From: Patescibacteria group bacterium
GTDB lineage: Bacteria; Patescibacteriota; UBA1384; JACPKC01
Direction of reading: 5' to 3'
DNA length: 64,000 nucleotides
Assembly (NCBI GenBank): GCA_050944875.1
Contig: JBMNRW010000002.1
Location: 1,009 to 65,008 of the forward strand
Notes under the pieces: generated by a model
What the model was told of the DNA's origin: nothing
The model's input: only the letters and a program-made list of their open reading frames with translations
The model's database searches: none
Program-made: the position numbers and the translations under genes
Shown here: piece after piece, positions 1 through 64,000 of the stretch
Position numbering within the stretch: the first letter of the stretch is position 1
How the letters are laid out: the number at the start of each line of letters is the position of its first letter

Positions 1-38
1 GACCGCATCAAACGACTCAAGGCGATGGAGACGGACGC

Positions 39-42
<4 letters not shown>
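1..42 (+). CDS. 3' end (13 codons) of an unidentified upstream CDS, stop TGA at 40-42
   Basis: Open frame from window edge ending in TGA; GTGA overlap with next ORF. Confidence 0.25.
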
Positions 43-2532
<2,490 letters not shown>

Positions 2533-3065
2533 TTTGTACTTAGCACACAAAGGGCGTCTCGGCAGTGCCGGGGCGTCGGTGGTGCGGTGCACTAGTGTGC
2601 TTACGAGGGCGTCAGTCCCAGTCGAGGCTGGATAAGTTGCGCCTTGGCGCGCTGCTTGCGGACCGCGCGGATGCGCGGGGACCGCCAGCGGGTCGAGCGG
2701 CTCGTCGCCGATTCGGAAGCCGCCAATGCGGAACCGGAAGCGGTGGAGGCCGGTGGCGATGTGATTCGTGCAGTCGAGCGACAATCGGTCGCGCGGACTC
2801 TCGTACGACGTGTCGCCGAGGAGCCCCAAGTGCATCGTCTCAGGTAGGTAGCCAAACGTGCTTTGCGCCTCGCCCATTTTGAGGAGGTGAGCCCCCTTGA
2901 CACGGCTGGGGATCGTGAAGATCGCGCCGTCGAGCTGAAGGCAGTGCTCGGTGAGGTAGGTCGAGCCCTCGAGACTCCGGGGGCGGCCGGCATCGACGAT
3001 GATGCAGCCCGGTCGGAACAACTCGCGGTTCAGAGCGAGGTGCGAAGCGTCGGCGGTGCTTGTCG

Positions 3066-3860
3066 CTAGAGCGACGACATCACCCCACTGATTGCCGTGT
3101 TGAGGCGTGAGGCATCGTAGGCTCGGACAGCTTCCGGTGTGACGCCGTACTGCGTGAGCTCATCGGCGAGCCGACGGAGCTTGGTAATATTGCGTGCGAC
3201 GATCGCGACGTTCCCGAATCGCTTAGCGAGCAGCAGGCAGGTTGGCCGACCAACCGCTCCGGTGGCACCAACGATGACGATGCGACTCTTCTTGGGGTTC
3301 ATTTTGAGGTCGCGCATGGCGCGCACGACGCCGCCGTGGATTCCGATTGCTGTTCCGTGGCTGCCGGATGTATTCGGAATGACTCGTTCGGTTGTGAGCG
3401 TTGTCCGGGCCGCGATCGAGGTGAAGGCGCCGAGACCAAGGCAGCCGACGCCGAGTGAATCGCGGGCAAATACGGCTGCCCGACGGATCGAGCCGAGGAT
3501 CTCCTCGTGTTTTGACTCGTCGAGGAAGTCTTCGGCCAGGCAGGGAATGAACAGGAGGGCGCCGAAACTCCGACGCCGCCGAGTGCGCAGCGCGTAGTGG
3601 CCGACGATACGGCCGTCGAGCTCCTTGAGTGCCGGGTCGAAGAACATGCGGCGAATTGCGTTCCGCTGCACCGGCGACTGGTTCGCCTTCTCGAGCCGCC
3701 GGGCGAGTTTCGAGCTCACACCAGCTGGCGTCATTCGCGCACCGCTTCCGAGCGCGGGCGGGTGTATGAGAAAGGCGGTGTTGACTGAGCCAGCGCTCGG
3801 CGTGGACAGGTTCTCTTCGTACTCGCTCAAGGCGCCGTGCGTTCGGATGACGTGCAGCAT
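3066..3860 (-). CDS. N-terminal 264 aa of COG5322-like NAD(P)-binding oxidoreductase (shikimate/quinate-DH-like Rossmann fold)
   Basis: Motifs FLIHP, GLGAFTS, TTSGSHGTAIG, IVIVGATGAVG typical of the family; frame ends 45 nt before the continuation. Confidence 0.7.
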   Translation of the reverse strand: MLHVIRTHGALSEYEENLSTPSAGSVNTAFLIHPPALGSGARMTPAGVSSKLARRLEKANQSPVQRNAIRRMFFDPALKELDGRIVGHYALRTRRRRSFGALLFIPCLAEDFLDESKHEEILGSIRRAAVFARDSLGVGCLGLGAFTSIAARTTLTTERVIPNTSGSHGTAIGIHGGVVRAMRDLKMNPKKSRIVIVGATGAVGRPTCLLLAKRFGNVAIVARNITKLRRLADELTQYGVTPEAVRAYDASRLNTAISGVMSSL

Positions 3861-3982
3861 GAGGTGATCGCTCTAATTTTGGAAAGAGTCGTCCGACCGG
3901 GCGATACCGCGGAGTATGCGCTTGGAGCACCGCGCCGTCACCTTGTCGAACGGGAGTGGGGTGTGTACCCTGAGGAGTAACT

Positions 3983-4297
3983 ATGGAGCGCCACGATATC
4001 GAACAGCTCGCCCGCTTGGCTCGTCTCGAACTTACCGAGGACGAGCTCACGCGCCTTCCTGGCGAAATCACGGGGATCCTCCGTTATGTCGGGCAGCTCG
4101 AAGAGGTGGACGTCGATGGCGTCGAGCCAACTGGGCAGGTGCTCGGCCTCTCGAACGTCCTCCGTACTGACGAGCCGCGCGGGGACTCGCTCGAAGTGCT
4201 CCGAGAACGCCGGAGTGTGCTCCTCGCCATGGCACCTGAGACGACCGATGACGGGTACCTCGTCGTCCCGAAGGTGATCGATCGGGGGGACGAGTGA
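3983..4297 (+). CDS. gatC: Asp/Glu-tRNA amidotransferase subunit C
   Basis: 104 aa, GatC-like sequence; ATGA-coupled to gatA. Confidence 0.9.
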   Translation: MERHDIEQLARLARLELTEDELTRLPGEITGILRYVGQLEEVDVDGVEPTGQVLGLSNVLRTDEPRGDSLEVLRERRSVLLAMAPETTDDGYLVVPKVIDRGDE

Positions 4298-5757
4298 CGC
4301 CGAAGACGATCGCGGTAGCGGCGAAGGCACTCGAGGCGGGCGAGCTCTCCGCCGTCGAGCTGACGACTACCTATCTCGACGCGATCGCGACGAAGGACGA
4401 GGCGCTCAACGCGTACCTCAACGTCGACCGTGACGGCGCCCTTGAGGCTGCGAAAGCGGCGGACGAGCGCCGGGCGGCCGGCCAAGTGCGCGGCGCGCTC
4501 GACGGCATCCCAATCTCTGTGAAGGACGTTATCGTTACCGAGGGGATCCCGACCACGGCTGCTTCGAAGCTCCTTGACGGGTACGTGCCACCGTACGACG
4601 CGACCGTCGTCCAAAAGCTCAAGGACGCTGGCGCCGTCATCCTCGGGAAGACGAACTGCGACGCGTGGGCACACGGCTCGTCGACCGAGAACTCCGCCTA
4701 TGGCCCGACTAGGAACCCGTGGGATACGTCCCGCGTACCAGGTGGGAGCTCGGGTGGGTCAGCTGCTGCAGTCGCGGCTGGGCTCGGCCTCGCTTCGATC
4801 GGGACAGATACCGGCGGCTCGATTCGCCAGCCCGCTGCACTAACCGGCACGACCGGCTTCAAGCCGACGTACGGTCGGGTCAGTCGGTACGGGCTCATCG
4901 CGATGGCGAGCTCGCTCGACTGCCCGGGTCCGTTCACCCGTACTGCCGAGGACGCGGCGATCCTCATGGCGGCGATCGCTGGCCGCGACCCGCTCGACGC
5001 GACCTCGCTCCCGGACGCACCGCCCGCCGTGCCGGTGCTCGACGATGTTCGTCCGCTCGCGGGGAAGGTGATCGGCGTGCCCAATGAGTTTTTCGGCGAG
5101 GGGCTCGACCCGCGCGTCGATGGGCTCGTCCGGCAGGCGCTCCGTGTGTACGAACGACTCGGCGCAACCCTGAAGCCGATCTCGCTCCCACTTACGAAGT
5201 ACGGGATCGCCGTCTACTACATCGTCATGCCGGCCGAGGTGAGCTCGAACCTAGCCCGCTTTGACGGTATTCGCTACGGCCGCCGCGCCGCGGATGCAAC
5301 CTCGCTCGCCGAGGTGTACGCGAAGACGCGCGCCCAGGGCTTCGGCACCGAGGCGAAGCGGCGGATTATGATGGGAACCTACGTCCTGTCGAGCGGGTAC
5401 TACGACGCGTACTACCGGCGGGCGATGCAGGTCCGGCGCCTCCTCATCGACGAGGTGCGTGACACGTTCGGTCAGGTAGATTTCATCGCCACGCCGACGG
5501 CGCCGACACCCGCCTTCAAGTTCGGGGAGAAGACTAATGATCCCCTTCAGATGTACCTCTCGGACGTCTATACCGTGACTGCGAACTTGACCGGCAACCC
5601 GGCGATCTCAATCCCGTGCGGGTTCGTGGCTGAGGACGGGCACGAGCTCCCGGTTGGCCTCCAGCTTATCGGCGACATTACGGACGACGAGAACGTGCTT
5701 CGGGCCGCGATGGCGTATCAGCGCGAGACTGACTGGCACAAGAAGGAGCCGGCGTGA
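4294..5757 (+). CDS. gatA: Asp/Glu-tRNA amidotransferase subunit A (amidase signature)
   Basis: 487 aa; amidase signature GGSSGGSAAAVAAG, Ser-cisSer-Lys context. Confidence 0.95.
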   Translation: MTPKTIAVAAKALEAGELSAVELTTTYLDAIATKDEALNAYLNVDRDGALEAAKAADERRAAGQVRGALDGIPISVKDVIVTEGIPTTAASKLLDGYVPPYDATVVQKLKDAGAVILGKTNCDAWAHGSSTENSAYGPTRNPWDTSRVPGGSSGGSAAAVAAGLGLASIGTDTGGSIRQPAALTGTTGFKPTYGRVSRYGLIAMASSLDCPGPFTRTAEDAAILMAAIAGRDPLDATSLPDAPPAVPVLDDVRPLAGKVIGVPNEFFGEGLDPRVDGLVRQALRVYERLGATLKPISLPLTKYGIAVYYIVMPAEVSSNLARFDGIRYGRRAADATSLAEVYAKTRAQGFGTEAKRRIMMGTYVLSSGYYDAYYRRAMQVRRLLIDEVRDTFGQVDFIATPTAPTPAFKFGEKTNDPLQMYLSDVYTVTANLTGNPAISIPCGFVAEDGHELPVGLQLIGDITDDENVLRAAMAYQRETDWHKKEPA

Positions 5758-6209
5758 GCGACCAGTATCGACCGTACTCCGGTCAGCGTCGCCGCCAGGC
5801 GTCTGCGATGCTTAATCTCTTCGTCCAGCTCGGCGCGGCGTTTACGGCGATCTGGCGCCTGATCTTCCGCCCGAAGCGCCAGCCGCTCGACCGGGTGCGC
5901 CTCCTCGCGAAAATGCAGAATATCGAGGCATCAGTCACCGGCGACGGAGCGCCGGCGGCACAGGCGGTCCTTCAGGCGGACTCCTTCGTCGACTCGGTGA
6001 TGCGCGCTGTTGGCGGGCGCGGGAACTCGTTCGCTGATCGCCTGCGTTCCCTTGAAGGGCAGTTCGACCGCGGGCTCTACCAGGCGCTCTGGGATGTCCA
6101 TAAGCTTCGCAATACAATCGCGCACGAGCACCCGAACATTACCGCCAGCCAAGCCCACCAGGCGCTCGCTGTGTTCCGGCGCGCCGCCAGCCGACTGGGA
6201 GCGTTCTAA
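5754..6209 (+). CDS. 151-aa protein with N-terminal hydrophobic segment and C-terminal HEPN-like Rx4H motif (HKLRNTIAHEHP), inserted between gatA and gatB
   Basis: GTGA overlap with gatA stop and TAATG overlap with gatB start; Rx4H motif read directly. Confidence 0.55.
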   Translation: MSDQYRPYSGQRRRQASAMLNLFVQLGAAFTAIWRLIFRPKRQPLDRVRLLAKMQNIEASVTGDGAPAAQAVLQADSFVDSVMRAVGGRGNSFADRLRSLEGQFDRGLYQALWDVHKLRNTIAHEHPNITASQAHQALAVFRRAASRLGAF

Positions 6210-7642
6210 TGCAGTACGAGATCACGATCGGCATGGAGATCCACGCCGAGCTCGCGACGAAGACGAAGATGTTCTGCGGCTGCCTCAACGCGCCGTTCGA
6301 GAGCGAGCCGAACACGAACGTTTGCCCGGTCTGCCTCGGGCTCCCCGGCACCTTGCCGACGATGAACGCCCGCGCGGTTGAGTGGACGGTCGACCTCGGC
6401 GCCGACCTCGGTGCCGCAATCGCGCCGTACACGAAGTGGGACCGAAAGAGCTACTTCTACCCCGATCTGCCGAAGGCGTACCAGCTCTCACAGTACGACC
6501 TTCCGCTCCTCTTAGGCGGCGCGATTGAGTTTCGTGACGCGACGAGCGAGGTGAAGACGGTCAAGCTCACCCGCATCCACTTAGAAGAAGATACCGCCAA
6601 GCTCGTCCACGACGGCGCTCGGTCGCTCGTCGACTACAATCGCGCCGGCGTCCCGCTCCTCGAGCTCGTCTCAGAGCCGGAGCTCCACTCGGCAGCGGAC
6701 GCGAAGGCGTTCTGTCAGACGTACCAAATCATTCTCCAGCGTCGTGGCATTGCGCGCGCCGACATGGAGAAGGGGGAGATGCGCTGCGAGGCGAACATCT
6801 CGGTGCGCCCTGTTGGTCGAGCTAAATTCGGCACGAAGGTCGAGGTGAAGAACTTGAATTCGTTCCGCTCCGTTGAGCGGGCGATCACGTACGAGGTGGA
6901 GCGCCAGATCGCCGTACTCGAAGCGGGCGGCACCGTCGAGCAGGAGACGCGCGGCTGGGACGACTCGAAGCAGCTGACCTTCGTGCAGCGAAAGAAAGAG
7001 ACCGCCGCTGACTACCGGTACTTCCCTGATCCCGATCTCCCGCCAGTGTCACCTGGTACGCTCTGGGACCTCGCGGCAAAGGAGCGGCAGGCACACGCGT
7101 ACCCGCACGAGGTGGCACGCGAGCTCATGCACGAGTACGGGCTGAGCGAACCGGTCGCGACGTACCTCGCGACGAAGCAAGATGGGGCGGCGGTCTGGGC
7201 TGAGCTCGTGAGCGAGTGCCCAGAGCCGGACGCGGGTGACAAGGCATTCCTGCAGTTCGCGACATCGCTCTACGTGAACACTGATACGGCGCGCGCACTT
7301 ACTGTGCCGCAGCTCGTCGAGCTTGCTCAGCTCGTCGTTGACAGGAAGATCTCGAAATCGCAGGTTCGCGAGGTGATCGCCGCTTGCACGGAGCGCGGCC
7401 TTGAGCCGGGCGAAGCGATCCAGGCGCTCGGTCTCGAGCAGGTGAGCGATGCGGGCGAGATCGAGGGGATTATCGATGCAGTACTTGCCGAACAAGCGGA
7501 CGCTGTCGCGAAATACCAGGCGGGGAAGCAGGAGACGTACGGGTTCCTCGTCGGCCAGGTGATGCGCGCGGCGAAGGGGAAGGCGAACCCGGCTGTGGTC
7601 AACGAGGCGCTCCGCCGAAAGCTTAATCAGGAGGAAGTATGA
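6209..7642 (+). CDS. gatB: Asp/Glu-tRNA amidotransferase subunit B
   Basis: 477 aa; GatB N-terminal CGCLNAPF...CPVCLGLPG and C-terminal YqeY-like domain. Confidence 0.95.
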   Translation: MQYEITIGMEIHAELATKTKMFCGCLNAPFESEPNTNVCPVCLGLPGTLPTMNARAVEWTVDLGADLGAAIAPYTKWDRKSYFYPDLPKAYQLSQYDLPLLLGGAIEFRDATSEVKTVKLTRIHLEEDTAKLVHDGARSLVDYNRAGVPLLELVSEPELHSAADAKAFCQTYQIILQRRGIARADMEKGEMRCEANISVRPVGRAKFGTKVEVKNLNSFRSVERAITYEVERQIAVLEAGGTVEQETRGWDDSKQLTFVQRKKETAADYRYFPDPDLPPVSPGTLWDLAAKERQAHAYPHEVARELMHEYGLSEPVATYLATKQDGAAVWAELVSECPEPDAGDKAFLQFATSLYVNTDTARALTVPQLVELAQLVVDRKISKSQVREVIAACTERGLEPGEAIQALGLEQVSDAGEIEGIIDAVLAEQADAVAKYQAGKQETYGFLVGQVMRAAKGKANPAVVNEALRRKLNQEEV

Positions 7643-7890
7643 CGAAAGAGTACCTCGAGAAGGTCATTGATCTTGTCACTGCCGCGTTCGGGTTGGTTGC
7701 CGCCCTTGCCTGGAACAGTGCGATCCAGGAGCTCATCAACGCGTACTACCCGGCCGGTGATGACCTGCGCGGGAAGTTCCTCTACGCGATCGTCATTACG
7801 GCGATTGCGGTCTGGGCGACGACTTCGCTCGCCCGGATTCACGACAAGGTGATCGCTAAGGAAGCGAAGGCCAAGGAAGCAAAGAAGTAG
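7639..7890 (+). CDS. small membrane protein (83 aa) with Lys/Ala/Glu-rich tail
   Basis: ATGA overlap with gatB; two hydrophobic helices; KEAKAKEAKK C-terminus. Confidence 0.55.
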   Translation: MTKEYLEKVIDLVTAAFGLVAALAWNSAIQELINAYYPAGDDLRGKFLYAIVITAIAVWATTSLARIHDKVIAKEAKAKEAKK

Positions 7891-7901
7891 GGCGGGGCGG
7901 G

Positions 7902-7910
7902 TGCTATACT
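7902..7910 (+). promoter_or_regulatory. extended -10 promoter element TGcTATACT upstream of htrA
   Basis: TGn+TATACT in the 37-nt intergenic gap; same TATACT hexamer recurs at other promoters in this window. Confidence 0.3.
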
Positions 7911-7926
7911 GTCGAGTGGAGGTGCT

Positions 7927-9135
7927 ATGCCGAAGATCACGTACCTAGACGATGACAAGAGTAACCCCACGAAGGCGCCAGTAGCCCGACAGGACCGACG
8001 GAGAGCGCCGTTTATTGTGCTCTTCCTCTTCCTCTCGCTCTTCATGGGGGGCTTGGGCGCGGTGGCTGGGGTGTACCTCCTCACGACAACGAACTTGGCA
8101 ACAACGCTCGGTATCGGTACGACGTCAGACGACGGCAACCTCGCAGTGACCCGGACGGAGCGCGTTGTCCTCGAGGAGAGCTCGTCGGTCATTGACGCCG
8201 CCGAGAAGGTGAGTTCAGCGGTTGTGTCGATCTCGACGACGCGGAACGTCCAAGACCTCTTCGGGCGCGTGTTCGAGCAGCGTGGCGGTGGGACCGGCTT
8301 CATCATTACGTCGGACGGCCTCATCGTGACGAATAAGCACGTCGTGTCCGACGAGGGGACGACGTACACAGTCTTCACGTCGGACGGCCGTGACTTCGAG
8401 GCGCGCGTCCTTGCCCGCGACCCGTTGAACGACCTCGCGGTTATTAAAGTCGACGCGACCGGCCTGCCCGTTGTCGAGCTCGGGAGCTCAGCTGATCTCA
8501 AGGTCGGGCAGTTCGTCGTCGCGATCGGCAATGCGCTCGGTGAATTCTCGAACAGCGTGACGACCGGCGTCATCTCGGCGAAGGAGCGGCAGATCACCGC
8601 GTCGGGCGGCGGCGGCGTGGCCGAGAGTCTCTCTGGCCTCCTGCAAACTGATGCAGCGATCAACCCGGGCAACTCCGGCGGTCCGCTCGTTAACCTGAAG
8701 GGGCAGGTAATCGGTATTAACACCGCGGTTGCGGGTGGTGCGGAGAACATCGGGTTTGCAATCCCCATCGACGTCGTCGCGAAAGCGATCCAGTCCGTGA
8801 AGCAGACGGGGACGATCAAGCGGCCGATGATCGGCGTCCGCTACGTGCCGGTGACGAAGGAGCTCGCCCGGGTGAACAACCTCCCAGTCGACTACGGCGT
8901 CTGGGTCCGCCCAGGGGATGGCCGGACAGAGGGTGCGGTCGTCGCTGGCTCACCGGCCGATAAGGCAGGCATCAAAGAGAACGACGTCATCGCGGAGATC
9001 GACGGCAAGGCGATCAACGAGCATAACCCGCTCCTCACGCGACTCATGAGCTACAACCCCGGCGACACCGTGACACTCACGGTGTATACCGGCGGGGAGA
9101 AGCGCGAGGTGAAGCTCACCTTGGGCACGCTCTAG
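7927..9135 (+). CDS. htrA: HtrA/DegP-family trypsin-like serine protease with C-terminal PDZ domain
   Basis: 402 aa; N-terminal TM anchor; catalytic triad context (TNKHVV, DLAVIK, GNSGGPL); PDZ region; RBS GGAGG. Confidence 0.9.
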   Translation: MPKITYLDDDKSNPTKAPVARQDRRRAPFIVLFLFLSLFMGGLGAVAGVYLLTTTNLATTLGIGTTSDDGNLAVTRTERVVLEESSSVIDAAEKVSSAVVSISTTRNVQDLFGRVFEQRGGGTGFIITSDGLIVTNKHVVSDEGTTYTVFTSDGRDFEARVLARDPLNDLAVIKVDATGLPVVELGSSADLKVGQFVVAIGNALGEFSNSVTTGVISAKERQITASGGGGVAESLSGLLQTDAAINPGNSGGPLVNLKGQVIGINTAVAGGAENIGFAIPIDVVAKAIQSVKQTGTIKRPMIGVRYVPVTKELARVNNLPVDYGVWVRPGDGRTEGAVVAGSPADKAGIKENDVIAEIDGKAINEHNPLLTRLMSYNPGDTVTLTVYTGGEKREVKLTLGTL

Positions 9136-9147
9136 AGGAGGTAGAAC

Positions 9148-9882
9148 ATGAACGATCGACAACGGGGAGCGGCGTGGCTCTGGCTCGTCCTCTTAGTCCT
9201 TATCGCTGTTGGCGGCTGGCTCTGGTGGGAGCGCGGGACGACAGACATGGCAATTGTCGGCCGAGCGACAGTGAAGGCAGCACCTGATGAGTACGTGTTT
9301 ACGCCGCGCTACGAGACAAAGGGAACGGATGAGACCGCGATCCGCGCCCAGGTGACCGAGACTGGGAATGGGGTGATCGCGAAGCTCCGCGAAACCGGGG
9401 TGACCGACGCGATGTTGACTGCCGACGTCTCGGTGAACCCTGACTACTCACGCATCATGCCGGAGCCGACCGGGACGCCAACCGGCTACGTCGCGACCTA
9501 CGCGCTCACGGTGAAGCTCGCAGATCTCGAACTCGCGAAGAAGGTCCTCGACGTGCTCCGCGCAACGCCGGTCGTCGGCACGCTTACGCCGCAGTCGACC
9601 TTCGCTGATGCGACGCAGCGGAAGCTCGAGCGGGACGCTCGGCGGCTGGCACTCGAGGATGCGAAAGAGCAGGCGCAGGATACCGCCGAGACGCTCGGCG
9701 TCCGACTCCGGGGATTGAAGTCGGTCGGCGAGCCGACCTGGGGCGGTGTGCCGTACATGGGCGTAGCGGAGAAAGCGGTGCCGTCTGTTGCACGAGACAC
9801 CGCGACTCCAGCGACACCAGAGTTTCTGACGGGAGAGCAAGAGGTGACGTACCAAATCCAGGTTGTTTATCGAGTACGGTAG
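9148..9882 (+). CDS. SIMPL-domain (DUF541) secreted/membrane-anchored protein
   Basis: 244 aa; signal anchor then SIMPL-like fold; RBS GAGGAGG. Confidence 0.75.
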   Translation: MNDRQRGAAWLWLVLLVLIAVGGWLWWERGTTDMAIVGRATVKAAPDEYVFTPRYETKGTDETAIRAQVTETGNGVIAKLRETGVTDAMLTADVSVNPDYSRIMPEPTGTPTGYVATYALTVKLADLELAKKVLDVLRATPVVGTLTPQSTFADATQRKLERDARRLALEDAKEQAQDTAETLGVRLRGLKSVGEPTWGGVPYMGVAEKAVPSVARDTATPATPEFLTGEQEVTYQIQVVYRVR

Positions 9883-9898
9883 ATTTAAAAGCAATATA

Positions 9899-9927
9899 TT
9901 GACAAATACCTAGGTTGGGTGTACGCT
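9899..9927 (+). promoter_or_regulatory. sigma70-like promoter TTGACA-N17-TACGCT (ends with GGGTGTACGCT)
   Basis: Perfect -35 hexamer, 17-nt spacer; same architecture and 11-mer repeated at 11240-11268. Confidence 0.35.
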
Positions 9928-10009
9928 CGTCAGAGTACCTTAATGGGGACGCTGGCCGGAAGGCAGGCGTCCCCATGTGCTTCTAGGACTGCAGGAGGGA
10001 GGAAGGACC

Positions 10010-10246
10010 ATGCAGACCGTAGAACACATCGGCATGCTCGGCATTGGCCGAGAGCAGTCGCTCTACCACCTGTGGTGGGGCGACGGGAGGGACCGAGACG
10101 TTCTCTACATGGAAGTCCTAACCCGTGGCGGCACGCACTGCTGCTGCAAGTGGGGTTCCGTCAGTGGAAGTATCCAGGTCGGCCATCTCCTCGATCAGGG
10201 GATGGCGTTCGTCCGTTCGCTCTGCGCCCAGGAGGCGCGCTACTAG
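10010..10246 (+). CDS. small hypothetical protein (78 aa) with HCCCKWGS Cys cluster
   Basis: Strong RBS GGAGGGAGGAAGG 5 nt upstream of ATG; preceded by a stable 5'-UTR stem-loop (9945-9974). Confidence 0.4.
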   Translation: MQTVEHIGMLGIGREQSLYHLWWGDGRDRDVLYMEVLTRGGTHCCCKWGSVSGSIQVGHLLDQGMAFVRSLCAQEARY

Positions 10247-10256
10247 CGGGCACATG

Positions 10257-10305
10257 AAGGGCCGGTTCGTCCGGTTGCCACGCGCAACCGAGACGACCGG
10301 CCCTT
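10257..10305. terminator. imperfect long inverted repeat between convergent genes (bidirectional terminator candidate)
   Basis: AAGGGCCGGTTCGTC...GACGACCGGCCCTT enclosing inner hairpin. Confidence 0.3.
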
Positions 10306-11209
10306 ACTCGTGTGCCTGGAGCTCGGCGTCGAGCTCGGCGAGCTTCAGTGCACGCTCCTCGTCGAGGAGCGCCTGGATGAGCGGTTCGAGGGTTCCCTCC
10401 ATGACGCGCTCGATGCCCGAGACGTTCTTCTTGATGCGGTGGTCGGTGATGCGGTCTTGCGGGAAGTTGTACGTCCGGATCTTCTCGGAGCGGTCGCCGG
10501 TGCCAATCTGCGCTTTGCGGTTGGCGCCGAGCGCTTTCGCCTGCTCTGCCTCCTTCATTTCGAGGAGCCGGGAGCGCAGCAAGGCGAGCGCCTTCTCCTT
10601 GTTCTTCGCCTGGTGGCGCTCTTCCTGGCAGGCGACGACGAGGCCGGTCGGCTTGTGCGTCACGCGGACAGCCGTCTCGACCTTGTTCACGTTCTGCCCG
10701 CCCGCCCCGCCGGAGCGGTAGGTCTGGAACTCGAGGTCGGCGGGGTTGAGCTCAATATCGACCGGTTCGGCGACCGGGAGAACGGCAACCGTAGCGGTCG
10801 AGGTGTGGATGCGGCCTTGCTTCTCGGTCTTCGGGACGCGCTGGACCCGGTGGACGCCCGACTCGTACCGGAGGACGCCGTACGCACCAGTGCCGCTCAC
10901 CTCGGCGACGAGTGAACGTACGCCACCGAGCTCGGTGCGGTTCTCGTCGAGGACGCTCACACGCCAGCCCTTGGTCTCACCGTAGCGCTGGTACATCCGG
11001 AAAAGTTCGGCTGCGAAGAGTTCGGCCTCGTCGCCACCGGCGCCGGCGCGGATTTCGAGGATGACGTTCCGGTCGGCGTGGGCGGCTGGCGGGATGAGCG
11101 CATCCTCAAGCTGCCGAATCTCGTCGGCGGCGAGCTCCGCGAGTTCCGGGTTGCTCGCGGCAAGCGCACGCGTCTCCTTGAGTTGTGTGATCAGCTCTTC
11201 GCGCTTCAT
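10304..11209 (-). CDS. prfA: peptide chain release factor 1 (short form)
   Basis: GGQ motif ([17 protein letters not shown]), PxT-type codon-recognition tripeptide (PKT), not SPF; alternative GTG start at 11227. Confidence 0.85.
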
Positions 11210-11239
11210 GGCCTCGCATCCTACCACGTTGCCTCCTTC

Positions 11240-11268
11240 TTGTCATCAGGAGAAGATGGGTGTACGCT
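11240..11268 (+). promoter_or_regulatory. sigma70-like promoter TTGTCA-N17-TACGCT (GGGTGTACGCT), likely driving a leaderless mRNA
   Basis: Same layout and 11-mer as promoter at 9899-9927; ATG at 11278 lies about 10 nt after the -10 box. Confidence 0.35.
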
Positions 11269-11277
11269 CTCGGCGCC

Positions 11278-11760
11278 ATGGAGCCACGAGAACCACTTGA
11301 GCCAGGCGTGTTCGAGTACGCAGAGCGCCGCGCGGGCCGAGAGTACCAGACCTGGGCTGCCGATGCGGTAGAGCTGCGATCGAACGCGCTCGCCGAGATG
11401 CAGGCCGGCCACCTCGCCATTGCCCGAGTACTCCTCGACCAGTACGCCCACCACCTGCACGACTGGGTTGAGTACGAACGGCAGGAGGAGCGGCTGCGCG
11501 GCGCGGCGTTCGACCTGCGCGCCTTCGCCGCCACGTTCCGTGACGAGGTTGCCGCGCTCACGGCAGTCGCTGCGCAGACGTTGCCGCTCCAGTTTCAGAA
11601 ACGGTACGGCGACATTTGCGAACTCGTCGGCGAGTACGTTGCGAGCCTCGAGCAGCTCGTCTTGCACAACATGGCTGAATCTGCTACGATCCGCCCTGAT
11701 CTATCAGGTTCACTCGAACCCGGTCGTAGTGATTTGCAACCAATCGAATCAATTGAGTGA
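11278..11760 (+). CDS. hypothetical protein (160 aa)
   Basis: Strong GC3 codon bias in frame; ORF-track frame from 11260 trimmed to first ATG downstream of promoter. Confidence 0.45.
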
Positions 11761-11771
11761 GGAAAACGCGC

Positions 11772-12101
11772 ATGAAGGCGAACATCCATCCGGCGTACCA
11801 GCAGACGAAGGTTACCTGCAACTGCGGGAATAGCTTCGAGGTCGGCTCGACGATGACCGAGCTCAAGGTTGAAATCTGCTCGAACTGCCACCCGTACTAC
11901 ACTGGGAAGCACAACCTCGTCGACACCGCTGGCCGCGTCGATAAGTTCGAAGCGCGCCGCAAGCGGGCCGCCGAGCTCAAGGCGACGCAGTCCGACAAGA
12001 AGGCGAAGGCTGACGACAGCCAGGACGTACAGGATGGGAAGGAAGCATTGAAGGAACTCCGGAAGTCTGTCCTCGACGCCGAGCAGAGCGCGACGAAGTA
12101 A
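11772..12101 (+). CDS. rpmE: 50S ribosomal protein L31 with C-terminal basic/acidic extension
   Basis: [10 protein letters not shown]...C-N-C...[11 protein letters not shown] Zn-ribbon L31 signature. Confidence 0.9.
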
Positions 12102-12119
12102 GAGAGCACAAAGGAAGCC

Positions 12120-13034
12120 ATGCCGATCACCCTCCCTACCCTCCGAGATCTCGTTGATGCCGGTGCGCATTATGGTCACCAGCGCGCGAAGTCGTACCCG
12201 AAGGCCCGTCAGTTCGCCTTTACCGTTCGCGAGCACACGCTTGTCATTAACCTCGAGCAGACCGTCGAAGCACTCGCGAGTGCGACGAAAGTACTGACCG
12301 AGCTCGCCGCGAACGGGAAGACAATCCTCTTCGTCGGGACAAAGCCACAGGCAGTCGACGCGGTCCGCATTGCTGCGACGAAGACCGGCATGCCGTACGT
12401 CGCGCAACGTTGGCTCGGCGGCACGCTCACGAACTTCCATACGATCCAGCAGAATTTGAAGAAGCTCACCGATCTCGAGACGCTTATGGTCTCCGAAGCG
12501 TTCGATGCGATGTCGAAGAAGGACCGCGGCCGCGCGACGAAGCAGCACGCGAAGCTTGTGAAGATCTTCGAAGGAATGAAGGGGCTCAGCCGTCGGCCGG
12601 ACGCGCTCGTCCTCGTCGATATCACGGAAGAGAACATCGCCCTCGCTGAAGCGCGGCGCCTTGGTATTCCGACCTTCGCGATCGTCGACACGAACGCGAA
12701 CCCTGACCTCGTTACGCACGCGATTCCAGCGAACGACGATTCGCGCCGAGCGATCGCCCTCATCCTCGACGTCCTCTCCGAGGCGATCCTCGAGGGGAAG
12801 AGCCAGATCCCAGCCGTCGTGAAGCCTGACCTCACGGACGCGACGAAAGCGGAGCGGATGGCGGCGGAGACGCCGGCCGAGGCCGAGCTCGTCGTCCCGG
12901 ACGCAGCGCCAGTCGTTGCCGATGAGCCGGTAGAGGCTGCGACGAAGCCAGCCGCAAAGAAGACCACGAAGGCCGCTGCTGCCGAGAAGAAGCCAGCCGC
13001 AAAGAAGGCTGCGCCGAAGAAGAAAGCGGCGTAA
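12120..13034 (+). CDS. rpsB: 30S ribosomal protein S2 with Ala/Lys-rich C-terminal tail
   Basis: 304 aa; S2 core then [25 protein letters not shown] tail. Confidence 0.95.
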
Positions 13035-13036
13035 CC

Positions 13037-13666
13037 ATGGCGTTCACTGCAGCTGACGTGAAGAAGCTCCGCGACGCTACCGGCGTCGGGATGATGGACG
13101 CGAAGCGGGCGCTCGAGGGCGCGAACGGGAACTTCGACGCTGCGGTTGAGGTGCTCCGCAAGGCCGGCGCCGCGAAGGCCGCGAAGAAGGCTGACCGCGC
13201 TGCCGCCGAGGGGATCGTCGTCTCGTACGTCCACGGCAACAGCCAAGTTGGCGTCCTCCTGGAGCTTAACTCCGAGACCGACTTCGTGGCGCGCAACGAT
13301 GACTTCAAGGCGCTTGCGAATGACATTGCCCTCCACATCGCCGCGATGAACCCGCAGTACCTCTCGGTTGAGGACGTCCCGGCGGACGTCGTCGCAAAGG
13401 AGCGTGAGATCATCGCCGAGCAACTCAAGAACGAAGGGAAGCCGGCTGACCGGATCGAGCAGATCCTCGAGGGTAAGCTCAAGAAGTTCTACGCGGAGGT
13501 TGTCCTCCTTGAACAGCCGTTCGTCAAGGACGACGCGCTCACGGTCGGTGCCCTCATCCAGGCGGCGATCCAGAAGATCGGCGAGAACATCCGCGTCGCC
13601 CGGTTCGTCCGATTCGCCATCAAGGGCGGTCCGAGCTGCGCGCTCGACCTGCCGCAAAACGAGTAA
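13037..13666 (+). CDS. tsf: elongation factor Ts (short form)
   Basis: UBA-like N-terminal ([17 protein letters not shown]) and dimerisation core. Confidence 0.95.
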
Positions 13667-13671
13667 TCATC

Positions 13672-13701
13672 AAAAACGCGCCCGGTATCGGGCGCGTTTT
13701 T
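13672..13701 (+). terminator. rho-independent terminator after tsf
   Basis: AAAAACGCGCCCG-GTAT-CGGGCGCGTTTTT perfect hairpin with T-run. Confidence 0.6.
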
Positions 13702-13716
13702 GAAAGGAGCGGGGTA

Positions 13717-14433
13717 ATGAACCAACCACCGAAGCGTATTCTCCTCAAGCTCTCTGGTGAGATCTTGGCTGGTAAGGACGGCGCGATGTACGACCACGCG
13801 CTCATGGAGCGGTTGGCGCGAGAGCTCGGCGAGGTTATCGCGGCCGGGACGCAGGTTTTTCTCGTCGTCGGGGCGGGGAACATTGTTCGGGGCGCCGAGC
13901 TCGCGAAGGAGTCGTTCGACCGGGTTGGCGCCGACTATATGGGGATGCTCGCGACCATTATCAACGGGATCGCCCTCCAGGACGCGTTCGAGCGGAGTAG
14001 TCTGGAGACGCGGGTCATGAGCGCGATCGAGGCGCACGAGATTGCCGAGCCGTTCATCCGGCGTCGGGCGGAGCGCCATGCCGAGAAGGGGCGGATCGTC
14101 ATCTTGGCTGGCGGCACCGGCAACCCGTTCTTCACGACTGACTCGGCGGCCGTACTCCGCGCCAACGAGCTCGACTGCGACCTCCTCCTCAAGGGGACGA
14201 AGGTCGACGGGGTGTACACGAGCGATCCGAAGCAGGACCCGACGGCGACGCGTTACGAGCGAGTGAGCTACGACGAGGTGATCGCCAGAGAGCTTCGCGT
14301 CATGGACATGACCGCGTTCACGATGGCGCGGGACAGCTCGCTCCCGATTGTCGTTTTCGATATACTCCAAGAAGGAGCACTCATCAAAGCAGCTCGGGGC
14401 GAGGTGGAGGTAGGGACGCTCGTCACCGCCTAA
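13717..14433 (+). CDS. pyrH: UMP kinase
   Basis: 238 aa; amino-acid-kinase-fold motifs (ILLKLSGE, GAGNIVRG, GGTGNPFFTTD). Confidence 0.95.
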   Translation: MNQPPKRILLKLSGEILAGKDGAMYDHALMERLARELGEVIAAGTQVFLVVGAGNIVRGAELAKESFDRVGADYMGMLATIINGIALQDAFERSSLETRVMSAIEAHEIAEPFIRRRAERHAEKGRIVILAGGTGNPFFTTDSAAVLRANELDCDLLLKGTKVDGVYTSDPKQDPTATRYERVSYDEVIARELRVMDMTAFTMARDSSLPIVVFDILQEGALIKAARGEVEVGTLVTA

Positions 14434-14445
14434 GACGGAGGTAGC

Positions 14446-15006
14446 ATGTCAGGCTATCCATCGGTACGAACCGCGAAGGAGCGGATGGGGGAGGTGCTCG
14501 AGAAGCTCGACGCCGCCCTCAAGGCAATCCACACGGGGCGCGCGTCGGCGGCGCTCGTCGAGAACATCCCGGTCATGGCCTACGGCCAGTCGACGCCAGT
14601 CAAGGCGATCGCCCAGCTGTCGGTGCCCGAGGCGAACCAGGTCGCGGTAACGCCCTGGGACCCAGGGCAGCTGACGCAGATCGAGGCCGCGATCCGGGAG
14701 TCTGACCTCGGAGTAAGCCCGGTCAGCGACGGCCGGACCGTTCGCGTCATCTTCCCGCCAATGACGACGGAGCGCCGCGCCCAGCTTACGAAAGAGCTCG
14801 GGAAGATCGCCGAGGAAGCGCGGGTCGCGCTCCGGAATGTCCGCCACGAGGCGCTCGAGACGATCAAGCGCGACGTTGAGCAGGACGAGGCGACCGAAGA
14901 CGACAAGTTCTCGGTGCAGAAGGAGCTCGACGACCTCATTAAGGCGAAGAACGACGAGGTCGAGGCGCTCATCCAGAAGAAGACGGTTGAGATCCAGCAG
15001 GTTTAA
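14446..15006 (+). CDS. frr: ribosome recycling factor
   Basis: 186 aa RRF-like. Confidence 0.95.
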   Translation: MSGYPSVRTAKERMGEVLEKLDAALKAIHTGRASAALVENIPVMAYGQSTPVKAIAQLSVPEANQVAVTPWDPGQLTQIEAAIRESDLGVSPVSDGRTVRVIFPPMTTERRAQLTKELGKIAEEARVALRNVRHEALETIKRDVEQDEATEDDKFSVQKELDDLIKAKNDEVEALIQKKTVEIQQV

Positions 15007-15008
15007 CC

Positions 15009-15410
15009 GTGGATGAAGACCGATCGCCGCTGCCAGATGACGCGTTCACTGGCCGGGTGATCGGTCTTCTATATGACGTCTACCGAACGGTTGGTTCAGG
15101 GAGGCCGGAGGCGCGGTACCGGACGGCGTTCCGTTCTGCGCTCGTAGAGGCTGGGATTCCGGTCGCGCGCGGGAAGGTACAGTCGCTCACGTACGGCGAG
15201 CGTGTGGTCGGGCGGTACCGCGTGGATTTCGTTTTGAACGGCGAGCTCGCTGTTGAGTTCGCGCGTGGGAATAGTATCCCGGCTGAGGACTTCTCGCGCA
15301 CCCTCTGCTACCTCCGCGACTCGGGACTCCAGCTTGCCTTACTTGCCGTCTTCGGCGACCATGAGTTACGCATTAAGCGCGTCATCCTGACGCGCGAAAC
15401 GGAGGAGTAA
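15009..15410 (+). CDS. GxxExxY-family protein (PD-(D/E)xK-like fold)
   Basis: 133 aa; diagnostic G-x-x-E-x-x-Y-type segment (GSGRPEARY) and conserved core VDFVLNGELAVEF...YLRDSGLQLALL. Confidence 0.65.
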   Translation: MDEDRSPLPDDAFTGRVIGLLYDVYRTVGSGRPEARYRTAFRSALVEAGIPVARGKVQSLTYGERVVGRYRVDFVLNGELAVEFARGNSIPAEDFSRTLCYLRDSGLQLALLAVFGDHELRIKRVILTRETEE

Positions 15411-15416
15411 CCCAGT

Positions 15417-16466
15417 ATGACACTCGCACTTACGATCGTTCTCTTTGTCCTCATATTCGGCGTGGTCATCACGCTCCACGAACTCGGGCACTTCCTTATC
15501 GCTCGACGCGAGAACATGGTGGTCCGTGAGTTCGCGTTCGGTTTCCCGCCCCGGCTCTGGAGCACGAAGCGTGGTGCGACCCGGTACAGCGTGAACGCGA
15601 TCCCGCTCGGTGGGTACGTCAGCATTCTCGGCGAAGACGAGGCGTCGGACTCGGCCGGTAGCTTCACGATTAAGTCGCCCTGGGCACGGCTCCGGGTCGT
15701 GCTCGCCGGTATTGCGATGAACGTCCTCCTGGCGTGGCTCCTTATCACGCTCTACTTCTGGGTGGCACCGCTCTTCCCGGCGCCGGACGCCGTCGTCGTC
15801 GCCGGTGTCCGGCCCGGCAGTCCGGCTGCCGCGGCCGGGTTTAAGCCGAACGACTTCGTGAAATCGGCGAACGGCACGACGTTTAAGACCGATAAGGACC
15901 TGGTCGCGTTCACGAGCGAGCAGGCTGGTCAGACCGTCACCTTTACCGTGGTCCGGAGCGGGAAGGAGTTTCCGCTCGCCGCGACCTTGGGCGGTGCGGC
16001 CGGCGGGGCACTTGGTGTGACCGTTGTCGACGTGAGTGAGCAGCAGGCAGTGCCGTGGTACCAGGCGCCGTGGTACGCCCTTAAGGAGATCTGGGCGGTG
16101 ACACTCATGACGCTCGGGTTCTTCGGCGGGCTCGTCGCAAAGCTCTTCGGCGGCGGCCAGGGCGTGAGCGTCGATGCAGTCGCGGGGCCGGTCGGGATCT
16201 TCTCGACGCTCCAGCAGGTGATGGTGCTCGGCATTCCAAAGGTGATCTACTTCGCTGGCCATATCTCGCTCGCGGTCGGCCTCTTCAACGCATTGCCAGT
16301 GCCCGCGCTCGACGGCGGGCGCGCAATGTTCCTCCTCTTCGAGGGGATTTTCGGGAAGAAGGCACTCAGGCCGGAGACCGAGGGGTGGATCCACGCGATC
16401 GGCTTCATTCTCCTTATCGGCGTCATCGTTCTCGTTACTGTCATCGACGTACAGCGACTCGGGTAG
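15417..16466 (+). CDS. rseP: RIP site-2 zinc metalloprotease (M50) with PDZ
   Basis: HELGHF zinc motif in TM1, PDZ region, LDGG motif near C-terminus. Confidence 0.9.
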   Translation: MTLALTIVLFVLIFGVVITLHELGHFLIARRENMVVREFAFGFPPRLWSTKRGATRYSVNAIPLGGYVSILGEDEASDSAGSFTIKSPWARLRVVLAGIAMNVLLAWLLITLYFWVAPLFPAPDAVVVAGVRPGSPAAAAGFKPNDFVKSANGTTFKTDKDLVAFTSEQAGQTVTFTVVRSGKEFPLAATLGGAAGGALGVTVVDVSEQQAVPWYQAPWYALKEIWAVTLMTLGFFGGLVAKLFGGGQGVSVDAVAGPVGIFSTLQQVMVLGIPKVIYFAGHISLAVGLFNALPVPALDGGRAMFLLFEGIFGKKALRPETEGWIHAIGFILLIGVIVLVTVIDVQRLG

Positions 16467-16486
16467 CCCGTACTTGAATAGAAAAC

Positions 16487-16516
16487 GAGCGGCGCGGGAG
16501 TAGTTCCCGGCCGCTC
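16487..16516. terminator. bidirectional hairpin between convergent rseP and minus-strand gene
   Basis: GAGCGGCGCGGGA-GTAGT-TCCCGGCCGCTC. Confidence 0.4.
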
Positions 16517-16522
16517 GGTTGC

Positions 16523-16891
16523 TTAGTTCGTTTGTTTCGCCGTTTGCGCGGCGTTGGCGAGCTGTGTGAATGCACTGAGGATCTCCGCCGCGTATTTCAG
16601 GCGGAGGTGCTCATCCTCGACGCGCTGTTCCCAGACGGGGTAGCGTTTGCCGTCGTAGGCCCGGCAGGGCGAGCGGTAGATCCGGTTTTCCCCAGTGATC
16701 GCCACCATGACCGCCGACGAGTCGACGACGAGGATGCCCGGCAAGTCGACTAGCTCGTTGTCCTTGTACGCCCGATAGGTGGGCAGGAAAGCGACGAGGA
16801 GGTCGTCGGTGCTGTGGCGGAGTAGGCGGATCGCTCCGCCCTGGGTGTTGCGGTAGTCGGCAAGGGTGTCAGCGCGTCGTTCAGCTCGCAT
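16523..16891 (-). CDS. hypothetical protein (122 aa), paralogue of the adjacent upstream gene
   Basis: ORF-track frame trimmed to Met-100 (start 16891); shares motifs with 16881-17231 product. Confidence 0.5.
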   Translation of the reverse strand: MRAERRADTLADYRNTQGGAIRLLRHSTDDLLVAFLPTYRAYKDNELVDLPGILVVDSSAVMVAITGENRIYRSPCRAYDGKRYPVWEQRVEDEHLRLKYAAEILSAFTQLANAAQTAKQTN

Positions 16892-17231
16892 GGGAATCCT
16901 CCTGCGTCTCGATGAGATTGAAGAGCGCTCGAATCTGAGACTCAAACTCAACCCAGAGCTCGGGGTATGCGACCTTGTTGTTCCAGCTTGGTCGCATGGA
17001 TCGTGCGGTGGACGTGTACCGACTCTGGTAAAGGTACAGGGCGTCTTCCTGCTTAGACAGAGCGATGAATACGAATCGCCGCCACTGCTCGGCGACGACG
17101 ATGACTGGCTCGTTGCGCTGGTAGTAGGAGTCGGCGAAGCGAACGTAGCGGAGGTATCGCTCCGGCGTTGCCGCGATACGGCCGGCAATCGCTCTTTTGA
17201 GCGCAGCGAGGCGCTGGCTCTGGTCGTCCAT
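16881..17231 (-). CDS. hypothetical protein (116 aa), paralogue of the adjacent downstream gene
   Basis: Overlaps next gene by 11 nt; similar segments YYQRNEPVIVVAEQW / YKDNELVDLPGILVVD and YPELWVEFE / YPVWEQRVE. Confidence 0.5.
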   Translation of the reverse strand: MDDQSQRLAALKRAIAGRIAATPERYLRYVRFADSYYQRNEPVIVVAEQWRRFVFIALSKQEDALYLYQSRYTSTARSMRPSWNNKVAYPELWVEFESQIRALFNLIETQEDSHAS

Positions 17232-17362
17232 TGAAAAACCTCCGGTACTTAAGGATGGGAAAACCGCACAAATCTACGGGAATACCAGGGAAAAGTCAAT
17301 CTTGTTTCCTGAAATACTTTCCGGGATACTGGGAAGCCACAGCAGGTAGCGACGAGGAGCGT

Positions 17363-18796
17363 ATGGCGAGAGAGCAGTCGATTACGCCACGGGCGGAGAA
17401 CTTCGCCGCGTGGTACCAAGATGTCATTGCCGCCGCAGAGCTCGCTGAGCACTCGGGGGTTAAGGGCTCGATGATCATCAAGCCGTACGGCTACGCGATC
17501 TGGGAGCGCCTACGCGATGAGCTCGACCGCCGGATCAAGGCGACCGGGCACAAGAACGCGTACTTCCCGCTCCTCATTCCTGAGAGCTACTTAGAGCGCG
17601 AGAAAGACCACGTCGAAGGGTTCTCGCCGGAGCTCGCGGTCGTCACGCATGCCGGCGGCGAGAAACTCGAGGAGCCGCTCGTCATCCGTCCGACCTCGGA
17701 GACCATTATCTACGAGACGTACTCGCGCTGGATCCAGTCCTACCGCGACTTGCCCATGCTCGTGAACCAGTGGGCGAACGTCGTCCGCTGGGAGCTCCGG
17801 CCGCGGCTCTTCCTCCGGACGACCGAGTTCCTCTGGCAAGAAGGGCACACCGCCCACGCTACTGAGGACGAGGCGCAGGAAGAGGTGCAGACCATGCTTG
17901 GCGTGTACAAGGACGTCGCCGAGGAGATCCTCGCCATGCCGGTCATTGACGGTGAGAAGAGCGCGACGGAGCGGTTCGCCGGCGCGAAGCGGACGTTCAC
18001 GATCGAGGCGATGATGCAGGACGGGAAGGCGCTCCAGGCCGGCACGAGCCATAACCTCGGCCAAGGCTTCTCGGAAGCGTTCAACGTCCAGTTCACAGAC
18101 CGGGACGGCGTCCGAAAGCATGTTTGGCTCACGAGCTGGGGCGTCTCGACCCGGCTCATTGGCGGCCTCATTATGACGCACTCGGACGATCGCGGGCTCG
18201 TTCTGCCGCCTGCGCTCGCGCCCATCCAGGTAGTTATTGTCCCGATCTCGAAGTCGGACGACGAGCGCGCTCGCGTACTCGCTGCTGCTAAGGAGCTTGC
18301 GCATGAGCTTGGTCCCGGCGACCGCCTCCTGGTCGACGACCGCGATTACGTAACTGCCGGCGCGAAGTTCAATGAGTGGGAGCGGAAGGGCGTGCCGATC
18401 CGGATTGAGCTCGGCCCCCGCGACCTTGAAGCGAACCAGCTCGTCGTCGCCCGGCGCGACACGAACGAGAAATCGACGGTGGCGCGCGCGGAGGCGGCAG
18501 TGCATGTGAAGGGGCTCCTCACCGTCCTCCAGACCGCGCTCCTCGAGCGGGCGAAGACGCTCCGCCGAGAGCGGACGAAGGGCGTCCACTCGTACGCCGA
18601 ACTCGTCGAACAGGTGGAAGTGGGCTTTGCACGAGCGTTTTGGTGTGGTAATGAGGAGTGTGAATCGAAGGTGAAGGCAGAGACGAAGGCGACGATTCGC
18701 TGCCTTCCCTTTGACCGTCAGCTCGAGGGCGTCGGCGCGTGCACCGTCTGCGGCGGCGAAGGGGGAGTGGAAGCAGTGTGGGCACGAGCCTACTAA
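17363..18796 (+). CDS. proS: prolyl-tRNA synthetase, archaeal/eukaryotic-type (class II, with C-terminal Zn-binding domain)
   Basis: Class II motifs, anticodon-binding domain, C-terminal CxxC...CxxC (WCGNEECESKVK...CTVCGGEG); start set at Met-45 of ORF-track frame. Confidence 0.9.
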   Translation: MAREQSITPRAENFAAWYQDVIAAAELAEHSGVKGSMIIKPYGYAIWERLRDELDRRIKATGHKNAYFPLLIPESYLEREKDHVEGFSPELAVVTHAGGEKLEEPLVIRPTSETIIYETYSRWIQSYRDLPMLVNQWANVVRWELRPRLFLRTTEFLWQEGHTAHATEDEAQEEVQTMLGVYKDVAEEILAMPVIDGEKSATERFAGAKRTFTIEAMMQDGKALQAGTSHNLGQGFSEAFNVQFTDRDGVRKHVWLTSWGVSTRLIGGLIMTHSDDRGLVLPPALAPIQVVIVPISKSDDERARVLAAAKELAHELGPGDRLLVDDRDYVTAGAKFNEWERKGVPIRIELGPRDLEANQLVVARRDTNEKSTVARAEAAVHVKGLLTVLQTALLERAKTLRRERTKGVHSYAELVEQVEVGFARAFWCGNEECESKVKAETKATIRCLPFDRQLEGVGACTVCGGEGGVEAVWARAY

Positions 18797-18808
18797 GGAG
18801 TGCACGTC

Positions 18809-19609
18809 ATGCGGAAACCGCTTGTTGTTGGTAACTGGAAGATGAACCTCACCGCTGAGCGCGCGATGTCGCTGGCGCGCAGTGTGTCGCAGCAGATTGA
18901 CAGCCTCGGCGAGAAGGTCGACGTCGTCATTGCGCCAGCTCTCCCCTGGCTTATTCCGGTCGAGGGTGTCCTCGGCCGTTCGGCTAAAGTGGCGCTCGGC
19001 GTCCAAGATGCGGACACCGGCGTCATTGGCGCGCAGACCGGCAGTGTGTCGATGGGGATGCTGAAGCCGCACGTCGACTACGTCATTATCGGCCATTCGG
19101 AGCGACGGCTCGCGCACAAAGACACGCACCAGACGATCAACGCGAAGATCCTCGACGCCTTAAAGCGCGGCCTGACGCCGATTGTTTGCGTCGGTGAGTT
19201 CGTCCACCTCTACGACACGAAGCGAAAGCGCGGCCGTCCGACGAAGCTCGAGGCAGAGAGCAACATCTTCATGCAGATCCGCCGCGCACTGAAGGACGTC
19301 CCAGAGGGTGACATCTCGAAGGTTGTCGTCTCGTACGAACCGGTCTGGGCGATCGGGACCGGCGAAGCAGCTGACCCAGAATACGTGGCGCAGGTCGTCC
19401 GGAAGCTCCGGCGCACGGTGTCTCGTCTGGGCGGTAAGCGGCGCGCCGCGCGGATGCGCGTGCTCTACGGCGGCTCCGTCACCGCGAAGAACGCGAGCGA
19501 CTACGCGAACCTCAAGGAGATCGACGGCGTCCTCGTGGGCGCAGCCAGCCTTGACGCGAAGGCGTTCGGCAAGATCGCCCAGGCGTTCCAGGCAGCGAAA
19601 GCGGCCTAA
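18809..19609 (+). CDS. tpiA: triosephosphate isomerase
   Basis: VVGNWKMN...IGHSERR...GGS signature; RBS AAGGAG 8 nt upstream of ATG 18809. Confidence 0.9.
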   Translation: MRKPLVVGNWKMNLTAERAMSLARSVSQQIDSLGEKVDVVIAPALPWLIPVEGVLGRSAKVALGVQDADTGVIGAQTGSVSMGMLKPHVDYVIIGHSERRLAHKDTHQTINAKILDALKRGLTPIVCVGEFVHLYDTKRKRGRPTKLEAESNIFMQIRRALKDVPEGDISKVVVSYEPVWAIGTGEAADPEYVAQVVRKLRRTVSRLGGKRRAARMRVLYGGSVTAKNASDYANLKEIDGVLVGAASLDAKAFGKIAQAFQAAKAA

Positions 19610-20139
19610 CGCCGGTCTTTCACGACCTCGAGCTCGACGACCAGGAGGTCGACCATATTCCACAGGAAGTAGCGCAGGATGCCCTTTAAGGGGATGTACT
19701 TGCGCCACTTTCCTGTTGCGGTGAGTTCCTGGCGGATGAGTCGGAACCGAGCGGGCGTGTACGCGTCGTGGTGCGAGGCATACCACGATTCGGTCGTGAA
19801 GTACTTGAACGTCTCTTCGGTGAAGTAGCGGACGTGACTTGGGTCACCGAAGGCGAGCGCACTCATGTAGTACGGGACACCGATCGTGACGCGCGCGCCG
19901 GGCTTCGCGACGCGCCAAACCTCTTCCATTGTCCGGACAGTTTCGGGGAGGAATTGGAGGATGTGCCAGACACGCACCTCATCGAAGTGGTTGTCGGGAA
20001 GATCCCAGGGGAACTTTGTCAGGTCGACGACCTGGTCGACGCCAGGGACGTCCACCCGGTCGATACCCCAGTAGCCCTCGGGTTTCCGGAACGCGCAGCC
20101 GACGTCGAGTTTCGCGGGGAGGGTTTGTTTCGTTGCCAT
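19606..20139 (-). CDS. class I SAM-dependent methyltransferase-like protein
   Basis: 177 aa; LDVGCA motif-I region and Rossmann-like fold pattern; convergent with tpiA (4-nt overlap). Confidence 0.55.
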   Translation of the reverse strand: MATKQTLPAKLDVGCAFRKPEGYWGIDRVDVPGVDQVVDLTKFPWDLPDNHFDEVRVWHILQFLPETVRTMEEVWRVAKPGARVTIGVPYYMSALAFGDPSHVRYFTEETFKYFTTESWYASHHDAYTPARFRLIRQELTATGKWRKYIPLKGILRYFLWNMVDLLVVELEVVKDRR

Positions 20140-20216
20140 GGTGCTAGTCTAACGGTGCGACGCTTGGGAGACCAGGTGGTATACTCCAGAGCAAAGCCCA
20201 GGGAAACGGAGGTCCT

Positions 20217-21215
20217 ATGGTTCGCGTTGCAATCAACGGGTTCGGCCGGATCGGCCGGCAGGCAGCGAAGCTCATTCTCGAGCGTCCAGAGCTCGAACTC
20301 GTCGCAGTCAATGATCTGACGGACGCGGCGACGCTCGCCCACCTCCTCCGCTATGACACGGTCTACGGCCGGTACGGGAAAGTCGTCGAGGTGCGCGGCG
20401 ACGCGCTCGCGGTCGGCGATGAGACCTTTACGGTGTTCGCCGAGAAGGACCCGGCTAACCTGCCGTGGCGTGAGCTCGAGATCGATGTCGTTATTGAGTC
20501 GACCGGCCACTTCACGGACGCAGCGGGCGCCAAGAAGCACGTCGCAGCGGGCGCGAAAGCGGTCGTCATCGCAGCGCCGAGCAAGGGTGACGACCCGGCC
20601 CCGACCTTCCTCCGGGGCGTGAACGACCAGAGCTACGGCGGCGAGGAAGTTGTGAACAACGCCTCGTGCACGACGAACTCGATCGCCCCGGTGATCCAAG
20701 TGCTCCACGACGCGTTCGGCGTCGAGCGCGCGCTCATGACCACGGTGCACGGGTACACGGCCGATCAGAACCTCCAGGACGGTCCGCACAAGGATTTGCG
20801 CCGCGCTCGGGCAGCGGCCCACAGCATTGCGCCGACGAGCACGGGTGCCGCGATCGCAACGACCGAGGTTATCACGGAACTCCAAGATGCGTTCGACGGC
20901 GTGGCGCTCAGAGTGCCGGTCATCTGCGGCTCGATCTCGGACATCACCGCCGTCCTCAAGGCTGACGTTACGGTGGAGCAAGTGAACGCGGCGCTCTCGG
21001 CCGCGAGCGAGAGCGAAGCCTTGAAGGGGATTCTCGCCGTCACCGATGAGCCGCTCGTCTCCTCCGACATCGTCGGCCATCCGGCGAGCGCGATCGTCGA
21101 CCTCGGCCTCACCCGCGTCGTCGGTAACCTCGTCAAAGTCTTCGCGTGGTACGACAACGAGTTCGGCTACGCAAACCGCCTCGTCGAGCTCGTTGATAAG
21201 GTTGGTTCGCGATAA
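20217..21215 (+). CDS. gap: glyceraldehyde-3-phosphate dehydrogenase
   Basis: VAINGFGRIGR N-terminus, ASCTTNS active-site Cys region. Confidence 0.95.
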   Translation: MVRVAINGFGRIGRQAAKLILERPELELVAVNDLTDAATLAHLLRYDTVYGRYGKVVEVRGDALAVGDETFTVFAEKDPANLPWRELEIDVVIESTGHFTDAAGAKKHVAAGAKAVVIAAPSKGDDPAPTFLRGVNDQSYGGEEVVNNASCTTNSIAPVIQVLHDAFGVERALMTTVHGYTADQNLQDGPHKDLRRARAAAHSIAPTSTGAAIATTEVITELQDAFDGVALRVPVICGSISDITAVLKADVTVEQVNAALSAASESEALKGILAVTDEPLVSSDIVGHPASAIVDLGLTRVVGNLVKVFAWYDNEFGYANRLVELVDKVGSR

Positions 21216-21832
21216 TGTCGCTACCGGATTTTGGTGGTAGGGAGCCAAGTGTCGAGGAGCTTCGTGCTGAAGCAGAGCGGCTGCGGCGCCAGGGGCAGAA
21301 GCTTCTTGATAAAATGGGGTTACTCGCCACGTTCGAGAAGTACGGACAGGTGCCCGGGATCGGCGGGAGCTTCAGATACAACCTCATGGTGTATCCCGAT
21401 CTCGACACCGGCATTGTGGCTGACCATGTCGACCGTACGGTAGTTGGGAATCTACTCAACGACCTGATGACAATCCCAGTGCTCCGTCGCGTATCTATGT
21501 CGGATAACGTTGTATTTATCTCGCCGACGAACCCGCACGCGAAGCCGAAGGGGTATTGGATCGGACTCGAGGCGCCTTTCGAAGGAGAGCGCTGGGGTAT
21601 TGATTGTTGGTTTCAGGAGCGCAGCTGGTTGCGGCCAGAGGACTCGCACGACAACTACGCGGAGAAACTTGAAGCGCTCGACCAAGCAGGGCGGGATGCG
21701 ATTCTTCTTCTGAAGTACCAGCTTATTCAGCGGGGTGAGTACGGCGGGAAGTATACTTCGGGGGACGTGTACGATGCCGTGTTGAACGGTGCTCGGTCGT
21801 TGGCCGAGTTCGAGCGTCATAAGGAGGAATAG
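21215..21832 (+). CDS. hypothetical protein with minimal nucleotidyltransferase-fold signature (GS-x9-DxD)
   Basis: GGSFRYNLMVYPDLDTGIV resembles KNTase/ANT-type NTase motif; TAATG overlap with gap. Confidence 0.45.
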   Translation: MSLPDFGGREPSVEELRAEAERLRRQGQKLLDKMGLLATFEKYGQVPGIGGSFRYNLMVYPDLDTGIVADHVDRTVVGNLLNDLMTIPVLRRVSMSDNVVFISPTNPHAKPKGYWIGLEAPFEGERWGIDCWFQERSWLRPEDSHDNYAEKLEALDQAGRDAILLLKYQLIQRGEYGGKYTSGDVYDAVLNGARSLAEFERHKEE

Positions 21833-21833
21833 C

Positions 21834-22985
21834 ATGGCTGATGCACTGTCGTTTCATCTAAGGCATAGGGGGAAGATCGGGACCGCGATTCTGACCCCGA
21901 TTGCGACGAACGAAGGGCTCGCACTGGCGTACACGCCAGGTGTTGCGGAGGTGTCAAAGGCGATTGCCGAAGATCAGGCCAAGGTCTGGGACTACACAAT
22001 GAAGAGCCGTACCGTGGCCGTCGTGACGGACGGGACGGCTGTGCTGGGGCTCGGTGACATCGGGCCGGAAGCGGCGCTCCCGGTCATGGAGGGGAAGTGC
22101 CTCCTCCACAAGCACCTGGGTGGCGTCGACGCAGTGCCGATCTGCCTCGCGACCAAGGATCCGGACGAGATCGTACGGATCGTCACCGCGCTCGCACCGG
22201 GGTTTGGCGCCATCCAATTGGAAGACATCGCAGCGCCGCAGTGTTTCGATATCGAGGCACGGCTGTCGGAATTGCTCGATATCCCCGTTCTCCACGACGA
22301 CCAGCATGCGACAGCGGTCATTGCGCTCGCGGCGCTCATGAATGCGGCGAAGGTAGCCGGGAAGGCAATGGCGACGCTCGAGGTGGTGGTGAGCGGGGCT
22401 GGAGCAGCAGGGATCGCGATCGCCCGGCTGGTGCGCCCGCTCGTCTCCCGGGTGACGCTCGTCGACAGTAAAGGGATCGTCTCGAGTGATCGGGCCGACC
22501 TCAATGCGTTCAAGCAGGAGTTTGCCGTCGACCGTCCAGGTAGCCTCGGTGACGCGCTCGAAGGTGCTGACGTCTTCTTCGGCGTCTCAAAGGGCGGGAT
22601 TGTCTCGAGGGAGATGGTCGCGCGCATGAACGCGGGTGCGATCGTCTTCGCGATGGCGAACCCCGAGCCGGAGATTCTCCCTGATGCGGCGCGCGCCGGC
22701 GGGGCGGCGGTCATCGGGACCGGCCGGAGCGACTTCCCCAACCAGATCAACAACTCGCTCTCGTTCCCGGGGCTTTTCCGCGGCGCGCTCGATGTCCGGG
22801 CAAGCCGGTTCACTGACGGTATGAAGCAGGCGGCTGCTCAGGCGATTGCTGACGCGGTGCCGGCGCCAACGCCTGATCGCATAGTCCCCGATCCGCTCGA
22901 TCAATCGGTGGCAGAGCGGGTGGCGAAGGCGGTCGCAGTAGCGGCGCGCGCGGACGGAGCTGCACGCATTGAGGTCGCGCAATGA
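21834..22985 (+). CDS. NAD(P)-dependent malic enzyme (short form)
   Basis: Malic-enzyme N-terminal and NAD-binding motifs (GAGAAG); RBS AAGGAGG. Confidence 0.85.
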   Translation: MADALSFHLRHRGKIGTAILTPIATNEGLALAYTPGVAEVSKAIAEDQAKVWDYTMKSRTVAVVTDGTAVLGLGDIGPEAALPVMEGKCLLHKHLGGVDAVPICLATKDPDEIVRIVTALAPGFGAIQLEDIAAPQCFDIEARLSELLDIPVLHDDQHATAVIALAALMNAAKVAGKAMATLEVVVSGAGAAGIAIARLVRPLVSRVTLVDSKGIVSSDRADLNAFKQEFAVDRPGSLGDALEGADVFFGVSKGGIVSREMVARMNAGAIVFAMANPEPEILPDAARAGGAAVIGTGRSDFPNQINNSLSFPGLFRGALDVRASRFTDGMKQAAAQAIADAVPAPTPDRIVPDPLDQSVAERVAKAVAVAARADGAARIEVAQ

Positions 22986-23518
22986 CTAGCCGTGGTCCGT
23001 GGCAGGTGCTCTCGAGCGAGGTGAAGTACGAGAACCCGTGGATCTCCGTCCGCGAAGATAAGGTGATTCACCCGGATGGTAAGCCAGGGATCTTCGGGGT
23101 TGTCACGATGGCGGCCGGTGTGACGATTCTCGCGCTCGATGACGCTGGTCGCGTCTACCTCGTTGAGCTCGACCGGTACGCCACTGGCACGCGGAGTTTC
23201 GAGCTCCCGGGCGGCGCCATTGACGCCGGCGAGACTCCGCTCGAGGCGGCGAAGCGCGAACTCCAGGAAGAGGTCGGGCTCGAGGCGGCAACGTGGACGC
23301 CGCTCGGCGGCGAGTTTGACGCGTACACGACGACGCTCACCTGTCCGCAACGGCTCTTCCTCGCGACAGGACTCACGGACGTCGGCAAAGTGGATGACCC
23401 GAACGAGCCAATGACCATACACCCGGTTCCGCTCGATGAGGCGATTGTCATGATCCAAGACGGCCGGATTACCGAACCGTTCTGCGCGACCGCACTCCTC
23501 CTGGCCGCGCGCCGCTAG
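22982..23518 (+). CDS. NUDIX hydrolase (ADP-ribose pyrophosphatase-like)
   Basis: Nudix box GGAIDAGETPLEAAKRELQEEVGL. Confidence 0.8.
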   Translation: MTSRGPWQVLSSEVKYENPWISVREDKVIHPDGKPGIFGVVTMAAGVTILALDDAGRVYLVELDRYATGTRSFELPGGAIDAGETPLEAAKRELQEEVGLEAATWTPLGGEFDAYTTTLTCPQRLFLATGLTDVGKVDDPNEPMTIHPVPLDEAIVMIQDGRITEPFCATALLLAARR

Positions 23519-23520
23519 GC

Positions 23521-23913
23521 TTACTGAAGGTTGCTGAGATAGCCCTTTAGGCTTGGGCAAGCGGGAAGTGCCCGGGCGTCAGCAAGGGCGATGTACTTGA
23601 GCTCAACGCACTCTTCTGACGGGACAAACCCAGCGATGTCGTCAACAGCAGTGCGGTAGCCGAGGTACAGAAAATCGAACTGGTCATTGTGCGACACACT
23701 CCACACTGCAGTCGGCTGCTCGTCGAGGACGCGGGCGGCAAGGCCGCACTCTTCATGTATCTCTCGGACGATCGTCTCGCGGGGCGATTCGTTGTCGTCA
23801 ATGCCGCCGCCAGGAATCTCCCAACGCCCGTCGGACTCCTTGAGGAGGAGTAGTCGTCCTTGGTCGTCGAACACGAGCGCTTTCGCCGAGACGCGGAAGA
23901 TACTATTGGGCAT
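23521..23913 (-). CDS. NUDIX hydrolase (small, 130 aa)
   Basis: Nudix box GGGIDDNESPRETIVREIHEECGL; ORF-track frame trimmed to Met-91. Confidence 0.7.
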   Translation of the reverse strand: MPNSIFRVSAKALVFDDQGRLLLLKESDGRWEIPGGGIDDNESPRETIVREIHEECGLAARVLDEQPTAVWSVSHNDQFDFLYLGYRTAVDDIAGFVPSEECVELKYIALADARALPACPSLKGYLSNLQ

Positions 23914-23980
23914 ATGCCTCCTAAATTTGGTTATGGATGCACTACAACAGACGCTTGTCTTTGGTGTCCAGTGGTGCACC

Positions 23981-25144
23981 TCAGTGTGAGTTGAGCGCTG
24001 CGACCGCGGGGAGCGTTTCGCCGGCCATGAAGGCGAGCGTCGAGCCGCCGCCCATTGAGACGAAGCGGTAGCGGTCGAGCGAGAGCTCTTCCTCGGTGAG
24101 GAGCGCGACGGTGTCACCGCCTGACACAACGCTATGCGCTGCTTCGTTGTCAGCGATCGCGCGAGCAACGGCAACCGTGCCAATACGGAAGTCTCGGGCG
24201 GTCGTACTCGTCATGCCCATTGTCCCGTTCCAGAAGATCGTCTTCGCGCCCTTGAGTACTTCAGTGAAGGTGTCGCGGGTCTTCGCGCCGATGTCGAGGA
24301 TCTTGTCACCCTGCCAGACGTAGTCCTCTGGCAAGACGAACTTGTCAGGCGCCCGGTCGTAGAGCGTCTTCGCGAGCACCATCCGTTCGGCGTCGGCAAC
24401 CGAGCGACCGATTTCCGTACCGAGCGCGCCGGCGAATGTGTTCGCCATCACACCGCCAAGGAGGAAGCTGTCGACGGTGTCGAGGAGGTGCTCGATGATC
24501 GGGAGCTTTGTCTCGACCTTCGCGCCGCCCAAGACGCAGACGAACGGCTTACCGGCTGCCTTCGTCGCTTGGCCGAGCATCGCGAGCTCGCGTTCGAACT
24601 GGATGCCGGCGACCGCGACCTTGGCCTCTTGGATTGCACCAACCGTCGAGGCGTGCGTCCGGTGCGCGACCGCGAACGCATCGAAGACGTAGAGGTCACC
24701 GAGGCCGGCGAGCTCTCGAGCGAGTGTGCGGTCGTCCTGCGTCTCGCGCGGGTCGAAGCGGAGGTTTTCGAGGAGGAAGATACTCTGGCCGAGCGGGTAG
24801 GCGGGGAGGCTCATGCCTTCAAGGCGGCGTGGTTCGAGCTCAAGCTCAGTGTGCGGGAACCCGAGGAGCGTGCGCAGGTGGTGGGCGACTGGCTCGAGCG
24901 ACAGCCGGGCGTTCCCGGCGGCAACTTGCGACGGCGCTTGGCGCGGACGGGAGACCGGCCGGCCGAGATGGCCGACGAGGACGATCCGGGCGGCGCCGTT
25001 GTCGCGGAGGTACTCAATGGTCGGGATGGCGGCGCGCAGGCGGAGGTCGCCCTCGATGGTGCCGCGGGCGCTGACGGGGACGTCACAGTCGATGCGGACG
25101 ACGACGCGTGCGCCGCGGACCGGGGTGTCGTGGAGTGTTTTCAT
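23981..25144 (-). CDS. pgk: phosphoglycerate kinase
   Basis: 387 aa; PGK N-terminal RVDxNVP-like and hinge/ATP-binding motifs. Confidence 0.95.
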   Translation of the reverse strand: MKTLHDTPVRGARVVVRIDCDVPVSARGTIEGDLRLRAAIPTIEYLRDNGAARIVLVGHLGRPVSRPRQAPSQVAAGNARLSLEPVAHHLRTLLGFPHTELELEPRRLEGMSLPAYPLGQSIFLLENLRFDPRETQDDRTLARELAGLGDLYVFDAFAVAHRTHASTVGAIQEAKVAVAGIQFERELAMLGQATKAAGKPFVCVLGGAKVETKLPIIEHLLDTVDSFLLGGVMANTFAGALGTEIGRSVADAERMVLAKTLYDRAPDKFVLPEDYVWQGDKILDIGAKTRDTFTEVLKGAKTIFWNGTMGMTSTTARDFRIGTVAVARAIADNEAAHSVVSGGDTVALLTEEELSLDRYRFVSMGGGSTLAFMAGETLPAVAALNSH

Positions 25145-25185
25145 GCCCCTGATGCTACGCAGAACGACGAGGGAAGTGCAACGCT

Positions 25186-25214
25186 TTGACAGGAGTAGCG
25201 CGCAAACCTATACT
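25186..25214 (+). promoter_or_regulatory. sigma70-like promoter TTGACA-N17-TATACT
   Basis: Consensus -35, 17-nt spacer, TATACT -10; GTG start of downstream gene 18 nt after -10. Confidence 0.45.
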
Positions 25215-25231
25215 GCTCCCGTTGGAGGTCT

Positions 25232-25897
25232 GTGCACCCGCACCTTGATGTCCGCATCGTCGATATCCGACCGCTCACGCCAACCGTGAAGGAGTTTTGG
25301 CTCGAGCGGCTGGACGGCGCGCCGTACGCGTTTACGCCCGGCCAGCACCTCATGTACTGGTCCGGCCAGAAGTACGCGGAGTTCTCGCTCGCCTCTTCGC
25401 CCACAATGCCGGCAGTCGTCGCGATCGCTGTCCGGAAGCTCGGGCAGGCATCGTCGAAGCTCCACGCGCTCCGGGTCGGAGACGTTATTGCGGTAACGCC
25501 GCCGAAGGGCGAAGCGTTCCGCACCAGTCACCTCGCTGGCCGCGAGCTCTGGTTTGTCGCTGGCGGTATTGGGCTCGCCGGCCTCAAGGCGCAGCTCCAC
25601 GCTGTCGCGGCGGCTCCGGCGGAGTTTCCCGGTCGGCACAAGCTCTTCTACGGCCTCAAGGATCGCGCCGAACTCCTCTGGCCGGATGAGCTGCGTGCCT
25701 GGGCGAGCTGGCTCGACGTCGAAGTGACCGGCGACGGGCGCCACCTCCTCGGCGACCTCCTCCACGAAGGGTTGGGCGGGCACGGCCAGGTGACGGCGCT
25801 CATCTGCGGCCCGAACGCGTTCTACGAACCAGTACGACAGGTGCTCCTGAGGGTCGGCGTCCCTGCGACGCACATCCTCACGAACATCTGGGAGTAA
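25232..25897 (+). CDS. ferredoxin-NADP-reductase-like FAD/NAD(P)-binding oxidoreductase
   Basis: FAD-binding beta-barrel then NAD-binding GG motif (FVAGGIGLAG). Confidence 0.6.
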   Translation: MHPHLDVRIVDIRPLTPTVKEFWLERLDGAPYAFTPGQHLMYWSGQKYAEFSLASSPTMPAVVAIAVRKLGQASSKLHALRVGDVIAVTPPKGEAFRTSHLAGRELWFVAGGIGLAGLKAQLHAVAAAPAEFPGRHKLFYGLKDRAELLWPDELRAWASWLDVEVTGDGRHLLGDLLHEGLGGHGQVTALICGPNAFYEPVRQVLLRVGVPATHILTNIWE

Positions 25898-25909
25898 TGA
25901 AAGGAACCC

Positions 25910-27136
25910 ATGAGCGACGAATTCCGGATTCAGGTAAAGAACCACAAGACGCACAAGCACTCGCGCCACGAGTTCGAGGTAGAGGTGCCGGCGGTGACGA
26001 TGGGCGAGTTCTTCGAGCGGGCGTACCGCCAGCTCGCGCCGACCGTCGAGATCAAGGGCTTCCGTCGCGGCCAGGCGCCGAAGGTGCTCACGATCCAGCG
26101 GATCGGGAACGAGCGGTACTTTGGACTCGCGCTCGATATGGCCTTGCCGGCGACGTACGCCGAGGCCGTCAAGCTCGCCGACGTCCACCCGATCGCCCCG
26201 CCTGAGGTGGCGATCCAGTCGTACGGCGAGGGCGCCGCGCTCACGTACAAGGTGGTCGTCGACGTCATTCCCGAAATCGAGCTTGGCGACTACCAGAAGC
26301 TCAAGGTGAAAGCACCGAAGAAGGACGACGAGCTCACGGCGCGCGAGGTTGATGAGGTCATTGACCGGCTGCGCAAGCAGCAGGCCGTCGTGACGCCAGT
26401 CGACCGCCCAGCAGCGAAGGGTGACCGTGTTGAAATCGACTACGCTGGGCACGTCAAGAACGTGAAGCGCGACGATCTCTCGAGCCAACACTTCCCGCTC
26501 GTTCTCGGAGAGGGTGTCTTCGTCGCGAAGAAGCTCGAGGCCGCGCTCGAGGGGAAGAAGAAGGGCGACGTGTTCGAAGTCGAGGACAAGGTTGAGAAAG
26601 ATACGGTTCGGTTTGAGGTGAGCGTCCACGAGGTGGCCGAGGTGAAGCTCCCTGACGTCGACACTGCCTTCGCCGAGCAGTTTGGCCGGAAGGACGCGGA
26701 CGACCTCCGCGAAGCCGTGAAGAGTCAGCTCCGCATGGAGAAGGAGACCGCGCATCGGCGTGAGCTTGAGGACCTCGTGCTTGGTGAGGTGCTGAAGAAG
26801 GCGAAGCTCGAGCTCCCCGAGAGCCTCATCGAAGAGGAGATCGGCCGCCGCATCGGCGAGGTGAAACAGCAGCTCGGCGTCATGTTCCCGAAGTTCCTCG
26901 AGAGCCAGAAGAAGTCTGAAGACGATATCCGGAAAGAGCTCCGGCCGTCAGCTGAGCACTCAGTGAAGGCTGGACTCGTCCTTGGCGAGATCGCGAAACG
27001 CGAAGGCTTCGGCGAGGACCGCCACAAGGGCGAGCCGGAGATCGAGTTTCAGAAGCGCGTCGTCCGCCGGACGCTCAGCTACCTCGTCGCGATCGCGACG
27101 GGCACGAAGCCGGATGAGGCGAAGGCGGGGAAGTAG
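25910..27136 (+). CDS. tig: trigger factor
   Basis: N-terminal ribosome-binding domain with GFRRGQAPK signature, PPIase-like middle, C-terminal arms. Confidence 0.9.
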   Translation: MSDEFRIQVKNHKTHKHSRHEFEVEVPAVTMGEFFERAYRQLAPTVEIKGFRRGQAPKVLTIQRIGNERYFGLALDMALPATYAEAVKLADVHPIAPPEVAIQSYGEGAALTYKVVVDVIPEIELGDYQKLKVKAPKKDDELTAREVDEVIDRLRKQQAVVTPVDRPAAKGDRVEIDYAGHVKNVKRDDLSSQHFPLVLGEGVFVAKKLEAALEGKKKGDVFEVEDKVEKDTVRFEVSVHEVAEVKLPDVDTAFAEQFGRKDADDLREAVKSQLRMEKETAHRRELEDLVLGEVLKKAKLELPESLIEEEIGRRIGEVKQQLGVMFPKFLESQKKSEDDIRKELRPSAEHSVKAGLVLGEIAKREGFGEDRHKGEPEIEFQKRVVRRTLSYLVAIATGTKPDEAKAGK

Positions 27137-27169
27137 TCTTCCGCTATAGTGAGTGGAAAAGGAGTCAGC

Positions 27170-27805
27170 ATGGAACTACGGAACCAGATTCTCGTCCCGA
27201 CGGTCATCGAGAAGAGCCAGTTCGGTGAGCGGGCGTACGACATCTACTCCCGCCTCCTCAAGGAGCGGATCATCTTCGTCTCCGGTCCGATCGAGGACCA
27301 CATGGCGAACCTCATCGTCGCCCAGCTCCTCTTCCTCGCGAGCGAGGATCAGACGCGCGACATCCAGCTCTACATCAACAGCCCGGGCGGCTCAGTGACC
27401 GCCGGCCTCGCGATCTACGACACGATGGAGCACATCAAGCCAGACGTCTCGACGATCTGCGTCGGGATGGCGGCCTCGATGGGCGCGTTCCTCCTCGCCG
27501 GCGGGGCGAAGGGCAAGCGGTACGCGCTGCCGAACTCGAAGGTCATGATCCACCAGGTAATGGGCGGGGCGACCGGCCAGGCGACGGACATCAAGATCCA
27601 GGCCGAGGAGATCCTCCGTGTCAAAGACCGGATGAACGAGATCTTGGCCGCGAAGACCGGCCAGCCGAAAGAGAAGATCGAGCAGGACACGGAGCGCGAT
27701 AACTACCTGTCCGCCGACCAGGCGAAGGCGTACGGCCTCGTCGACGACGTGATCCACTCGGCAGTCGACGCAAAGCCGGCTGAGACGCCGAAAACCGAGA
27801 ACTAG
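27170..27805 (+). CDS. clpP: ATP-dependent Clp protease proteolytic subunit
   Basis: Ser-His-Asp triad context ([12 protein letters not shown]); RBS AAAAGGAG; ORF-track frame trimmed to ATG 27170. Confidence 0.95.
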
Positions 27806-27884
27806 GCCAGGCACTACAGTTCGAGCTGCGGGCGCGTCGGGTTACCCCCTCGACGCGCCCGCTTCGCATTCGTACGCTAATCGT

Positions 27885-28484
27885 ATGGACACGCAAAAAA
27901 TCACCAACTTCCTCTTCGAGATCGCGTCAATGCGGCGGCTTACCCGTTCGCACCGGCAGTTCATTACTGGCGTCACGGACAACATCGCCGACCACAGCTT
28001 CCGCGCGGCGGTCATCGGCATGGTGCTCGCCGAGCTCGAGGGTGTCGACAGTAGTAAGGTGCTGAAGATTTGCCTCTTCCACGACCTCGCCGAGGCGCGG
28101 ACCGGTGACGCGAACTACCTCAACAAACAGTACGGCGACCTTCGGGAAGACGAGGTGACGCGCGACCAGATGGATGGCCTGCCGATCGGGCCGGAAATCG
28201 TCGCGCTTCTCGAGGAGTACGAGCGGCGGGAGTCGCCTGAGTCGGTCGTGGCGAAAGACGCCGACCTCGTCGACCAGATGATCTTGCAGCAGGAGTACTT
28301 CCGTGGCGACGACGAGAACCGGAACCGCTGGCACAACCACGCGGTCCGCAGTATGCGGACGAAGAGTGCCCGCGAGCTTGCCGAGCGGATCCGCGAGACG
28401 AACCCGCTCGAGTGGCTTTACGAGGTGACGGGGAAGAAAACGAACACCGTCGTCGGCGCGCCCGTGGAGTCGGTAACCGCGTGA
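27885..28484 (+). CDS. HD-domain phosphohydrolase (YfbR/HDDC2-like 5'-nucleotidase family)
   Basis: H...HD...D motifs (HSFRAAVIG, FHDLAEARTGD). Confidence 0.75.
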   Translation: MDTQKITNFLFEIASMRRLTRSHRQFITGVTDNIADHSFRAAVIGMVLAELEGVDSSKVLKICLFHDLAEARTGDANYLNKQYGDLREDEVTRDQMDGLPIGPEIVALLEEYERRESPESVVAKDADLVDQMILQQEYFRGDDENRNRWHNHAVRSMRTKSARELAERIRETNPLEWLYEVTGKKTNTVVGAPVESVTA

Positions 28485-28936
28485 TCCGGGCGGTCATCTT
28501 CGACTGGGGACGGACGCTCTGGGACAACGACGCCGGCGCGCTCTACCCGGACGCCGAGCCGACGCTTGAGGCGCTGGCAGGTCAGTACCGCCTCGCCCTC
28601 TGTAGCGTTGCGCTCGAGTCGCCTGAGGAGCGCCTCAATCTTATCCGTCGTACCGGTCTCGACCGGTACTTCGAGTGTATGCGGGCGGTACCGCGCGGCA
28701 CGCCGAAGGATGGCATCCTTGACGAGACGCTCGCCGAGCTCGCGCTCACGCCACACGAGGTGGCAGTTGTGGACGATCGAATGTTCCGTAGCATTACGTG
28801 GGGAAACCGGGTTGGCGCGACGACGTTCTGGGTGTACCGCGGTCGGTTCGCGGACGAACTTCCGGCTCGCGAGACCGGCCAGCCTACGCACACGATCGGC
28901 GCGGTCGCCGACCTTCTTCCTATCCTCGGGGCGTAG
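28481..28936 (+). CDS. HAD-superfamily hydrolase
   Basis: GTG start overlapping HD stop (GTGA); motif I VIFDWGRTL, motif III/IV VVDD. Confidence 0.6.
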   Translation: MIRAVIFDWGRTLWDNDAGALYPDAEPTLEALAGQYRLALCSVALESPEERLNLIRRTGLDRYFECMRAVPRGTPKDGILDETLAELALTPHEVAVVDDRMFRSITWGNRVGATTFWVYRGRFADELPARETGQPTHTIGAVADLLPILGA

Positions 28937-28941
28937 GGGTG

Positions 28942-28970
28942 TTGACAGCTTTCTCGAGAGCCCATATACT
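28942..28970 (+). promoter_or_regulatory. 16S rRNA promoter TTGACA-N17-TATACT
   Basis: Consensus hexamers about 250 nt upstream of 16S 5' end. Confidence 0.55.
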
Positions 28971-29023
28971 GCGCTCTGTGAGGTTCGAACGGAGCCAAAC
29001 AGCTTAAACCGCAGGTCGACCAG

Positions 29024-29064
29024 ATGCACCGCTTACCAGGAACGATGCGGGTGCATCGTTTTTT
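29024..29064 (+). promoter_or_regulatory. terminator-like hairpin + T6 in 16S leader (possible attenuator/antitermination target)
   Basis: GATGCACCGC...GCGGGTGCATC followed by GTTTTTT, located between promoter and mature 16S. Confidence 0.3.
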
Positions 29065-29221
29065 GTCGGCTTTCGGCCTCGAACCTGTAGCTTGAAAACT
29101 CGCACTCGTATACGACCAGCGTATATAGGTAAGGACCAATCGGGATTGGTTTCTCGGTTGGTTGGAAGATTGAGCCTCGCCGGGGTTATCCGGCGTGTGG
29201 TCACAACATGAAGTGACATCT

Positions 29222-30673
<1,452 letters not shown>

Positions 30674-30771
30674 TAACGGAATTTTGGTGCTTTGCTTGCA
30701 AAGTACCTACCGTAGGTCGATCTCTCACCTTGAGAGACCCTTTCAATCTTCCAACCATTGAGCGACCAAGT

Positions 30772-30800
30772 AAAACAGCGCCATTCGGCGCTGTTTTACG
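30772..30800 (+). terminator. hairpin + T-run about 100 nt after 16S 3' end
   Basis: AAAACAGCGCC-ATTC-GGCGCTGTTTT. Confidence 0.5.
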
Positions 30801-30862
30801 TTGCATTTGCTTGACGTTCTTCACTTGACCGAACCTGTTTCTTGGTAGAAAATGCCCGAAGT

Positions 30863-31309
30863 ATGCGCCCGTCGCTCCACGCCTTCACTTCGCGCCTCTC
30901 GCCTCGGCACTGGCGGCTGTTCGCCGCAGTGCTCGCCGTGGTGCTCGTGGCTGCGATCGCGTTGACCTGGCAGCGTAGCCAGGCAGAGGACGGGCGGAAA
31001 GTCGAAGCACTCGTGCTCACCGGCGAGGTGTCGTGGACGAGCGGCGACTTCCGCGTCGAGAACCGCGACCCGTTCGCGTGGAATCGCTGCAAGCTCGAGG
31101 TGAACGGCCAAAGCTACGGGGATGGGTACGGCTACCTCGTTGAGACTGTTCCTGCTGGCCGTCGGCTGAGCTTGCCGATGCGGGCGTTCTTGAAGGCTGG
31201 CCAGCAGTACGACGCAAGCCGCGAAGCGCCGGGCCGGTTCACGATCCGCTGCCAAGACGCGAACGGCCAGGTCGGCGTCTACGTCGGCCGCGCCAAGTCT
31301 GCCGAGTAA
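30863..31309 (+). CDS. hypothetical signal-anchored protein (about 148 aa)
   Basis: N-terminal TM/signal anchor (WRLFAAVLAVVLVAAIALTW); candidate TTGACC-N17-GAAAAT promoter just upstream. Confidence 0.45.
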   Translation: MRPSLHAFTSRLSPRHWRLFAAVLAVVLVAAIALTWQRSQAEDGRKVEALVLTGEVSWTSGDFRVENRDPFAWNRCKLEVNGQSYGDGYGYLVETVPAGRRLSLPMRAFLKAGQQYDASREAPGRFTIRCQDANGQVGVYVGRAKSAE

Positions 31310-31386
31310 TCTGACCCCATCCTGAGCGGGGTCTCGTGTGCTCGCCCCGTTCATCTGGTATCCTTGCTCCTGATGATGGAGGGGCA

Positions 31387-31776
31387 GTGACGATCCAATG
31401 GATCCAGGCGATTCCGTGGTGGTACCGGCATGTGCCGGCTCTGTTGGCGCATCACCAGCGCCTCATCTTTGAAACGGTTGTCGACTACTTCTCGTTCGCC
31501 ATCCTCCTCCGAACGCTCTTCGCCCCGTGGAAGCGAGACCAGCGCGCAACCGACCGGCTGACGATCCCAGAGTGGGTGCGGGTCTTCGGTGAGAACATGA
31601 TGACGCGGCTCGTCGGGGCGATCGTCCGACTGGGCGCCATGGGTGCTGGGCTCCTTTGCCTTGCGTTCCTCGCAGTGCTCGACGTCCTCATTTGGATTAC
31701 CTGGCTCGTCGCACCGCTCCTCGCACTTGGACTCATTGCGCTAGGCATTCTCACTGGGCTCGGGGGGATGCAGTGA
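31387..31776 (+). CDS. integral membrane protein (about 129 aa, 3 predicted TM helices)
   Basis: GTG start 4 nt after GGAGG; alternative ATG 31336; stop overlaps next start (GTGA). Confidence 0.45.
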   Translation: MTIQWIQAIPWWYRHVPALLAHHQRLIFETVVDYFSFAILLRTLFAPWKRDQRATDRLTIPEWVRVFGENMMTRLVGAIVRLGAMGAGLLCLAFLAVLDVLIWITWLVAPLLALGLIALGILTGLGGMQ

Positions 31777-34433
31777 TCCGCCTCGAGGGATCGCGCGGGG
31801 TCGCGGTGGCGCGTGCCGAGCTGCAGCACAATAGCGTGCTCTGGCGCACTGCCCGGCTCGCTGGCGTTGTTGTCGTCGGTCTTGCGCTCCTCTACTGGGC
31901 GGGCGGCGCGCTGTCGCTCGTGGACGTGTCGCCGTTCTTCCTCGGGCTCGCCGAGCTCGTCGTCGGCGTCGCGATTCTGGTCGGCATCGCCGAGCTGTAC
32001 TACCACGTCGCCGTGGAGCCGAGCGCTCCCGTGGTACCGCTCAGTGACGCCCTGAAGCGCGATGACTGGCAGGACCGAGTCAACATTGCGGACTACGCGT
32101 CCCGCGAACTCGCGACCGTCCTCCTCGCCTCACGGTCTGGTGCGACGTTCGATATCTCCAAATTCCTCCAGGCGCTCCTCATGCAGCGGACGACGCGCGT
32201 TCTCCTCGACCGGGCCGGGCTTGCCGGCGACGTCAAGGGCGGCGCTGCCGGCCAGGCTCCTGGAGTCGCTGAGCCGGTCAACTCCGTTGAAGCGGTGCTC
32301 ACTGTCGCAACCACGCTCGCGGCACAGGGCTTCAAGCGCCACGTCCACGTGAGCCACGTCTTACGCGCGCTTGCTCGGCACCACCAGGGCTTTGCGAACC
32401 TGCTCTTCGCCAACGACGTGAAGCCGGAAGATCTCGATGCCGCGATCGCGTGGTACGAGCGAGTGACGACGCTTGCCCGCGGCAGTTTCTTCTGGGAGCG
32501 GGGGAAGATCGGCGTCTGGGGAATTGGGCGCGACTGGGCGGCCGGGTACACGCCGACGCTCTCGCAGTACGCGGTCGATCTGTCGTCGTACCTGCGGGAA
32601 GCGCAGCTCCAGGCGCAGATCACTGGCCGACAGGCGGAGATCGACCAGCTCGTCACGTCCCTGGCCAGTGAGCGCCGCTCGAATGCGCTCCTGGTTGGAC
32701 AGCCGGGCGTTGGGAAGACGACGATCGTGAACGGACTCGCCGCACGGATTGCTTCCGGTGAGGTGCCGCGCTCGCTCGCCGATAAGCACGTGTTCCAGCT
32801 GGATGTCGGCCGTGTGCTCGCCGGGCTCATGAACCGCGGGGAGCTGGAAGTTCGGCTCCTCAAAATTCTCGGCGACGCGGCGCACGCCGGGAACATCATC
32901 CTCTTCATTAAGGACATCCACGTCCTCCTGGCGGCCGAGGAGGGGAAGACCGGCGCGGTCAACGCGGCCGAGACCCTGCTGCCGTTCCTTGAGTCTGGCC
33001 GGATCCAGCTCATTGGGACGACGACGCCGAGCGACTACCACGGCACGATCGAAGTGCAGTCGGCGGTTGCCCAGCTCTTCTCGCGCGTCGACGTCGCACC
33101 AGCCACGCCCGAAGACACGCTCGTCCAGCTCCAAGACGTCGCGCTGCACCTCGAGGTACGCCAGCGGGTGTTCATTGCGATCCCGACGATCCGAGTGGCG
33201 GTCGAACGGGCGGAGCGCTACCTGGCGAACGTGCCACTCCCGGAGAGTGCGATCCGTGTCCTCGAGGCAGCGGCTGTCGCAGCCGGCAACCGTGGCGGTG
33301 GCGTGCTGACCGTAAAGGATGTTGACGACGTCGTCGCGCAGCTCGCGAAGGTGCCGGTCGGCGACGTTGAGACGACGGAGAAGGACAAGCTCCTCAACCT
33401 CGAAGCAGTCCTCCACGAGCGCGTTGTTGGCCAGGACGAGGCAGTCCAAGCTGTCGCGGCGGCACTCCGCCGGGCTCGGTCAGGCCTCGCGAGCCAGAGT
33501 CGGCCGATCGGTAGTTTCCTCTTCCTCGGGCCGACCGGTGTGGGGAAGACGGAGACGGCGCGGGCGCTCGCGGCCGTGTACTTCGGCGCGGAGGACGCGA
33601 TGGTCCGGATCGACATGAGCGAGTTTCAGAGCCCCGCGAGCCTTGCCCGACTCATCGGGGCGCCGACTGAGGCGAACAAAGCCGGCGCAGGCCAGCTGAC
33701 GAGCGCGCTCCGGGACAAGCCGTTCAGCCTGGTTCTCCTAGATGAGATCGAGAAGGCGCACCCGAACGTCTTAAATGTTTTTCTCCAGATCCTCGACGAC
33801 GGTCGTGTGTCGGACGGTCGCGGCGAGCCGGTCGATTTCCGGAACGCGATTATCATCGCCACCTCGAACGCCGGCTCGGCGATGATCCGCGAGGCAGCGA
33901 AGACTGGCGAGCTCGGCGAGGGCTTCAAGGAGCAGCTCATCAATCACCTGCAGAGCGAGGGGCAGTTCAAGTCGGAGTTCTTAAACCGGTTCGATGCGGT
34001 CGTTGCGTTTAAGCCGCTCAGCCTGACTGAGTTGAGTACGATCGTCGACTACCAGCTCAAGGCGTTGAACGCTCGACTGAGCTCGCAAGAGGTGCAGGTC
34101 GCGTTGACGGACGCAGCGCGGACCCGCCTGGCTGAGCTTGGGTACAAGCCGGAGTTCGGTGCCCGAGCGCTCCGCCGCGTCTTACAGGAAAAGGTTGAGA
34201 ACCTCGTCGCTGATCGGCTCCTCAAGGGCGAGGTACAGCGTGGGCAGATCGTAACGATTGATCTCCCGGACCTGGGTGGAGTGGAGGCAGAACGGCAGGA
34301 CGAGGTCAAGCAGTCGACGACTAGTGGGACGCATACTCCGACGAGCGGGTTGCAGCAAGTAGAGACTCATAAATCAGTATCGGCCAACGGGCTGGCGGAC
34401 GAGTCGATTATCCACGATTCTTGGCGCTCTTAG
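31773..34433 (+). CDS. membrane-anchored two-NBD Clp/Hsp100-family AAA+ ATPase (ClpA/ClpC-like, no long M-domain)
   Basis: N-terminal 2 TM helices, Clp_N-like repeats, D1 Walker A GQPGVGKTT, D2 Walker A GPTGVGKTE, sensor/arginine-finger regions, C-terminal D2-small domain. Confidence 0.8.
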   Translation: MIRLEGSRGVAVARAELQHNSVLWRTARLAGVVVVGLALLYWAGGALSLVDVSPFFLGLAELVVGVAILVGIAELYYHVAVEPSAPVVPLSDALKRDDWQDRVNIADYASRELATVLLASRSGATFDISKFLQALLMQRTTRVLLDRAGLAGDVKGGAAGQAPGVAEPVNSVEAVLTVATTLAAQGFKRHVHVSHVLRALARHHQGFANLLFANDVKPEDLDAAIAWYERVTTLARGSFFWERGKIGVWGIGRDWAAGYTPTLSQYAVDLSSYLREAQLQAQITGRQAEIDQLVTSLASERRSNALLVGQPGVGKTTIVNGLAARIASGEVPRSLADKHVFQLDVGRVLAGLMNRGELEVRLLKILGDAAHAGNIILFIKDIHVLLAAEEGKTGAVNAAETLLPFLESGRIQLIGTTTPSDYHGTIEVQSAVAQLFSRVDVAPATPEDTLVQLQDVALHLEVRQRVFIAIPTIRVAVERAERYLANVPLPESAIRVLEAAAVAAGNRGGGVLTVKDVDDVVAQLAKVPVGDVETTEKDKLLNLEAVLHERVVGQDEAVQAVAAALRRARSGLASQSRPIGSFLFLGPTGVGKTETARALAAVYFGAEDAMVRIDMSEFQSPASLARLIGAPTEANKAGAGQLTSALRDKPFSLVLLDEIEKAHPNVLNVFLQILDDGRVSDGRGEPVDFRNAIIIATSNAGSAMIREAAKTGELGEGFKEQLINHLQSEGQFKSEFLNRFDAVVAFKPLSLTELSTIVDYQLKALNARLSSQEVQVALTDAARTRLAELGYKPEFGARALRRVLQEKVENLVADRLLKGEVQRGQIVTIDLPDLGGVEAERQDEVKQSTTSGTHTPTSGLQQVETHKSVSANGLADESIIHDSWRS

Positions 34434-34684
34434 GTTGTCTTTTGTATTCAGGGCTGGCGACGTAATGGATGCGGCCGACTCGCTTATTGGGTGCGAATTA
34501 AATTGCTCGTACGCACGATACCCGAACTTCCGTTAATCATGGCGTTTTGGTTCGTCAGCACTCCTTCCCGCACTGCAGCACAGCCATTCCTGTGACTGTA
34601 TTACGGGAAGTATTCACTCCCTGTTCCTCTAAGTGGATGGTTGCCTTTCTCATTGCATTCGCTCGCCAGGGTTCAATTTACCCG

Positions 34685-34713
34685 TTGAAGTTCAGGGCGC
34701 TGTTCGGTATACT
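34685..34713 (+). promoter_or_regulatory. promoter TTGAAG-N17-TATACT upstream of tRNA-Ile
   Basis: Hexamers 15 nt upstream of tRNA 5' end. Confidence 0.45.
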
Positions 34714-34727
34714 TGCCCCCGTAGTTT

Positions 34728-34804
34728 GGGCATGTAGCTCAGTTGGTTAGAGCGCGTCACTGATAATGACGAGGTCCCAGGTTCAAATCCTGGCATGCCC
34801 ACCA
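34728..34804 (+). tRNA. tRNA-Ile (anticodon GAT), CCA encoded
   Basis: Cloverleaf: acceptor GGGCATG/CATGCCC, anticodon loop CUGAUAA, T-loop GGTTCAAATCC. Confidence 0.95.
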
Positions 34805-34814
34805 GAGAAGACGA

Positions 34815-34839
34815 CCACGCCTAGGCGTGGCGTTCTTTT
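34815..34839 (+). terminator. weak hairpin (CCACGCC-TA-GGCGTGG) + CGTTCTTTT after tRNA-Ile
   Basis: Inverted repeat then U-rich tract; followed by TGGTATACT extended -10. Confidence 0.3.
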
Positions 34840-34858
34840 GGTATACTTGTGTTGTAAT

Positions 34859-35338
34859 ATGATGAATACGCCGCACATCCTGACGGGGGCAGCGATTGGT
34901 GTTGCAACCGGAAATCCAATCCTGGGGTTCTTGGGTGGTTTGGCGAGTCACTTTGTACTCGACGCGATCCCTCACACGGATCCAGGTACCTGGCATTTCG
35001 AGGAGCCGCTTCCGTTTAAGATTGACGAGCGTGACCTGACAGCGGCATTTATTGATCTCGCCATCGCGGCCGTCTTACTCGTTTGGTTGGCCGGTAATGT
35101 CCCGATCGCTGCGGCAGCGCCACTAGCTGCAATGTTTGGTGCGATATTGCCCGACATTTTTATTGTATCGCTCTTGTTTTGGCCTCGGCTCGTTACCGTG
35201 CCGGGATTTAGTCATTACGACAAGTTTAACCGTATGCTTCAGGCTCAATCGACAGCGAAACCACACCAGTGGGCACTCGGGATTCTTACGCAGGTCGCGG
35301 TGACCGTTGGGGCTGTATGGTTCTTACTCGTCTCCTAG
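34859..35338 (+). CDS. membrane-bound metal-dependent hydrolase (DUF457/YdjM-like), probably leaderless
   Basis: Motifs HILTGAAIG, SHFVLDAIPH, AILPDIFI; TGGTATACT 12 nt upstream of ATG. Confidence 0.55.
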   Translation: MMNTPHILTGAAIGVATGNPILGFLGGLASHFVLDAIPHTDPGTWHFEEPLPFKIDERDLTAAFIDLAIAAVLLVWLAGNVPIAAAAPLAAMFGAILPDIFIVSLLFWPRLVTVPGFSHYDKFNRMLQAQSTAKPHQWALGILTQVAVTVGAVWFLLVS

Positions 35339-35559
35339 TTTTTGCACTCTCGCTCGTCGTCGGGTTCTGGATGATCCGAAATTCGCTGACGCTCGTCGGA
35401 TGGTTCGGGCAGTTTAACTGGGCGGAGCGGTATCTTGGCACAGGGGGCAGTTACAGCGCTTGGAAGCTCTTTGGTATTCTTGCGATCGTCTTCGGTTTCC
35501 TGTACGCTGTCGGCCAGTTTGACATTGCTCCCGAGACAGTGGCGCCGCTCGGGCGGTAG
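35317..35559 (+). CDS. small membrane protein (80 aa)
   Basis: Two hydrophobic helices; overlaps previous gene by 22 nt. Confidence 0.4.
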   Translation: MVLTRLLVFALSLVVGFWMIRNSLTLVGWFGQFNWAERYLGTGGSYSAWKLFGILAIVFGFLYAVGQFDIAPETVAPLGR

Positions 35560-35562
35560 TAC

Positions 35563-35638
35563 GGGCCAGTAGCTCAGTTGGTAGAGCACCGCCTTTGCAA
35601 GGCGGGGGTCTGGGGTTCGAATCCCCACTGGTCCACCA
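35563..35638 (+). tRNA. tRNA-Ala (anticodon TGC) with G3:U70, CCA encoded
   Basis: Acceptor GGGCCAG/CTGGTCC with G3-U70 wobble, anticodon loop UUUGCAA. Confidence 0.95.
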
Positions 35639-35652
35639 ACTTATTCTATAAG

Positions 35653-35680
35653 AAAGAGGTTTTGGAACCTCTTTTAATTT
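35653..35680. terminator. bidirectional hairpin AGAGGTT-TTGG-AACCTCT + T-run between tRNA-Ala and convergent Zn-ribbon gene
   Basis: Perfect 7-bp stem, U-tracts on both sides. Confidence 0.5.
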
Positions 35681-35687
35681 AAGTGTA

Positions 35688-35948
35688 CTACTTCCACCTA
35701 TCGAGTTTTGGTATTCCCCGAGTAAGGAACCAGGCAAGCAAACCGTTCATACCATCTTTTTTCATCTCTTGTATGCAATACGTTTGGAATTTTTGTGCTG
35801 TATCAACTTCTGGCGGATTGAGAAATTTTCCTTTCTCGTAGCACATAGAACAATAGATTTTGCTAATTGAACCATCGGCATTTGTGCCCCCTCCTTTCTT
35901 GTCTTTTATCAATGGAAATCCACAACTTTGACAAATCTGGTTATTCAT
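35688..35948 (-). CDS. putative zinc-ribbon protein (Zn_ribbon_2-like: CQSCGFPL...CSMCY)
   Basis: 86 aa, about 35% GC; two CxxC pairs. Confidence 0.6.
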   Translation of the reverse strand: MNNQICQSCGFPLIKDKKGGGTNADGSISKIYCSMCYEKGKFLNPPEVDTAQKFQTYCIQEMKKDGMNGLLAWFLTRGIPKLDRWK

Positions 35949-36136
35949 TTGAACCCTTTCTATTTGTAGTTCGTACTTGCGGCTCCGCGCCCAGAGGCAT
36001 ATTCTGATACCTGTTTCTGGTGTCTGTTTGGTGAATGGATCTTTGCTGGTGCTTTTAAAGTAACTGGTGAAATTGATCTTAATAAATGAAATCGCAATAA
36101 CAGCGTATGGTAAAGGGTAATATTTCGTGGCGTACC

Positions 36137-36520
36137 TTACCCTTCATCGCGCCCGAGCGCTGATCCAGCGGCCCAGAGGCCAAGGGCTAGGTATAGGATG
36201 CCGTCGTATGGGTCTTCGAGTGCGAGTTCCATGAGCAGAGGGTCGCCAGCCGGGAGGAAGAAGCTCGCAGTGCCGAGGGCGAGGTAGACGAGCGCAATGG
36301 CGCCCACGAGGAGGCGCTGGAGTGGCCGTGGCGCTACTACGGCCGCGATGAGACTCAGTGCTCCTAATGCAAGCTGCACGAGGTTCTCGCGACCGCTGAA
36401 GTACCATGTCGCGCCGAACAGGCTTTCCTCAGGTGTTGGCCCGATGATACCGATAACGCCGAGGATGCTGAGGAGGATAAGCATCCAGCCGCCCCAGATC
36501 AGGAATGACTTCGTTGTCAT
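36137..36520 (-). CDS. small integral membrane protein (127 aa, 4 TM)
   Basis: ORF-track frame trimmed to Met-62. Confidence 0.5.
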   Translation of the reverse strand: MTTKSFLIWGGWMLILLSILGVIGIIGPTPEESLFGATWYFSGRENLVQLALGALSLIAAVVAPRPLQRLLVGAIALVYLALGTASFFLPAGDPLLMELALEDPYDGILYLALGLWAAGSALGRDEG

Positions 36521-37229
36521 AAATTCCTTTCGAGTACATCGGAGTAGTGTTGTTACTATACACCAGGTTTTGAATTGGCGGTCCGGGTATGCTTGTTGGC
36601 AAATCAATGACGAACGTGAATGGTTTATGTCAATTCTCGGCTGTGTTGGATGTGTGTTGACTTGAGGTGGTAGCAAATAGGCGCGAGCTCCCGCTGAAAG
36701 CATGCAGTTGCGAGCTAAGTTGGTCTTTATAGAAGCCGATCGGAATGATTATATTCCGGTTGATGTTGGGATCAAATCTTGCTCGGCCGCTGCATCACCT
36801 GTGGCGCGGGCGTTGGAGTAATTCTTGCGGTCAATACAACCAGCCTGGTTGTCCCTGCTCGTGATCGGTGCAGTATGTTTGGTCGGACGTATCACGTTCG
36901 TAGATGTTCTCGTTGTAGTGATGAACGCGGCGCCGTGGATATACGAGCGCGCGGTCTTTACGGGCAGAGGAAAATTGTCCGGTTGCAACCCAGTACCAGC
37001 GAGCGTCGTCAGCATCTTTGACTACAATGAATGAATTGGATCCGCGTTACAGAGCCTTATGGTACTTAGAAGGAATGTTAATAGATATTAGTGTTTAATT
37101 TTCTATTTTTTTTCTCCTTGTAAACTAGACAAAAATGAAATTATCCGTTATAGCTAGTCCAGCTTTCGGGACTTATTCGGTAATCCCGAATTGCAAATTT
37201 ACACACATCTAGAAACGAGGTGAGGGGAT

Positions 37230-37946
37230 TTGGCACATTTGATTGAGCTAATGTTTTGGTCGTTGTACGCAACGTGCTACGACGCATTGAGTCGACTCAA
37301 GGCGTATAAGGAAATGCAGGTTCGAACTCTGCAGCTTCTCTCACCGACGAGCGGCGAACAAATTCTCGATGCGGGGTCTGGAACAGGTAACTTGATCCGA
37401 GCAATCGAGGATATGGCTGAGGTTGTGGTGGTGGGGGTAGATTGTAATCCTGGTATGCTTGCGGTTGCAAAGCGCAAGCAGTTGAGGGCTACGCTCTGGC
37501 GGTGTGATCTCAACGAAGTTTTGCCGTTTCGTGACAGCACCTTCGACAAGGCTGTGTCGACGAACAATCTTTACGTCCTTGCCGATCCCGTGAGTGTGCT
37601 TAGAGAGTTTCGGCGTGTTTTACGGAAAGGGGGCAAACTCATCATTGTAAACCCCGTGCCTGGCTTTTCGCCCGGAAAGATTCTGCGCGATCATCTCGAT
37701 CGAACCAAGGATCTTTGGGGCTGGCTCGAGGTTGTTATCCATATACCACACATCATGGCGATCCTCTTGCTGAATTTGTTTATTGTGAACAAGGGGAGGG
37801 CGGGGAGTTACCATTTTGCCGATGTGGCGAAATGGCAGCAGTGGGTAAGAGACAGCGGGCTAAGTGTTGATCGTTTGGAGTTGGTGTATGCCGATCAAGC
37901 ACTGCTCGTATCTCTCGTGAAGGAGGAGGTGGTTCCAGGTGCATGA
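37230..37946 (+). CDS. class I SAM-dependent methyltransferase (Methyltransf_11/25-like)
   Basis: Motif I ILDAGSGTGNL, motif post-I VVGVDCNP, motif II; TTG start per ORF track (ATG 37251 alternative). Confidence 0.7.
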   Translation: MAHLIELMFWSLYATCYDALSRLKAYKEMQVRTLQLLSPTSGEQILDAGSGTGNLIRAIEDMAEVVVVGVDCNPGMLAVAKRKQLRATLWRCDLNEVLPFRDSTFDKAVSTNNLYVLADPVSVLREFRRVLRKGGKLIIVNPVPGFSPGKILRDHLDRTKDLWGWLEVVIHIPHIMAILLLNLFIVNKGRAGSYHFADVAKWQQWVRDSGLSVDRLELVYADQALLVSLVKEEVVPGA

Positions 37947-38613
37947 TTTGGCGATGTTGCAGCTTCATTCGGGTGGGCAGTTGCTGACGATTGACTTCGG
38001 CGCTCCGACGCTTCCGGATGAGTATTTCCAAATGTTTCGGCTGCGGCATGATCGGTACTTAGAGAAGGGTTATATCGCGGCGCGAGACGACGGCTTGGAT
38101 TATGACATCTACGACCAGCGAAAGCAGTGTCACTACGTAATTGCTTCCATCGACAGGCGCGTAGTTGGCACAGTGCGTTTGATTGTCGGCAATACGCTGC
38201 CGACCGAGGATTACTTCAGCTTTCATGAGCCGGATCAAATGCGCGAGTTGCCGCGTAGCTGTCGCGGTGAAGTGTCGCGGCTCGTCGTAGAGCGTGAAGC
38301 TAAACTAGCTCAGCATCTAATAACGATCGGGTTAGTATACACGCTGTACTTGATAGCCGAAGAGGGGCAGATCCTCGGAGGTTACCTGTACGTGAAGAAC
38401 TATCTCCGTCGAATTCTCGCCAGCCTTGGAATCCCGCTTCATGATGTTGGGAGCTATACGCTCAAGCACGCGCCGGATTATATGGCTGGATATTTCGCAG
38501 AGACACAGGAGCCGACTGCACCGCTGTACTTCCTTACAAAGGAAGTTGGTCAGGCAGCGATACTCTTGATAAACCAGGAGGCCAATGGCCGATCCTGGAG
38601 AAAAGTCTCTTAA
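37939..38613 (+). CDS. LuxI-family / N-acyl amino acid synthase-like GNAT acyltransferase
   Basis: FRLRHDRYLEKGYIAARDDGLDYDIYDQ...HYVIASIDRRVVGTVRLIVGN...RGEVSRLVV aligns with autoinducer-synthase conserved blocks (R..VF, E.DEYD, RLLP, ExSRFAV); RBS AGGAGGAGG. Confidence 0.55.
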   Translation: MHDLAMLQLHSGGQLLTIDFGAPTLPDEYFQMFRLRHDRYLEKGYIAARDDGLDYDIYDQRKQCHYVIASIDRRVVGTVRLIVGNTLPTEDYFSFHEPDQMRELPRSCRGEVSRLVVEREAKLAQHLITIGLVYTLYLIAEEGQILGGYLYVKNYLRRILASLGIPLHDVGSYTLKHAPDYMAGYFAETQEPTAPLYFLTKEVGQAAILLINQEANGRSWRKVS

Positions 38614-38620
38614 CTCCTTA

Positions 38621-38646
38621 GGGGCCCGTTGGGCCCCTTTTTCTTT
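38621..38646 (+). terminator. rho-independent terminator after the acyltransferase-like gene
   Basis: GGGGCCC-GTT-GGGCCCC + TTTTTCTTT. Confidence 0.55.
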
Positions 38647-38659
38647 CTGTTACACTGAA

Positions 38660-40882
38660 ATGGTCATGTGGACTTACAAAGAATTTCTCATTTTAGTTGC
38701 TATCGTTGTTACGATAGCAATGGCTGTTTTTGTTTGGTTGCGACAGCCGAAAAATCCGGTAAATATATTCTTTCTACTCGCATGCCTAAATGTGGTGGGA
38801 TGGGAAGTCGGGATTATTATCTTTCGAATCTCAGCCGATGGTTCAGCGGAGCTCTATTGGGGTCAGCTAATTCATTTTTTCGCGATTTTGATCCCTCTGT
38901 GTTTCTATGTCATGTTTTCATTCTTTCCAGCAGGGAAGTTTCGGGGAAATGCGATTGTTGTTTCGCTTGTTTCTTTACTAACCATTGTTTGGCTTTGGCT
39001 TGTCTTTTCAGAGAAATATATTTCCAGTTTAACATTGGTCGATGGCGTACGGGGATTGCGATATGAATGGTTATTCCTTCCGTATGTCGTACACATTTCG
39101 ATGTTATTCCTTCTTTGTTTTTTTGTGCTTGGCAGGGGTTTGCAAAGTAGCCGAGGAATTATTAGATCTCAATATCTCTACATGTTCCTCGGACTATTTG
39201 GTGCAAGTGGTGTTGGCTCATATTTGAATCTTTTTCTTGTAGGCATTGGTGATTTTCGGTTCAATTGGCTCGGGCCGTTATCGCCAATAATCATGATGGC
39301 ATTTATAGCGTATGCGATAATAGCACATCGTCTGTTTGATATTCGTGTCATTATTCGACGAACAGTGGTGTTCGCTGGATTGTCTGTATTCTCACTTGGA
39401 ATTTACGCCGCAATTATGTTTGCCGCCACGGCGCTTATTGGTGGCTCGGGTCGGTCAGTATTCTTAGCAAGTCAGTTTGTGCCAAACATGGTTGCTGTGT
39501 TCGCTATAGCGCTTGGCTTTGATCCACTTCGGAAGTGGCTAAGCAAGACGACCGATACTTGGTTATTTAAGGCAGATTACGACAAGGAAGCGCTCCTGGC
39601 AGCGCTCTCTAGGAATCTCGCCAACGCAGTAGATCTAATTGATGCCGTTGAGAGCATGATCGAAATTATGACTACTCAGATGCGTCTTGCGAGTGGTGCT
39701 GCCATTCTTGTGCAGCCAGCCGAGGAAGCAGGCATGTATGAGCTGAAGCAGCTGATTTCTGCCGGATATACTGAGCAACAAAAACGAGCTCTCGAGCTAA
39801 AGCCTAAAGACGCGCTTGTTGAGTTCTTTCAATGCGATAAAGACGGTAAGCATAAGTGCACTAGCCTAGTTGTAGTTGACGAGCTTGAGCGTCAGTATAG
39901 TGACTCCAGTTTTTTAGGGGCGCAAAAAGTACTGGCTGCGGCGCTCATCAAGCGATTGCGGGCGATTGATGTGGCGGTGGCAATACCACTTTACATCGCG
40001 CGCCGAGAGCCGGTCCCGACAGTGCCGGGGACGCCGCCTCAGTACAGGAAAGTTGAGACATTCATTGGCATTGTTGTCCTTGGCGAGAAGAAATCAGGTG
40101 ATGCTTTTACGGCTGAAGATTTGCGTCTATTAGAGATTGTTGCGAGTCAAACAGCTGGGGCAGTTGAAAAATCCCGACTCTTCGAAGAAGACCAGCTTAA
40201 GAGTGAGTTTGTTGCCGTGGCGTCTCATGAATTACTAACTCCGACGGCGGCTATGGAAGGCTATCTATCGATGATTTTGGATGAGGGCTTGGGCAAGGTG
40301 GATAAGCAGGCTCGGACGTACCTCGAGATGGTGTACTCGGAGTCCAAGCGACTCGCCGCCCTCGTGAAAGACCTTCTAAATGTTAGTCGAATAGAGCGGG
40401 GTAAGATTCTCGTTAATCCTGAGCCGATTGTTCTCGATGAAGTGGTCGAGCAGGTGCTCGCGAGCCTCAAGTTCCGGGCCGAAGAGCGGAAGATCTCGAT
40501 CCTATTCAAGAAGGCCGAACCACTCCCTAAGGTGATGGCAGACAAAGATAAGCTTGTTGAAGTGTTTGTGAATCTAATTGGGAACTCGATCAAGTACACG
40601 CCAGAGGGTGGAAAAGTAGAGATTGTAACCGAGGTGCAGGACGGATTCGTCGCTGTCTGTGTGAAGGATAATGGAATTGGGATGAAACCAGAGGACGCAC
40701 AGCACCTCTTTAGTAAGTTTTTCCGCGCCTCGAACTCTGACCAGACCGGTCAGGGCGGGACAGGGCTCGGTCTCTACATCACGAAGAACGTCATTGAACT
40801 CATGGGCGGGACGATCACAGTCAAGACGGCGCTTGGAAAAGGCTCGGCGTTTACCTTTACTTTGCCTGTGGTTAACGGGTGA
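38660..40882 (+). CDS. sensor histidine kinase with N-terminal multi-pass (7-8 TM) sensor domain, GAF-like linker, HisKA and HATPase_c
   Basis: H-box VAVASHELLTPTAAMEGY, N/G1/G2 boxes (NLIGNSIKYT, DNGIGM, GGTGLGLYI); about 40% GC; start uncertain (38585/38660/38741). Confidence 0.85.
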   Translation: MVMWTYKEFLILVAIVVTIAMAVFVWLRQPKNPVNIFFLLACLNVVGWEVGIIIFRISADGSAELYWGQLIHFFAILIPLCFYVMFSFFPAGKFRGNAIVVSLVSLLTIVWLWLVFSEKYISSLTLVDGVRGLRYEWLFLPYVVHISMLFLLCFFVLGRGLQSSRGIIRSQYLYMFLGLFGASGVGSYLNLFLVGIGDFRFNWLGPLSPIIMMAFIAYAIIAHRLFDIRVIIRRTVVFAGLSVFSLGIYAAIMFAATALIGGSGRSVFLASQFVPNMVAVFAIALGFDPLRKWLSKTTDTWLFKADYDKEALLAALSRNLANAVDLIDAVESMIEIMTTQMRLASGAAILVQPAEEAGMYELKQLISAGYTEQQKRALELKPKDALVEFFQCDKDGKHKCTSLVVVDELERQYSDSSFLGAQKVLAAALIKRLRAIDVAVAIPLYIARREPVPTVPGTPPQYRKVETFIGIVVLGEKKSGDAFTAEDLRLLEIVASQTAGAVEKSRLFEEDQLKSEFVAVASHELLTPTAAMEGYLSMILDEGLGKVDKQARTYLEMVYSESKRLAALVKDLLNVSRIERGKILVNPEPIVLDEVVEQVLASLKFRAEERKISILFKKAEPLPKVMADKDKLVEVFVNLIGNSIKYTPEGGKVEIVTEVQDGFVAVCVKDNGIGMKPEDAQHLFSKFFRASNSDQTGQGGTGLGLYITKNVIELMGGTITVKTALGKGSAFTFTLPVVNG

Positions 40883-40937
40883 CTTGTTTTATGGGAAACT
40901 ACTCGATACCGTTAGGGGGACAATAAAAAGGAGGCAT

Positions 40938-41306
40938 ATGGTTAAACGGGTGCTACTTATCGAGGATGATATTACTCTTCGGGACTTGTACTTCACCCGG
41001 TTTAGTATGGAGGACTTTGACCTCGAGGTTGCGACCGATGGCGAGGCCGGTCTCTCTAAGGTGAAGGAGTTTAAGCCAGATGCTGTCCTCCTCGACCTCC
41101 GCATTCCGAAACTTACTGGGTTTGAAGTGCTTCGTCGCATTAAGGAGGATCCGGAGATTAAGGACACTCCGGTCATCGTCTTTACGGCTCTCTCTGGTGA
41201 TGACGACCGGAAGAAGTGTATGGAGACCGGTGCCGCTGCATTCCTCTCGAAGGCCGAGACAATGCCGAAGGATGTCATCGAGAAGATGAAGGAAGTTATC
41301 GGGTAG
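40938..41306 (+). CDS. single-domain CheY-like response regulator (REC only)
   Basis: D-D-K pattern (DD at 9-10, D53 in LLDLRIP, T81, K103); RBS AAAGGAGG. Confidence 0.85.
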   Translation: MVKRVLLIEDDITLRDLYFTRFSMEDFDLEVATDGEAGLSKVKEFKPDAVLLDLRIPKLTGFEVLRRIKEDPEIKDTPVIVFTALSGDDDRKKCMETGAAAFLSKAETMPKDVIEKMKEVIG

Positions 41307-41323
41307 CAATGCACTTCTCGTAA

Positions 41324-41356
41324 GTACGCCTCCTCACTGGGAGGCGTACTTTGTTT
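41324..41356 (+). terminator. rho-independent terminator after response regulator
   Basis: GTACGCCTCC-TCACTG-GGAGGCGTAC + TTTGTTT. Confidence 0.55.
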
Positions 41357-41389
41357 CATGGCAAGTAAGAGTAGGTCGTCGATAATCCG

Positions 41390-41418
41390 TTTACGTCTTT
41401 GTACGCGGTAGGTACAAT
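41390..41418 (+). promoter_or_regulatory. promoter TTTACG-N17-TACAAT upstream of giant gene
   Basis: -10 TACAAT 5/6 to consensus; RBS AGGAGG then GTG 41448 (ATG 41430 alternative). Confidence 0.4.
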
Positions 41419-41429
41419 AGTTGCGAACT

Positions 41430-44400
41430 ATGCGTAGGAGGGCAGGGGTGGATAATCGACCAGTTGATATTCAATCGCTTGATGAACAATTAGCCGCAAT
41501 TCAACGATCGACAAGGACAACGCTGCCGGCGCTCTTGCCTGCGCACGAGTGGCTTCGCGCGAACTCACGATTGTACTATCGGTGGCATGCCCAGTCGTAT
41601 GCTGAGCCAATTCACAAGCTAACTGCCTGGGGCGTGGTCGCGCTGTCCGTTGTAAAGATTGCAGCAATTGTTGTGCCATTGGTTAGCTCGCCAGGCAGTT
41701 CGCTTGCGGCTTCGAGCTGGACTCAGGCCAGTCAGGTGGAATTTTTAACAGGGACGACGGCTGGTGCGGCCACAGTGACAAATCTAAATGGCGGCGCAGT
41801 GACGCTCAACTCGTCTCAGTTTTCGCATAAGCGATCGGTTACCATTGACAATACGAATGGCGGCACGCTGACAGACGCACCCGTAAGGGTCGAGCTTACA
41901 AGTGAGAATTTTGATTTTACTGCAGCACAGGCCGATGGGGATGATATTCGGTTTTATGCGGCTGATGATACAACAGCGCTTGAGTATTGGACGGAGAGCT
42001 GGAACGCGAACGACCAGGTAGCGACAGTGTGGGTGAAGCTCCCCTCACTAAATGCAGGAGCGTCGACGATCGTACATCTTTACTCGGGCAATCCAGTCAT
42101 TGAGGGTGGGAGCGCAGCGCCATTCTCGGTCACTCCATCAACGGCCAATATGAGTCTTTGGCTGGATTCGAGTACCTTAAGCCAGGTAGACGGAGCGGCG
42201 GTAGCTAATTGGTCAGATCGACGGGGTCTTGCCGCCGAGGCTACACAGTTAATTGAACAGCATCAGCCAACCGTGCAGACGAATGAGCTCAACGGACATG
42301 CGGTTGTTCGTTTTGATGGTTTAGATGACTTTGTTTCTTTTGGTAATATCGATGATATTCGGACGGTTTTTTGGGTGTACAAGTACAACCCGGAAGCCGG
42401 GGCAGCGCATCGTCCGATGCTTGGTCATTCGGCTGTGCATCATTTCCATGGAGACAGTGCACAAAACATTTGGGGTGAGGATAGTTCAAGCTATGTAACC
42501 AGTGGAACAACGCGACTACATGGGGCGTCGATTGACGGTTTATCTACCCAATTGCCGACGTCGTTTAAATACATGTCTCTTGTGACCACGGATAATACTT
42601 CGGCTGATTCTTTTGCCAAGGATCGAGATACGGGCAATATGTTTTCGGGAGATTTAGCTGAGCTTATTATCTACAACGCTGCGCTCTCTGATTCAGATGT
42701 TAAATCCATCGAGTCATACTTGAACGGTAAGTATTTCTCCGTGGTGACGGTCGGGGAGGCGACGACACTGGATTTAGGTGGAACGTACACCTCTTCGTCA
42801 CATGATACGGCGCAGTTCTCAGATTTTTCGACGCTCAGTTGGAATGCAGTGGTACCCACTGGCACTGAGATTAAGTTTCAGCTGCGGAGTGCAGAATCAG
42901 AAGCTGATCTTACTAACGCGACATGGTATGGCCCAACTGGTACGAACGATTACTACGTAACGCCTGATACCGTTGTCAACGAGATCTCAAACGGCAAGCG
43001 CTGGGTTCAATATCAGGTGACTTTGAGTGCGGTTGAGAACGGTACATTTCCTGTGCTTGAAAGCGTTACGCTTGCATATGATACAGCAAGTCTCATAGTC
43101 ACCGAGCCTACAGGCCTTGCGATGGGCGTATATACAGTAAACAATCTGACGATTAATGGCGGGCAGACGCTTACACTTGCGGGTGGTACAACGCTCAATG
43201 TGTTCGGTGACTTAGTCCTTGATGATGCTGGTGGCGCTTCGCAGATTGTTTGTCAGGGAAGTAATAAGGCAGAGCGGATCGACGGCGAGTGGGTAGGTCG
43301 GGGATGTGTGGTTAATGTAGCTGGCGACACCGTGATTGACGCTAATTCAGCCATCACAGCAGATGGTCAGGGTTATACTGGCACACATCGTGGTGCTGGT
43401 AATGGTCCAGGGGGTGCGCCTGCTGGCGGAATCTACGCTGGTCCAGGTGGAAGTTATGGCGGTGTTGGGAGCTATGGCAGAGAAGATGGTACCGACGGCT
43501 TGCCTGGTCAATCGTACGGGGATGCCTTAGAGCCAATCGATCTTGGCTCAGCCGGCGGAAGTAGTACAAGTATGTATAGCTCCGGCGTCGGTGGTTCGGG
43601 CGGGGGTGCAATTCGACTAGATGTTCAGGGTACTATAGAGCTGAACGGTGAAATCTCTGCCAATGGTGAAGATGGTACAGGAAGTGGTACTTACGGCTCG
43701 GGTGGTGGTTCGGGTGGTTCAATTTGGATTACGGCCGGAACGTTAACCGGTGGTGGCACCATTGCGGCGAATGGTGGTGATGGTCGCGATGGTGACTGGG
43801 ATGGTGGTGGTGGTGGTGGGCGGATCGCAATTCACTATACGACGAACAATGGTTTCGATTTTACAAATGTCACAGCAACGTTAGGCGGTGGCGGCTTAAA
43901 TGCTGGCGAGAACGGAACAACCTATGCGCTTGCGAACGGACACTTACTAGTGTGGCAGCGTCTTGCAGTGGAGGGCGGGCGCAGTCTCTCGTACAGCAGT
44001 GTTCTCATTGAGAACGGCTCGTTGTTTGTGGTAGGCGGAGATAGTTCGCTGACGATTAGCGAGGACTTGACGGTAACGGGGGGCTCAACTCTGCAGCTTG
44101 AGGGTGCAAATCGCACAGGGAAGGTTGACGACCAGTGGCGAGGCACAGGCGTTGCAATTAATGCTGGAGATCTCGTTATTGATGCCGGTTCATCTATTAC
44201 GGCAGATGGTCAGGGTTATACTGGCACACATCGTGGTGCTGGTAATGGTCCAGGGGGTGCGCCTGCTGGCGGAATCTACGCTGGTCCAGGTGGAAGTTAT
44301 GGCGGTGTTGGGAGCTATGGCAGAGAAGATGGTACCGACGGCTTGCCTGGTCAATCGTACGGGGATGCCTTAGAGCCAATCGATCTTGGCTCAGCCGGCG

Positions 44401-47400
44401 GAAGTAGTACAAGTATGTATAGCTCCGGCGTCGGTGGTTCGGGCGGGGGTGCAATTCGACTAGATGTTCAGGGTACTATAGAGCTGAACGGTGAAATCTC
44501 TGCCAATGGTGAAGATGGTACAGGAAGTGGTACTTACGGCTCGGGTGGTGGTTCGGGTGGTTCAATTTGGATTACGGCCGGAACGTTAACCGGTGGTGGC
44601 ACCATTGCGGCGAATGGTGGTGATGGTCGCGATGGTGACTGGGATGGTGGTGGTGGTGGTGGGCGGATCGCAATTCACTATACGACGAACAATGGTTTCG
44701 ATTTTACAAATGTCACAGCAACGTTAGGCGGTGGCGGCTTAAATGCTGGCGAGAACGGAACAACCTATGCGCTTGCGAACGGACACTTACTAGTGTGGCA
44801 GCGTCTTGCAGTGGAGGGCGGGCGCAGTCTCTCGTACAGCAGTGTTCTCATTGAGAACGGCTCGTTGTTTGTGGTAGGCGGAGATAGTTTGCTGACGATT
44901 AGCGAGGACTTGACGGTAACGGGGGGCTCAACTCTGCAGCTTGAGGGTGCAAATCGCACAGGGAAGGTTGACGACCAGTGGCGAGGCACAGGCGGTGTAA
45001 TTAATGCTGGAGATCTCGTTATTGATGCCGGTTCATCTATTACGGCAGATGGTCAGGGTTATACGGGAGTATGTCATGGCGCCCCGAACGGTCCTGGCGG
45101 TGCAACTGTCGGTGGCTTCCATGCTGGTCCGGGTGGAAGCTACGGTAGCTTGGGAAAATATGGCAACGCGAATGGCGCTGATGGTACGCCAGGTCAAACG
45201 TACGGTAATGCCTATGCGCCAATCGACCTCGGCTCAGCTGGTGGAGGTCTATCGAGCACCGGCGGTTGTGGCATTGGTGGCTCGGGCGGTGGTGCGATTC
45301 GGCTTTATGTTCAGGGTACTTTAGAACTGAATGGAGAGATTACTGCCAACGGCTCTAATGGTGCGGGCGGCGGCGGTGGTTCTGGCGGCTCGATTTGGAT
45401 TACAACCGGAACATTAACTGGAAGTGGATCTGTGGCCGCAAATGGCGGTAACGGTGACCCGGCCAATAGTGCCAACGGTGGTGGTGGTGGTGGACGGATT
45501 GCAATAGGCTATGAGGAGCGTGTATCTGATTCCACAACCCGGTCAGCCGTTTGTGGTGCAGGCGGCTGGACGACAGGGTCGCAAGGCACGATCGTTTTTG
45601 GCGCACTGCCTCAGGTAAATTTAACTACTGAAGATGGGGCTATTATGCCTGCGCGACCGACCTTGAGTTTTTCTGCGTCGCATCCAGAGGGCAGGCAACT
45701 ATACATGAGCATACAGTATGTCGCGCGAGTTGGAGCTGATTGTTCGGAAGATGATTTTAGTGCTGCTGAAACAATCGATTCTGCGGCTATGAGTGAGGGC
45801 TGGAGTTCGGACGGCCTGTATGAGACGACTAGTGGTCCGGCGGCGGCTTCTTATACATTTACCGACGACCTTGGAAGTGGTTACTACTGCTGGCGCGCGA
45901 CGAGCCGCGTATCGATCGACGGATATACTGAGTGGGCTCGTTGGTCTGCTCCGCTTAGCTACGTTGTCGATGCGGCTCAGCCGGCAGCAGTGGTGCTCTT
46001 TACGGACTTTGATATGTACTACACTGATTCCAGTGCAATCCCAACATCCCTTACGGGAACGTCTGTTGATGATGATCAGGGCATGGGTTTGTATGCCAAT
46101 AGCTCAACATTCGCTGTATCGCGGGCACACGATGGAAAGTATTGGGATGGGACAGATTGGGCGAGTAGGCCGGTATATTTATCAACTACTCATCCTGCAA
46201 CAGAAAGTACCCACCAAGCTATTACGTGGAATTCGGCGGTGCAGTTGCCCAACTGGGAGGAGGGCGTATATACAATTCGTGTTCGTGCGATTGATAAGGC
46301 TGGCAATATGCTCACGATCCCCGCGGCCGGGTTTACGTACGACGAGACGCCTCCAGACGATATTGAAGAGGTTAGGGACGGTGACGATGAGATCGACGAC
46401 GACTTCACCGCCACGACGAGCGAGCTCGCTGCGAACTGGGTTGAGACCAATGACGCGACCGCGGGGCTCGAGCGCTACGAGTACGCAGTCGGCACCACTG
46501 ATGGCGGCTCCGACGTGCTCGGCTGGACGAGTAACGCGACGAATGTCACCATGACCGTGGAGGGTCTATCGCTCGCCGAGGGGGAGCAGTACTACGTCGC
46601 AACGCGGGCGATCGATCGCGCGGGAAACATTACGTCGATCTCGTCCTCGGACGGCATTGTCCCAGACGTCACGCCGCCAACGGCAGTGCCGGTCGTTGAC
46701 GAGCAGAAGACGGGGACGGACAACGGGCTAGTCAACTCAACGACGACGCTTTCCTTGACCTGGGAAGCTGCGACAGATGCGATCTCGGGAATTCAGAAAT
46801 ACCAGTACGCGCTTGGGACGACGCCCGGTGCAACCGATGTCGTGACGTGGACTGATAGTACGGCGCAGATTGCCAGCGTCAGTCGTACGGCTGGCTCCAT
46901 CGGTGTCGCAAACGCAGCGACAACGTATGAGCAGAGCGTGACGGGTTTGAGCCTCTCGAACGGCACAACGTACTTCGCGTCGGTCCGCGCGGTCGACAAT
47001 GCGGGGAACGCGTCAGCGCCGAAATCAACGGATGGAGTGACTGTCGATACGACGGCTCCAGATGCTCCGGTTATTACCTCGCCGGCTGCTGGCGCGACCG
47101 TCACCGACAGTACGCCAGTCATTACCGGAACGGCCGAGGCGAATAGCATAGTTGAGGTCAGGGTGAATGGCCGGACATATACGGCGGCAGCTGATGTGAA
47201 TGGCGGCTGGGCGGTTGAGGCAACAGACCCGCTGACTGCTGGCGTTCAGAACGATCTCGTCGTCCGAGCGATCGATGGCGCGGGGAACGCTTCAGTGAGG
47301 GCTGAGCGAAAGTTTGTCTACCAGGTGATTGCTCAAGGGATGATTATCGACTACCCCGAGGATGAGTCAGTCGTACTTGATCCAGTGACGGGAATGACCA

Positions 47401-49058
47401 TTCCGGTCGATGAGCGCTCCCTCGCGCCACGGATTGCGCTACAGGTGCGAGGCGTGACATTTAGCCTCGGCGATCCTCGCGTCGCCGAGCTGTTCCGTGG
47501 TGACGACGTCACTGTCATCGTAACGACCCCGCTTGGGAAGACGACCACCGGCGTACGCATCGACATCGCGGGCGTGGTGTACGAGCTCACGCTCCAGGAT
47601 GACGGGACGTACCGCCGGACGCTCACCTCGACCGAGATTGGCGATGCGACGACCGCGATCGTGACGCTCACATACGCTGATGGGATGACGGAGCAGCTCG
47701 CGATGGCGCTCCTCATTAACCCGTACGGCTACGTGTACGCACTCGATCGTGAGGGTCGGGAGATCCGAGTAAAGGACGCAGCTGTCCGTCTTGAGGTGCA
47801 GGGGGAAGATGGGTGGCAGCTCTGGGATGCCAGCCGCTTCGGCCAAGTGAACCCGCAGCAGACGACGCAGCAGGGTGAGTACGCGTTCGTCGTGCCGGCT
47901 GGTACGTACCAACTCGTTGTGACCGCGACCGGCTACCGAGGGTACTGGAGCGAGCCGCTGGTGGTGCTTGGTGAACCGATCAATCTGAACGTCCGCCTCG
48001 TCGAGCAAGGGGCAATCGAGCAATTCCTCACCGGACTCATTGGCACAGGAAGGGAGAGTGCGGTTGGCCAGCTGGTGGTGCAGCCGGCCGCGCAAACTGC
48101 GAACGCCGTTGCAGTATCGTTCGTCGCCCTTGTCACGCTTGGACTTGCGCTCGCGCCGACGCTTGTGGCCGGTGCATCAATCGCACCAGCGCTCGCGATG
48201 GCTGGCACTGCTGGCGCAGGCGTCGGTGCGAGCGGAGCGGGAATAGGGGCAGCAGGCGCTGCTGGTTCTGGCGCAGTCTCGCCGCTCACGAGCCTTATCT
48301 TCGCCATCACCTCGTGGTTCCGCCGGCACCGCCGCTACGGCCGGGTGTACGACGCAGCGACGAATATGCCGGTGGCAGGTGCAACGATCCGCCTCATTTC
48401 AGAAGGCGCGTGCGGGATCGAGAGCGGGAAGCTCATCGGGACGCAGGTAACGAATACCTTGGGGTACTATCATATTTACGCCGCGAAGGGCGCGTACCGC
48501 ATCGAGGTAATTGCCCCGAACTACGCATTCCCGTCGAAGGTTGCCCTGTTCGGGTACAAGGGCGAGGTGAAGTCGCTGCCGAGCGGCGGACTCTTGAATC
48601 CGGATGTTCCGCTCGACGGCCGGACGAAGCAGAACGCCGACGTGCTGGCGAACCTCCGGAGTGTCGCCGACCGCATCCGCAACGCCCGACTCCTCTTCCT
48701 CGTGCTTGGGACGATCGTTGCCCTTGCCTTTACCGTACTCGCGCCGTCGTGGCTGAGTGGTGCGGTGCTCGCAGTCTACGGCATGCTCTGGCTCAACGAC
48801 CTGTGGACTGTTGCTCGAGCGCGGCGTCGCGCGCTGGTGCTCTCTGACGGGAAGCCGGTTTGGCTCGCGATCGTCCGAGTGTACAACGAGGCGAAAGAAC
48901 TCGTCGCGACCTGCTCAACGGACAACCATGGGCAGTTCAGCGTCCTCCTTGCTCCTGGGAACTACGCGATTGAAGTTATGCAGTCCGGCCATAAGCTCCT
49001 CCGGAAAACCGTGCAGCAACCAACCCACGGCGACCTGAAGGTGACGCTCCGAGTCTAG
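41430..49058 (+). CDS. giant multi-domain cell-surface protein (about 2,540 aa): N-terminal TM, DUF2341 + LamG-like, 2.5 Gly-rich beta-helix-type repeats, FN3/Ig-like repeats, C-terminal TM cluster with two CarboxypepD_reg-like domains
   Basis: DUF2341-like IRFY...LEYWTESWN...ATVWVKLPSL; LamG-like ...GDLAELIIYNAALSD; repeat units with GGAI-like motifs; repeated Y.YA.GTT.G..DV..WT...RA.D.AGN modules; GRVYDAATNMPVAGATIRL and NHGQFSVLLAPGNYAIEV. Confidence 0.8.
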   Translation: MRRRAGVDNRPVDIQSLDEQLAAIQRSTRTTLPALLPAHEWLRANSRLYYRWHAQSYAEPIHKLTAWGVVALSVVKIAAIVVPLVSSPGSSLAASSWTQASQVEFLTGTTAGAATVTNLNGGAVTLNSSQFSHKRSVTIDNTNGGTLTDAPVRVELTSENFDFTAAQADGDDIRFYAADDTTALEYWTESWNANDQVATVWVKLPSLNAGASTIVHLYSGNPVIEGGSAAPFSVTPSTANMSLWLDSSTLSQVDGAAVANWSDRRGLAAEATQLIEQHQPTVQTNELNGHAVVRFDGLDDFVSFGNIDDIRTVFWVYKYNPEAGAAHRPMLGHSAVHHFHGDSAQNIWGEDSSSYVTSGTTRLHGASIDGLSTQLPTSFKYMSLVTTDNTSADSFAKDRDTGNMFSGDLAELIIYNAALSDSDVKSIESYLNGKYFSVVTVGEATTLDLGGTYTSSSHDTAQFSDFSTLSWNAVVPTGTEIKFQLRSAESEADLTNATWYGPTGTNDYYVTPDTVVNEISNGKRWVQYQVTLSAVENGTFPVLESVTLAYDTASLIVTEPTGLAMGVYTVNNLTINGGQTLTLAGGTTLNVFGDLVLDDAGGASQIVCQGSNKAERIDGEWVGRGCVVNVAGDTVIDANSAITADGQGYTGTHRGAGNGPGGAPAGGIYAGPGGSYGGVGSYGREDGTDGLPGQSYGDALEPIDLGSAGGSSTSMYSSGVGGSGGGAIRLDVQGTIELNGEISANGEDGTGSGTYGSGGGSGGSIWITAGTLTGGGTIAANGGDGRDGDWDGGGGGGRIAIHYTTNNGFDFTNVTATLGGGGLNAGENGTTYALANGHLLVWQRLAVEGGRSLSYSSVLIENGSLFVVGGDSSLTISEDLTVTGGSTLQLEGANRTGKVDDQWRGTGVAINAGDLVIDAGSSITADGQGYTGTHRGAGNGPGGAPAGGIYAGPGGSYGGVGSYGREDGTDGLPGQSYGDALEPIDLGSAGGSSTSMYSSGVGGSGGGAIRLDVQGTIELNGEISANGEDGTGSGTYGSGGGSGGSIWITAGTLTGGGTIAANGGDGRDGDWDGGGGGGRIAIHYTTNNGFDFTNVTATLGGGGLNAGENGTTYALANGHLLVWQRLAVEGGRSLSYSSVLIENGSLFVVGGDSLLTISEDLTVTGGSTLQLEGANRTGKVDDQWRGTGGVINAGDLVIDAGSSITADGQGYTGVCHGAPNGPGGATVGGFHAGPGGSYGSLGKYGNANGADGTPGQTYGNAYAPIDLGSAGGGLSSTGGCGIGGSGGGAIRLYVQGTLELNGEITANGSNGAGGGGGSGGSIWITTGTLTGSGSVAANGGNGDPANSANGGGGGGRIAIGYEERVSDSTTRSAVCGAGGWTTGSQGTIVFGALPQVNLTTEDGAIMPARPTLSFSASHPEGRQLYMSIQYVARVGADCSEDDFSAAETIDSAAMSEGWSSDGLYETTSGPAAASYTFTDDLGSGYYCWRATSRVSIDGYTEWARWSAPLSYVVDAAQPAAVVLFTDFDMYYTDSSAIPTSLTGTSVDDDQGMGLYANSSTFAVSRAHDGKYWDGTDWASRPVYLSTTHPATESTHQAITWNSAVQLPNWEEGVYTIRVRAIDKAGNMLTIPAAGFTYDETPPDDIEEVRDGDDEIDDDFTATTSELAANWVETNDATAGLERYEYAVGTTDGGSDVLGWTSNATNVTMTVEGLSLAEGEQYYVATRAIDRAGNITSISSSDGIVPDVTPPTAVPVVDEQKTGTDNGLVNSTTTLSLTWEAATDAISGIQKYQYALGTTPGATDVVTWTDSTAQIASVSRTAGSIGVANAATTYEQSVTGLSLSNGTTYFASVRAVDNAGNASAPKSTDGVTVDTTAPDAPVITSPAAGATVTDSTPVITGTAEANSIVEVRVNGRTYTAAADVNGGWAVEATDPLTAGVQNDLVVRAIDGAGNASVRAERKFVYQVIAQGMIIDYPEDESVVLDPVTGMTIPVDERSLAPRIALQVRGVTFSLGDPRVAELFRGDDVTVIVTTPLGKTTTGVRIDIAGVVYELTLQDDGTYRRTLTSTEIGDATTAIVTLTYADGMTEQLAMALLINPYGYVYALDREGREIRVKDAAVRLEVQGEDGWQLWDASRFGQVNPQQTTQQGEYAFVVPAGTYQLVVTATGYRGYWSEPLVVLGEPINLNVRLVEQGAIEQFLTGLIGTGRESAVGQLVVQPAAQTANAVAVSFVALVTLGLALAPTLVAGASIAPALAMAGTAGAGVGASGAGIGAAGAAGSGAVSPLTSLIFAITSWFRRHRRYGRVYDAATNMPVAGATIRLISEGACGIESGKLIGTQVTNTLGYYHIYAAKGAYRIEVIAPNYAFPSKVALFGYKGEVKSLPSGGLLNPDVPLDGRTKQNADVLANLRSVADRIRNARLLFLVLGTIVALAFTVLAPSWLSGAVLAVYGMLWLNDLWTVARARRRALVLSDGKPVWLAIVRVYNEAKELVATCSTDNHGQFSVLLAPGNYAIEVMQSGHKLLRKTVQQPTHGDLKVTLRV
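43357..45058 (+). repeat. two near-identical 843-bp tandem direct repeats (about 99% identity) inside the giant gene, followed by a diverged third unit to about 45,590
   Basis: Identical spurious ORF pairs offset by exactly 843 nt in the six-frame track (43336/44098+, 43354/44197-, 43922/44765-) and direct sequence comparison. Confidence 0.85.
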
Positions 49059-49164
49059 ACTGCTAGCTCGGAGCGTTGGCCAAGGGCTTGACAACGACAG
49101 AAACCAATCGTACGATGCGCGAGGACATGACGAATTCACGGAACAACCAGGAGGAAAACGGCCG

Positions 49165-49193
49165 TTGAACTTCGCCGCAACGTGTGGTATGTT
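49165..49193 (+). promoter_or_regulatory. candidate 23S-5S promoter TTGAAC-N17-TATGTT
   Basis: Hexamers about 170 nt upstream of 23S processing stem. Confidence 0.4.
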
Positions 49194-49359
49194 CCGGCCG
49201 CCTCGAGCGGTTTTTACTTTCCTTCCCGCCGGCACCCTGCTGACTCACCCGAGTCGCCAGAGTAGCGCCGAGAAGCGTCACCTTGAAAAGCTGGAAATTG
49301 AGACTATGGCAATTGCACCGAGAAGAATTCTCTGAATGAATTGCGGCCGAAGGTCGTAG

Positions 49360-52375
<3,016 letters not shown>

Positions 52376-52423
52376 AGCGTTCGCTCGGTGCAATTGTCGT
52401 AGTCTCAGTGTAGTGTCCAGTGT

Positions 52424-52540
<117 letters not shown>

Positions 52541-52560
52541 CAGTGGACAGTACCTCGGAA

Positions 52561-52585
52561 GGCGCGGCAGTTCGCCGCGTTTTTG
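52561..52585 (+). terminator. terminator after 5S
   Basis: CGCGGC-AGTTC-GCCGCG + TTTTT. Confidence 0.5.
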
Positions 52586-52655
52586 CGTAGATGGTACGCC
52601 ACGACGGTGGGATCCGTACGTTGAGAAATCGGAAACGTGGGAGGAAAAAAGACTA

Positions 52656-53087
52656 ATGACCCTTATGGTTGAGGTTTCGGCACCCCAGACGACGGGGAAG
52701 GTCATCTACCGGCAGCTCCCGGGCGTGGATCTGCCGCGGGCGATCATCGCCCACGCGCCGCAGGGCGGTCTCCTGCAGTTCTCGGCCAAGCGGCTGCGCA
52801 AGGCGCTCTTCGGCCGGGAGCTCTGGCTCAAGCGTCGGTTCGGCTTCGACTCGATCGACGAGGCGATCGACTGCATCATGAAGCGAGTCGACGCCTGCGT
52901 GGTCGAGGAGTTCCTCGAGGCACTCCGGTACAAGGGGCCGGGCGTCGTCCGGGTCTCGGTGCGCGTGGACTGGGCGGTCGTCCGTCACAGCTTCCGGATC
53001 GCGCCGGACCGGCCGAATAAGTCGGGGTTGCCCGACAGCGAACTGCGACTGATTCGTCAGATTGGTGGCGAGCTCAGGTTCGCGTAG
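52656..53087 (+). CDS. hypothetical protein (143 aa)
   Basis: RBS GGGAGG 8 nt upstream; strong GC3 bias; upstream part of ORF-track frame lies in 23S/5S and was discarded. Confidence 0.5.
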   Translation: MTLMVEVSAPQTTGKVIYRQLPGVDLPRAIIAHAPQGGLLQFSAKRLRKALFGRELWLKRRFGFDSIDEAIDCIMKRVDACVVEEFLEALRYKGPGVVRVSVRVDWAVVRHSFRIAPDRPNKSGLPDSELRLIRQIGGELRFA

Positions 53088-53117
53088 AGTAGGGACAATC
53101 AGGAATGCGGATCCCAT

Positions 53118-53148
53118 GCGGGGTGGCCTAGAGGCCGCCCCCTTTTTC
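53118..53148 (+). terminator. hairpin GGGGTGGCC-TAGA-GGCCGCCCC + TTTTT
   Basis: 9-bp stem with one G-U, T-run. Confidence 0.4.
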
Positions 53149-53183
53149 TTTGCCCGTGGTATACTTTCCCCAAAAGGAGGGTT

Positions 53184-53339
53184 ATGCACTGGATTACGCT
53201 CATTCTTGGGATTTGGATCTTCATCACCCCATGGCTTCTGGGGTTCGCGACGAATGCGGCGGGGCTGTGGAGCAATGTTGTGGTTGGGTTGGTCCTCGTC
53301 GTCGTCTCGATCTACGGTCTCTCGAGCACTGAAGCGTAG
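53184..53339 (+). CDS. small two-helix membrane protein (51 aa), SPW-repeat-like (ITPWLLGF)
   Basis: Below ORF-track size cut-off; RBS AAAGGAGGG 4 nt upstream; TGGTATACT extended -10 at 53157. Confidence 0.4.
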   Translation: MHWITLILGIWIFITPWLLGFATNAAGLWSNVVVGLVLVVVSIYGLSSTEA

Positions 53340-53390
53340 ATCTGTCGCCGGTATGGAATAGCGGGAGGGGGGGGTCTCTTCCGTTCTTCC

Positions 53391-54710
53391 ATGTCTTCGA
53401 CGCGGCTCATCATTGACTTCCACGTCCACTCGCGGTTTGCGCGGGCGTGCTCGAAGACGCTGACGCTCCCAAACATGGCCGCATGGGCGGCGGTCAAAGG
53501 CATTGACGTGCTCGGGACGGCGGACTTCACCCACCCGGTGTGGCTTAAGGAGATACAGGCTCAGCTCGTCGAGGCTGGCCAGGGTGTGTACACGCTCAAG
53601 GCGAAGCATGGCGTTTCGTTGCCGTACGACGTGGTTGCGCCGAGACCAGTCCGCTTTCTCTTGACCCACGAGGTCGCGACGATCTGGAGCCAGGGCGGGA
53701 AGCTCAGGCGCATGCACACCGTGCTCGTGGCGCCGGACATGCGGGCGGCCGAAGCGTTGACCGAGCAACTCACGCCCCGAGGAAAACTCGGCGCGGACGG
53801 TCGGCCAATCCTCGGCATGAGTGCCCGCGAGCTCGCTGTGATCGCCTGGGGCGTCGACGAGCGCTACCTCGTCATTCCGGCACACGCGTGGACGCCGTGG
53901 TTCGCAGTGTTCGGGAGTCAGTCTGGATTCGATTCGCTCGAGGAGTGCTTCGGCGACCTCACCCCGCGCATTCTCGCCGTCGAGACGGGGCTCTCGTCCG
54001 ACCCCACGATGAACTGGCAGCTCTCGGCGCTCGACTCGGTCGCGCTCATCTCCACCTCGGACGCGCACTCGCCGGATAACCTCGGCCGCGAAGCGACAGT
54101 GTTCCAGACTGAAGACGAGCTCTCGTTTGACCTCGTCGCGGCGATGCTGCGCGCCGGGGCGCCAGCTCGGTCGGCCGAGCGGTCGACGTGGAACTACCTC
54201 GACTACACGATCGAGTTCTTCCCGGAGGAAGGGAAGTACCACAACGACGGCCACCGGACGTGCGGGGTTTCGTGGACGCCTGAGGAGCGGAAGCGTCACA
54301 ACGGGCTGTGCACTAGCTGCGGCAAGCCGGTAACAGTCGGCGTGCTCTCACGGATCGACGACCTTGCCGACCGTCCGCACGGCTTCGTGCCGGACGGCGC
54401 GCCTGGGTACCGCAACATCGTGCCGATCCGCGACATCGCGAGTAGTACGCTTGGCGTCGGGAAGAAAGCGAAGGCGGTCGACAAGCTCTACGAACAGCTC
54501 GTAACGAAGGTGGGGCCGGAGTTCGACGTTCTCCTTGATGCTGAGCTTGAAGCAATCCGGCGGGCGAGCTCCGACGAGTTCGCTGAGATTGTCGGTGCGA
54601 TGCGGCAAGGGCAGGTCTCGGTGCGCCCTGGCTACGACGGCGTGTATGGCGAGCTTCTCTTGCCTGATCGGAATCGGTCACGGCAGGCGAATTTGTTCCA
54701 GCAATCCTAA
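53391..54710 (+). CDS. PHP-domain protein of the endonuclease Q-like (TIGR00375-like) family with C-terminal Zn ribbon
   Basis: N-terminal IDFHVHSRFARACS PHP motif, further His/Asp metal ligands (AHAWTPW, STSDAHSP), C-terminal HRTCGVSW...GLCTSCGK. Confidence 0.55.
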   Translation: MSSTRLIIDFHVHSRFARACSKTLTLPNMAAWAAVKGIDVLGTADFTHPVWLKEIQAQLVEAGQGVYTLKAKHGVSLPYDVVAPRPVRFLLTHEVATIWSQGGKLRRMHTVLVAPDMRAAEALTEQLTPRGKLGADGRPILGMSARELAVIAWGVDERYLVIPAHAWTPWFAVFGSQSGFDSLEECFGDLTPRILAVETGLSSDPTMNWQLSALDSVALISTSDAHSPDNLGREATVFQTEDELSFDLVAAMLRAGAPARSAERSTWNYLDYTIEFFPEEGKYHNDGHRTCGVSWTPEERKRHNGLCTSCGKPVTVGVLSRIDDLADRPHGFVPDGAPGYRNIVPIRDIASSTLGVGKKAKAVDKLYEQLVTKVGPEFDVLLDAELEAIRRASSDEFAEIVGAMRQGQVSVRPGYDGVYGELLLPDRNRSRQANLFQQS

Positions 54711-54727
54711 GTACGCCCTGGAGGGGA

Positions 54728-55324
54728 ATGACTGACAAGACACACCAAGCGCTCGGGTTTGCGGCTGCGGCCGCAGGCTACTTCGCGACCTACCCCAACG
54801 AACCCTTGACGTGGGGTATTGCCGGGACAGTGGTTACGGGTGCGTTCGTGGGCTCGTTCTTGCCCGACATCGACCAGCCGACGGCCAACTTCTGGGACTC
54901 GGTGCCACTTGGCGGCTTCGTAGGGAAGCTCGCGCCCCGGGCGCTTGGCGGCCACCGGAACCTTTCGCACTCGATCCTTGGCTACTTGCTGGGGAGCGCG
55001 CTCATGTACTGGATCGCGACGACAGTCTTCCGCGAGGGGCTCTTCGACATGAAGCTCTTCATGCTCGCCTTCGAGCTCGGTTTCTTCGCCCACCTGGCTG
55101 CTGACGCCATAACGGTCCAGGGGATCCCGCTCTTCTGGCCGATCGGCGGCAACATGGGGTTCCCGCCCCGGCCGTTCCACGACATCCGAATGGTCACGGG
55201 TAAGTGGTTCGAGAACCTCGTTGTGTTCCCGCTCTCGCTCCTGTTCGTCATTACAATTCTCGCCTCGCACCCGACAGAGATGTGCGCGCTCGCACCTGGC
55301 GTCTGCCGGTCATTCGGGATTTGA
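54728..55324 (+). CDS. membrane-bound metal-dependent hydrolase (YdjM/DUF457 family)
   Basis: FLPDIDQP, HRNLSHS, FFAHLAAD motifs in TM context. Confidence 0.6.
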   Translation: MTDKTHQALGFAAAAAGYFATYPNEPLTWGIAGTVVTGAFVGSFLPDIDQPTANFWDSVPLGGFVGKLAPRALGGHRNLSHSILGYLLGSALMYWIATTVFREGLFDMKLFMLAFELGFFAHLAADAITVQGIPLFWPIGGNMGFPPRPFHDIRMVTGKWFENLVVFPLSLLFVITILASHPTEMCALAPGVCRSFGI

Positions 55325-55382
55325 CGGCAACTGCCCGGTTGGTACGGTAGAGCTCCCATCTGTATGGAAGGCGGTGACGCGG

Positions 55383-55640
55383 ATGGGACGGAACTTCGAG
55401 CTCGAGGCGCTCGAGCGGTACGTCGGTCAGTGGGTACTGGTACGATTCTGCAGTCAGGAGGAGTCGGTGAAGGGGCAACTCGTGTCGGTGGAGCCGAGGC
55501 GCGGTTTCGGACGGTTCACGCTCGCGACAGCATACGGGACGACGACGTGGCCAATCCAGGAGGTCACGAATGTCCGCGTCGTATCCCCGCCGCTCTCCGC
55601 GACGAGCGACCCACCTGCACGCGCGCAGGCTGCCAGCTAG
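55383..55640 (+). CDS. small hypothetical protein (85 aa)
   Basis: RBS GGAAGG 11 nt upstream; moderate coding bias. Confidence 0.3.
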   Translation: MGRNFELEALERYVGQWVLVRFCSQEESVKGQLVSVEPRRGFGRFTLATAYGTTTWPIQEVTNVRVVSPPLSATSDPPARAQAAS

Positions 55641-55672
55641 GTGCTCGGCAGCCTTTTTCTTTTACGTGTGAC

Positions 55673-56161
55673 TTAGATAACCAGGAGGTAGATGAAGTAC
55701 GTGGCGAACCCGAGGCCGAGGCCGAGCTCGATCGCGGTCGAGACGAGGAAGCTCAACGTCGCGCCGAGGCCGCTCTTCAGCGCCTGCTGCTTCGTCCGAC
55801 CAGCGAGGAGTTCGCCCGCAACCGCGCCGAGGAGCGGGGCGATGAGGATCGAGACGAAGCCAGCTGGGAAGAAGAGGATGCCGACGATGAGCCCCAGGAG
55901 CGCGCCCGTCGCACCCCACGCTGTGCCGCCGAAGGCTTTCGTCGCGACGGGGGCGGCGGCGAGGTGGAGGACGTAGTAGAGCGCGGTCGCCAGCCCGACG
56001 AGGACGAGGGTTAGCGGTGATGGTTCAGTAAGCCCGGTCGCCGCAGCGCGGACCAGGAAGCCGACGAAGATGAGCGGCAGACCAGGGAGGGCGGGGATAA
56101 CCGTTCCCATGAGCCCGAAGCCGACGAGGACCGTTGCAAGAATTGTCAGAGCGAGTTCCAT
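55673..56161 (-). CDS. DUF456-family membrane protein
   Basis: 162 aa; TVIPALPGLPLIFVGF pattern. Confidence 0.6.
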   Translation of the reverse strand: MELALTILATVLVGFGLMGTVIPALPGLPLIFVGFLVRAAATGLTEPSPLTLVLVGLATALYYVLHLAAAPVATKAFGGTAWGATGALLGLIVGILFFPAGFVSILIAPLLGAVAGELLAGRTKQQALKSGLGATLSFLVSTAIELGLGLGFATYFIYLLVI

Positions 56162-56181
56162 GTGCCTAGTATAGGAGTACG

Positions 56182-57072
56182 ATGCCAGAACTACCAGAAG
56201 TCGAAACCGTCCGACGAGGCTTGGAACGCACGGTCGTCGGGAAGACCGTGCAGTCGGTTGAGATCGTCGCGGCGAAGATCTTCCCGGTGAGCTGGGATGC
56301 GCTCGACGAGCTCCTCATTGGCGCGTCAGTCGCTCGGGTGGAGCGCCGTGCCAAGGTACTCCTCATTACGCTCTCGAACCAGTGGACGCTCGCAATCCAC
56401 CTCAAGATGACCGGACAGATCATTGTCGTGTCGCCGAAGCCCGAAGTCGGTGGATTCGTCGGTGGGCACCCGGAGGCGGCGTACGCCGAGCCGCTGCCAC
56501 ACAAGCACACGCACGTCACGATTCAGTTCACTGACGGGACGATGCTCTACTTCAACGACCTCCGGAAGTTCGGCTGGATGAAGCTCCTCGCTCCAGAGCC
56601 GACGACAGGCTACGTCGACCGGGACTCGTTCCTCAGCTCGCTTCGACTTGGCCCTGAGCCGCTCTCCGAGGAGTTTACGCTCGATTACCTGCGTGGCGTG
56701 CTCCGCAACCGGTCAACGGTCGTGAAGTCACTGCTCCTCGACCAGGCGGCAATCGCTGGGATCGGGAATATCTACGCCGACGAGGCGCTCTTCCTGGCGA
56801 ACGTCCGGCCGACGCGCCGCGCGAAGACACTCACCCGAAAAGAGCAGGAGAAGCTGTATGCGGCGATCCGCACGGTCTTAACGCTCGGCATCGAACACGG
56901 CGGTACGAGTATGAATACGTACGTGAACGTCGAGGGCACGGCCGGTCGGATGCGCGACCACCTCAGGGTGTACGGCCGAGAAGGCGAGCCGTGCTTCGTC
57001 TGCGGTGCGCCAATCGAACGGAAGAAGATCGGCCAACGCTCGAGCCACTACTGCTTGACCTGCCAACGGTAG
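56182..57072 (+). CDS. mutM: formamidopyrimidine-DNA glycosylase
   Basis: N-terminal PELPEVE, H2TH, C-terminal Zn finger CFVCGAPI...CLTCQR. Confidence 0.9.
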   Translation: MPELPEVETVRRGLERTVVGKTVQSVEIVAAKIFPVSWDALDELLIGASVARVERRAKVLLITLSNQWTLAIHLKMTGQIIVVSPKPEVGGFVGGHPEAAYAEPLPHKHTHVTIQFTDGTMLYFNDLRKFGWMKLLAPEPTTGYVDRDSFLSSLRLGPEPLSEEFTLDYLRGVLRNRSTVVKSLLLDQAAIAGIGNIYADEALFLANVRPTRRAKTLTRKEQEKLYAAIRTVLTLGIEHGGTSMNTYVNVEGTAGRMRDHLRVYGREGEPCFVCGAPIERKKIGQRSSHYCLTCQR

Positions 57073-57108
57073 GTTGGCGCCTTCTCCAGGTTCCGCTACC
57101 CTGAACCT

Positions 57109-57864
57109 ATGCAGACTGACGCTATTATCCTCGCCGCGGGGAAGGGTACGCGCATGAATCACCCCGAGCTTCCCAAGGTGCTCGTCGAGGCGAACGGTCG
57201 CCCGGTGATCGCGTACACGCTCGATGCGCTCGCGGCTGCGGGCGTGTCCGATCCGGTACTCGTCGTCGGATACAAGGAGGAGCGGGTCCGCGAGGCGCTT
57301 GGCTCGCACCGCTACGTCCGCCAAGTCGAGCAGAACGGGACGGGGAGCGCCGTCCGGCTCGTCGAGCCTGAGCTCGGCGCATTCGACGGCGGGATCTATC
57401 TCGCGTACGGGGACTGTCCGCTTGTCACGCGCGACACGTTCGTCGCCCTCCAAGAGCTGCTCGAAGCCAACCCTGACGCCGCGCTCGTCGTGACAACTGG
57501 CCAGATCTCGAGCCCAGAAGAGCGGTACGGGCGGATCGTCCGGCGGCCAGACGGCGCGATCGAGCGGATCGTCGAGTTCAAAGACGCGACGGACGAAGAG
57601 CGGGCAATCACCGAGTACAATGCCGGACCGTACATTGTGCGCTCCCCTTGGCTCTGGGCTGCGCTCCGTCGCATGCAGCCGAGTCCGGTGACTGGCGAGT
57701 ACTACCTGACCGATATCGTCCAGTTCGCGAACGAGGACGGTTTCCGCGTCCTTGCCCATCCTGTTGCCAATCAAGAAGAAGCACTCGGCGTTAACACGCC
57801 AGACGAACTCGCGCGCGTCGCGCGCATCCTTCAAGAAAGGAAGGAGCATGAAGCTCACGATTGA
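57109..57864 (+). CDS. sugar-1-phosphate nucleotidyltransferase, GlmU N-terminal-domain-like (no acetyltransferase repeat domain)
   Basis: AIILAAGKGTRM P-loop, QVEQNGTGSAV, YYLTDIV. Confidence 0.7.
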   Translation: MQTDAIILAAGKGTRMNHPELPKVLVEANGRPVIAYTLDALAAAGVSDPVLVVGYKEERVREALGSHRYVRQVEQNGTGSAVRLVEPELGAFDGGIYLAYGDCPLVTRDTFVALQELLEANPDAALVVTTGQISSPEERYGRIVRRPDGAIERIVEFKDATDEERAITEYNAGPYIVRSPWLWAALRRMQPSPVTGEYYLTDIVQFANEDGFRVLAHPVANQEEALGVNTPDELARVARILQERKEHEAHD

Positions 57865-59338
57865 GCAGGTGAACTGGGAGACCTTAGGTACAGATGGCCT
57901 CGTTGTCCCGGTGGCGGAAGGGAAGTTCGACGAGCTCCCGGATGAGCTCCGCGCGCTGGTCCCGCCAGCCGCCCAGAGTCAGTTCGCTGGCAAGCTCGAC
58001 GATTGCCTTGTCCTCTACTCCTCGGCGGGGACGGTTACCCGCCTTGTCTTAGTTGGACTCGGCCGCGACAATGAGACATGGCCGCGGGCGGAGCGGTTTC
58101 GCCGCGCGGTCGGGGTCGGGGCGAAGTCGATCGCCAGCCTCAAGGGGCGGCACGTCCACCTCTTCGTCGGTAGTCGGACTGACGCGCGGTCGCTCCATGA
58201 CGCGGTACTCATCTCGCTCATCGCGCCGTACCGCTACGAGAAGCACCGGACGAAGTCCGAGGACAAGCTTGCTGAGTTCCTCTCACTCACGCTCCTTACG
58301 GACGAGCAGATCGAGACGAAGAAGTTCCGGCCAGCCCTCCTCCACGCGGCGGCCGTAGCGAACGCGGTCAAGGCGACACGCGACCTCGTGAACGCGCCGT
58401 CGAACACGTTGACGCCGACGCTGCTCGCGCAAGCGGCGAAGCAGCTCGAGACACTCGCTGACACGATCCACGTCTCAGTGCTCGACGAGCCCTCGCTCGA
58501 GCAGGAGCGGTTCGGCGCACTCCTCGCAGTCGCCCGGGGATCGGACGAAGAAGCGCAGCTCATTACAATCGACTACACGCCAAAGAAGAACGTCGGAAAG
58601 ACCGTCGCACTCGTGGGGAAGGGTGTGACGTTCGACACTGGCGGGGTCAACCTTAAACCAGAAACGGGGATCGCCGGGATGCATATGGATATGGCTGGCG
58701 CAGCAACGGTATTCGGGACGATCATGGCGGCAGCACAGCTCGGCCTGCCGATTCGCATCATCGGCGTCATTCCTGCGACGGAGAACATGCCGAGCGGCGC
58801 TGCGCTGAAGCCGGGTGATGTGATTACGGCCCGCTCGGGGAAGACGATCGAGATCGCAAACACCGATGCCGAAGGGCGGCTCATCCTTGCTGACGGCTTA
58901 GACTGGGCGCTCCAGTTCGAGCCCGACCTCATCCTCGACGCCGCGACGCTGACTGGTGCGGCACTCGTCGCACTTGGCGAGGAGCGCGGTGCGGTGATCG
59001 GGAACGACGAAGACCTAATTGAGCAGCTCTGGGAGGCGGGCGAGCAGGTCGGTGAGCGGATCTGGGAGCTCCCGCTCGACGATGCGTACCGCGAGCACGT
59101 GAAGAGCGAGATGGCCGACGTGCGTAACCTGGGACAGGGACGGCAGGCGGGGACGATCGCTGGGGCGGCGTTCCTCGAGCACTTCGTCCCGAAGGAGACG
59201 CCCTGGGCGCACATCGACCTCGCTGGCCCGGCAATGCGCTCGAAGGCGACGGCGTACGAGCCGAAGGGTGGGACTGGCTGGGGTGTCCGCCTGCTCGTCG
59301 AGTTCCTCACCACGTACGCGTCACGGCCGAAGGAGTAA
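57848..59338 (+). CDS. pepA: leucyl aminopeptidase (M17)
   Basis: NTDAEGRLILAD signature, metal ligands; RBS GGAAGGAG; overlaps previous gene by 17 nt. Confidence 0.9.
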   Translation: MKLTIEQVNWETLGTDGLVVPVAEGKFDELPDELRALVPPAAQSQFAGKLDDCLVLYSSAGTVTRLVLVGLGRDNETWPRAERFRRAVGVGAKSIASLKGRHVHLFVGSRTDARSLHDAVLISLIAPYRYEKHRTKSEDKLAEFLSLTLLTDEQIETKKFRPALLHAAAVANAVKATRDLVNAPSNTLTPTLLAQAAKQLETLADTIHVSVLDEPSLEQERFGALLAVARGSDEEAQLITIDYTPKKNVGKTVALVGKGVTFDTGGVNLKPETGIAGMHMDMAGAATVFGTIMAAAQLGLPIRIIGVIPATENMPSGAALKPGDVITARSGKTIEIANTDAEGRLILADGLDWALQFEPDLILDAATLTGAALVALGEERGAVIGNDEDLIEQLWEAGEQVGERIWELPLDDAYREHVKSEMADVRNLGQGRQAGTIAGAAFLEHFVPKETPWAHIDLAGPAMRSKATAYEPKGGTGWGVRLLVEFLTTYASRPKE

Positions 59339-59340
59339 CA

Positions 59341-60066
59341 ATGCGCATCCTCCTCATCCAGTACCGGACCGATGCGTCAGCAGAGCACGAGTACCGCTGC
59401 GTCACGACGCACGGCAGACTCGACGAGACGAGTATCCACCGGGTTAATCCCGTACTCCAGCCGGGGACGCTGCGAACCGTACGGATCGCCGACTACGACG
59501 CGGTGGTGTTCGGCGGGTCGGGCGAGTTCAGCGCCGCGACGCCTGGCCCGATCGCCGGTGCGCTCGACGAGGCACGGTTCGTCCTCGACGACGTCCTCGC
59601 CACCGACCACCCGTTCTTCGGCATGTGCTTCGGCCACCAGGTACTCGCGCGTCACCTCGGTGCTCGCGTCGTCACTGACCCGAACGAGAGCCAGGTTGGA
59701 TCGCACCCGGTGCGCGTAACAGTCGCTGGGCAGGCGGACCGGCTCTTCGCTGATGTTCCGGCGGAGTTCATCGCGCAGCACGGGCATAAGGACGCGGTCA
59801 TCGACGAACCGGCTGGCGCGATCCACCTCGCCGAGGGGTATAAGAACCGTATGGGCGCGTACCGGATCGGCCAGCACGTTTACGCCACGCAGTTCCACCC
59901 AGAGCTCACGAAGGCGGATCTCGTTCACCGGCTGACGCTCTACCCTGAATACCTTAAGGGGCGGACGCTTGAGGAAGCGAGCGCGGAGTTCCGCGACTCG
60001 CACGAAGCGGTGAAGGTGCTCCGGAACTTTGTCGACGGCATTCGCCCGCGGCCGATGGCGGCCTAG
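59341..60066 (+). CDS. class I glutamine amidotransferase-like protein
   Basis: Catalytic GMCFGHQ Cys and H/E context (QFHPE). Confidence 0.75.
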   Translation: MRILLIQYRTDASAEHEYRCVTTHGRLDETSIHRVNPVLQPGTLRTVRIADYDAVVFGGSGEFSAATPGPIAGALDEARFVLDDVLATDHPFFGMCFGHQVLARHLGARVVTDPNESQVGSHPVRVTVAGQADRLFADVPAEFIAQHGHKDAVIDEPAGAIHLAEGYKNRMGAYRIGQHVYATQFHPELTKADLVHRLTLYPEYLKGRTLEEASAEFRDSHEAVKVLRNFVDGIRPRPMAA

Positions 60067-60088
60067 CACGTGCTGCTATACTGCGTAC

Positions 60089-60844
60089 ATGGCAACCCTC
60101 AAAACCCGGGGGATTGTACTCAGGCGGAGGGTCTACGGCGAAGCCGATCGGATCCTCACCCTACTGACGCCTGGACTCGGTAAGCTCGATGTCATTGCGA
60201 AGGGCGCACGTCGCATGAAGAGTAAGCTCGGGGGTCACCTCGAGCTCTTCTACGTCGTCGACTGGGTGCTCGCTGAAGGGCGGACCTGGCACGTGGTGAC
60301 TGCTGCTGAGGCGGCCGAAGTGTTCTCCGCGCTCCGAGAGGATTTGGAGCTCGTCCGCCAGGCCAGCCACGTCGCACACCTAGCGGCGCGTGTCTCGCTC
60401 GACGGCGAGGGAAACCCGGCGCTTTATGCGCTCGTCGAACGGACGCTCCGGGCGCTCGTCCCGGGGTACTCGCCGCTCGTTGTCCGGCAGTTCGAGTGGC
60501 AGCTCCTCTTCGCGATTGGTAATCAGCCGGCACTCGGCGCGTGCAGCCACTGCGGTGGCGCGCTCGACGCGGCTCGACTCGGCCTCTGTCCAGCCCGGGG
60601 CGGAGCACTCTGTCCGCGGTGCTTAGCGGAAGAAGCGGTTCATATTCCGGTGCAACCTGAGACGCTAAAGCTCCTCCGGCTCTTCGAGCGCGCGCCGGTC
60701 GTCCTGGCTGATCGGCTGGCACCAGTCAACGAGGCGATCCTTGGCGAGGCGGAGCGGGTGACGCGCGCCTTCCTCGAGCACACGCTCGAAACCTCACTCG
60801 TCCTGCCGGCTACGCTCTCCGAGACTGCTCATGCGCACCGTTGA
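60089..60844 (+). CDS. recO: DNA repair protein RecO
   Basis: OB-fold N-terminus (GIVLRRRVYGEADRILTLLT), C-terminal Zn-binding CxxC...CxxC. Confidence 0.85.
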   Translation: MATLKTRGIVLRRRVYGEADRILTLLTPGLGKLDVIAKGARRMKSKLGGHLELFYVVDWVLAEGRTWHVVTAAEAAEVFSALREDLELVRQASHVAHLAARVSLDGEGNPALYALVERTLRALVPGYSPLVVRQFEWQLLFAIGNQPALGACSHCGGALDAARLGLCPARGGALCPRCLAEEAVHIPVQPETLKLLRLFERAPVVLADRLAPVNEAILGEAERVTRAFLEHTLETSLVLPATLSETAHAHR

Positions 60845-61923
60845 CCTCCAGGCTATTCGGGCAAATACCGCAGCGTTACGCGCGGTGGCTGGCAGTGCTG
60901 AACTCATGGCAGTCGTGAAGGATAACGCGTACGGGCACGGACTCGTACCGGTCGCTCGCGCGACGCTCGAGGCTGGCGCGACCTGGCTCGGTATTGTTCA
61001 CCTCTGAAGAGGGAGCCGCGCTCCGTCGGGCGGGAATCACTGCTCCGATTCTCATGCTCGGGTACGTTGAACCGGGGCACGCACAGCAGGTGAGCGTGCT
61101 CGGGATCGACATTCCGGTCATGGGACTTGAGCACGCCCGCGCTCTTGCCTTGGCACTAGGGGATCGACCCCTGCGGGTCCACCTCAAGCTTGAGACCGGG
61201 CTCCATCGGTTCGGACTCGGGATTGAGGAGCTTCGGCCACTCCTCGATTTACTTGCCGACCATCCGAACATCGAACACGTCGGGACGTACTCCCACTTCG
61301 CCGCCGTGGAAGAAGCGATGCTTGACCACGCCGAGCGGCAGCTCGCTGTCTTCGCGCAGTGCCTCGAGCACATCCCTGAACCAGGCGTGCGACACATCGC
61401 CGCCACTGCCGCGACGTTTGTCCTTCCCGCCAGCCGGTACGACCTTGCCCGGTGTGGCATCGGGCTGTACGGGCTCTGGCCATCGTCCGAGATCCAGGCA
61501 CGGGTCGGTGGCGCGGTTGTGCTCCGCCCGGCGCTCCGATGGGAAGAGCGGATTCGGGCGGTGAAGGACGTCGAGGCTGGCACGCCGGTCGGGTATGGTT
61601 GTGCCTGGGTACCGCGTCGTCCGAGTCGCGTTGCGCTCCTTGACGTCGGGTACGCCGACGGACTCCCGCGTAGCCTCTCGAACGTTGGCGTGGTCGAGGT
61701 ACGGGGGCACGCGTGCCCGATCGTCGGCCGGATCTGCTCGAACGTCACGTTCGTCGACGTGACACTTGTGCCAGACGCCCGCACTGACGACTCGGCGCTG
61801 CTCATCGGCGGGAGCACGGAACGACCAACGGCGTTGGATCGCCAAGCCGAGCGGGCAGGCATGATCAACTACGAGCTCGCTATTCGGTTGCCCGACGTGC
61901 CGACTATGCAGTACCTCGGCTAG
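60831..61923 (+). pseudogene. alr: alanine racemase interrupted by a +1 frame break at about 61,002-61,007 (in-frame TGA 61005-61007)
   Basis: N-terminal 57 aa (AVVKDNAYGHG PLP-Lys motif) in frame A; remainder (EEGAALRRAGITAPILMLGY...) in frame B from 60994; 14-nt overlap with recO. Confidence 0.6.
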
Positions 61924-62002
61924 GTTGCGATCAGGTTTACTTGGGGTAGAATACAGGTACACTCCGCGTCTCGAGCAGCCCTCCAGAGGGGAGGTGAACA
62001 CT

Positions 62003-62323
62003 ATGGCGCGATTCCTCGCTGCAATTGTGAATGTCATCATCGGCATCGCCGAAGCGTTCCTCGTTGCCCGATTTCTCTTGAAACTTCTCGCGGCGCGCCC
62101 AGCCGCCGACTTTGTCGCCTGGGTGTACGCGACGAGCGAGCCGCTCCTTGAGCCGTTCAGGGGCATGTTCCCGGCACCGGTTCTTGAAGGCGGTTCCATC
62201 CTCGAGTTCTCGACGCTCTTCGCGATCCTCGCGTACGCCTTCCTTAGCTACCTGTTGAGCGAGCTCCTGGCGACCCTCTCGTACGCTGCGAGTCGGCGTC
62301 GGTACGATCGGTACGACCGGTGA
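62003..62323 (+). CDS. YggT-family membrane protein
   Basis: RBS GGGGAGGTG; two TM helices with YggT pattern. Confidence 0.65.
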   Translation: MARFLAAIVNVIIGIAEAFLVARFLLKLLAARPAADFVAWVYATSEPLLEPFRGMFPAPVLEGGSILEFSTLFAILAYAFLSYLLSELLATLSYAASRRRYDRYDR

Positions 62324-63069
62324 TCAGTGTCGTTGACTCTGGCCTTGGCGGACTCTCGGTAGCGTTCCCACTCGTGGCGGCGCTATCGACCGTGCCGATT
62401 GCCTACCTCGCCGACCAGGCGTTTGCGCCGTACGGGGAGAGATCCCAGGATGAGCTCATCCATCGGCTCGCGCTCATCATCCACTTCTTCCAGCAGCAGG
62501 GGGCGGCACTCATGGTGCTCGCGTGCAACACCGCGTCGGTGAACGCGATCGACGCGCTCCGGCACGATTTCCCCTCACTCCAGTTCGTCGGCATGGAGCC
62601 TGCGGTGAAGCCGGCGGCCAGCACAGCTGATAAGATCGTCGTGCTCGGAACGAACTCGACCGTGCGTAATGCTCGGCACCGAACCCTCGTCGACGCGCAC
62701 GCGAGTGGGAAGACTGTCTGGCACGTCGGTGCCCCCGAGCTCGTCCGTCAGGTTGAGGCCGGGGAGTTGAATCGACTCGACCACCTCGAGCGCTTGCTGC
62801 AGCCGTACGTCGACCAAGGTGCAGAGGCGCTCGTTATCGGCTGCAGTCACTTTTCGTTCCTCCGACCGGCGATCACTCGGCGTTGGCCAAGGCTCCAGAT
62901 CTTCGACGGCGCCGACGGCGTTGTCCGGCGGACGATCGGACTCGCCGAACCATTGGCCGGTAGCGGTGGAGCGGGCCGCCAGTACTGGACGACAGGATCG
63001 GCGCGCACCGTCCAGTTCGTGTCGCCGCCGCTTGCATTCGCACACATCGACTTGGAGGTTACAGCGTGA
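62320..63069 (+). CDS. murI: glutamate racemase
   Basis: VVDSGLGGLSV and LACNTAS catalytic-Cys motifs; GTGA overlap with yggT. Confidence 0.9.
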   Translation: MISVVDSGLGGLSVAFPLVAALSTVPIAYLADQAFAPYGERSQDELIHRLALIIHFFQQQGAALMVLACNTASVNAIDALRHDFPSLQFVGMEPAVKPAASTADKIVVLGTNSTVRNARHRTLVDAHASGKTVWHVGAPELVRQVEAGELNRLDHLERLLQPYVDQGAEALVIGCSHFSFLRPAITRRWPRLQIFDGADGVVRRTIGLAEPLAGSGGAGRQYWTTGSARTVQFVSPPLAFAHIDLEVTA

Positions 63070-64000
63070 CATACGAAATCCAGACTACGGTGCTCGTCGC
63101 TGGCGGTGATGCGCTCGGACGCTTGCCCGATGGCCGGGCGGTGTTCGTGGCCGGCGCGGCGCCGGGCGAAACCGTGCAAGTTCGGCTCGTGAAAGAGGAT
63201 GCGCGCTGGGCGCGCGGGGAGCTCCTGAGCGTTCTCGAGCCGTCGGTAGATCGAGTAGTACCGTCGCAGTCTGCATCACACCTTGGTGGCGCCACGTGGG
63301 CGCACGTCGCCTATCCGGCCCAGCTCGCGGCCAAGCAGGCGATCGTCGCAACTGCGCTCGAGCGGATCGGGAAGTTTGTCTCGCCAGCAGTCGCTCCGAT
63401 TGTCGCATCGCCTGAGCGGTGGGGGTACCGGAACCGCATCGAACTCACGTTCGGTGAGCAGGGCGGCGAACTCGTCCTAGGGACGCTCGCGCCAGGCTCA
63501 CAGACCGACGTGCAACCCGCGCTCGGTAGCGCGCTCTTCGGCGACGAGGTCGATGCGATCATCGCGAAGGTGCTCGCCTGGGCACGTGGCACTGGTCGGC
63601 GGGCCTGGCGACCACGGGCACTGGCCGGCGAGCTGCGGAGCATCATTGTCCGCCGGGGCATCCAGTCGCGCGACCGTCTCGTGCACCTGGTGACGACGTC
63701 AGCTGCGACGCCTGACCCTTCGCTCGCCGAGGCGCTTGCGGGTCTTGGGCTCACAGGTATTGTCTGGAGCGCGAACGACGCGAAGAACGCGGTCTCTGAG
63801 ATCCAGACGTCCGCCGTCCTCTTCGGCCGACCGACGATCACCGAGCAGCTCCTCGATTTCCCGCTCGTCTACCACGCGACGAGCTTCTTTCAGGCCAACG
63901 TCCACGCTGCCGAACTTCTCCTCGCCACACTCCGGGACGCTGTGCAGGCATCGGCTGAGCTCGTCGATCTGTACGCCGGCGTCGGCACGTTTGGCCTAGG
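63066..64000 (+). CDS. TRAM-domain 23S rRNA (uracil-C5)-methyltransferase RumA/RlmD-like, 5' partial (continues beyond window); lacks the Fe-S Cys cluster
   Basis: GTG start overlapping murI stop; TRAM-like N-terminus, WGYRNRIELTFG, YHATSFFQAN, DLYAGVGTFG motifs; no Cys where RumA has C..C..C. Confidence 0.7.
   Translation, partial: MTYEIQTTVLVAGGDALGRLPDGRAVFVAGAAPGETVQVRLVKEDARWARGELLSVLEPSVDRVVPSQSASHLGGATWAHVAYPAQLAAKQAIVATALERIGKFVSPAVAPIVASPERWGYRNRIELTFGEQGGELVLGTLAPGSQTDVQPALGSALFGDEVDAIIAKVLAWARGTGRRAWRPRALAGELRSIIVRRGIQSRDRLVHLVTTSAATPDPSLAEALAGLGLTGIVWSANDAKNAVSEIQTSAVLFGRPTITEQLLDFPLVYHATSFFQANVHAAELLLATLRDAVQASAELVDLYAGVGTFGL

Follow-up and report, generated by a model that had tools for sequence, protein, structure and literature searches.

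How did a tract of low-GC DNA come to lie between the rRNA genes of an otherwise GC-rich patescibacterial contig? We analyzed a stretch of 64 kb from this contig (hereafter the window). The backbone has a GC content of 0.636 (sd 0.012, minimum 0.614, from 40 2-kb windows, rRNA excluded), whereas 2-kb windows within the block fall to 0.477–0.548, corresponding to z = -7 to -13. The difference extends to coding sequences, with per-gene GC3 of 0.39–0.64 in the block against 0.75–0.90 in the backbone, and the relative synonymous codon usage (RSCU) of the block correlates at 0.38 with the backbone and at 0.54–0.61 with lower-GC relatives. Thus, the low-GC block is real and far beyond chance. The initial annotation had placed it at 35640–46300, with 35–50% GC from directly after tRNA-Ala. 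The non-uniform composition was borne out by GC and codon usage, as were the existence of the block and its right edge. However, GC within the block is 0.40–0.57 (mean 0.508 over 35640–46300) and the left start lies further upstream.

The tract is embedded in a split rRNA operon, a context that does not appear in the initial annotation. The 16S rRNA gene (29221..30672, + strand, 1452 nt; Rfam RF00177, 1466 bits, full model) and the 23S (49379–52363, +) and 5S (52424–52540, +) rRNA genes, also identified by Rfam, flank the region. Thus, tRNA-Ile(GAU) (34728–34804, +) and tRNA-Ala(UGC) (35563..35638, +), both found by ARAGORN and Rfam, are rRNA-spacer tRNAs. The rRNA and tRNA genes spread over 23 kb in the order 16S, two small conserved ORFs, a ClpC-like gene, tRNA-Ile, two membrane-protein genes, tRNA-Ala, a variable cargo slot, 23S and 5S. 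At 18.7 kb, the 16S–23S spacer (30673–49378), in which we count at least 12 protein genes, far exceeds the 1500 bp beyond which rRNA genes are classed as unlinked in a survey that names Patescibacteria among the clades where such unlinked genes are frequent (Brewer et al., bioRxiv 10.1101/705046). Unlike unlinked operons, the window keeps the canonical order 16S, tRNA-Ile, tRNA-Ala, 23S, 5S on one strand, and the interspersed ClpC-like and small membrane-protein genes are conserved to Berkelbacteria-level relatives. A Berkelbacteria contig (L006) that includes both rRNA genes shows a spacer of comparable expansion, and the nearest relative (L004) has the same arrangement from 16S on, as far as its available sequence extends, which is short of 23S. 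A promoter scan located TTGAAG-17-TATACT boxes upstream of tRNA-Ile (34685–34713, +), conserved in the window, L004 and a sister contig (L078), and a conserved promoter-like TTGACAAC box at 49088–49116 (+), which is found unchanged ahead of 23S in L006 and in a further contig, L010. tRNA-Ile and 23S apparently have separate conserved promoters.

We located the left edge of the tract from the genes on either side of tRNA-Ile. The two ORFs that follow 16S (30863–31309 and 31387–31776, +; 148 and 129 aa) are native, high-GC genes (GC3 0.72–0.81) with homologues at the matching position in L004 and L006. The next gene encodes a ClpC/ClpB-like double AAA+ ATPase of 886 aa (31773..34433, +; Pfam AAA_2, ClpB_D2-small, AAA), identical to MGI6103235.1 from a Patescibacteria MAG, and also belongs to the native backbone, GC3 staying near 0.8 along most of its length, almost to its end at 34433. 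Between tRNA-Ile and tRNA-Ala, the genes for two small membrane proteins of 159 and 80 aa (34859–35338 and 35317–35559, +) already have intermediate to low GC3, of 0.58 and 0.64. The composition therefore shifts between 34433 and 34859, upstream of tRNA-Ala, and the left edge of the low-GC tract is tRNA-Ile, at ~34.75 kb. The tract thus measures ~11.5 kb, from roughly 34.75 to 46.31 kb. The 77-nt tRNA-Ile is identical to that of L004 over its full length, and to that of L078 over the portion present on that contig, which stops inside the tRNA; this gene probably served as the left crossover site or as the anchor of homology. The left junction is drawn from the MAG contig and parsimony, since it falls within the tRNA, inside which k=31 Logan assemblies of two samples both break. 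The 159-aa protein shares 77% identity with its counterpart in L004 and 53% with that in L006, in matching position, and 97% with a protein (P0241) in another Logan assembly. If the high-GC sister is what that sample represents, the event would be older than the split of the two lineages and not very recent.

The right edge lies within a gene for a giant surface protein of 2545 aa (41421–49058, +; Pfam DUF2341/Big/CarboxypepD_reg). The initial annotation had put this boundary at 46.3 kb and was exact: the maximum-likelihood change-point in third-position GC is nt 46308, with 0.44 to the left and 0.71 to the right, and GC3 climbs there from 0.42 to 0.74–0.84 within about 100 nt. The junction falls at a RAIDKAGNMLT motif and leaves the reading frame unbroken. 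The N-terminal 1629 codons (41421..46307), of low-GC, imported type, have GC3 of 0.44–0.48 and contain the DUF2341 domain, while the C-terminal part (46308..49058) is of high-GC, native type, with GC3 of 0.71 and an RSCU correlation of 0.92 with the backbone. The N-terminal part also carries an 843-nt tandem repeat, near-identical over 43359–45064, with a third, diverged copy from 45006 that is 69–77% identical over the stretches compared. The giant protein of the nearest relative (L083) aligns collinearly over the 46308 junction, which fits an allelic crossover in frame.

Since the region comes from a MAG contig (107,019 bp), we considered a metagenome chimera, in which co-occurring populations of 64% and ~50% GC with like gene order were joined at tRNA-Ile and 23S. 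rRNA operons are classic points of chimera formation, the left edge is a conserved tRNA at which the Logan contigs break, and the 843-nt repeat, with an exact stretch of 688 nt, is hard to resolve from short reads. However, the right junction lies in frame inside a fast-evolving ORF and not at a conserved RNA gene. Moreover, an independent k=31 Logan contig (L079, SRR31066179_64097) matches window positions 45035–49504 at 100% identity, running into 23S without a break at 46308. This junction of low-GC and high-GC DNA therefore exists in the reads, so at least one such junction is real, and the mosaic at the right junction was not introduced by the MAG assembler. The remainder would need two misjoins plus real recombination, and a search of 5.8 billion proteins returned neither a high-GC native copy of the sensor kinase encoded in the tract nor a second close copy. 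We consider a chimera quite improbable.

The initial annotation explained the tract as an island inserted at the tRNA-Ala 3′ end. An integrase-mediated island whose integrase and attachment repeats were later lost would share several features with this locus, namely atypical composition and codon usage in a low-GC tract that begins beside a tRNA gene, and a variable sub-slot (35688..36520) directly 3′ of tRNA-Ala. Here, behind a 9-bp hairpin and a T-rich tail (TAATTT) read in the sequence at 35653–35680, lie a Zn_ribbon_2 gene (35688–35948, − strand; PF12674, GC 0.39) and a gene for a 127-aa membrane protein (36137–36520, −). Neither has a homologue at the corresponding site in L004 or L083, leaving 1.5 kb directly 3′ of tRNA-Ala missing from L004, and the tract may thus be composite. 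The Zn-ribbon protein is 73–87% identical to proteins on other contigs, with no CPR synteny around its homologues in the two contexts read (87% and 80% identical). In L006 the slot between tRNA-Ala and 23S holds other cargo, comprising Yip1, DUF1761, a short-chain dehydrogenase and PBP.

Against such an island, the low GC is already present upstream of tRNA-Ala and the tract ends inside a gene. The integrase, transposase and tRNA 3′ repeat that the initial annotation had failed to find were again absent. Pfam and NCBIfam searches of all ORFs at 34.8–49 kb, including those of at least 60 aa in gaps, gave no integrase, transposase, relaxase or other mobility domain; a search with the 24-nt 3′ ends of tRNA-Ala and tRNA-Ile, allowing up to 3 mismatches, found no second copy of either in the 64 kb; and the block DNA has no similarity to plasmids or phages. 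Relatives share the site and carry the core genes there, so that instead of an empty target the slot in L004, L005 and L083 is occupied by these genes, and in L010 the kinase and regulator module sits directly upstream of 23S. With the tract starting at tRNA-Ile, we regard integrase-mediated insertion at tRNA-Ala as highly improbable.

The core genes begin with a SAM-dependent class I methyltransferase (37230–37946, +; Pfam Methyltransf_11) and a 224-aa protein resembling FeeM-family N-acyl amino acid synthases and LuxI-like GNAT proteins (37939–38613, +). They continue with a HisKA_7TM sensor histidine kinase (38585–40882, +) and a receiver-only response regulator (40938–41306, +), both assigned by Pfam, and end with the giant gene. 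Pfam agrees with the gene identities of the initial annotation for all but the 127-aa membrane protein, which has no Pfam match and is recognized by its hydrophobic sequence only.

We compared this locus with that of the nearest relative, represented by L004, L005 and L083, which has 96.6% 16S identity (L004, over 28965–30802) and 73% and 84% identity in ClpC and TF. Its gene order is 16S, two ORFs, ClpC, tRNA-Ile, two ORFs, tRNA-Ala, methyltransferase, FeeM, kinase, regulator and giant gene. The core genes, their order and their site are thus all found in this relative, which speaks against the new insertion assumed in the initial annotation; gene content and position were inherited within the clade. 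The syntenic L004 proteins are 47% (methyltransferase), 53% (FeeM-like), 65% (kinase) and 85% (regulator) identical to those of the window. A further contig with GC of 0.52 (L084) also has the kinase, regulator and giant gene, and its kinase (67%) and regulator (90%) show the highest identities to the block. The kinase and regulator pair is likewise found upstream of 23S in L010. The genome of the nearest relative has ~49% GC, with GC3 of 0.39–0.56 in backbone and block alike, so the low-GC composition is native there. The initial annotation had suggested Firmicutes-like donors, but the nearest kinases come from contigs of the CPR clade (65–67%) and none of the matches in the 5.8-billion-protein search is named as Firmicute. 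The closest homologues, at 52–67% identity, are from the syntenic relative, one Patescibacteria-labelled contig and metagenome contigs, and the next best is at 36%. This confinement of the family to the clade indicates that the donor was a relative.

Shared synteny raises the alternative that the locus is ancestral and vertically inherited, having missed a genome-wide rise in GC in this lineage. A possible cause would be GC enrichment by recombination-associated biased gene conversion, with a hypervariable signalling and adhesin locus recombining too rarely to follow. All outgroups have 47–52% GC, so the 64% of the window is the derived state. A divergence of 47–85% aa is unremarkable for accessory genes, and the giant protein of L083 shows no change in identity on crossing 46308. 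Searches yielded no near-identical donor allele; the block proteins have their best homologues at 47–90% identity, which is no closer to relatives than expected for vertical descent from an ancestor shared with L004. The backbone is itself mosaic relative to the sister contig L078, which has 99–100% nucleotide identity to the window at the two small ORFs that follow 16S and drops to 91–96% within 4 kb, and it grows AT-richer than L078 toward the block. However, the GC3 gap of ~0.3 far exceeds, to our knowledge, the effects of biased gene conversion reported in bacteria. Well-conserved genes of the tract that are able to recombine are also low (GC3 of 0.59 for the regulator and 0.58 for the 159-aa protein), the ClpC-like gene, which also lies between the rRNA genes, is fully GC-rich, and the transition within a single ORF spans about 100 nt. 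We therefore regard an ancestral locus as unlikely.

We propose, with moderate confidence, that a lower-GC relative, a CPR lineage of about 50% GC, supplied the homologous region that now takes the place of ~11.5 kb of the original DNA. The window belongs to a CPR/Patescibacteria genome with a GC content of about 64%, in which roughly 34.75–46.31 kb would have been exchanged for the related DNA, probably by recombination after DNA uptake. The conserved tRNA-Ile and its promoter would have served as anchor for one crossover, and the other would have occurred within the giant gene, at nt 46308, without loss of frame. The giant protein would thereby have become chimeric, its N-terminal two-thirds being foreign and its membrane-anchored C-terminal third native. 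We infer recombination as the mechanism, and the direction of transfer, from synteny in relatives, a conserved flank available for crossover, a sharp in-frame breakpoint and the codon usage of a lower-GC relative in the slot DNA. Homologous replacement, a fallback idea in the initial annotation, thus becomes the favoured explanation, while its view that the insertion is probably old is doubtful, since the tract is essentially un-ameliorated. The jump in identity to L078 indicates that recombination is active in the lineage. Patescibacteria have been reported to retain genes for competence and homologous recombination, with gene exchange taking place mainly within the group (PMC12455944).

Pneumococcal capsule (cps) and enterobacterial O-antigen loci undergo allelic switching via homologous recombination in conserved flanks. 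Common to those loci and the window are a fixed site, atypical and usually lower GC, differing alleles in relatives, and block exchange through conserved flanks without integrase or attachment sites. In contrast, a tRNA of the rRNA operon forms the left flank here, and the right crossover lies inside a cargo gene and would yield the chimeric giant protein. The donor allele is not observed, and the cargo is a signalling module and an adhesin-like protein, not polysaccharide synthesis.

As for the signalling part, the 224-aa protein matches Pfam FeeM with 62.6 bits and Autoind_synth with 25.0 bits, 1 bit over the cut-off of 24, and is better described as a putative member of the FeeM family than of LuxI. 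It scores 48.8 for TIGR03694, well under the cut-off of 112, and has a weak PDB match to the autoinducer synthase 5w8a; these Pfam and PDB matches make up its likeness to FeeM-type and LuxI-type synthases. LuxI/LuxR quorum sensing was rejected, since Pfam finds no LuxR-type regulator at the locus to serve as receptor. Unlike in LuxI-type systems, the gene is paired with the methyltransferase and the two-component pair formed by the 7TM kinase and the regulator. In the window organism and its nearest relatives, the cargo-slot locus is made up of a predicted methyltransferase, FeeM-like protein, 7TM kinase, regulator and giant surface protein, and would function as a signalling-plus-attachment module.

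The GC content of the window, profiled in 1-kb steps, is 0.61–0.67 except in two rRNA stretches and in a trough at approximately 34.4–46.3 kb. The backbone has a mean GC of 0.636 (sd 0.012, n = 40 windows of 2 kb), and the trough windows, at 0.477–0.548, lie at z = −7 to −13 relative to it. Third-position GC (GC3), counted per gene, splits cleanly between the two, with 0.75–0.90 in 15 backbone genes and 0.39–0.64 in all genes from 34859 through the first 4.9 kb of a giant surface-protein gene (41421–49058, + strand). The compositional anomaly reported in the initial annotation is thus real, although the GC of the block measures 40–57% rather than 35–50%. Its right boundary, placed at 46.3 kb inside the giant gene, proved exact: a likelihood change-point in GC3 falls at nt 46308, within the 2545-codon open reading frame, with GC3 of 0.44 to the left and 0.71 to the right, and 0.74–0.84 reached within ~100 nt. 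The left boundary had been set at tRNA-Ala, but it lies ~0.85 kb further left, because GC3 is already low in both genes that separate tRNA-Ala from tRNA-Ile, whereas it remains close to 0.8 in the ClpC-like gene, which ends at 34433. The RSCU of the block correlates less with its own backbone (r = 0.38) than with that of relatives (0.54–0.61), and the last 2.75 kb of the giant gene, encoding its C-terminal part, returns to r = 0.92 with the backbone. GC skew in the block is positive and AT skew negative. In view of these skews we considered a C-to-T bias from transcription in the rRNA operon as the cause of the low GC, and rejected it since the ClpC-like gene shares that rRNA region and is nevertheless fully GC-rich.

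The rRNA context of the block had been overlooked. Rfam places the 16S gene (29221–30672, + strand) on one side and the 23S (49379–52363, + strand) and 5S (52424–52540, + strand) genes on the other, with tRNA-Ile (34728–34804) and tRNA-Ala (35563–35638) between 16S and 23S. The block is therefore part of a 16S–23S spacer of 18.7 kb, packed with protein genes. Unlinked rRNA genes have already been reported as common in Patescibacteria (10.1101/705046), and the 1452-nt 16S gene is consistent with the small 16S described for CPR bacteria (PMC9297842). The ClpC-like protein has an identical entry at NCBI (MGI6103235.1, 'MAG: Patescibacteria group bacterium'), and the block proteins have neighboring accessions on the same 107,019-bp contig, which is also in IMG. 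Protein genes among the operon RNAs (30863–35559 in the window) are conserved out to Berkelbacteria-level relatives, being found both in L004, from the closest relative recovered, and in L006, a Berkelbacteria relative. The conserved set comprises two small ORFs and the ClpC-like ATPase gene in the interval from 16S to tRNA-Ile, plus a pair of small membrane-protein genes separating the two tRNAs.

Promoter-like boxes conserved across lineages lie upstream of tRNA-Ile (34685–34713) and ~290 nt upstream of 23S (49088–49116). The element TTGACAAC upstream of 23S is invariant in three lineages, and the 23S leader carries a conserved GCCGC...GCGGTTTTT hairpin. Another hairpin, this one with a T-rich tail, lies downstream of tRNA-Ala, and a 13-bp hairpin follows the 16S gene and also the response regulator gene. 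Together, the boxes at tRNA-Ile and 23S and the hairpins after tRNA-Ala, 16S and the response regulator suggest that the rRNA genes are separately transcribed. In L078, a high-GC sister contig from another sample (SRR23967303), the real tRNA-Ile is directly preceded, at ~4367–4410, by a second copy of 12 nt from its 5′ end (GGGCATGTAGCT) and then a 43-nt insert, which may be the scar of an event at this gene.

We compared the locus with those of relatives. The closest, represented by two ENA assemblies (L004/L083 and L005), shares 73% identity in ClpC, 84% in TF, 95% in ClpP and 96.6% in the 16S region. Both lineages have the order PGK, TF, ClpP, 16S, 154 aa, 130 aa, ClpC, tRNA-Ile, 160 aa, 73 aa, tRNA-Ala, methyltransferase, FeeM, 7TM kinase, regulator and giant gene (sizes from L004), and L004 counterparts are missing only for the Zn-ribbon gene and the adjacent membrane gene. 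Within the block, identity to this lineage is 47% for the methyltransferase, 53% for FeeM, 65% for the kinase, 85% for the regulator, 77% for the 159-aa protein and 39–49% for the giant protein. A third lineage (L084) carries the kinase (67%), the regulator (90%) and the giant gene, and scanning metagenome contigs with the kinase alignment located a kinase and regulator 3.5 kb upstream of 23S on a more distant groundwater contig. The Berkelbacteria relative (ClpC 56%) has 16S, two ORFs, ClpC, tRNA-Ile, two ORFs and tRNA-Ala, then different cargo before 23S; its 16S gene is closely followed (L006, 7890–8914) by an Rfam match resembling a group II intron and by a LAGLIDADG ORF. In L083, a 100-N gap (18444–18543) falls inside the giant gene, and 6PGD and ABC-transporter genes come next, where the window has 23S.

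Since order and site are the same in relatives, the slot and its core cargo are inherited within the clade and were not newly inserted, and the insertion of an integrative island at tRNA-Ala, as originally described, is mis-framed. No integrase, transposase or other mobility domain is present in any ORF of the region; neither the tRNA-Ala nor the tRNA-Ile 3′ end recurs in the window, allowing up to 3 mismatches, and no plasmid or phage similarity of the block DNA was found. With none of these hallmarks, a decayed integrative island is very improbable. The suggested Firmicutes-like donor is not indicated either, as identities in the kinase family drop from 52–67% among the closest matches to 36% or less and no match is named as a Firmicute.

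The block carries a Zn_ribbon_2 gene (35688–35948, − strand), a class I methyltransferase (37230–37946), a FeeM-family GNAT (37939–38613; FeeM 62.6 bits, Autoind_synth 25.0 against a cut-off of 24), a HisKA_7TM kinase (38585–40882), a receiver-only response regulator (40938–41306) and the first 4.9 kb of the giant gene, whose 2545-aa product has DUF2341, Ig-like and CarboxypepD_reg domains (all from Pfam). The 86-aa Zn_ribbon_2 protein, with a gene GC of 0.39, the minimum for the window, has homologues of 73–87% identity on other contigs. Of these contigs, two were examined (87%, GC 0.446; 80%, GC 0.56); neither shows CPR synteny around the homologue or synteny with the window locus, and they gave no donor clue. 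In this cargo a methyltransferase and a putative N-acyl amino acid synthase accompany a 7TM kinase with its single-domain regulator, as well as a giant surface protein anchored in the membrane; such a combination suggests a putative small-molecule signaling system linked to a cell-surface or host-contact function.

We propose that the block is probably a homologous replacement in a conserved cargo slot of a split CPR rRNA operon. Approximately 11.5 kb would have been exchanged for the homologous region from a lower-GC relative. The left crossover would have used tRNA-Ile and its upstream promoter-like boxes as substrate; this tRNA matches L004 over its full length and L078 over the part present, and the boxes are conserved in all three. 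The right crossover would have been allelic and in frame, near a recurring 'AIDxAGN' motif of the giant gene, which fits the collinear alignment of the window and L083 giant proteins through residue 1629. Between lineages at 73–84% protein identity synonymous sites should be saturated, and a vertically inherited block should therefore match the GC3 of its own genome. Because its GC3 departs from that of the genome, with an abrupt in-frame transition, replacement is the simplest reading.

The block could instead have descended vertically, as a hypervariable locus that escaped a recombination-driven rise in GC. Its identity to the L004 lineage is neither above nor below the level possible for accessory genes under vertical descent, and identity to the giant protein of that lineage is unchanged across the 46308 junction. 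However, such a lag would have to account for a GC3 gap of ~0.3, for low GC3 also in the well-conserved regulator and 159-aa genes and for a transition spanning only 100 nt, and we consider it unlikely. The window lineage does differ markedly from L004/L083 in composition (GC 0.636 versus about 0.49; backbone GC3 about 0.8 versus about 0.45), an unusually large gap of ~15 points for relatives with 96.6% 16S identity. Relatives have a GC of 47–52%, and in L004 the GC3 of the backbone (0.40–0.56) resembles that of its block (0.39–0.58). Outgroups near 0.48–0.52 suggest that the rise occurred in the window lineage.

Replacement would have taken place in a lineage where recombination is evidently active, given that identity to L078 (GC 0.64) shifts from 99–100% over 30463–31662 to 91–96% in the ClpC-like gene. 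Near tRNA-Ile identity is 81–87%, with the window AT-richer than L078 toward the block, and the backbone at 30463–34764 reads as a recombination mosaic relative to this contig. Just past the ClpC stop codon identity falls to ~80%; a left breakpoint at this point was rejected, since the sequence here clearly belongs to the L078 type and its lower identity is compatible with neutral divergence. Homology searches found no donor allele. Scanning genome contigs with the ClpC-like protein gave a single unrelated 42% match with no synteny, the kinase scan of metagenome contigs returned only relatives of 52% identity or less, with no donor or source contig, and a search with the whole giant protein was dominated by Gly-rich/Ig-like repeat matches and did not recover the L004-lineage orthologue. 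The 159-aa protein recurs at 97% identity in another assembly; if this copy is from the high-GC sister lineage, the replacement would predate the lineage split.

The contig is from a MAG, and in two samples the k=31 Logan contigs break within the tRNA at the left edge of the block, for which reason an assembly chimera was considered. The giant gene also contains an 843-nt tandem repeat (43359–45064), detected by repeat search and offset comparison as it is beyond the period limit of 500 of Tandem Repeats Finder. Two of its copies are almost the same, sharing 688 nt exactly, and another, starting from 45006, has 69–77% identity over the stretches compared. We predicted that a Logan contig would restart at nt 45035, after the repeat, and looked up the resulting partial protein. 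The contig SRR31066179_64097 matches 45035–49504 at 100% identity and passes 46308 into 23S unbroken. In de Bruijn assemblers, joins between two populations through shared k-mers normally show as a branch and a contig end. Thus, the junction at 46308 is present in the sequenced DNA, and we regard a chimera as quite unlikely; for the left junction, support comes from the MAG contig and from parsimony. The Logan contig breaks precisely at the edge of the repeat, so the repeat copy number in the MAG contig may be unreliable.

More tentatively, the nearly invariant elements of the rRNA operon in this CPR clade (tRNA-Ile, tRNA-Ala and the 23S promoter) may frame a dedicated cassette slot, in which a signaling and attachment locus of N-acyl synthase, 7TM kinase, response regulator and giant surface protein is swapped between species differing by ~15 GC points. 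The RNA genes would serve as portable homology arms and in-frame crossovers would remodel the giant host-interaction protein. Embedding among rRNA genes could tie expression of the locus to growth state.

The replacement would provide a concrete and testable example of homologous exchange between species in a CPR bacterium that is uncultured; what is known of recombination in this group comes almost entirely from gene inventories. The replacement also indicates that compositional island predictors can mistake allelic replacement at a conserved slot for insertion. The gap of ~15 GC points at 96.6% 16S identity makes this lineage a natural system for the study of rapid GC change and amelioration. 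The protein-gene-filled rRNA region is a conserved feature across a CPR clade, and within it an in-frame crossover can rebuild a giant surface protein of the kind thought to mediate host attachment.

Follow-up and report, generated by a model that had tools for sequence, protein, structure and literature searches.

A putative lipid-signalling cassette around a LuxI/FeeM-group acyltransferase in a Patescibacteria bacterium

N-acyl amino acid synthases (NAS) of the FeeM type came to light because the N-acyl tyrosines that they make act as antibacterials and surfactants, and a catalytic glutamate is essential in these enzymes (FeeM E95, Nas354 E103) (PMC4897644). In Gram-negative bacteria, acyltransferases of family TIGR03694 have been linked to exosortases (Craig et al. 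2011, as cited in PMC4897644). In Ralstonia, the SAM methyltransferase PhcB forms a fatty-acid methyl ester signal, which is sensed by a histidine kinase, PhcS, of the PhcS(RQ) system (PMC8578825, PMC11960443). Further points of comparison are the LuxI-type AHL synthases, the LuxM/LuxN and AinS/AinR systems of Vibrio and the aminolipid pathways. A Patescibacteria cassette that shares features with these systems and differs from each of them lies at 37230-41306 of the window, the whole 64-kb stretch of DNA that was analysed. No description of it was found in the searchable literature.

The cassette comprises four intact ORFs, all on the + strand, exactly where the sequence-only reading had placed them. 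They encode, in this order, a SAM methyltransferase, a GNAT of the LuxI/FeeM group (ORF2), a HisKA_7TM-GAF histidine kinase and a stand-alone REC protein; Pfam and NCBIfam profile searches upheld the domain assignments of all four. The low GC of the island was also borne out. The GC3 of the cassette genes is 0.49-0.63 versus about 0.80 in native flanking genes, which suggests that the cassette was probably acquired horizontally. The island is located inside a split rRNA operon, between the 16S rRNA (29221-30672) upstream and the 23S/5S rRNA (49379-52540) downstream, a context absent from the earlier reading. An assembly artefact is ruled out for the cassette region because the corresponding 8.6 kb of a separate sequencing run (SRR31066179, L001) are 99.99% identical. 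The lone indel concerns a T-tract at 37105-37113, with T8 in the window and T9 in L001. This tract is part of an AT-rich intergenic leader (37035-37229, + strand), read from the sequence as a putative promoter region. The leader carries the Shine-Dalgarno sequence GAGGTGAGGGG immediately 5' of the TTG start of the first gene; a consensus sigma-70 site was not found in it.

The first gene (37230-37946, + strand) encodes a class I SAM-dependent methyltransferase of 238 aa (Pfam Methyltransf_11, 2.4e-19; Methyltransf_25, 7.4e-18). Its NCBIfam matches are generic and all under cut-off, with the DVU_1556 family (69.6 versus 155) followed by UbiE and BioC. The long version with the TTG start is favoured, since methyltransferases of the relatives' cassettes align from residues 4-6 onward. 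The final 8 nt overlap the acyltransferase gene.

ORF2 (37939-38613, + strand; GTG start) encodes a 224-aa GNAT N-acyltransferase, a putative N-acyl amino compound synthase. FeeM is its best-scoring Pfam family (PF21926, 62.6 bits, 4.9e-17, gathering score 27). The gathering score of Autoind_synth is barely passed (25.0 bits, threshold 24), and Acetyltransf_5 scores 26.8 bits. The motifs RLRHDRY, DGLDYDIYD, VGTVRLIVGN and EVSRLVVE, on which the earlier assignment was based, are all present in the translation. The residues R36, Y40, D56, D59, R80, E111 and R114 are invariant in the clade and align to R24, F28, D45, D48, R68, E97 and R100 of EsaI. E111 occupies the position of the essential catalytic glutamate of NAS enzymes. 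The R...D-x2-D...R...E-x-S-R signature of LuxI-type synthases occurs with identical spacing in the clade. This R/D/D/R/E signature is common to the whole LuxI, NAS and TIGR03694 group and does not tell their products apart. The AlphaFold (AF2) model is confident (pLDDT 95.5), and its best structural matches in Foldseek are LasI, BjaI, TofI, MesI, RpaI, EsaI and FeeM, the last with the same GNAT fold at a TM of ~0.7 relative to the target. Profile, conserved residues and predicted structure agree on the LuxI/N-acyl-amino-acid-synthase group that had been proposed. An identical 224-aa protein of a Patescibacteria MAG is annotated by NCBI as FeeM domain-containing protein; the JGI name is 'N-acyl-L-homoserine lactone synthetase'.

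The acyltransferase clade is small and divergent. It comprises 227 matches in 1.84 billion (1.84e9) representative proteins, the closest at 43% identity. Pfam FeeM is matched by 73 of the 73 aligned members and Autoind_synth by 57. The clade profile retrieved the solved AHL synthases EsaI (9e-8), RpaI, BjaI, LasI and TofI; FeeM was not retrieved at E <= 1. ORF2 belongs to a clade distinct from FeeM, does not exceed 43% identity to any other representative and comes from a host in the Patescibacteria. The clade has both methyltransferase and 7TM kinase partners, whereas neither has been described for FeeM-type genes. Among the database matches are three independent fusions in both orders, methyltransferase-FeeM (P0055) and FeeM-methyltransferase (P0071, P0086). 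A HisC/CobD-like PLP enzyme forms a fusion with the acyltransferase in one further member of the clade.

The kinase (38585-40882, + strand) has a Pfam HisKA_7TM match of 47.8 bits (gathering score 28.6), a weak GAF match, HisKA and HATPase_c. Its N-terminus has about nine transmembrane helices with short loops, the HisKA_7TM core plus two more. Next come a GAF-like domain, whose homology to the corresponding GAF region of the L044 kinase is supported at E 8e-13, and then HisKA and HATPase_c. The H-box SHELLTPT, the N-box and the G-boxes were all found. The sensor aligns with the sensors of other cassette-linked kinases, and both a Trp in TM2 and an LGP motif are conserved. Translation may start at ATG 38585, which has an AGGAGG Shine-Dalgarno, or at ATG 38660, which corresponds to the N-terminal length of homologues. 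As in LuxM/LuxN and AinS/AinR, a synthase gene is followed by a multi-TM kinase with about nine helices and without a periplasmic domain. Unlike LuxN, the cassette kinase has a non-homologous sensor (7.5 bits, E 0.89, which is noise) and is not a hybrid kinase. ORF2 is also a member of the LuxI/FeeM GNAT group and not of the LuxM/AinS family.

The regulator is a stand-alone CheY-like REC protein. Its ORF spans 40794-41306; ATG 40938, as called in L001, is likely the true start, giving 122 aa (40938-41306, + strand). Response_reg (1e-22) was the single Pfam match, and the search revealed no output domain, neither sigma-54 AAA+ nor HTH. The acidic pair (IEDD), the phospho-acceptor Asp (LLDL), the Thr (FTA) and the Lys (LSK) are present.

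A GC-rich, intrinsic-terminator-like hairpin with a T-run (38620-38648, + strand) is located 6 nt past the acyltransferase stop codon. The hairpin itself (38620-38638) has an 8-bp stem with 7 GC pairs and a folding energy of -16.6 kcal/mol (z = -3.0); none of 200 shuffles folded as well. The hairpin noted earlier as a terminator between synthase and kinase is therefore real, but the two transcription units deduced from it are doubtful. There is no promoter space ahead of the kinase gene, the AGGAGG and the ATG both lie 5' of the hairpin, and in relatives the kinase gene overlaps or abuts the acyltransferase gene. Hence, the hairpin is probably an internal attenuator and the region probably a single operon. 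The cassette ends with a stronger terminator-like hairpin (41322-41351, + strand; 13-bp stem, -22.1 kcal/mol, z = -5.1), located between the REC gene and a separate giant-protein gene.

The relatives comprise 26 distinct loci, 21 of them evaluable for the gene after the acyltransferase. In 16 of these 21, the acyltransferase gene is followed by that of a kinase whose 7TM sensor is homologous. In the loci with the conserved kinase, the acyltransferase is 28-43% identical to that of the window and contig GC is 0.24-0.46. A methyltransferase adjoins the acyltransferase in 15 loci and is fused to it in a sixteenth. The order methyltransferase-acyltransferase-kinase recurs in L009, L023, L031-L034, L036 and L038. 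Missing synteny in homologues, which the sequence-only reading had named as evidence against its proposal, was not observed: the three genes occur together in most relatives, and fusions exist. One lineage (L041-L043) repeats all four functions, with a homologous stand-alone REC 3' of the kinase. The cassettes of L038 and L044 contain additional 7TM-only or 7TM-GAF paralogues. FadD-like long-chain acyl-CoA ligases are encoded directly upstream in L037 and L038. A PlsC-type O-acyltransferase (PF01553) is encoded 0-3 genes upstream in L002, L033, L038 and L041-L043, counted as four relatives. A giant surface protein was not found beside the cassette in any relative's locus examined; this association is not conserved, and the functional link suggested earlier has no support.

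The cassette is plausibly a self-contained lipid-signalling circuit. In the leading, still tentative reading, a methylated N-acyl amino compound would be produced and sensed by its own intramembrane kinase, as in LuxM/LuxN or PhcB/PhcS. Family, fold and conserved catalytic residues suggest that ORF2 would N-acylate an amino acid or a related amine, with acyl-CoA or acyl-ACP as the fatty-acyl donor. The FadD-like ligases are consistent with a fatty-acyl substrate. The translationally coupled methyltransferase would methylate the acylated product or a precursor, in the simplest case to a neutral methyl ester; the fusion proteins place both enzymes in one pathway. The hydrophobic product would enter the membrane and be detected by the loop-less 7TM/9TM sensor, as suggested by the near-obligate synteny of the kinase. 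The kinase would phosphorylate the REC protein, which may act via protein-protein contact or a phosphorelay and not by DNA binding. Support comes from the domain identities, the small coherent clade, the kinase synteny, the fusions in two orders, the short-loop sensor and the complete set in L041-L043. PhcB/PhcS offers a precedent, in which a SAM methyltransferase makes a methyl-ester signal and a histidine kinase in the membrane receives it, as would be the case for the cassette. In contrast to PhcB, the cassette methyltransferase is coupled to an N-acyltransferase. Several observations count against signalling. The conserved signature does not discriminate, and the PlsC-type genes upstream in four relatives point to membrane lipids. 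Outside the window, a single lineage places a REC gene beside the kinase. Five loci (L003, L026, L027, L029, L030) have the acyltransferase without a kinase, and the REC-only regulator has no readable output. The kinase beside the enzymes may simply regulate them instead of sensing a ligand. The diffusible-signal nature of the product is putative and unproven, and membrane aminolipid formation is a serious rival.

This rival, the main one and less likely than signalling, would make the cassette a system for membrane aminolipid synthesis or remodelling, serving homeostasis and not communication. CPR bacteria rely on scavenged fatty acids, so that lipid remodelling would be a plausible core need. 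Like the ornithine lipid (OlsB/OlsA) and glycine lipid (GlsB/GlsA) pathways with OlsG, the cassette combines a GNAT N-acyltransferase of the same broad group with a methyltransferase. An OlsB/GlsB-like ORF2 would form a 'lyso-aminolipid' of the N-acyl amino acid type, the second chain would be added by a PlsC-like enzyme whose gene lies elsewhere, the methyltransferase would alter the head group like OlsG, and the kinase would read membrane state or lipid content and control the operon. The PlsC-type genes in four relatives follow OlsB/OlsA logic, and the FadD-like ligases, the wholly intramembrane sensor and weak OlsB matches in 7 of 36 fringe members of the family search (best 1.4e-9) fit as well. 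However, neither a PlsC-like nor an AMP-binding gene is present in the 64-kb window, and in the NCBIfam search the OlsB model had no match to ORF2 at E <= 1. In the relatives, the PlsC-like proteins have no matches beyond generic AGPAT/Aas models, all under cut-offs. Where the upstream sequence is long enough, they are adjacent in only about 4 of 9 loci, versus the near-universal kinase. In profile comparison, OlsB is more distant from the clade than AHL synthases and TIGR03694 are. Loci of the ols and gls type are not known to include a dedicated kinase.

A true AHL synthase is unlikely. ORF2 would then take SAM as acyl acceptor, a LuxN-like membrane kinase would sense the AHL, and the methyltransferase would be accessory. 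The JGI name, the narrow Autoind_synth pass, the solved AHL synthases as top profile and structural matches and the complete LuxI signature point in this direction. Against it, the FeeM profile scores much higher, the NCBIfam AHL-synthase equivalogs reach 11.6-11.7 bits versus cut-offs of 250-292, NAS enzymes share the signature residues, and the LuxN match is noise. The methyltransferase, coupled or fused, has no counterpart in AHL synthesis; the HisC/CobD-like fusion suggests a purpose-made amine acceptor instead of SAM, and, unlike luxI, the cassette has no adjacent LuxR-type partner. An N-acyl amino acid antibiotic or biosurfactant against hosts or competitors, with kinase and regulator answering an unrelated cue, also has a low probability. 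The discovery route of FeeM-type synthases (PMC4897644) and the mobile, transposase-flanked and kinase-free P0002 copies are in its favour. It leaves unexplained why, in lineages that differ strongly from each other, the enzyme is followed by a kinase with one specific homologous sensor domain, and why L038 and L044 contain 7TM paralogues. The exosortase-associated system put forward earlier is highly improbable, and membership is effectively refuted. TIGR03694 is the nearest curated NCBIfam neighbour, being the top match of ORF2 as well as of 72 of the 73 clade members (best E 5.5e-20), and its synthase is linked to a PrsK kinase with a similar multi-TM and GAF layout. Yet every clade member is under the cut-off (ORF2 48.8 versus 111.95 bits), the kinase reaches 12.1 bits versus 300 with PrsK (TIGR02916), and the regulator is no sigma-54 activator of the PrsR kind. 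The 64-kb window encodes no exosortase or PEP-CTERM protein, the Pfam/NCBIfam matches of the giant protein include no PEP-CTERM-type sorting signal, and the host is a Patescibacteria MAG, while the exosortase link comes from work on Gram-negative bacteria.

The candidate lipid-signalling circuit belongs to a tiny-genome Patescibacteria/CPR bacterium, and the cassette recurs in distant uncultured relatives.

The stretch from 37230 to 41306 (plus strand) holds four intact open reading frames. Their domain content agrees with the sequence-only reading: a methyltransferase, a GNAT acyltransferase, a 7TM kinase and a REC protein were all found. ORF1 codes for a class I SAM methyltransferase with a TTG start, preceded by the Shine-Dalgarno sequence GAGGTGAGGGG. 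The gene of ORF2, a 224-aa GNAT, shares 8 nt with the end of the methyltransferase gene. Its GTG start agrees with the N-termini of homologues and with the NCBI annotation. ORF3 encodes a 765-aa histidine kinase with HisKA_7TM, a weak GAF, HisKA and HATPase_c. ORF4 is a REC-only protein, most likely starting at ATG 40938, which yields 122 aa. The same 8.6 kb is present in an independent sequencing run with 99.99% identity. The window and this second contig (L001) differ solely in the length of a leader poly-T tract (37105-37113; T8 and T9, respectively), for which a sequencing error or phase variation of a promoter spacer could account. Within its 5' end, the methyltransferase gene holds a 24-nt near-perfect palindrome (37282-37305, ACGCATTGAGTCGACTCAAGGCGT), perhaps with a role as operator or in structure.

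A stable hairpin with a T-run is located at 38620-38648, 6 nt past the acyltransferase stop codon. The hairpin is real, but its former interpretation as the border between two transcription units is doubtful. There is no promoter space ahead of the kinase gene, the ATG at 38585, upstream of the hairpin, has a Shine-Dalgarno sequence (AGGAGG), and the acyltransferase and kinase genes are tightly coupled in relatives, often abutting or overlapping. Together, these features argue against a second transcription unit. The hairpin is read as a putative internal attenuator that may set the enzyme-to-receptor ratio. The alternative kinase start, ATG 38660, is a better fit to the N-terminal length of homologues. 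The cassette ends in a strong terminator past the REC gene, at 41322-41351, and the giant gene downstream has promoter-like sites of its own.

The profile searches placed ORF2 with the FeeM family. It reached 62.6 bits with Pfam FeeM (PF21926, GA 27), a profile matched by all 73 aligned members of the clade formed by ORF2 and its relatives. The match to Pfam Autoind_synth was marginal (25.0 bits, GA 24) and outscored by FeeM; 57 of the 73 members matched this profile. Acetyltransf_5 was also matched by ORF2. R36, Y40, D56, D59, R80, E111 and R114 are invariant in the 73-sequence alignment. The clade profile matches the solved AHL synthases EsaI, RpaI, BjaI, LasI and TofI, and the invariant residues align onto the EsaI set R24, F28, D45, D48, R68, E97, S99 and R100. 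With S113, they occupy the LuxI signature positions, which in EsaI include W34; the aromatic Y45 of ORF2 lies beside the W34 position. E111, invariant in all 73 sequences, aligns with EsaI E97 in an E-x-S-R motif. The catalytic glutamate is E95 in FeeM and E103 in Nas354 (PMC4897644). The AlphaFold model of ORF2 (pLDDT 95.5, pTM 0.92) had its best Foldseek matches in LasI, BjaI, TofI, MesI, RpaI, EsaI and FeeM. The FeeM chains (2G0B) were matched with E-values of 8.6e-7 to 1e-5 and a TMt of 0.70-0.73, a superposable GNAT fold. The proposed affiliation to the group of LuxI and N-acyl-amino-acid synthases was upheld by profile, by the conserved residues and by the predicted structure. On these predictions, ORF2 represents a distinct clade within the LuxI/FeeM/NAS GNAT group with an apparently intact catalytic apparatus.

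The signature is also kept in NAS and in TIGR03694-like fringe members of the family. It is therefore not discriminating and does not tell which amine is acylated. At its weak end, the family search passes over into TIGR03694 and then into weak matches to TraI-type AHL synthases and OlsB; these fringe proteins retain the R/D/D/R/E signature. In sequence space, ORF2 stands very much alone. Among 5.8 billion proteins, a word-indexed search retrieved only ORF2 itself, the 73-sequence alignment as a word-indexed query retrieved almost nothing beyond the query, and no relative turned up when reference genomes were scanned with the single protein. Exhaustive phmmer, run on 1.84 billion cluster representatives, yielded 227 relatives, the best with 43% identity. 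The identical protein is deposited at NCBI from a Patescibacteria group MAG (MGI6103241.1), where it is encoded on a 107-kb contig. Public labels are 'FeeM domain-containing protein', which is generic, and 'N-acyl-L-homoserine lactone synthetase', which is probably wrong.

The methyltransferase matches generic class I enzymes in PDB and NCBIfam, with no substrate indicated. The kinase is supported by HisKA_7TM (PF16927, 47.8 bits, GA 28.6), HisKA (7.4e-15) and HATPase_c (2.7e-30). Its sensor comprises about nine hydrophobic segments in residues 34-310 with short loops only. Seven transmembrane helices align across the sensors of the cassette kinases, sharing a conserved Trp in TM2 and the motifs 'LGP' and 'AI..LF.I(K/R)V'. 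A comparison of enzyme and sensor identities in the style of a mirror tree gave r = 0.61 for 36 pairs; this value is confounded by shared phylogeny and is not counted as evidence.

Contig look-ups and one metagenome scan provided 26 distinct loci with clade members. Neighbouring genes were typed by precomputed Pfam annotations and by phmmer and hmmsearch profiles of the window proteins. A kinase with a 7TM sensor homologous to that of the window follows the acyltransferase, or the acyltransferase and methyltransferase, in 16 of the 21 loci with enough downstream sequence. The methyltransferase adjoins the acyltransferase in 15 loci and is fused to it in a sixteenth (L041). The most common order is that of the window: methyltransferase, acyltransferase, kinase. 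The concern that homologues might lack the syntenic context was thereby dispelled. The kinase linkage is missing from the transposase-flanked copies of P0002 (L003-L006) and from a subgroup in which acyltransferase genes occur in tandem or singly (L026, L027, L029 and L030). L026, L029 and L030 are short contigs with a GC content of 0.44-0.46 that carry two tandem acyltransferase paralogues and neither a methyltransferase nor a kinase.

Three independent enzyme fusions were found, in both orders: methyltransferase-FeeM in P0055 and FeeM-methyltransferase in P0071 and P0086. The fusions indicate that both enzymes act on one pathway. Loci L041-L043, from two NCBI MAGs, encode a PlsC-like protein, a FeeM-methyltransferase fusion, a 7TM kinase, a stand-alone REC protein and a DUF5652 protein. 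They thus hold the four functions of the window in identical order. A REC gene beside the kinase was not seen in the other relatives' loci. L044 combines a methyltransferase, a FeeM protein fused to a HisC/CobD-like PLP-dependent enzyme and a 7TM-GAF kinase, the GAF region of which is homologous to the middle domain of the window kinase. The fused clade member (P0069, L044 1940-3793) has 231.7 bits with TIGR01141, below the cut-off, and 142.7 bits with a CobD-like model. This fusion points to a single polypeptide that also makes the amine acceptor. CAI-1-type chemistry was discarded, as the fused aminotransferase is HisC/CobD-like and not CqsA/AONS-like. L044 also encodes a 225-aa protein consisting of a 7TM domain alone (378-1055), and L038 a second methyltransferase and a 7TM-GAF protein without a kinase core (2284-5176). 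These extra sensor paralogues could be co-receptors or decoys. In L010 (2695-7459), type IV secretion genes (PrgI-like, TraC-like) come directly after the acyltransferase-kinase pair; among them is the gene of a 1080-aa TraG/VirB4-like ATPase that is interrupted by an intein with a LAGLIDADG endonuclease.

The cassette lies in a low-GC stretch (~34.5 to 47 kb) of a window with a GC content of ~0.64. According to Rfam and ARAGORN, this stretch is inside a split rRNA operon. The 16S rRNA gene (29221-30672) is separated by 18.7 kb from the 23S (49379-52363) and 5S (52424-52540) rRNA genes on the same strand. Between 16S and 23S are a Clp-type AAA+ ATPase gene (31656-34433), tRNA-Ile(GAT) (34728-34804), a membrane-protein ORF, tRNA-Ala(TGC) (35563-35638), two minus-strand genes, the cassette and the gene of the 2545-aa giant protein. 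The two tRNA genes are normally neighbours in the rRNA spacer. They are ~760 bp apart here, with a 190-aa membrane-protein ORF without family match (34766-35338, GC3 0.58) between them. The two minus-strand genes (35688-36703) code for an 86-aa Zn_ribbon_2 protein, with 0.39 the lowest GC of the island, and a 188-aa membrane protein without family match. The Clp ATPase has its best reference-genome relatives at 35-44% identity, mostly in Patescibacteria MAGs, in agreement with the MAG that encodes the identical ORF2 protein. In nine other, mostly Patescibacteria, genomes, none of its homologues adjoins rRNA genes. The high-GC flanks carry housekeeping genes for LigA, GatA/GatB, HtrA, S2, RseP, ProRS, GAPDH, trigger factor and PepA. 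That the cassette resides in a reduced genome is plausible from the Patescibacteria placement; the window alone cannot show it.

The cassette genes have a GC3 of 0.49-0.63, compared to ~0.80 in native genes. Most contigs of relatives have a GC content of 0.24-0.46. Together with the transposase-flanked P0002, this makes a horizontal acquisition of the cassette likely. An integrase or att-like direct repeats bounding the island were looked for and not found. P0002, the closest relative with 43% identity, is encoded in an acyltransferase-methyltransferase pair without kinase on contigs with a GC content of 0.63-0.68 (L003-L006). Its neighbours are rve, DDE_Tnp_1 and Y2_Tnp transposase genes, and it occurs on at least 11 contigs from several samples. 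Here the enzyme pair seems to exist in a mobile form. The giant protein gene (41421-49058) encodes DUF2341, Ig-like Big_13/Big_6, three CarboxypepD_reg, Gly-rich repeats and C-terminal hydrophobic segments. Three tandem units of 843 bp (281 aa) are located at ~43320-45850, with an identity of 96-100% for the first two and of 69-86% for the third. The GC3 of the gene climbs from 0.44-0.49 in the 5' half to 0.71 at the 3' end, which gives it the look of a foreign 5' part joined to a native 3' part. The sequence-only reading had associated the cassette with this surface protein. This association was lost in the comparison: the giant gene is not beside the cassette in any relative's locus.

The gene set, the enzyme family and, as judged from sequence, the intact active site are established. 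Also established are the pathway coupling of methyltransferase and acyltransferase and the near-obligate linkage to one sensor-kinase family. The conservation evidence for the cassette is strong; its function we infer. The GNAT may transfer a fatty acyl group to the nitrogen of an amino acid or amine, and either this product or its precursor may be methylated by the methyltransferase. In L037 and L038, the gene directly upstream of the cassette codes for a FadD-like long-chain acyl-CoA ligase. Detection of the hydrophobic product would take place inside the membrane, at the loop-less 7TM sensor, after which the kinase would signal via the CheY-like REC protein. A function as lipid-signal synthase with a membrane kinase receptor is given a little less than an even chance. 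The operon logic is the same as in LuxM/LuxN and AinS/AinR. The window kinase differs from LuxN-type receptors: it has no LuxN sensor homology (NF041945, 7.5 bits, E 0.89), and it has no C-terminal receiver domain and therefore no hybrid architecture. In PhcB/PhcS, a signal made by a methyltransferase is sensed by a histidine kinase (PMC8578825); the likeness to the cassette is one of logic only. A more specific version is improbable: a quorum-sensing-like circuit of CPR's own, in which the clade synthase and the methyltransferase would form the methyl ester of an N-acyl amino acid, or a neutral lipid signal of a similar kind, with the HisKA_7TM kinase as receptor.

The cassette may instead serve membrane aminolipid synthesis, with the kinase as a sensor of the membrane state that regulates lipid remodelling. 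An N-acyltransferase, an O-acyltransferase and a methyltransferase follow the logic of ornithine and glycine lipids (OlsB/OlsA/OlsG, GlsB/GlsA). Four divergent relatives (L002, L033, L038 and L041) have a PlsC-type O-acyltransferase gene close upstream of the cassette, which keeps this alternative open for the wider family. However, the 64-kb window has no PlsC-like or FadD-like gene, the relatives' PlsC-like proteins match generic models only, and the kinase linkage is far more constant than the PlsC linkage. The OlsB model had no match to ORF2 at E ≤ 1; weak OlsB matches occurred in one of the 73 core clade members and in seven of 36 fringe members. Aminolipid synthesis, the main rival of the signalling reading, is considered rather unlikely. 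Lesser alternatives are a true AHL synthase, antibiotic or surfactant synthesis and an exosortase system. ORF2 fails the NCBIfam models of TraI-type AHL synthases, with 11.6-11.7 bits against cut-offs of 250-292. The exosortase-associated system, proposed earlier as an alternative, was rejected on its profile scores. TIGR03694 was matched by 72 of the 73 clade members, all below the cut-off (best E 5.5e-20), with ORF2 at 48.8 bits versus 111.95. PrsK (TIGR02916) had 12.1 bits with the ORF3 sensor versus 300, and the regulator is REC only and not of the PrsR sigma-54 type. Exosortase or PEP-CTERM proteins were absent from the window proteins scanned.

A literature search with incomplete coverage retrieved no account of such a three- or four-gene module, no ligand of HisKA_7TM and no synthase-receptor pair in CPR, which is absence of evidence only. 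If the more specific, quorum-sensing-like version is true, no signalling pair of synthase and receptor would have been described in CPR before this one, and the HisKA_7TM sensor domain would have its first ligand class. The synthase genes for 'NAME'-type AHL analogues are still unknown (PMC11580390), and the cassette would then be a candidate genetic route to them. An operon that makes and senses a lipid-like molecule would also give a first function to the HisKA_7TM sensor domain and to a methyltransferase-coupled LuxI/FeeM clade that is labelled generically or mislabelled as AHL synthases. With only three or four small genes, it is suited to heterologous expression. CPR are thought to scavenge lipids; aminolipid synthesis, if true, would mean a dedicated, kinase-controlled aminolipid pathway in these bacteria. 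CPR/Patescibacteria, with their minimal genomes, are widely taken to be episymbionts, and to our knowledge it is largely unknown how they sense their partners or each other. A compact, horizontally mobile operon for making and sensing a lipid-like molecule, if real, would be a direct experimental handle on cell-cell and cell-host communication in CPR.

Follow-up and report, generated by a model that had tools for sequence, protein, structure and literature searches.

The window analysed here, the whole stretch of 64,000 nucleotides, contains a real and intact gene, some 2,540 codons long, that encodes a giant membrane-anchored envelope protein. Sequence comparison places this protein in an uncharacterised family, of which the few named members come from Patescibacteria. 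Its middle part of about 2,130 aa is strongly acidic and consists, in this order, of a DUF2341 domain, a jelly-roll domain, a module of about 120 aa, three Gly-rich units, two family-specific modules, about five predicted Ig/FN3-like sandwiches and a transthyretin-like domain. On its N-terminal side this middle part is preceded by a conserved basic segment with a hydrophobic stretch, and on the other side it is followed by a conserved C-terminal module. We consider it probable that the protein is a Sec-exported, lectin-headed adhesin or host-recognition fibre held in the cytoplasmic membrane by its C-terminus; sequence, structure models and analogy with known systems make attachment to other cells its most likely use. 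The features are listed in Table 1.

Table 1. Features of the giant gene and its upstream region (positions in the window; aa, residues of the encoded protein)
Feature	Position	Strand	Details
Terminator-like hairpin	41322..41351	+	13 bp stem, then T-run
Sigma-70-like promoter	41390..41418	+	TTTACG-N17-TACAAT, 9/12 match
Giant CDS	41430..49058	+	2,542 aa from ATG 41430
Basic N-terminal segment, predicted cytoplasmic	41430..41615	+	pI 10.2, with family motif
Hydrophobic segment, aa 63-92	41616..41708	+	conserved internal Lys76
DUF2341 domain region	41802..42134	+	Pfam match aa 169-225
ConA/LamG-like lectin jelly-roll (predicted), aa 236-444	42135..42761	+	AF2, Foldseek, phrog_10356
Module of ~120 aa, aa 445-564	42762..43121	+	
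Gly-rich unit A, aa 565-845	43122..43964	+	
Near-identical tandem tract	43359..45064	+	43359-44221 = 44202-45064, 843-nt shift
Gly-rich unit B, aa 846-1126	43965..44807	+	AF2-modelled unit
Gly-rich unit C, aa 1127-1400	44808..45629	+	72% identical to unit B
Two family-conserved modules, aa 1401-1640	45630..46349	+	
GC3 change-point support interval	46206..46319	+	codons 1593-1630, best estimate 1626
Ig/FN3-like beta-sandwich array, aa 1641-2100	46350..47729	+	Big_13, Big_6, fn3-like, Big_3_3, weak Invasin_D3
CarboxypepD_reg-like domain 1	47730..48014	+	acidic, predicted extracellular side
Hydrophobic block 1, aa 2223-2295	48096..48314	+	then RRHRR
CarboxypepD_reg-like domain 2	48315..48674	+	pI 9.8, predicted cytoplasmic
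Hydrophobic block 2, aa 2416-2463	48675..48818	+	~40-residue hairpin, basic clusters both sides
CarboxypepD_reg domain 3, C-terminus	48819..49055	+	pI 9.9, predicted cytoplasmic

A single open reading frame runs uninterrupted on the + strand from 41421 to 49058. Its sole stop codon is the one at its end, in keeping with one giant gene and not several. The original prediction started the protein at the ATG in Table 1. The NCBI model P0001, labelled Patescibacteria in its record, is a 100% identical protein of 2,536 aa beginning at GTG 41448, and the sequence AGGAGG at 41436-41441 lies 6 nt ahead of this codon. GTG 41448 is the more likely start, and the predicted size of about 2,540 aa agrees with both.

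Upstream, the hairpin appears to close an operon of histidine kinase and response regulator genes. The promoter-like site follows this terminator, in agreement with the TACAAT promoter proposed for the gene (2 sites were found in the promoter scan against a background of 0.3 expected). The gene was correctly described as downstream of a signalling cassette, and forms a transcription unit separate from it. This linkage is not kept in the contigs of the relatives L001 and P0156, the two with a readable neighbourhood. The original prediction had overlooked that the giant gene sits within a split rRNA operon. On L001, the conserved downstream (pre-23S) sequence was not seen, and neither rRNA nor tRNA was found. 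Separately, a classic tRNA-integrated island was rejected, as the ORFs annotated from 27.9 to 54.7 kb include no integrase or transposase and the tRNA-Ala has no att-like repeat. Nor were phage genes seen in the annotated stretch of the window, about 27.9-54.7 kb.

The family is defined by a conserved N-terminal motif together with the C-terminal membrane module. The latter comprises, at the extreme C-terminus, a CarboxypepD_reg domain, a hydrophobic block, a basic CarboxypepD_reg domain, a hydrophobic hairpin and a second basic CarboxypepD_reg domain. A profile search with the C-terminal region returned 2,001 matches at E <= 1e-10, some of which arise through CarboxypepD_reg repeats alone, and 45 at E <= 1e-30. 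The whole module is spanned by 45 of the 148 best matches listed and also by P0146, which is 46-47% identical across it. Among 10 members looked up, the 2 carrying a taxon label were Berkelbacteria and Patescibacteria. The module order is common to the L001 gene (about 1,700 aa), P0156 (2,572 aa, with a tandem neighbour of 2,546 aa and similar domain set) and P0296. Among relatives the lectin head is gained or lost, the stalk and anchor being constant, and several likewise have three Gly-rich units. The exact protein was not found at the same locus in other assemblies; scans for this locus recovered distant partial relatives only in genomes and relatives of only 33-48% in metagenomes.

The N-terminal segment carries the family motif IQRST.TTLP.LLP.HEWLR..SRLYY.WH, which is common, together with the hydrophobic segment, to the L001 gene (55%), P0179 (39-42%), P0156 and P0149. 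The hydrophobic segment itself could act as a signal-anchor or be an extended signal peptide open to cleavage. Directly after it, P88-G-S-S-L-A93|A94 resembles a signal peptidase I site and is kept in 5 of 5 family N-termini. The length of the hydrophobic stretch (about 20 residues) and the high conservation of the preceding 60 residues are as compatible with an anchor that is retained as with a signal that is cleaved off. The predicted transmembrane helix at each end of the protein is thus borne out insofar as hydrophobic segments occur at both, but the N-terminal one may be a cleaved signal peptide and not a second anchor.

The predicted DUF2341 domain was clearly detected (PF10102, E 2e-14, 54.1 bits against a cutoff of 23.4), and the domain also occurs in the relatives P0156 and P0022/23. 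For the LamG-like domain placed after it, the claim held at the level of the fold and not of the Pfam family. Laminin_G_3 (PF13385) reached 16.9 bits, below its cutoff of 27.6 and over the last third of the model only; among 13 homologous jelly-roll modules it matched 4, with a best E of 8e-4. The AF2 model of the domain (pLDDT 88, pTM 0.87) points to a concanavalin A-like lectin/glucanase fold at the superfamily level. Its top 20 Foldseek matches in the PDB, which include a tailspike chain, the trans-sialidase lectin domain and TeNT Hc, had probabilities of 0.98-1.0 and TM scores of 0.37-0.50, the best solved match being the tailspike chain of cyanopodophage Pan3 (PDB 9vyh, E 9e-5, TM 0.50). 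The PilC lectin module matched with probabilities of 0.80-0.96 (TM 0.41-0.43), and the lower-ranked BoNT Hc and CBMs with 0.15 to 0.72. In addition, phrog_10356, annotated "virion structural protein", matches the roughly 200-aa jelly-roll over its whole length (E 1e-18). With these phage receptor-binding and virion proteins the jelly-roll alone is shared; the rest of the giant protein is cellular. The following module, of about 120 aa, is also found in large proteins of many phyla, and a sequence search against the PDB gave no match for it.

The Gly-rich units, of 281 aa, form an array of three copies with a period of 843 nt, which was found by a repeat search and a script, being outside the Tandem Repeats Finder period limit of 500. 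The first two units share a tract of 863 nt with 3 mismatches, unnoticed in the original prediction, which reflects a recent duplication or gene conversion. The sequence has six GG[AS]I motifs and three GGRIA motifs, one of the latter per unit. The unit has more than 700 relatives, mostly in tandem arrays, and across 38 unit sequences 24 positions are invariant: 20 are Gly, the others Tyr, Pro, Ser and Arg, with no invariant acidic, His or Cys residue. Structure prediction of one repeat, unit B, gave a confident model (pLDDT 93.4, pTM 0.92) in which strands recur every 32-37 residues and about 85 residues form a strand-free Gly-rich excursion. This periodicity, together with the types of protein among the insignificant PDB matches, suggests a beta-solenoid-like strand pattern. 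No Pfam family matched the unit, a sequence search of its profile against the PDB gave chance-level matches only, and nothing in the PDB was significant with Foldseek (E at least 0.7, TM at most 0.22). The only significant structural matches were BFVD entries (E 2e-7 to 3e-4, TM 0.34-0.55, 16-24% identity), Gly-rich "collagen-like" or PA14 proteins of prasinoviruses, Pandoravirus, Orpheovirus and phages, which are predicted models and not solved structures.

The repeats had been likened to the passenger beta-helices of autotransporters. The likeness extends to the GGxI-type Gly-rich motifs, the repetitive beta-strands, here predicted, and the setting in a large surface protein, but not to any detectable relationship with Pmp or autotransporter passengers. 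Chlam_PMP, named in the original prediction, was absent together with Pertactin, PATR and Beta_helix from Pfam scans of the whole protein (E <= 1) and of units A and C (E <= 5). The solved passengers Pet, EspP, IgA1 protease and Ag43 scored E of at least 0.7 with Foldseek, and the predicted rungs of about 32-37 residues and the 85-residue excursion differ from passenger beta-helices. The C-terminus, made of CarboxypepD_reg domains and hydrophobic helical blocks, has no outer-membrane beta-barrel translocator, so that the anchor, unlike that of autotransporters, would consist of membrane helices. Kinship with chlamydial Pmp proteins or autotransporters was rejected on these grounds.

Beyond the Gly-rich units, residues 1395-1640 matched nothing in a sequence search against the PDB. 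The second family-conserved module ends in a Big_3_2/OmpL47-type motif (Big_3_2, 27.3 bits against 23.3; NCBIfam barrel_OmpL47, 43.8 against 40). The predicted series of Ig/FN3-like sandwiches is confirmed by Big_3_2, Big_13 (53.2 bits against 27) and Big_6 (30.1 against 27.6), all above their Pfam cutoffs; fn3 fell just under its own (24.8 against 25).

CarboxypepD_reg (PF13620), also predicted, matched in three stretches and above its Pfam cutoff of 32.3 bits: the whole protein scored 60 bits, the C-terminal segment 82.6. The topology was derived from hydropathy and the positive-inside rule. The middle part has a net charge of -144 and a pI of 4.2; the N-terminal segment and CarboxypepD_reg domains 2 and 3 have a pI of 9.8-10.2. 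An alignment of 47 C-terminal modules (45 family members, the giant protein and P0146) displays basic clusters after block 1 (+6) and on both flanks of block 2, and acidic residues before block 1. Since domains 2 and 3 are basic and adjoin conserved Arg/Lys clusters, they are more likely to be cytoplasmic than surface-exposed. The predicted arrangement of transmembrane segments around CarboxypepD_reg domains stands, two of the three domains lying between or after hydrophobic blocks, but the last two are probably not on the surface. Block 1 contains hydrophobic segments at aa 2223-2258 and 2280-2294, separated by a Gly/Ala-rich insertion (aa ~2255-2279) found in the giant protein only, and may cross the membrane once or three times, as against twice. 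The hydrophobic residues of block 2 run from aa 2416 to 2450 or 2463. Together with domain 2 it is 54% conserved in the L001 relative, among the best-conserved parts of the protein.

In the reading that we favour, the Sec system would export the middle part and the C-terminal module would anchor the protein in the cytoplasmic membrane, with the last two beta-sandwich domains facing the cytoplasm. The N-terminal hydrophobic segment would probably be removed at the conserved site SLA93|A94, leaving the lectin head (DUF2341 and jelly-roll) as the unattached tip of a stalk built from solenoid and Ig modules, where it could bind the glycans of a host cell, a prey cell or a surface. The protein would thereby act as an adhesin or host-recognition fibre, whose distal part evolves by gain and loss of modules, by repeat duplication or conversion and possibly also by recombination with DNA of other Patescibacteria. 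Were the N-terminal segment retained, the lectin head would adjoin the membrane instead of forming a distal tip, and the protein might then be an envelope scaffold, its ectodomain a loop tethered at both ends that serves as a spacer or surface-layer component. This is consistent with the hydrophobic segment of about 20 residues behind a basic region of 62 aa, with the conservation of this region in the L001 gene (55%, against about 33-48% for most ectodomain modules), with the predicted cytoplasmic position of both protein ends and with a family widespread in Patescibacteria, sometimes beside a gene of similar domain set. We nevertheless judge it unlikely, because a conserved Pro-x-small-x-small motif directly follows the hydrophobic segment, a lectin-type head with phage receptor-binding relatives is better suited to a free distal end, and gain and loss of this head on a constant stalk and anchor is expected of a specificity module. 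A surface enzyme that cuts host polysaccharide with lyase- or tailspike-like beta-helices while the lectin module binds the substrate would agree with the identity of the unit's PDB matches, mostly beta-helix lyases, hydrolases and tailspikes, and with the tailspike and trans-sialidase matches of the jelly-roll. Those unit matches are non-significant, however, no enzyme family of Pfam or NCBIfam was matched, and the invariant positions of the unit include none of the acidic, His or Cys residues, which makes such an activity very improbable.

Long modular adhesins such as the RTX adhesins (MpIBP/LapA) and Gram-positive giants (Embp) share an anchor-extender-ligand-binding layout: a cell-bound end, a long stalk of repeated beta-sandwiches and, farthest from the cell, modules that bind sugars or proteins. 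The giant protein follows the same logic with a polytopic C-terminal module as its anchor; RTX repeats, a T1SS signal and an LPXTG sorting signal are all absent from it, and NCBIfam Ca_tandemer stays below cutoff in it (38 against 50 bits). Two papers on CPR bacteria present giant membrane proteins as presumed attachment factors (PMC8080830, PMC10633639), namely giant membrane or surface proteins of 1,392-4,163 aa in Vampirococcus lugosii (PMC8080830) and lectin/FN3 adhesin-like envelope proteins that Southlakia epibionticum requires for epibiotic growth (PMC10633639). As portrayed there, these also come from Patescibacteria, are membrane-associated, are encoded by some of the largest genes of a small genome, and are assembled from lectin-like and FN3/Ig modules; their presumed role is to recognise the host cell and keep hold of it. 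They carry other domains (WD40, PKD, DUF11, integrin, VCBS, dockerin), and neither account appears to describe an N-terminal motif, Gly-rich unit or C-terminal CarboxypepD_reg/TM module of the present kind (PMC8080830, PMC10633639). Beyond type IV pili, host recognition and holding by the ultra-small Patescibacteria is little understood, with few adhesin candidates. The gene points to a sizeable unnamed family with a constant membrane platform on which lectin-type heads, akin to the receptor-binding modules of phages, can be exchanged, and to a widespread Gly-rich domain without Pfam model or solved structure.

A composition break absent from the original prediction lies inside the gene: GC3 changes from 0.46 upstream to 0.73 downstream of codon ~1626 (lnL ratio 87), which leaves two explanations for the gene, a natural mosaic or a chimera created in assembly. 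A chimera would mean that the metagenomic contig joins lower-GC DNA (35.6-46.3 kb) to a genome of 63% GC, has a wrong number of Gly-rich units, or both. The sharpness of the break argues for it, as do the position of the low-GC tract, which on its left begins at a conserved tRNA of the rRNA spacer, a classic misassembly site, and the failure to find an independent assembly of the locus; short reads, moreover, resolve a repeat of 863 nt with 3 mismatches poorly. On the other hand, the junction is in frame and at a domain boundary, the module order across it matches that of P0296, P0156 and the L001 gene, and a double chimera requires two junctions, one between sequences of very different codon usage. 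As to unit number, several relatives also have three, and the three mismatches argue against one sequence simply collapsed and then re-expanded. An assembly error of either kind is accordingly quite unlikely in our estimation. We tentatively entertain, as a possibility with the odds against it, that the two-thirds of the gene concerned with host recognition, a lower-GC Patescibacterium's signal/anchor, lectin head and Gly-rich units, were swapped in together with the neighbouring acyl-transferase/kinase/regulator cassette. Recombination would then have begun next to the tRNA-Ala within the rRNA spacer and stopped between two modules of a family gene already resident. The exchangeable ectodomain would be coupled to the cell interior by the C-terminal module, which is conserved and includes two putatively cytoplasmic transthyretin-like domains. 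If such a mosaic were true, Patescibacteria would trade host-specificity cassettes on a constant membrane platform, and the GC3 break, provided that it is real, would show directly that lineages trade modules for host interaction.

The giant gene is one open reading frame (41421-49058, + strand) in which the only stop codon is the terminal one, and a 2,536-aa NCBI protein matches its product with 100% identity, bearing out the single gene of about 2,540 aa of the original prediction. We infer that a chance origin of a frame of ~2,540 codons is ruled out at such DNA composition. The NCBI model starts at GTG 41448, with AGGAGG 6 bases upstream, and is identical from there onward; ATG 41430, the start first chosen, adds 6 residues and is less likely. 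Residues are numbered here from ATG 41430. The gene had also been given a TACAAT promoter of its own, which is reasonable at the level of consensus matching because a terminator-like hairpin with a T-run is followed by a TTTACG-N17-TACAAT element upstream of the gene (Table). The observation on the giant protein is confirmed, and its interpretation is correct in outline, with corrections needed.

The expected DUF2341 domain was found with Pfam at 54 bits (cutoff 23.4), as were C-terminal CarboxypepD_reg domains, in three stretches (60-83 bits, cutoff 32.3). FN3/Ig-like modules were recovered through the bacterial Ig-like families Big_13, Big_6 and Big_3_2, all above their cutoffs, with fn3 slightly under its own, and NCBIfam detected an OmpL47-type domain. 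The anticipated GGAI/GGRIAI-type motifs occur once per Gly-rich unit, as GGSGGGAIRL and GGGGGGRIAI. The Chlam_PMP assignment failed: neither this nor any other beta-helix family of Pfam was matched by the whole protein (E ≤ 1) or by the first and third Gly-rich units alone (aa 565-845 and 1127-1400, E ≤ 5). LamG held in part, the lectin-like fold being recovered from a predicted structure with Foldseek, whereas Laminin_G_3 reached 16.9 bits, under its cutoff of 27.6.

This lectin-like module (aa 236-444) is the only part common to most database relatives of the whole giant protein, often in several copies, and 4 of 13 homologous modules reach Laminin_G_3 weakly. From 13 homologous modules, AlphaFold gave a confident model (pLDDT 88, pTM 0.87), a beta-sandwich with a C-terminal helix. 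Foldseek matched it in the PDB to a cyanopodophage tailspike chain (E 9e-5, TM 0.50), the lectin domain of trypanosomal trans-sialidases, the Hc domains of tetanus and botulinum toxins, the lectin module of the Streptococcus sanguinis PilC pilin and several carbohydrate-binding modules. Since we take these structures to be ConA-like jelly-rolls, the model supports the term lectin-like at the fold level. The entire module is also matched by the phage "virion structural protein" family phrog_10356 (E 1e-18), which fits a role in receptor recognition.

Three Gly-rich units of ~281 aa (843 nt) span aa 565-1400, each also carrying ADGQGYTG, GGSYG, LGSAGG, GGGSGGSIWIT and ANGG once. Among 8,000 candidates scored, more than 700 proteins matched the unit profile at E ≤ 1e-10. 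The few with a source name belong to Verrucomicrobia, Planctomycetes/Phycisphaerae, Kiritimatiellae, Lentisphaerae, Anaerolineae, Dormibacteraeota, Hyphomicrobiales and Deltaproteobacteria. Because the relatives are so numerous and nearly all without a Pfam domain, the unit is a widespread domain with no Pfam or NCBIfam model; the majority of relatives have at least 2 units. A very confident AlphaFold model from 38 sequences (pLDDT 93.4, pTM 0.92) displays pairs of long and short strands every 32-37 residues and a high-confidence excursion of ~85 residues without regular secondary structure. From the strand periodicity we read it as a putative beta-solenoid of inferred geometry and handedness. 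Foldseek found no similar solved structure in the PDB (best E-value 0.7, TM ≤ 0.22), beta-helix proteins forming the majority of this non-significant list, and a PDB sequence search returned chance-level matches only. The only significant structural matches were predicted models (E 2e-7 to 3e-4, TM 0.34-0.55) of uncharacterised Gly-rich proteins of prasinoviruses, Pandoravirus, Orpheovirus and phages. Twenty of the 24 invariant positions are Gly, the remaining four being Tyr, Pro, Ser and Arg, which speaks for a structural role over a catalytic one.

Within these units, the tract 43359-44221 is repeated 843 nt downstream with only 3 mismatches, and the third unit is 65-80% identical over part of its length. 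The near-identical tract and the unit boundaries do not coincide, so the pattern fits a two-unit ancestor with a recent tandem duplication as well as a three-unit ancestor with gene conversion. Conversion is slightly favoured, since the relatives P0296, P0156 and P0161 likewise have three units each. Repeats of such length and similarity are a known hazard in short-read assembly.

Simple hydropathy placed hydrophobic segments at aa 63-92, 2223-2258 (with 2280-2294) and 2416-2463. The middle part (aa 93-2222) is strongly acidic (pI 4.2, net charge -144); the first 62 residues and the final two CarboxypepD_reg domains have basic pI values (9.8-10.2). Across 47 aligned C-terminal modules (45 family members, the giant protein and its relative P0146), an acidic stretch precedes the first hydrophobic block (aa 2223-2295), a +6 charge cluster follows it, and the second block, of ~40 residues, has basic clusters on both sides. 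From the positive-inside rule applied to this charge pattern, aa 93-2222 would be extracellular, with both terminal CarboxypepD_reg domains at the cytoplasmic face. CarboxypepD_reg domain 2 is among the best-conserved parts of the protein when compared with the relative on L001, the P0146 contig. Inside the first block, the Gly/Ala-rich stretch GTAGAGVGASGAGIGAAGAAGSG (48192-48266, aa ~2255-2279) is inserted relative to the 46 other aligned modules, essentially all of which lack it (occupancy 0.02-0.16).

A TM helix had been predicted at each end. Hydrophobic segments are indeed present at both, but the N-terminal one may be a cleavable signal. Just past it, all five members with an intact start have a Pro and then a small-x-small motif (P88-G-S-S-L-A93|A94 in the giant protein), and ahead of it all five have a "WH" motif and a conserved H/N position; a Lys lies inside the segment in two of them (the giant protein and the gene on L001, the P0146 contig). 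P88-A94 resembles a signal-peptidase I site that follows a long conserved N-terminal extension. Were the segment retained as an anchor, the protein would be tethered at both ends; cleavage at A93|A94, which we favour, would leave the lectin head free at the far end of the stalk.

A word-indexed search with the C-terminal 340 aa returned a single relative, P0146. Its contig, L001, has a gene of ~1,700 aa whose sole interruption is a scaffold gap of Ns. This gene carries the N-terminal motif, the aa 445-564 module, one Gly-rich unit, the aa 1401-1640 modules, the Ig array and the C-terminal module, and has neither DUF2341 nor the lectin module. Searched exhaustively with HMMER, the C-terminal module yielded 6,060 matches at E ≤ 1e-3, of which 2,001 reach E ≤ 1e-10 and 45 reach E ≤ 1e-30; some arise through repeated CarboxypepD_reg-like domains alone. 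Among the best matches listed, 45 of 148 span the whole module; many of those listed match in one stretch, located at the C-terminus or close to it, in proteins of ~400-4,000 aa. Source names were found for 2 of 10 family members looked up (Candidatus Berkelbacteria and "Patescibacteria group"). P0156 (2,572 aa) shares the overall architecture, including a Laminin_G_3 match, and its gene (contig ENA ERZ1426829) adjoins a 2,546-aa gene alike in Pfam domain set. P0296 (2,317 aa) is 51-67% identical to the giant protein in most modules, ~40% in the Gly-rich units and the aa 1401-1520 module, and 33% in the first Ig-like module.

Across the family, the N-terminal motif, the aa 1401-1640 modules, some Ig modules and the C-terminal module are constant; what varies is the lectin head and how many Gly-rich units are present (0-4). 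The family is distinct and apparently undescribed, shows signs of rapid modular evolution, and has as hallmarks a conserved polytopic C-terminal platform and a Gly-rich domain without Pfam model or solved structure. The aa 445-564 and ~1400-1600 modules, which matched nothing in Pfam or NCBIfam scans, recur at 23-39% identity in large proteins from Thermoplasmata archaea, Dehalococcoidia, Gaiellales, Caldiserica and Elusimicrobia (genome-scan loci L002-L013), and are thus widely shared building blocks.

The best-supported reading is that the giant protein would be an adhesin or host-recognition fibre, as suggested by the predicted platform, stalk and lectin-type head and by the gain and loss of this head among relatives. 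The membrane platform would hold the protein at the cell, Ig-like sandwiches and solenoid units would form the stalk, and the lectin-type head, which is related to phage receptor-binding modules, would sit at the distal end. Published views on giant membrane proteins of Vampirococcus (PMC8080830) agree with this reading, as do the lectin/FN3 envelope proteins of Southlakia, essential for its epibiotic growth (PMC10633639). The Omnitrophota giant surface proteins are a looser parallel (bioRxiv 10.1101/2023.11.21.568195). Giant modular surface proteins being already recognised in ultra-small bacteria, this is not a new kind of system.

The gene sits inside a stretched rRNA operon of canonical order (16S-23S spacer 18.7 kb), in ~13.7 kb of coding DNA between tRNA-Ala and 23S. 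Unlinked rRNA genes have been described as common in Patescibacteria (bioRxiv 10.1101/705046). The tightly packed cassette just upstream (37230-41306; GC3 0.49-0.60 versus 0.76-0.85 elsewhere in the genome) resembles a set of small-molecule signalling genes, seemingly unusual where the genome is reduced. Its kinase/regulator linkage to the giant gene is not conserved, because neighbouring genes differ between the relatives examined (L001 and P0156 contigs). In both of these contigs (L001, with the region 6369-11488 holding the relative's gene, and ERZ1426829), an Nramp transporter gene is close to the giant gene.

Table. Features around the giant gene (window positions)
Feature	Position	Strand	Remarks
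16S rRNA	29221-30672		full Rfam model (positions 1-1533)
ClpB-like AAA+ gene	31656-34433		925 aa
tRNA-Ile	34728-34804		
tRNA-Ala	35563-35638		
Zn_ribbon_2 protein gene	35688-35948	-	E 5e-19
Small membrane protein gene	36137-36703	-	faint DUF4383 match
SAM methyltransferase	37230-37946		
FeeM/autoinducer-synthase-like N-acyl transferase	37939-38613		
7TM-receptor histidine kinase	38585-40882		
Receiver-only response regulator	within 40794-41306		
Terminator-like hairpin	41322-41351		13 bp + T-run; upstream of giant gene; closes preceding operon
Promoter-like TTTACG-N17-TACAAT	41390-41418		downstream of hairpin, upstream of giant gene
Sigma-70-like TTGACA-N17-TACGAT	49088-49116		10/12; between giant gene stop and 23S rRNA
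23S rRNA	49379-52363		
5S rRNA	52424-52540		

In this genome of ~63% GC (GC3 0.76-0.85), a low-GC tract (35640-46320, 41-55% GC) begins right after tRNA-Ala, with the Zn-ribbon and membrane protein genes on the opposite strand at its start, continues through the methyltransferase, acyltransferase, histidine kinase and regulator genes, and ends within the giant gene. There, a single GC3 change point (0.46 vs 0.73) falls at codon 1626 (support interval 1593-1630, log-likelihood ratio 87) and coincides with a domain boundary. The tract could be read as a chimeric metagenome assembly; no independent assembly of the locus was found in protein records, the genome scan or the metagenome scan. It contains no integrase or transposase and no att-like or flanking direct repeat. 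The reading we favour is natural recombination, in which a resident family gene had its distal two-thirds exchanged for DNA of a lower-GC relative, because the junction at codon ~1626 is in frame, coincides with a module boundary and leaves the modules in the order found in the relatives. The genome of the L001 relative has 46-49% GC.

Downstream of the giant gene, the good 10/12 sigma-70-like site suggests a separate promoter for 23S-5S. A weak terminator-like hairpin (49196-49212) follows this site. The 16S rRNA is only 1,452 nt long, ~80 nt under consensus, though it matches the Rfam model from end to end.
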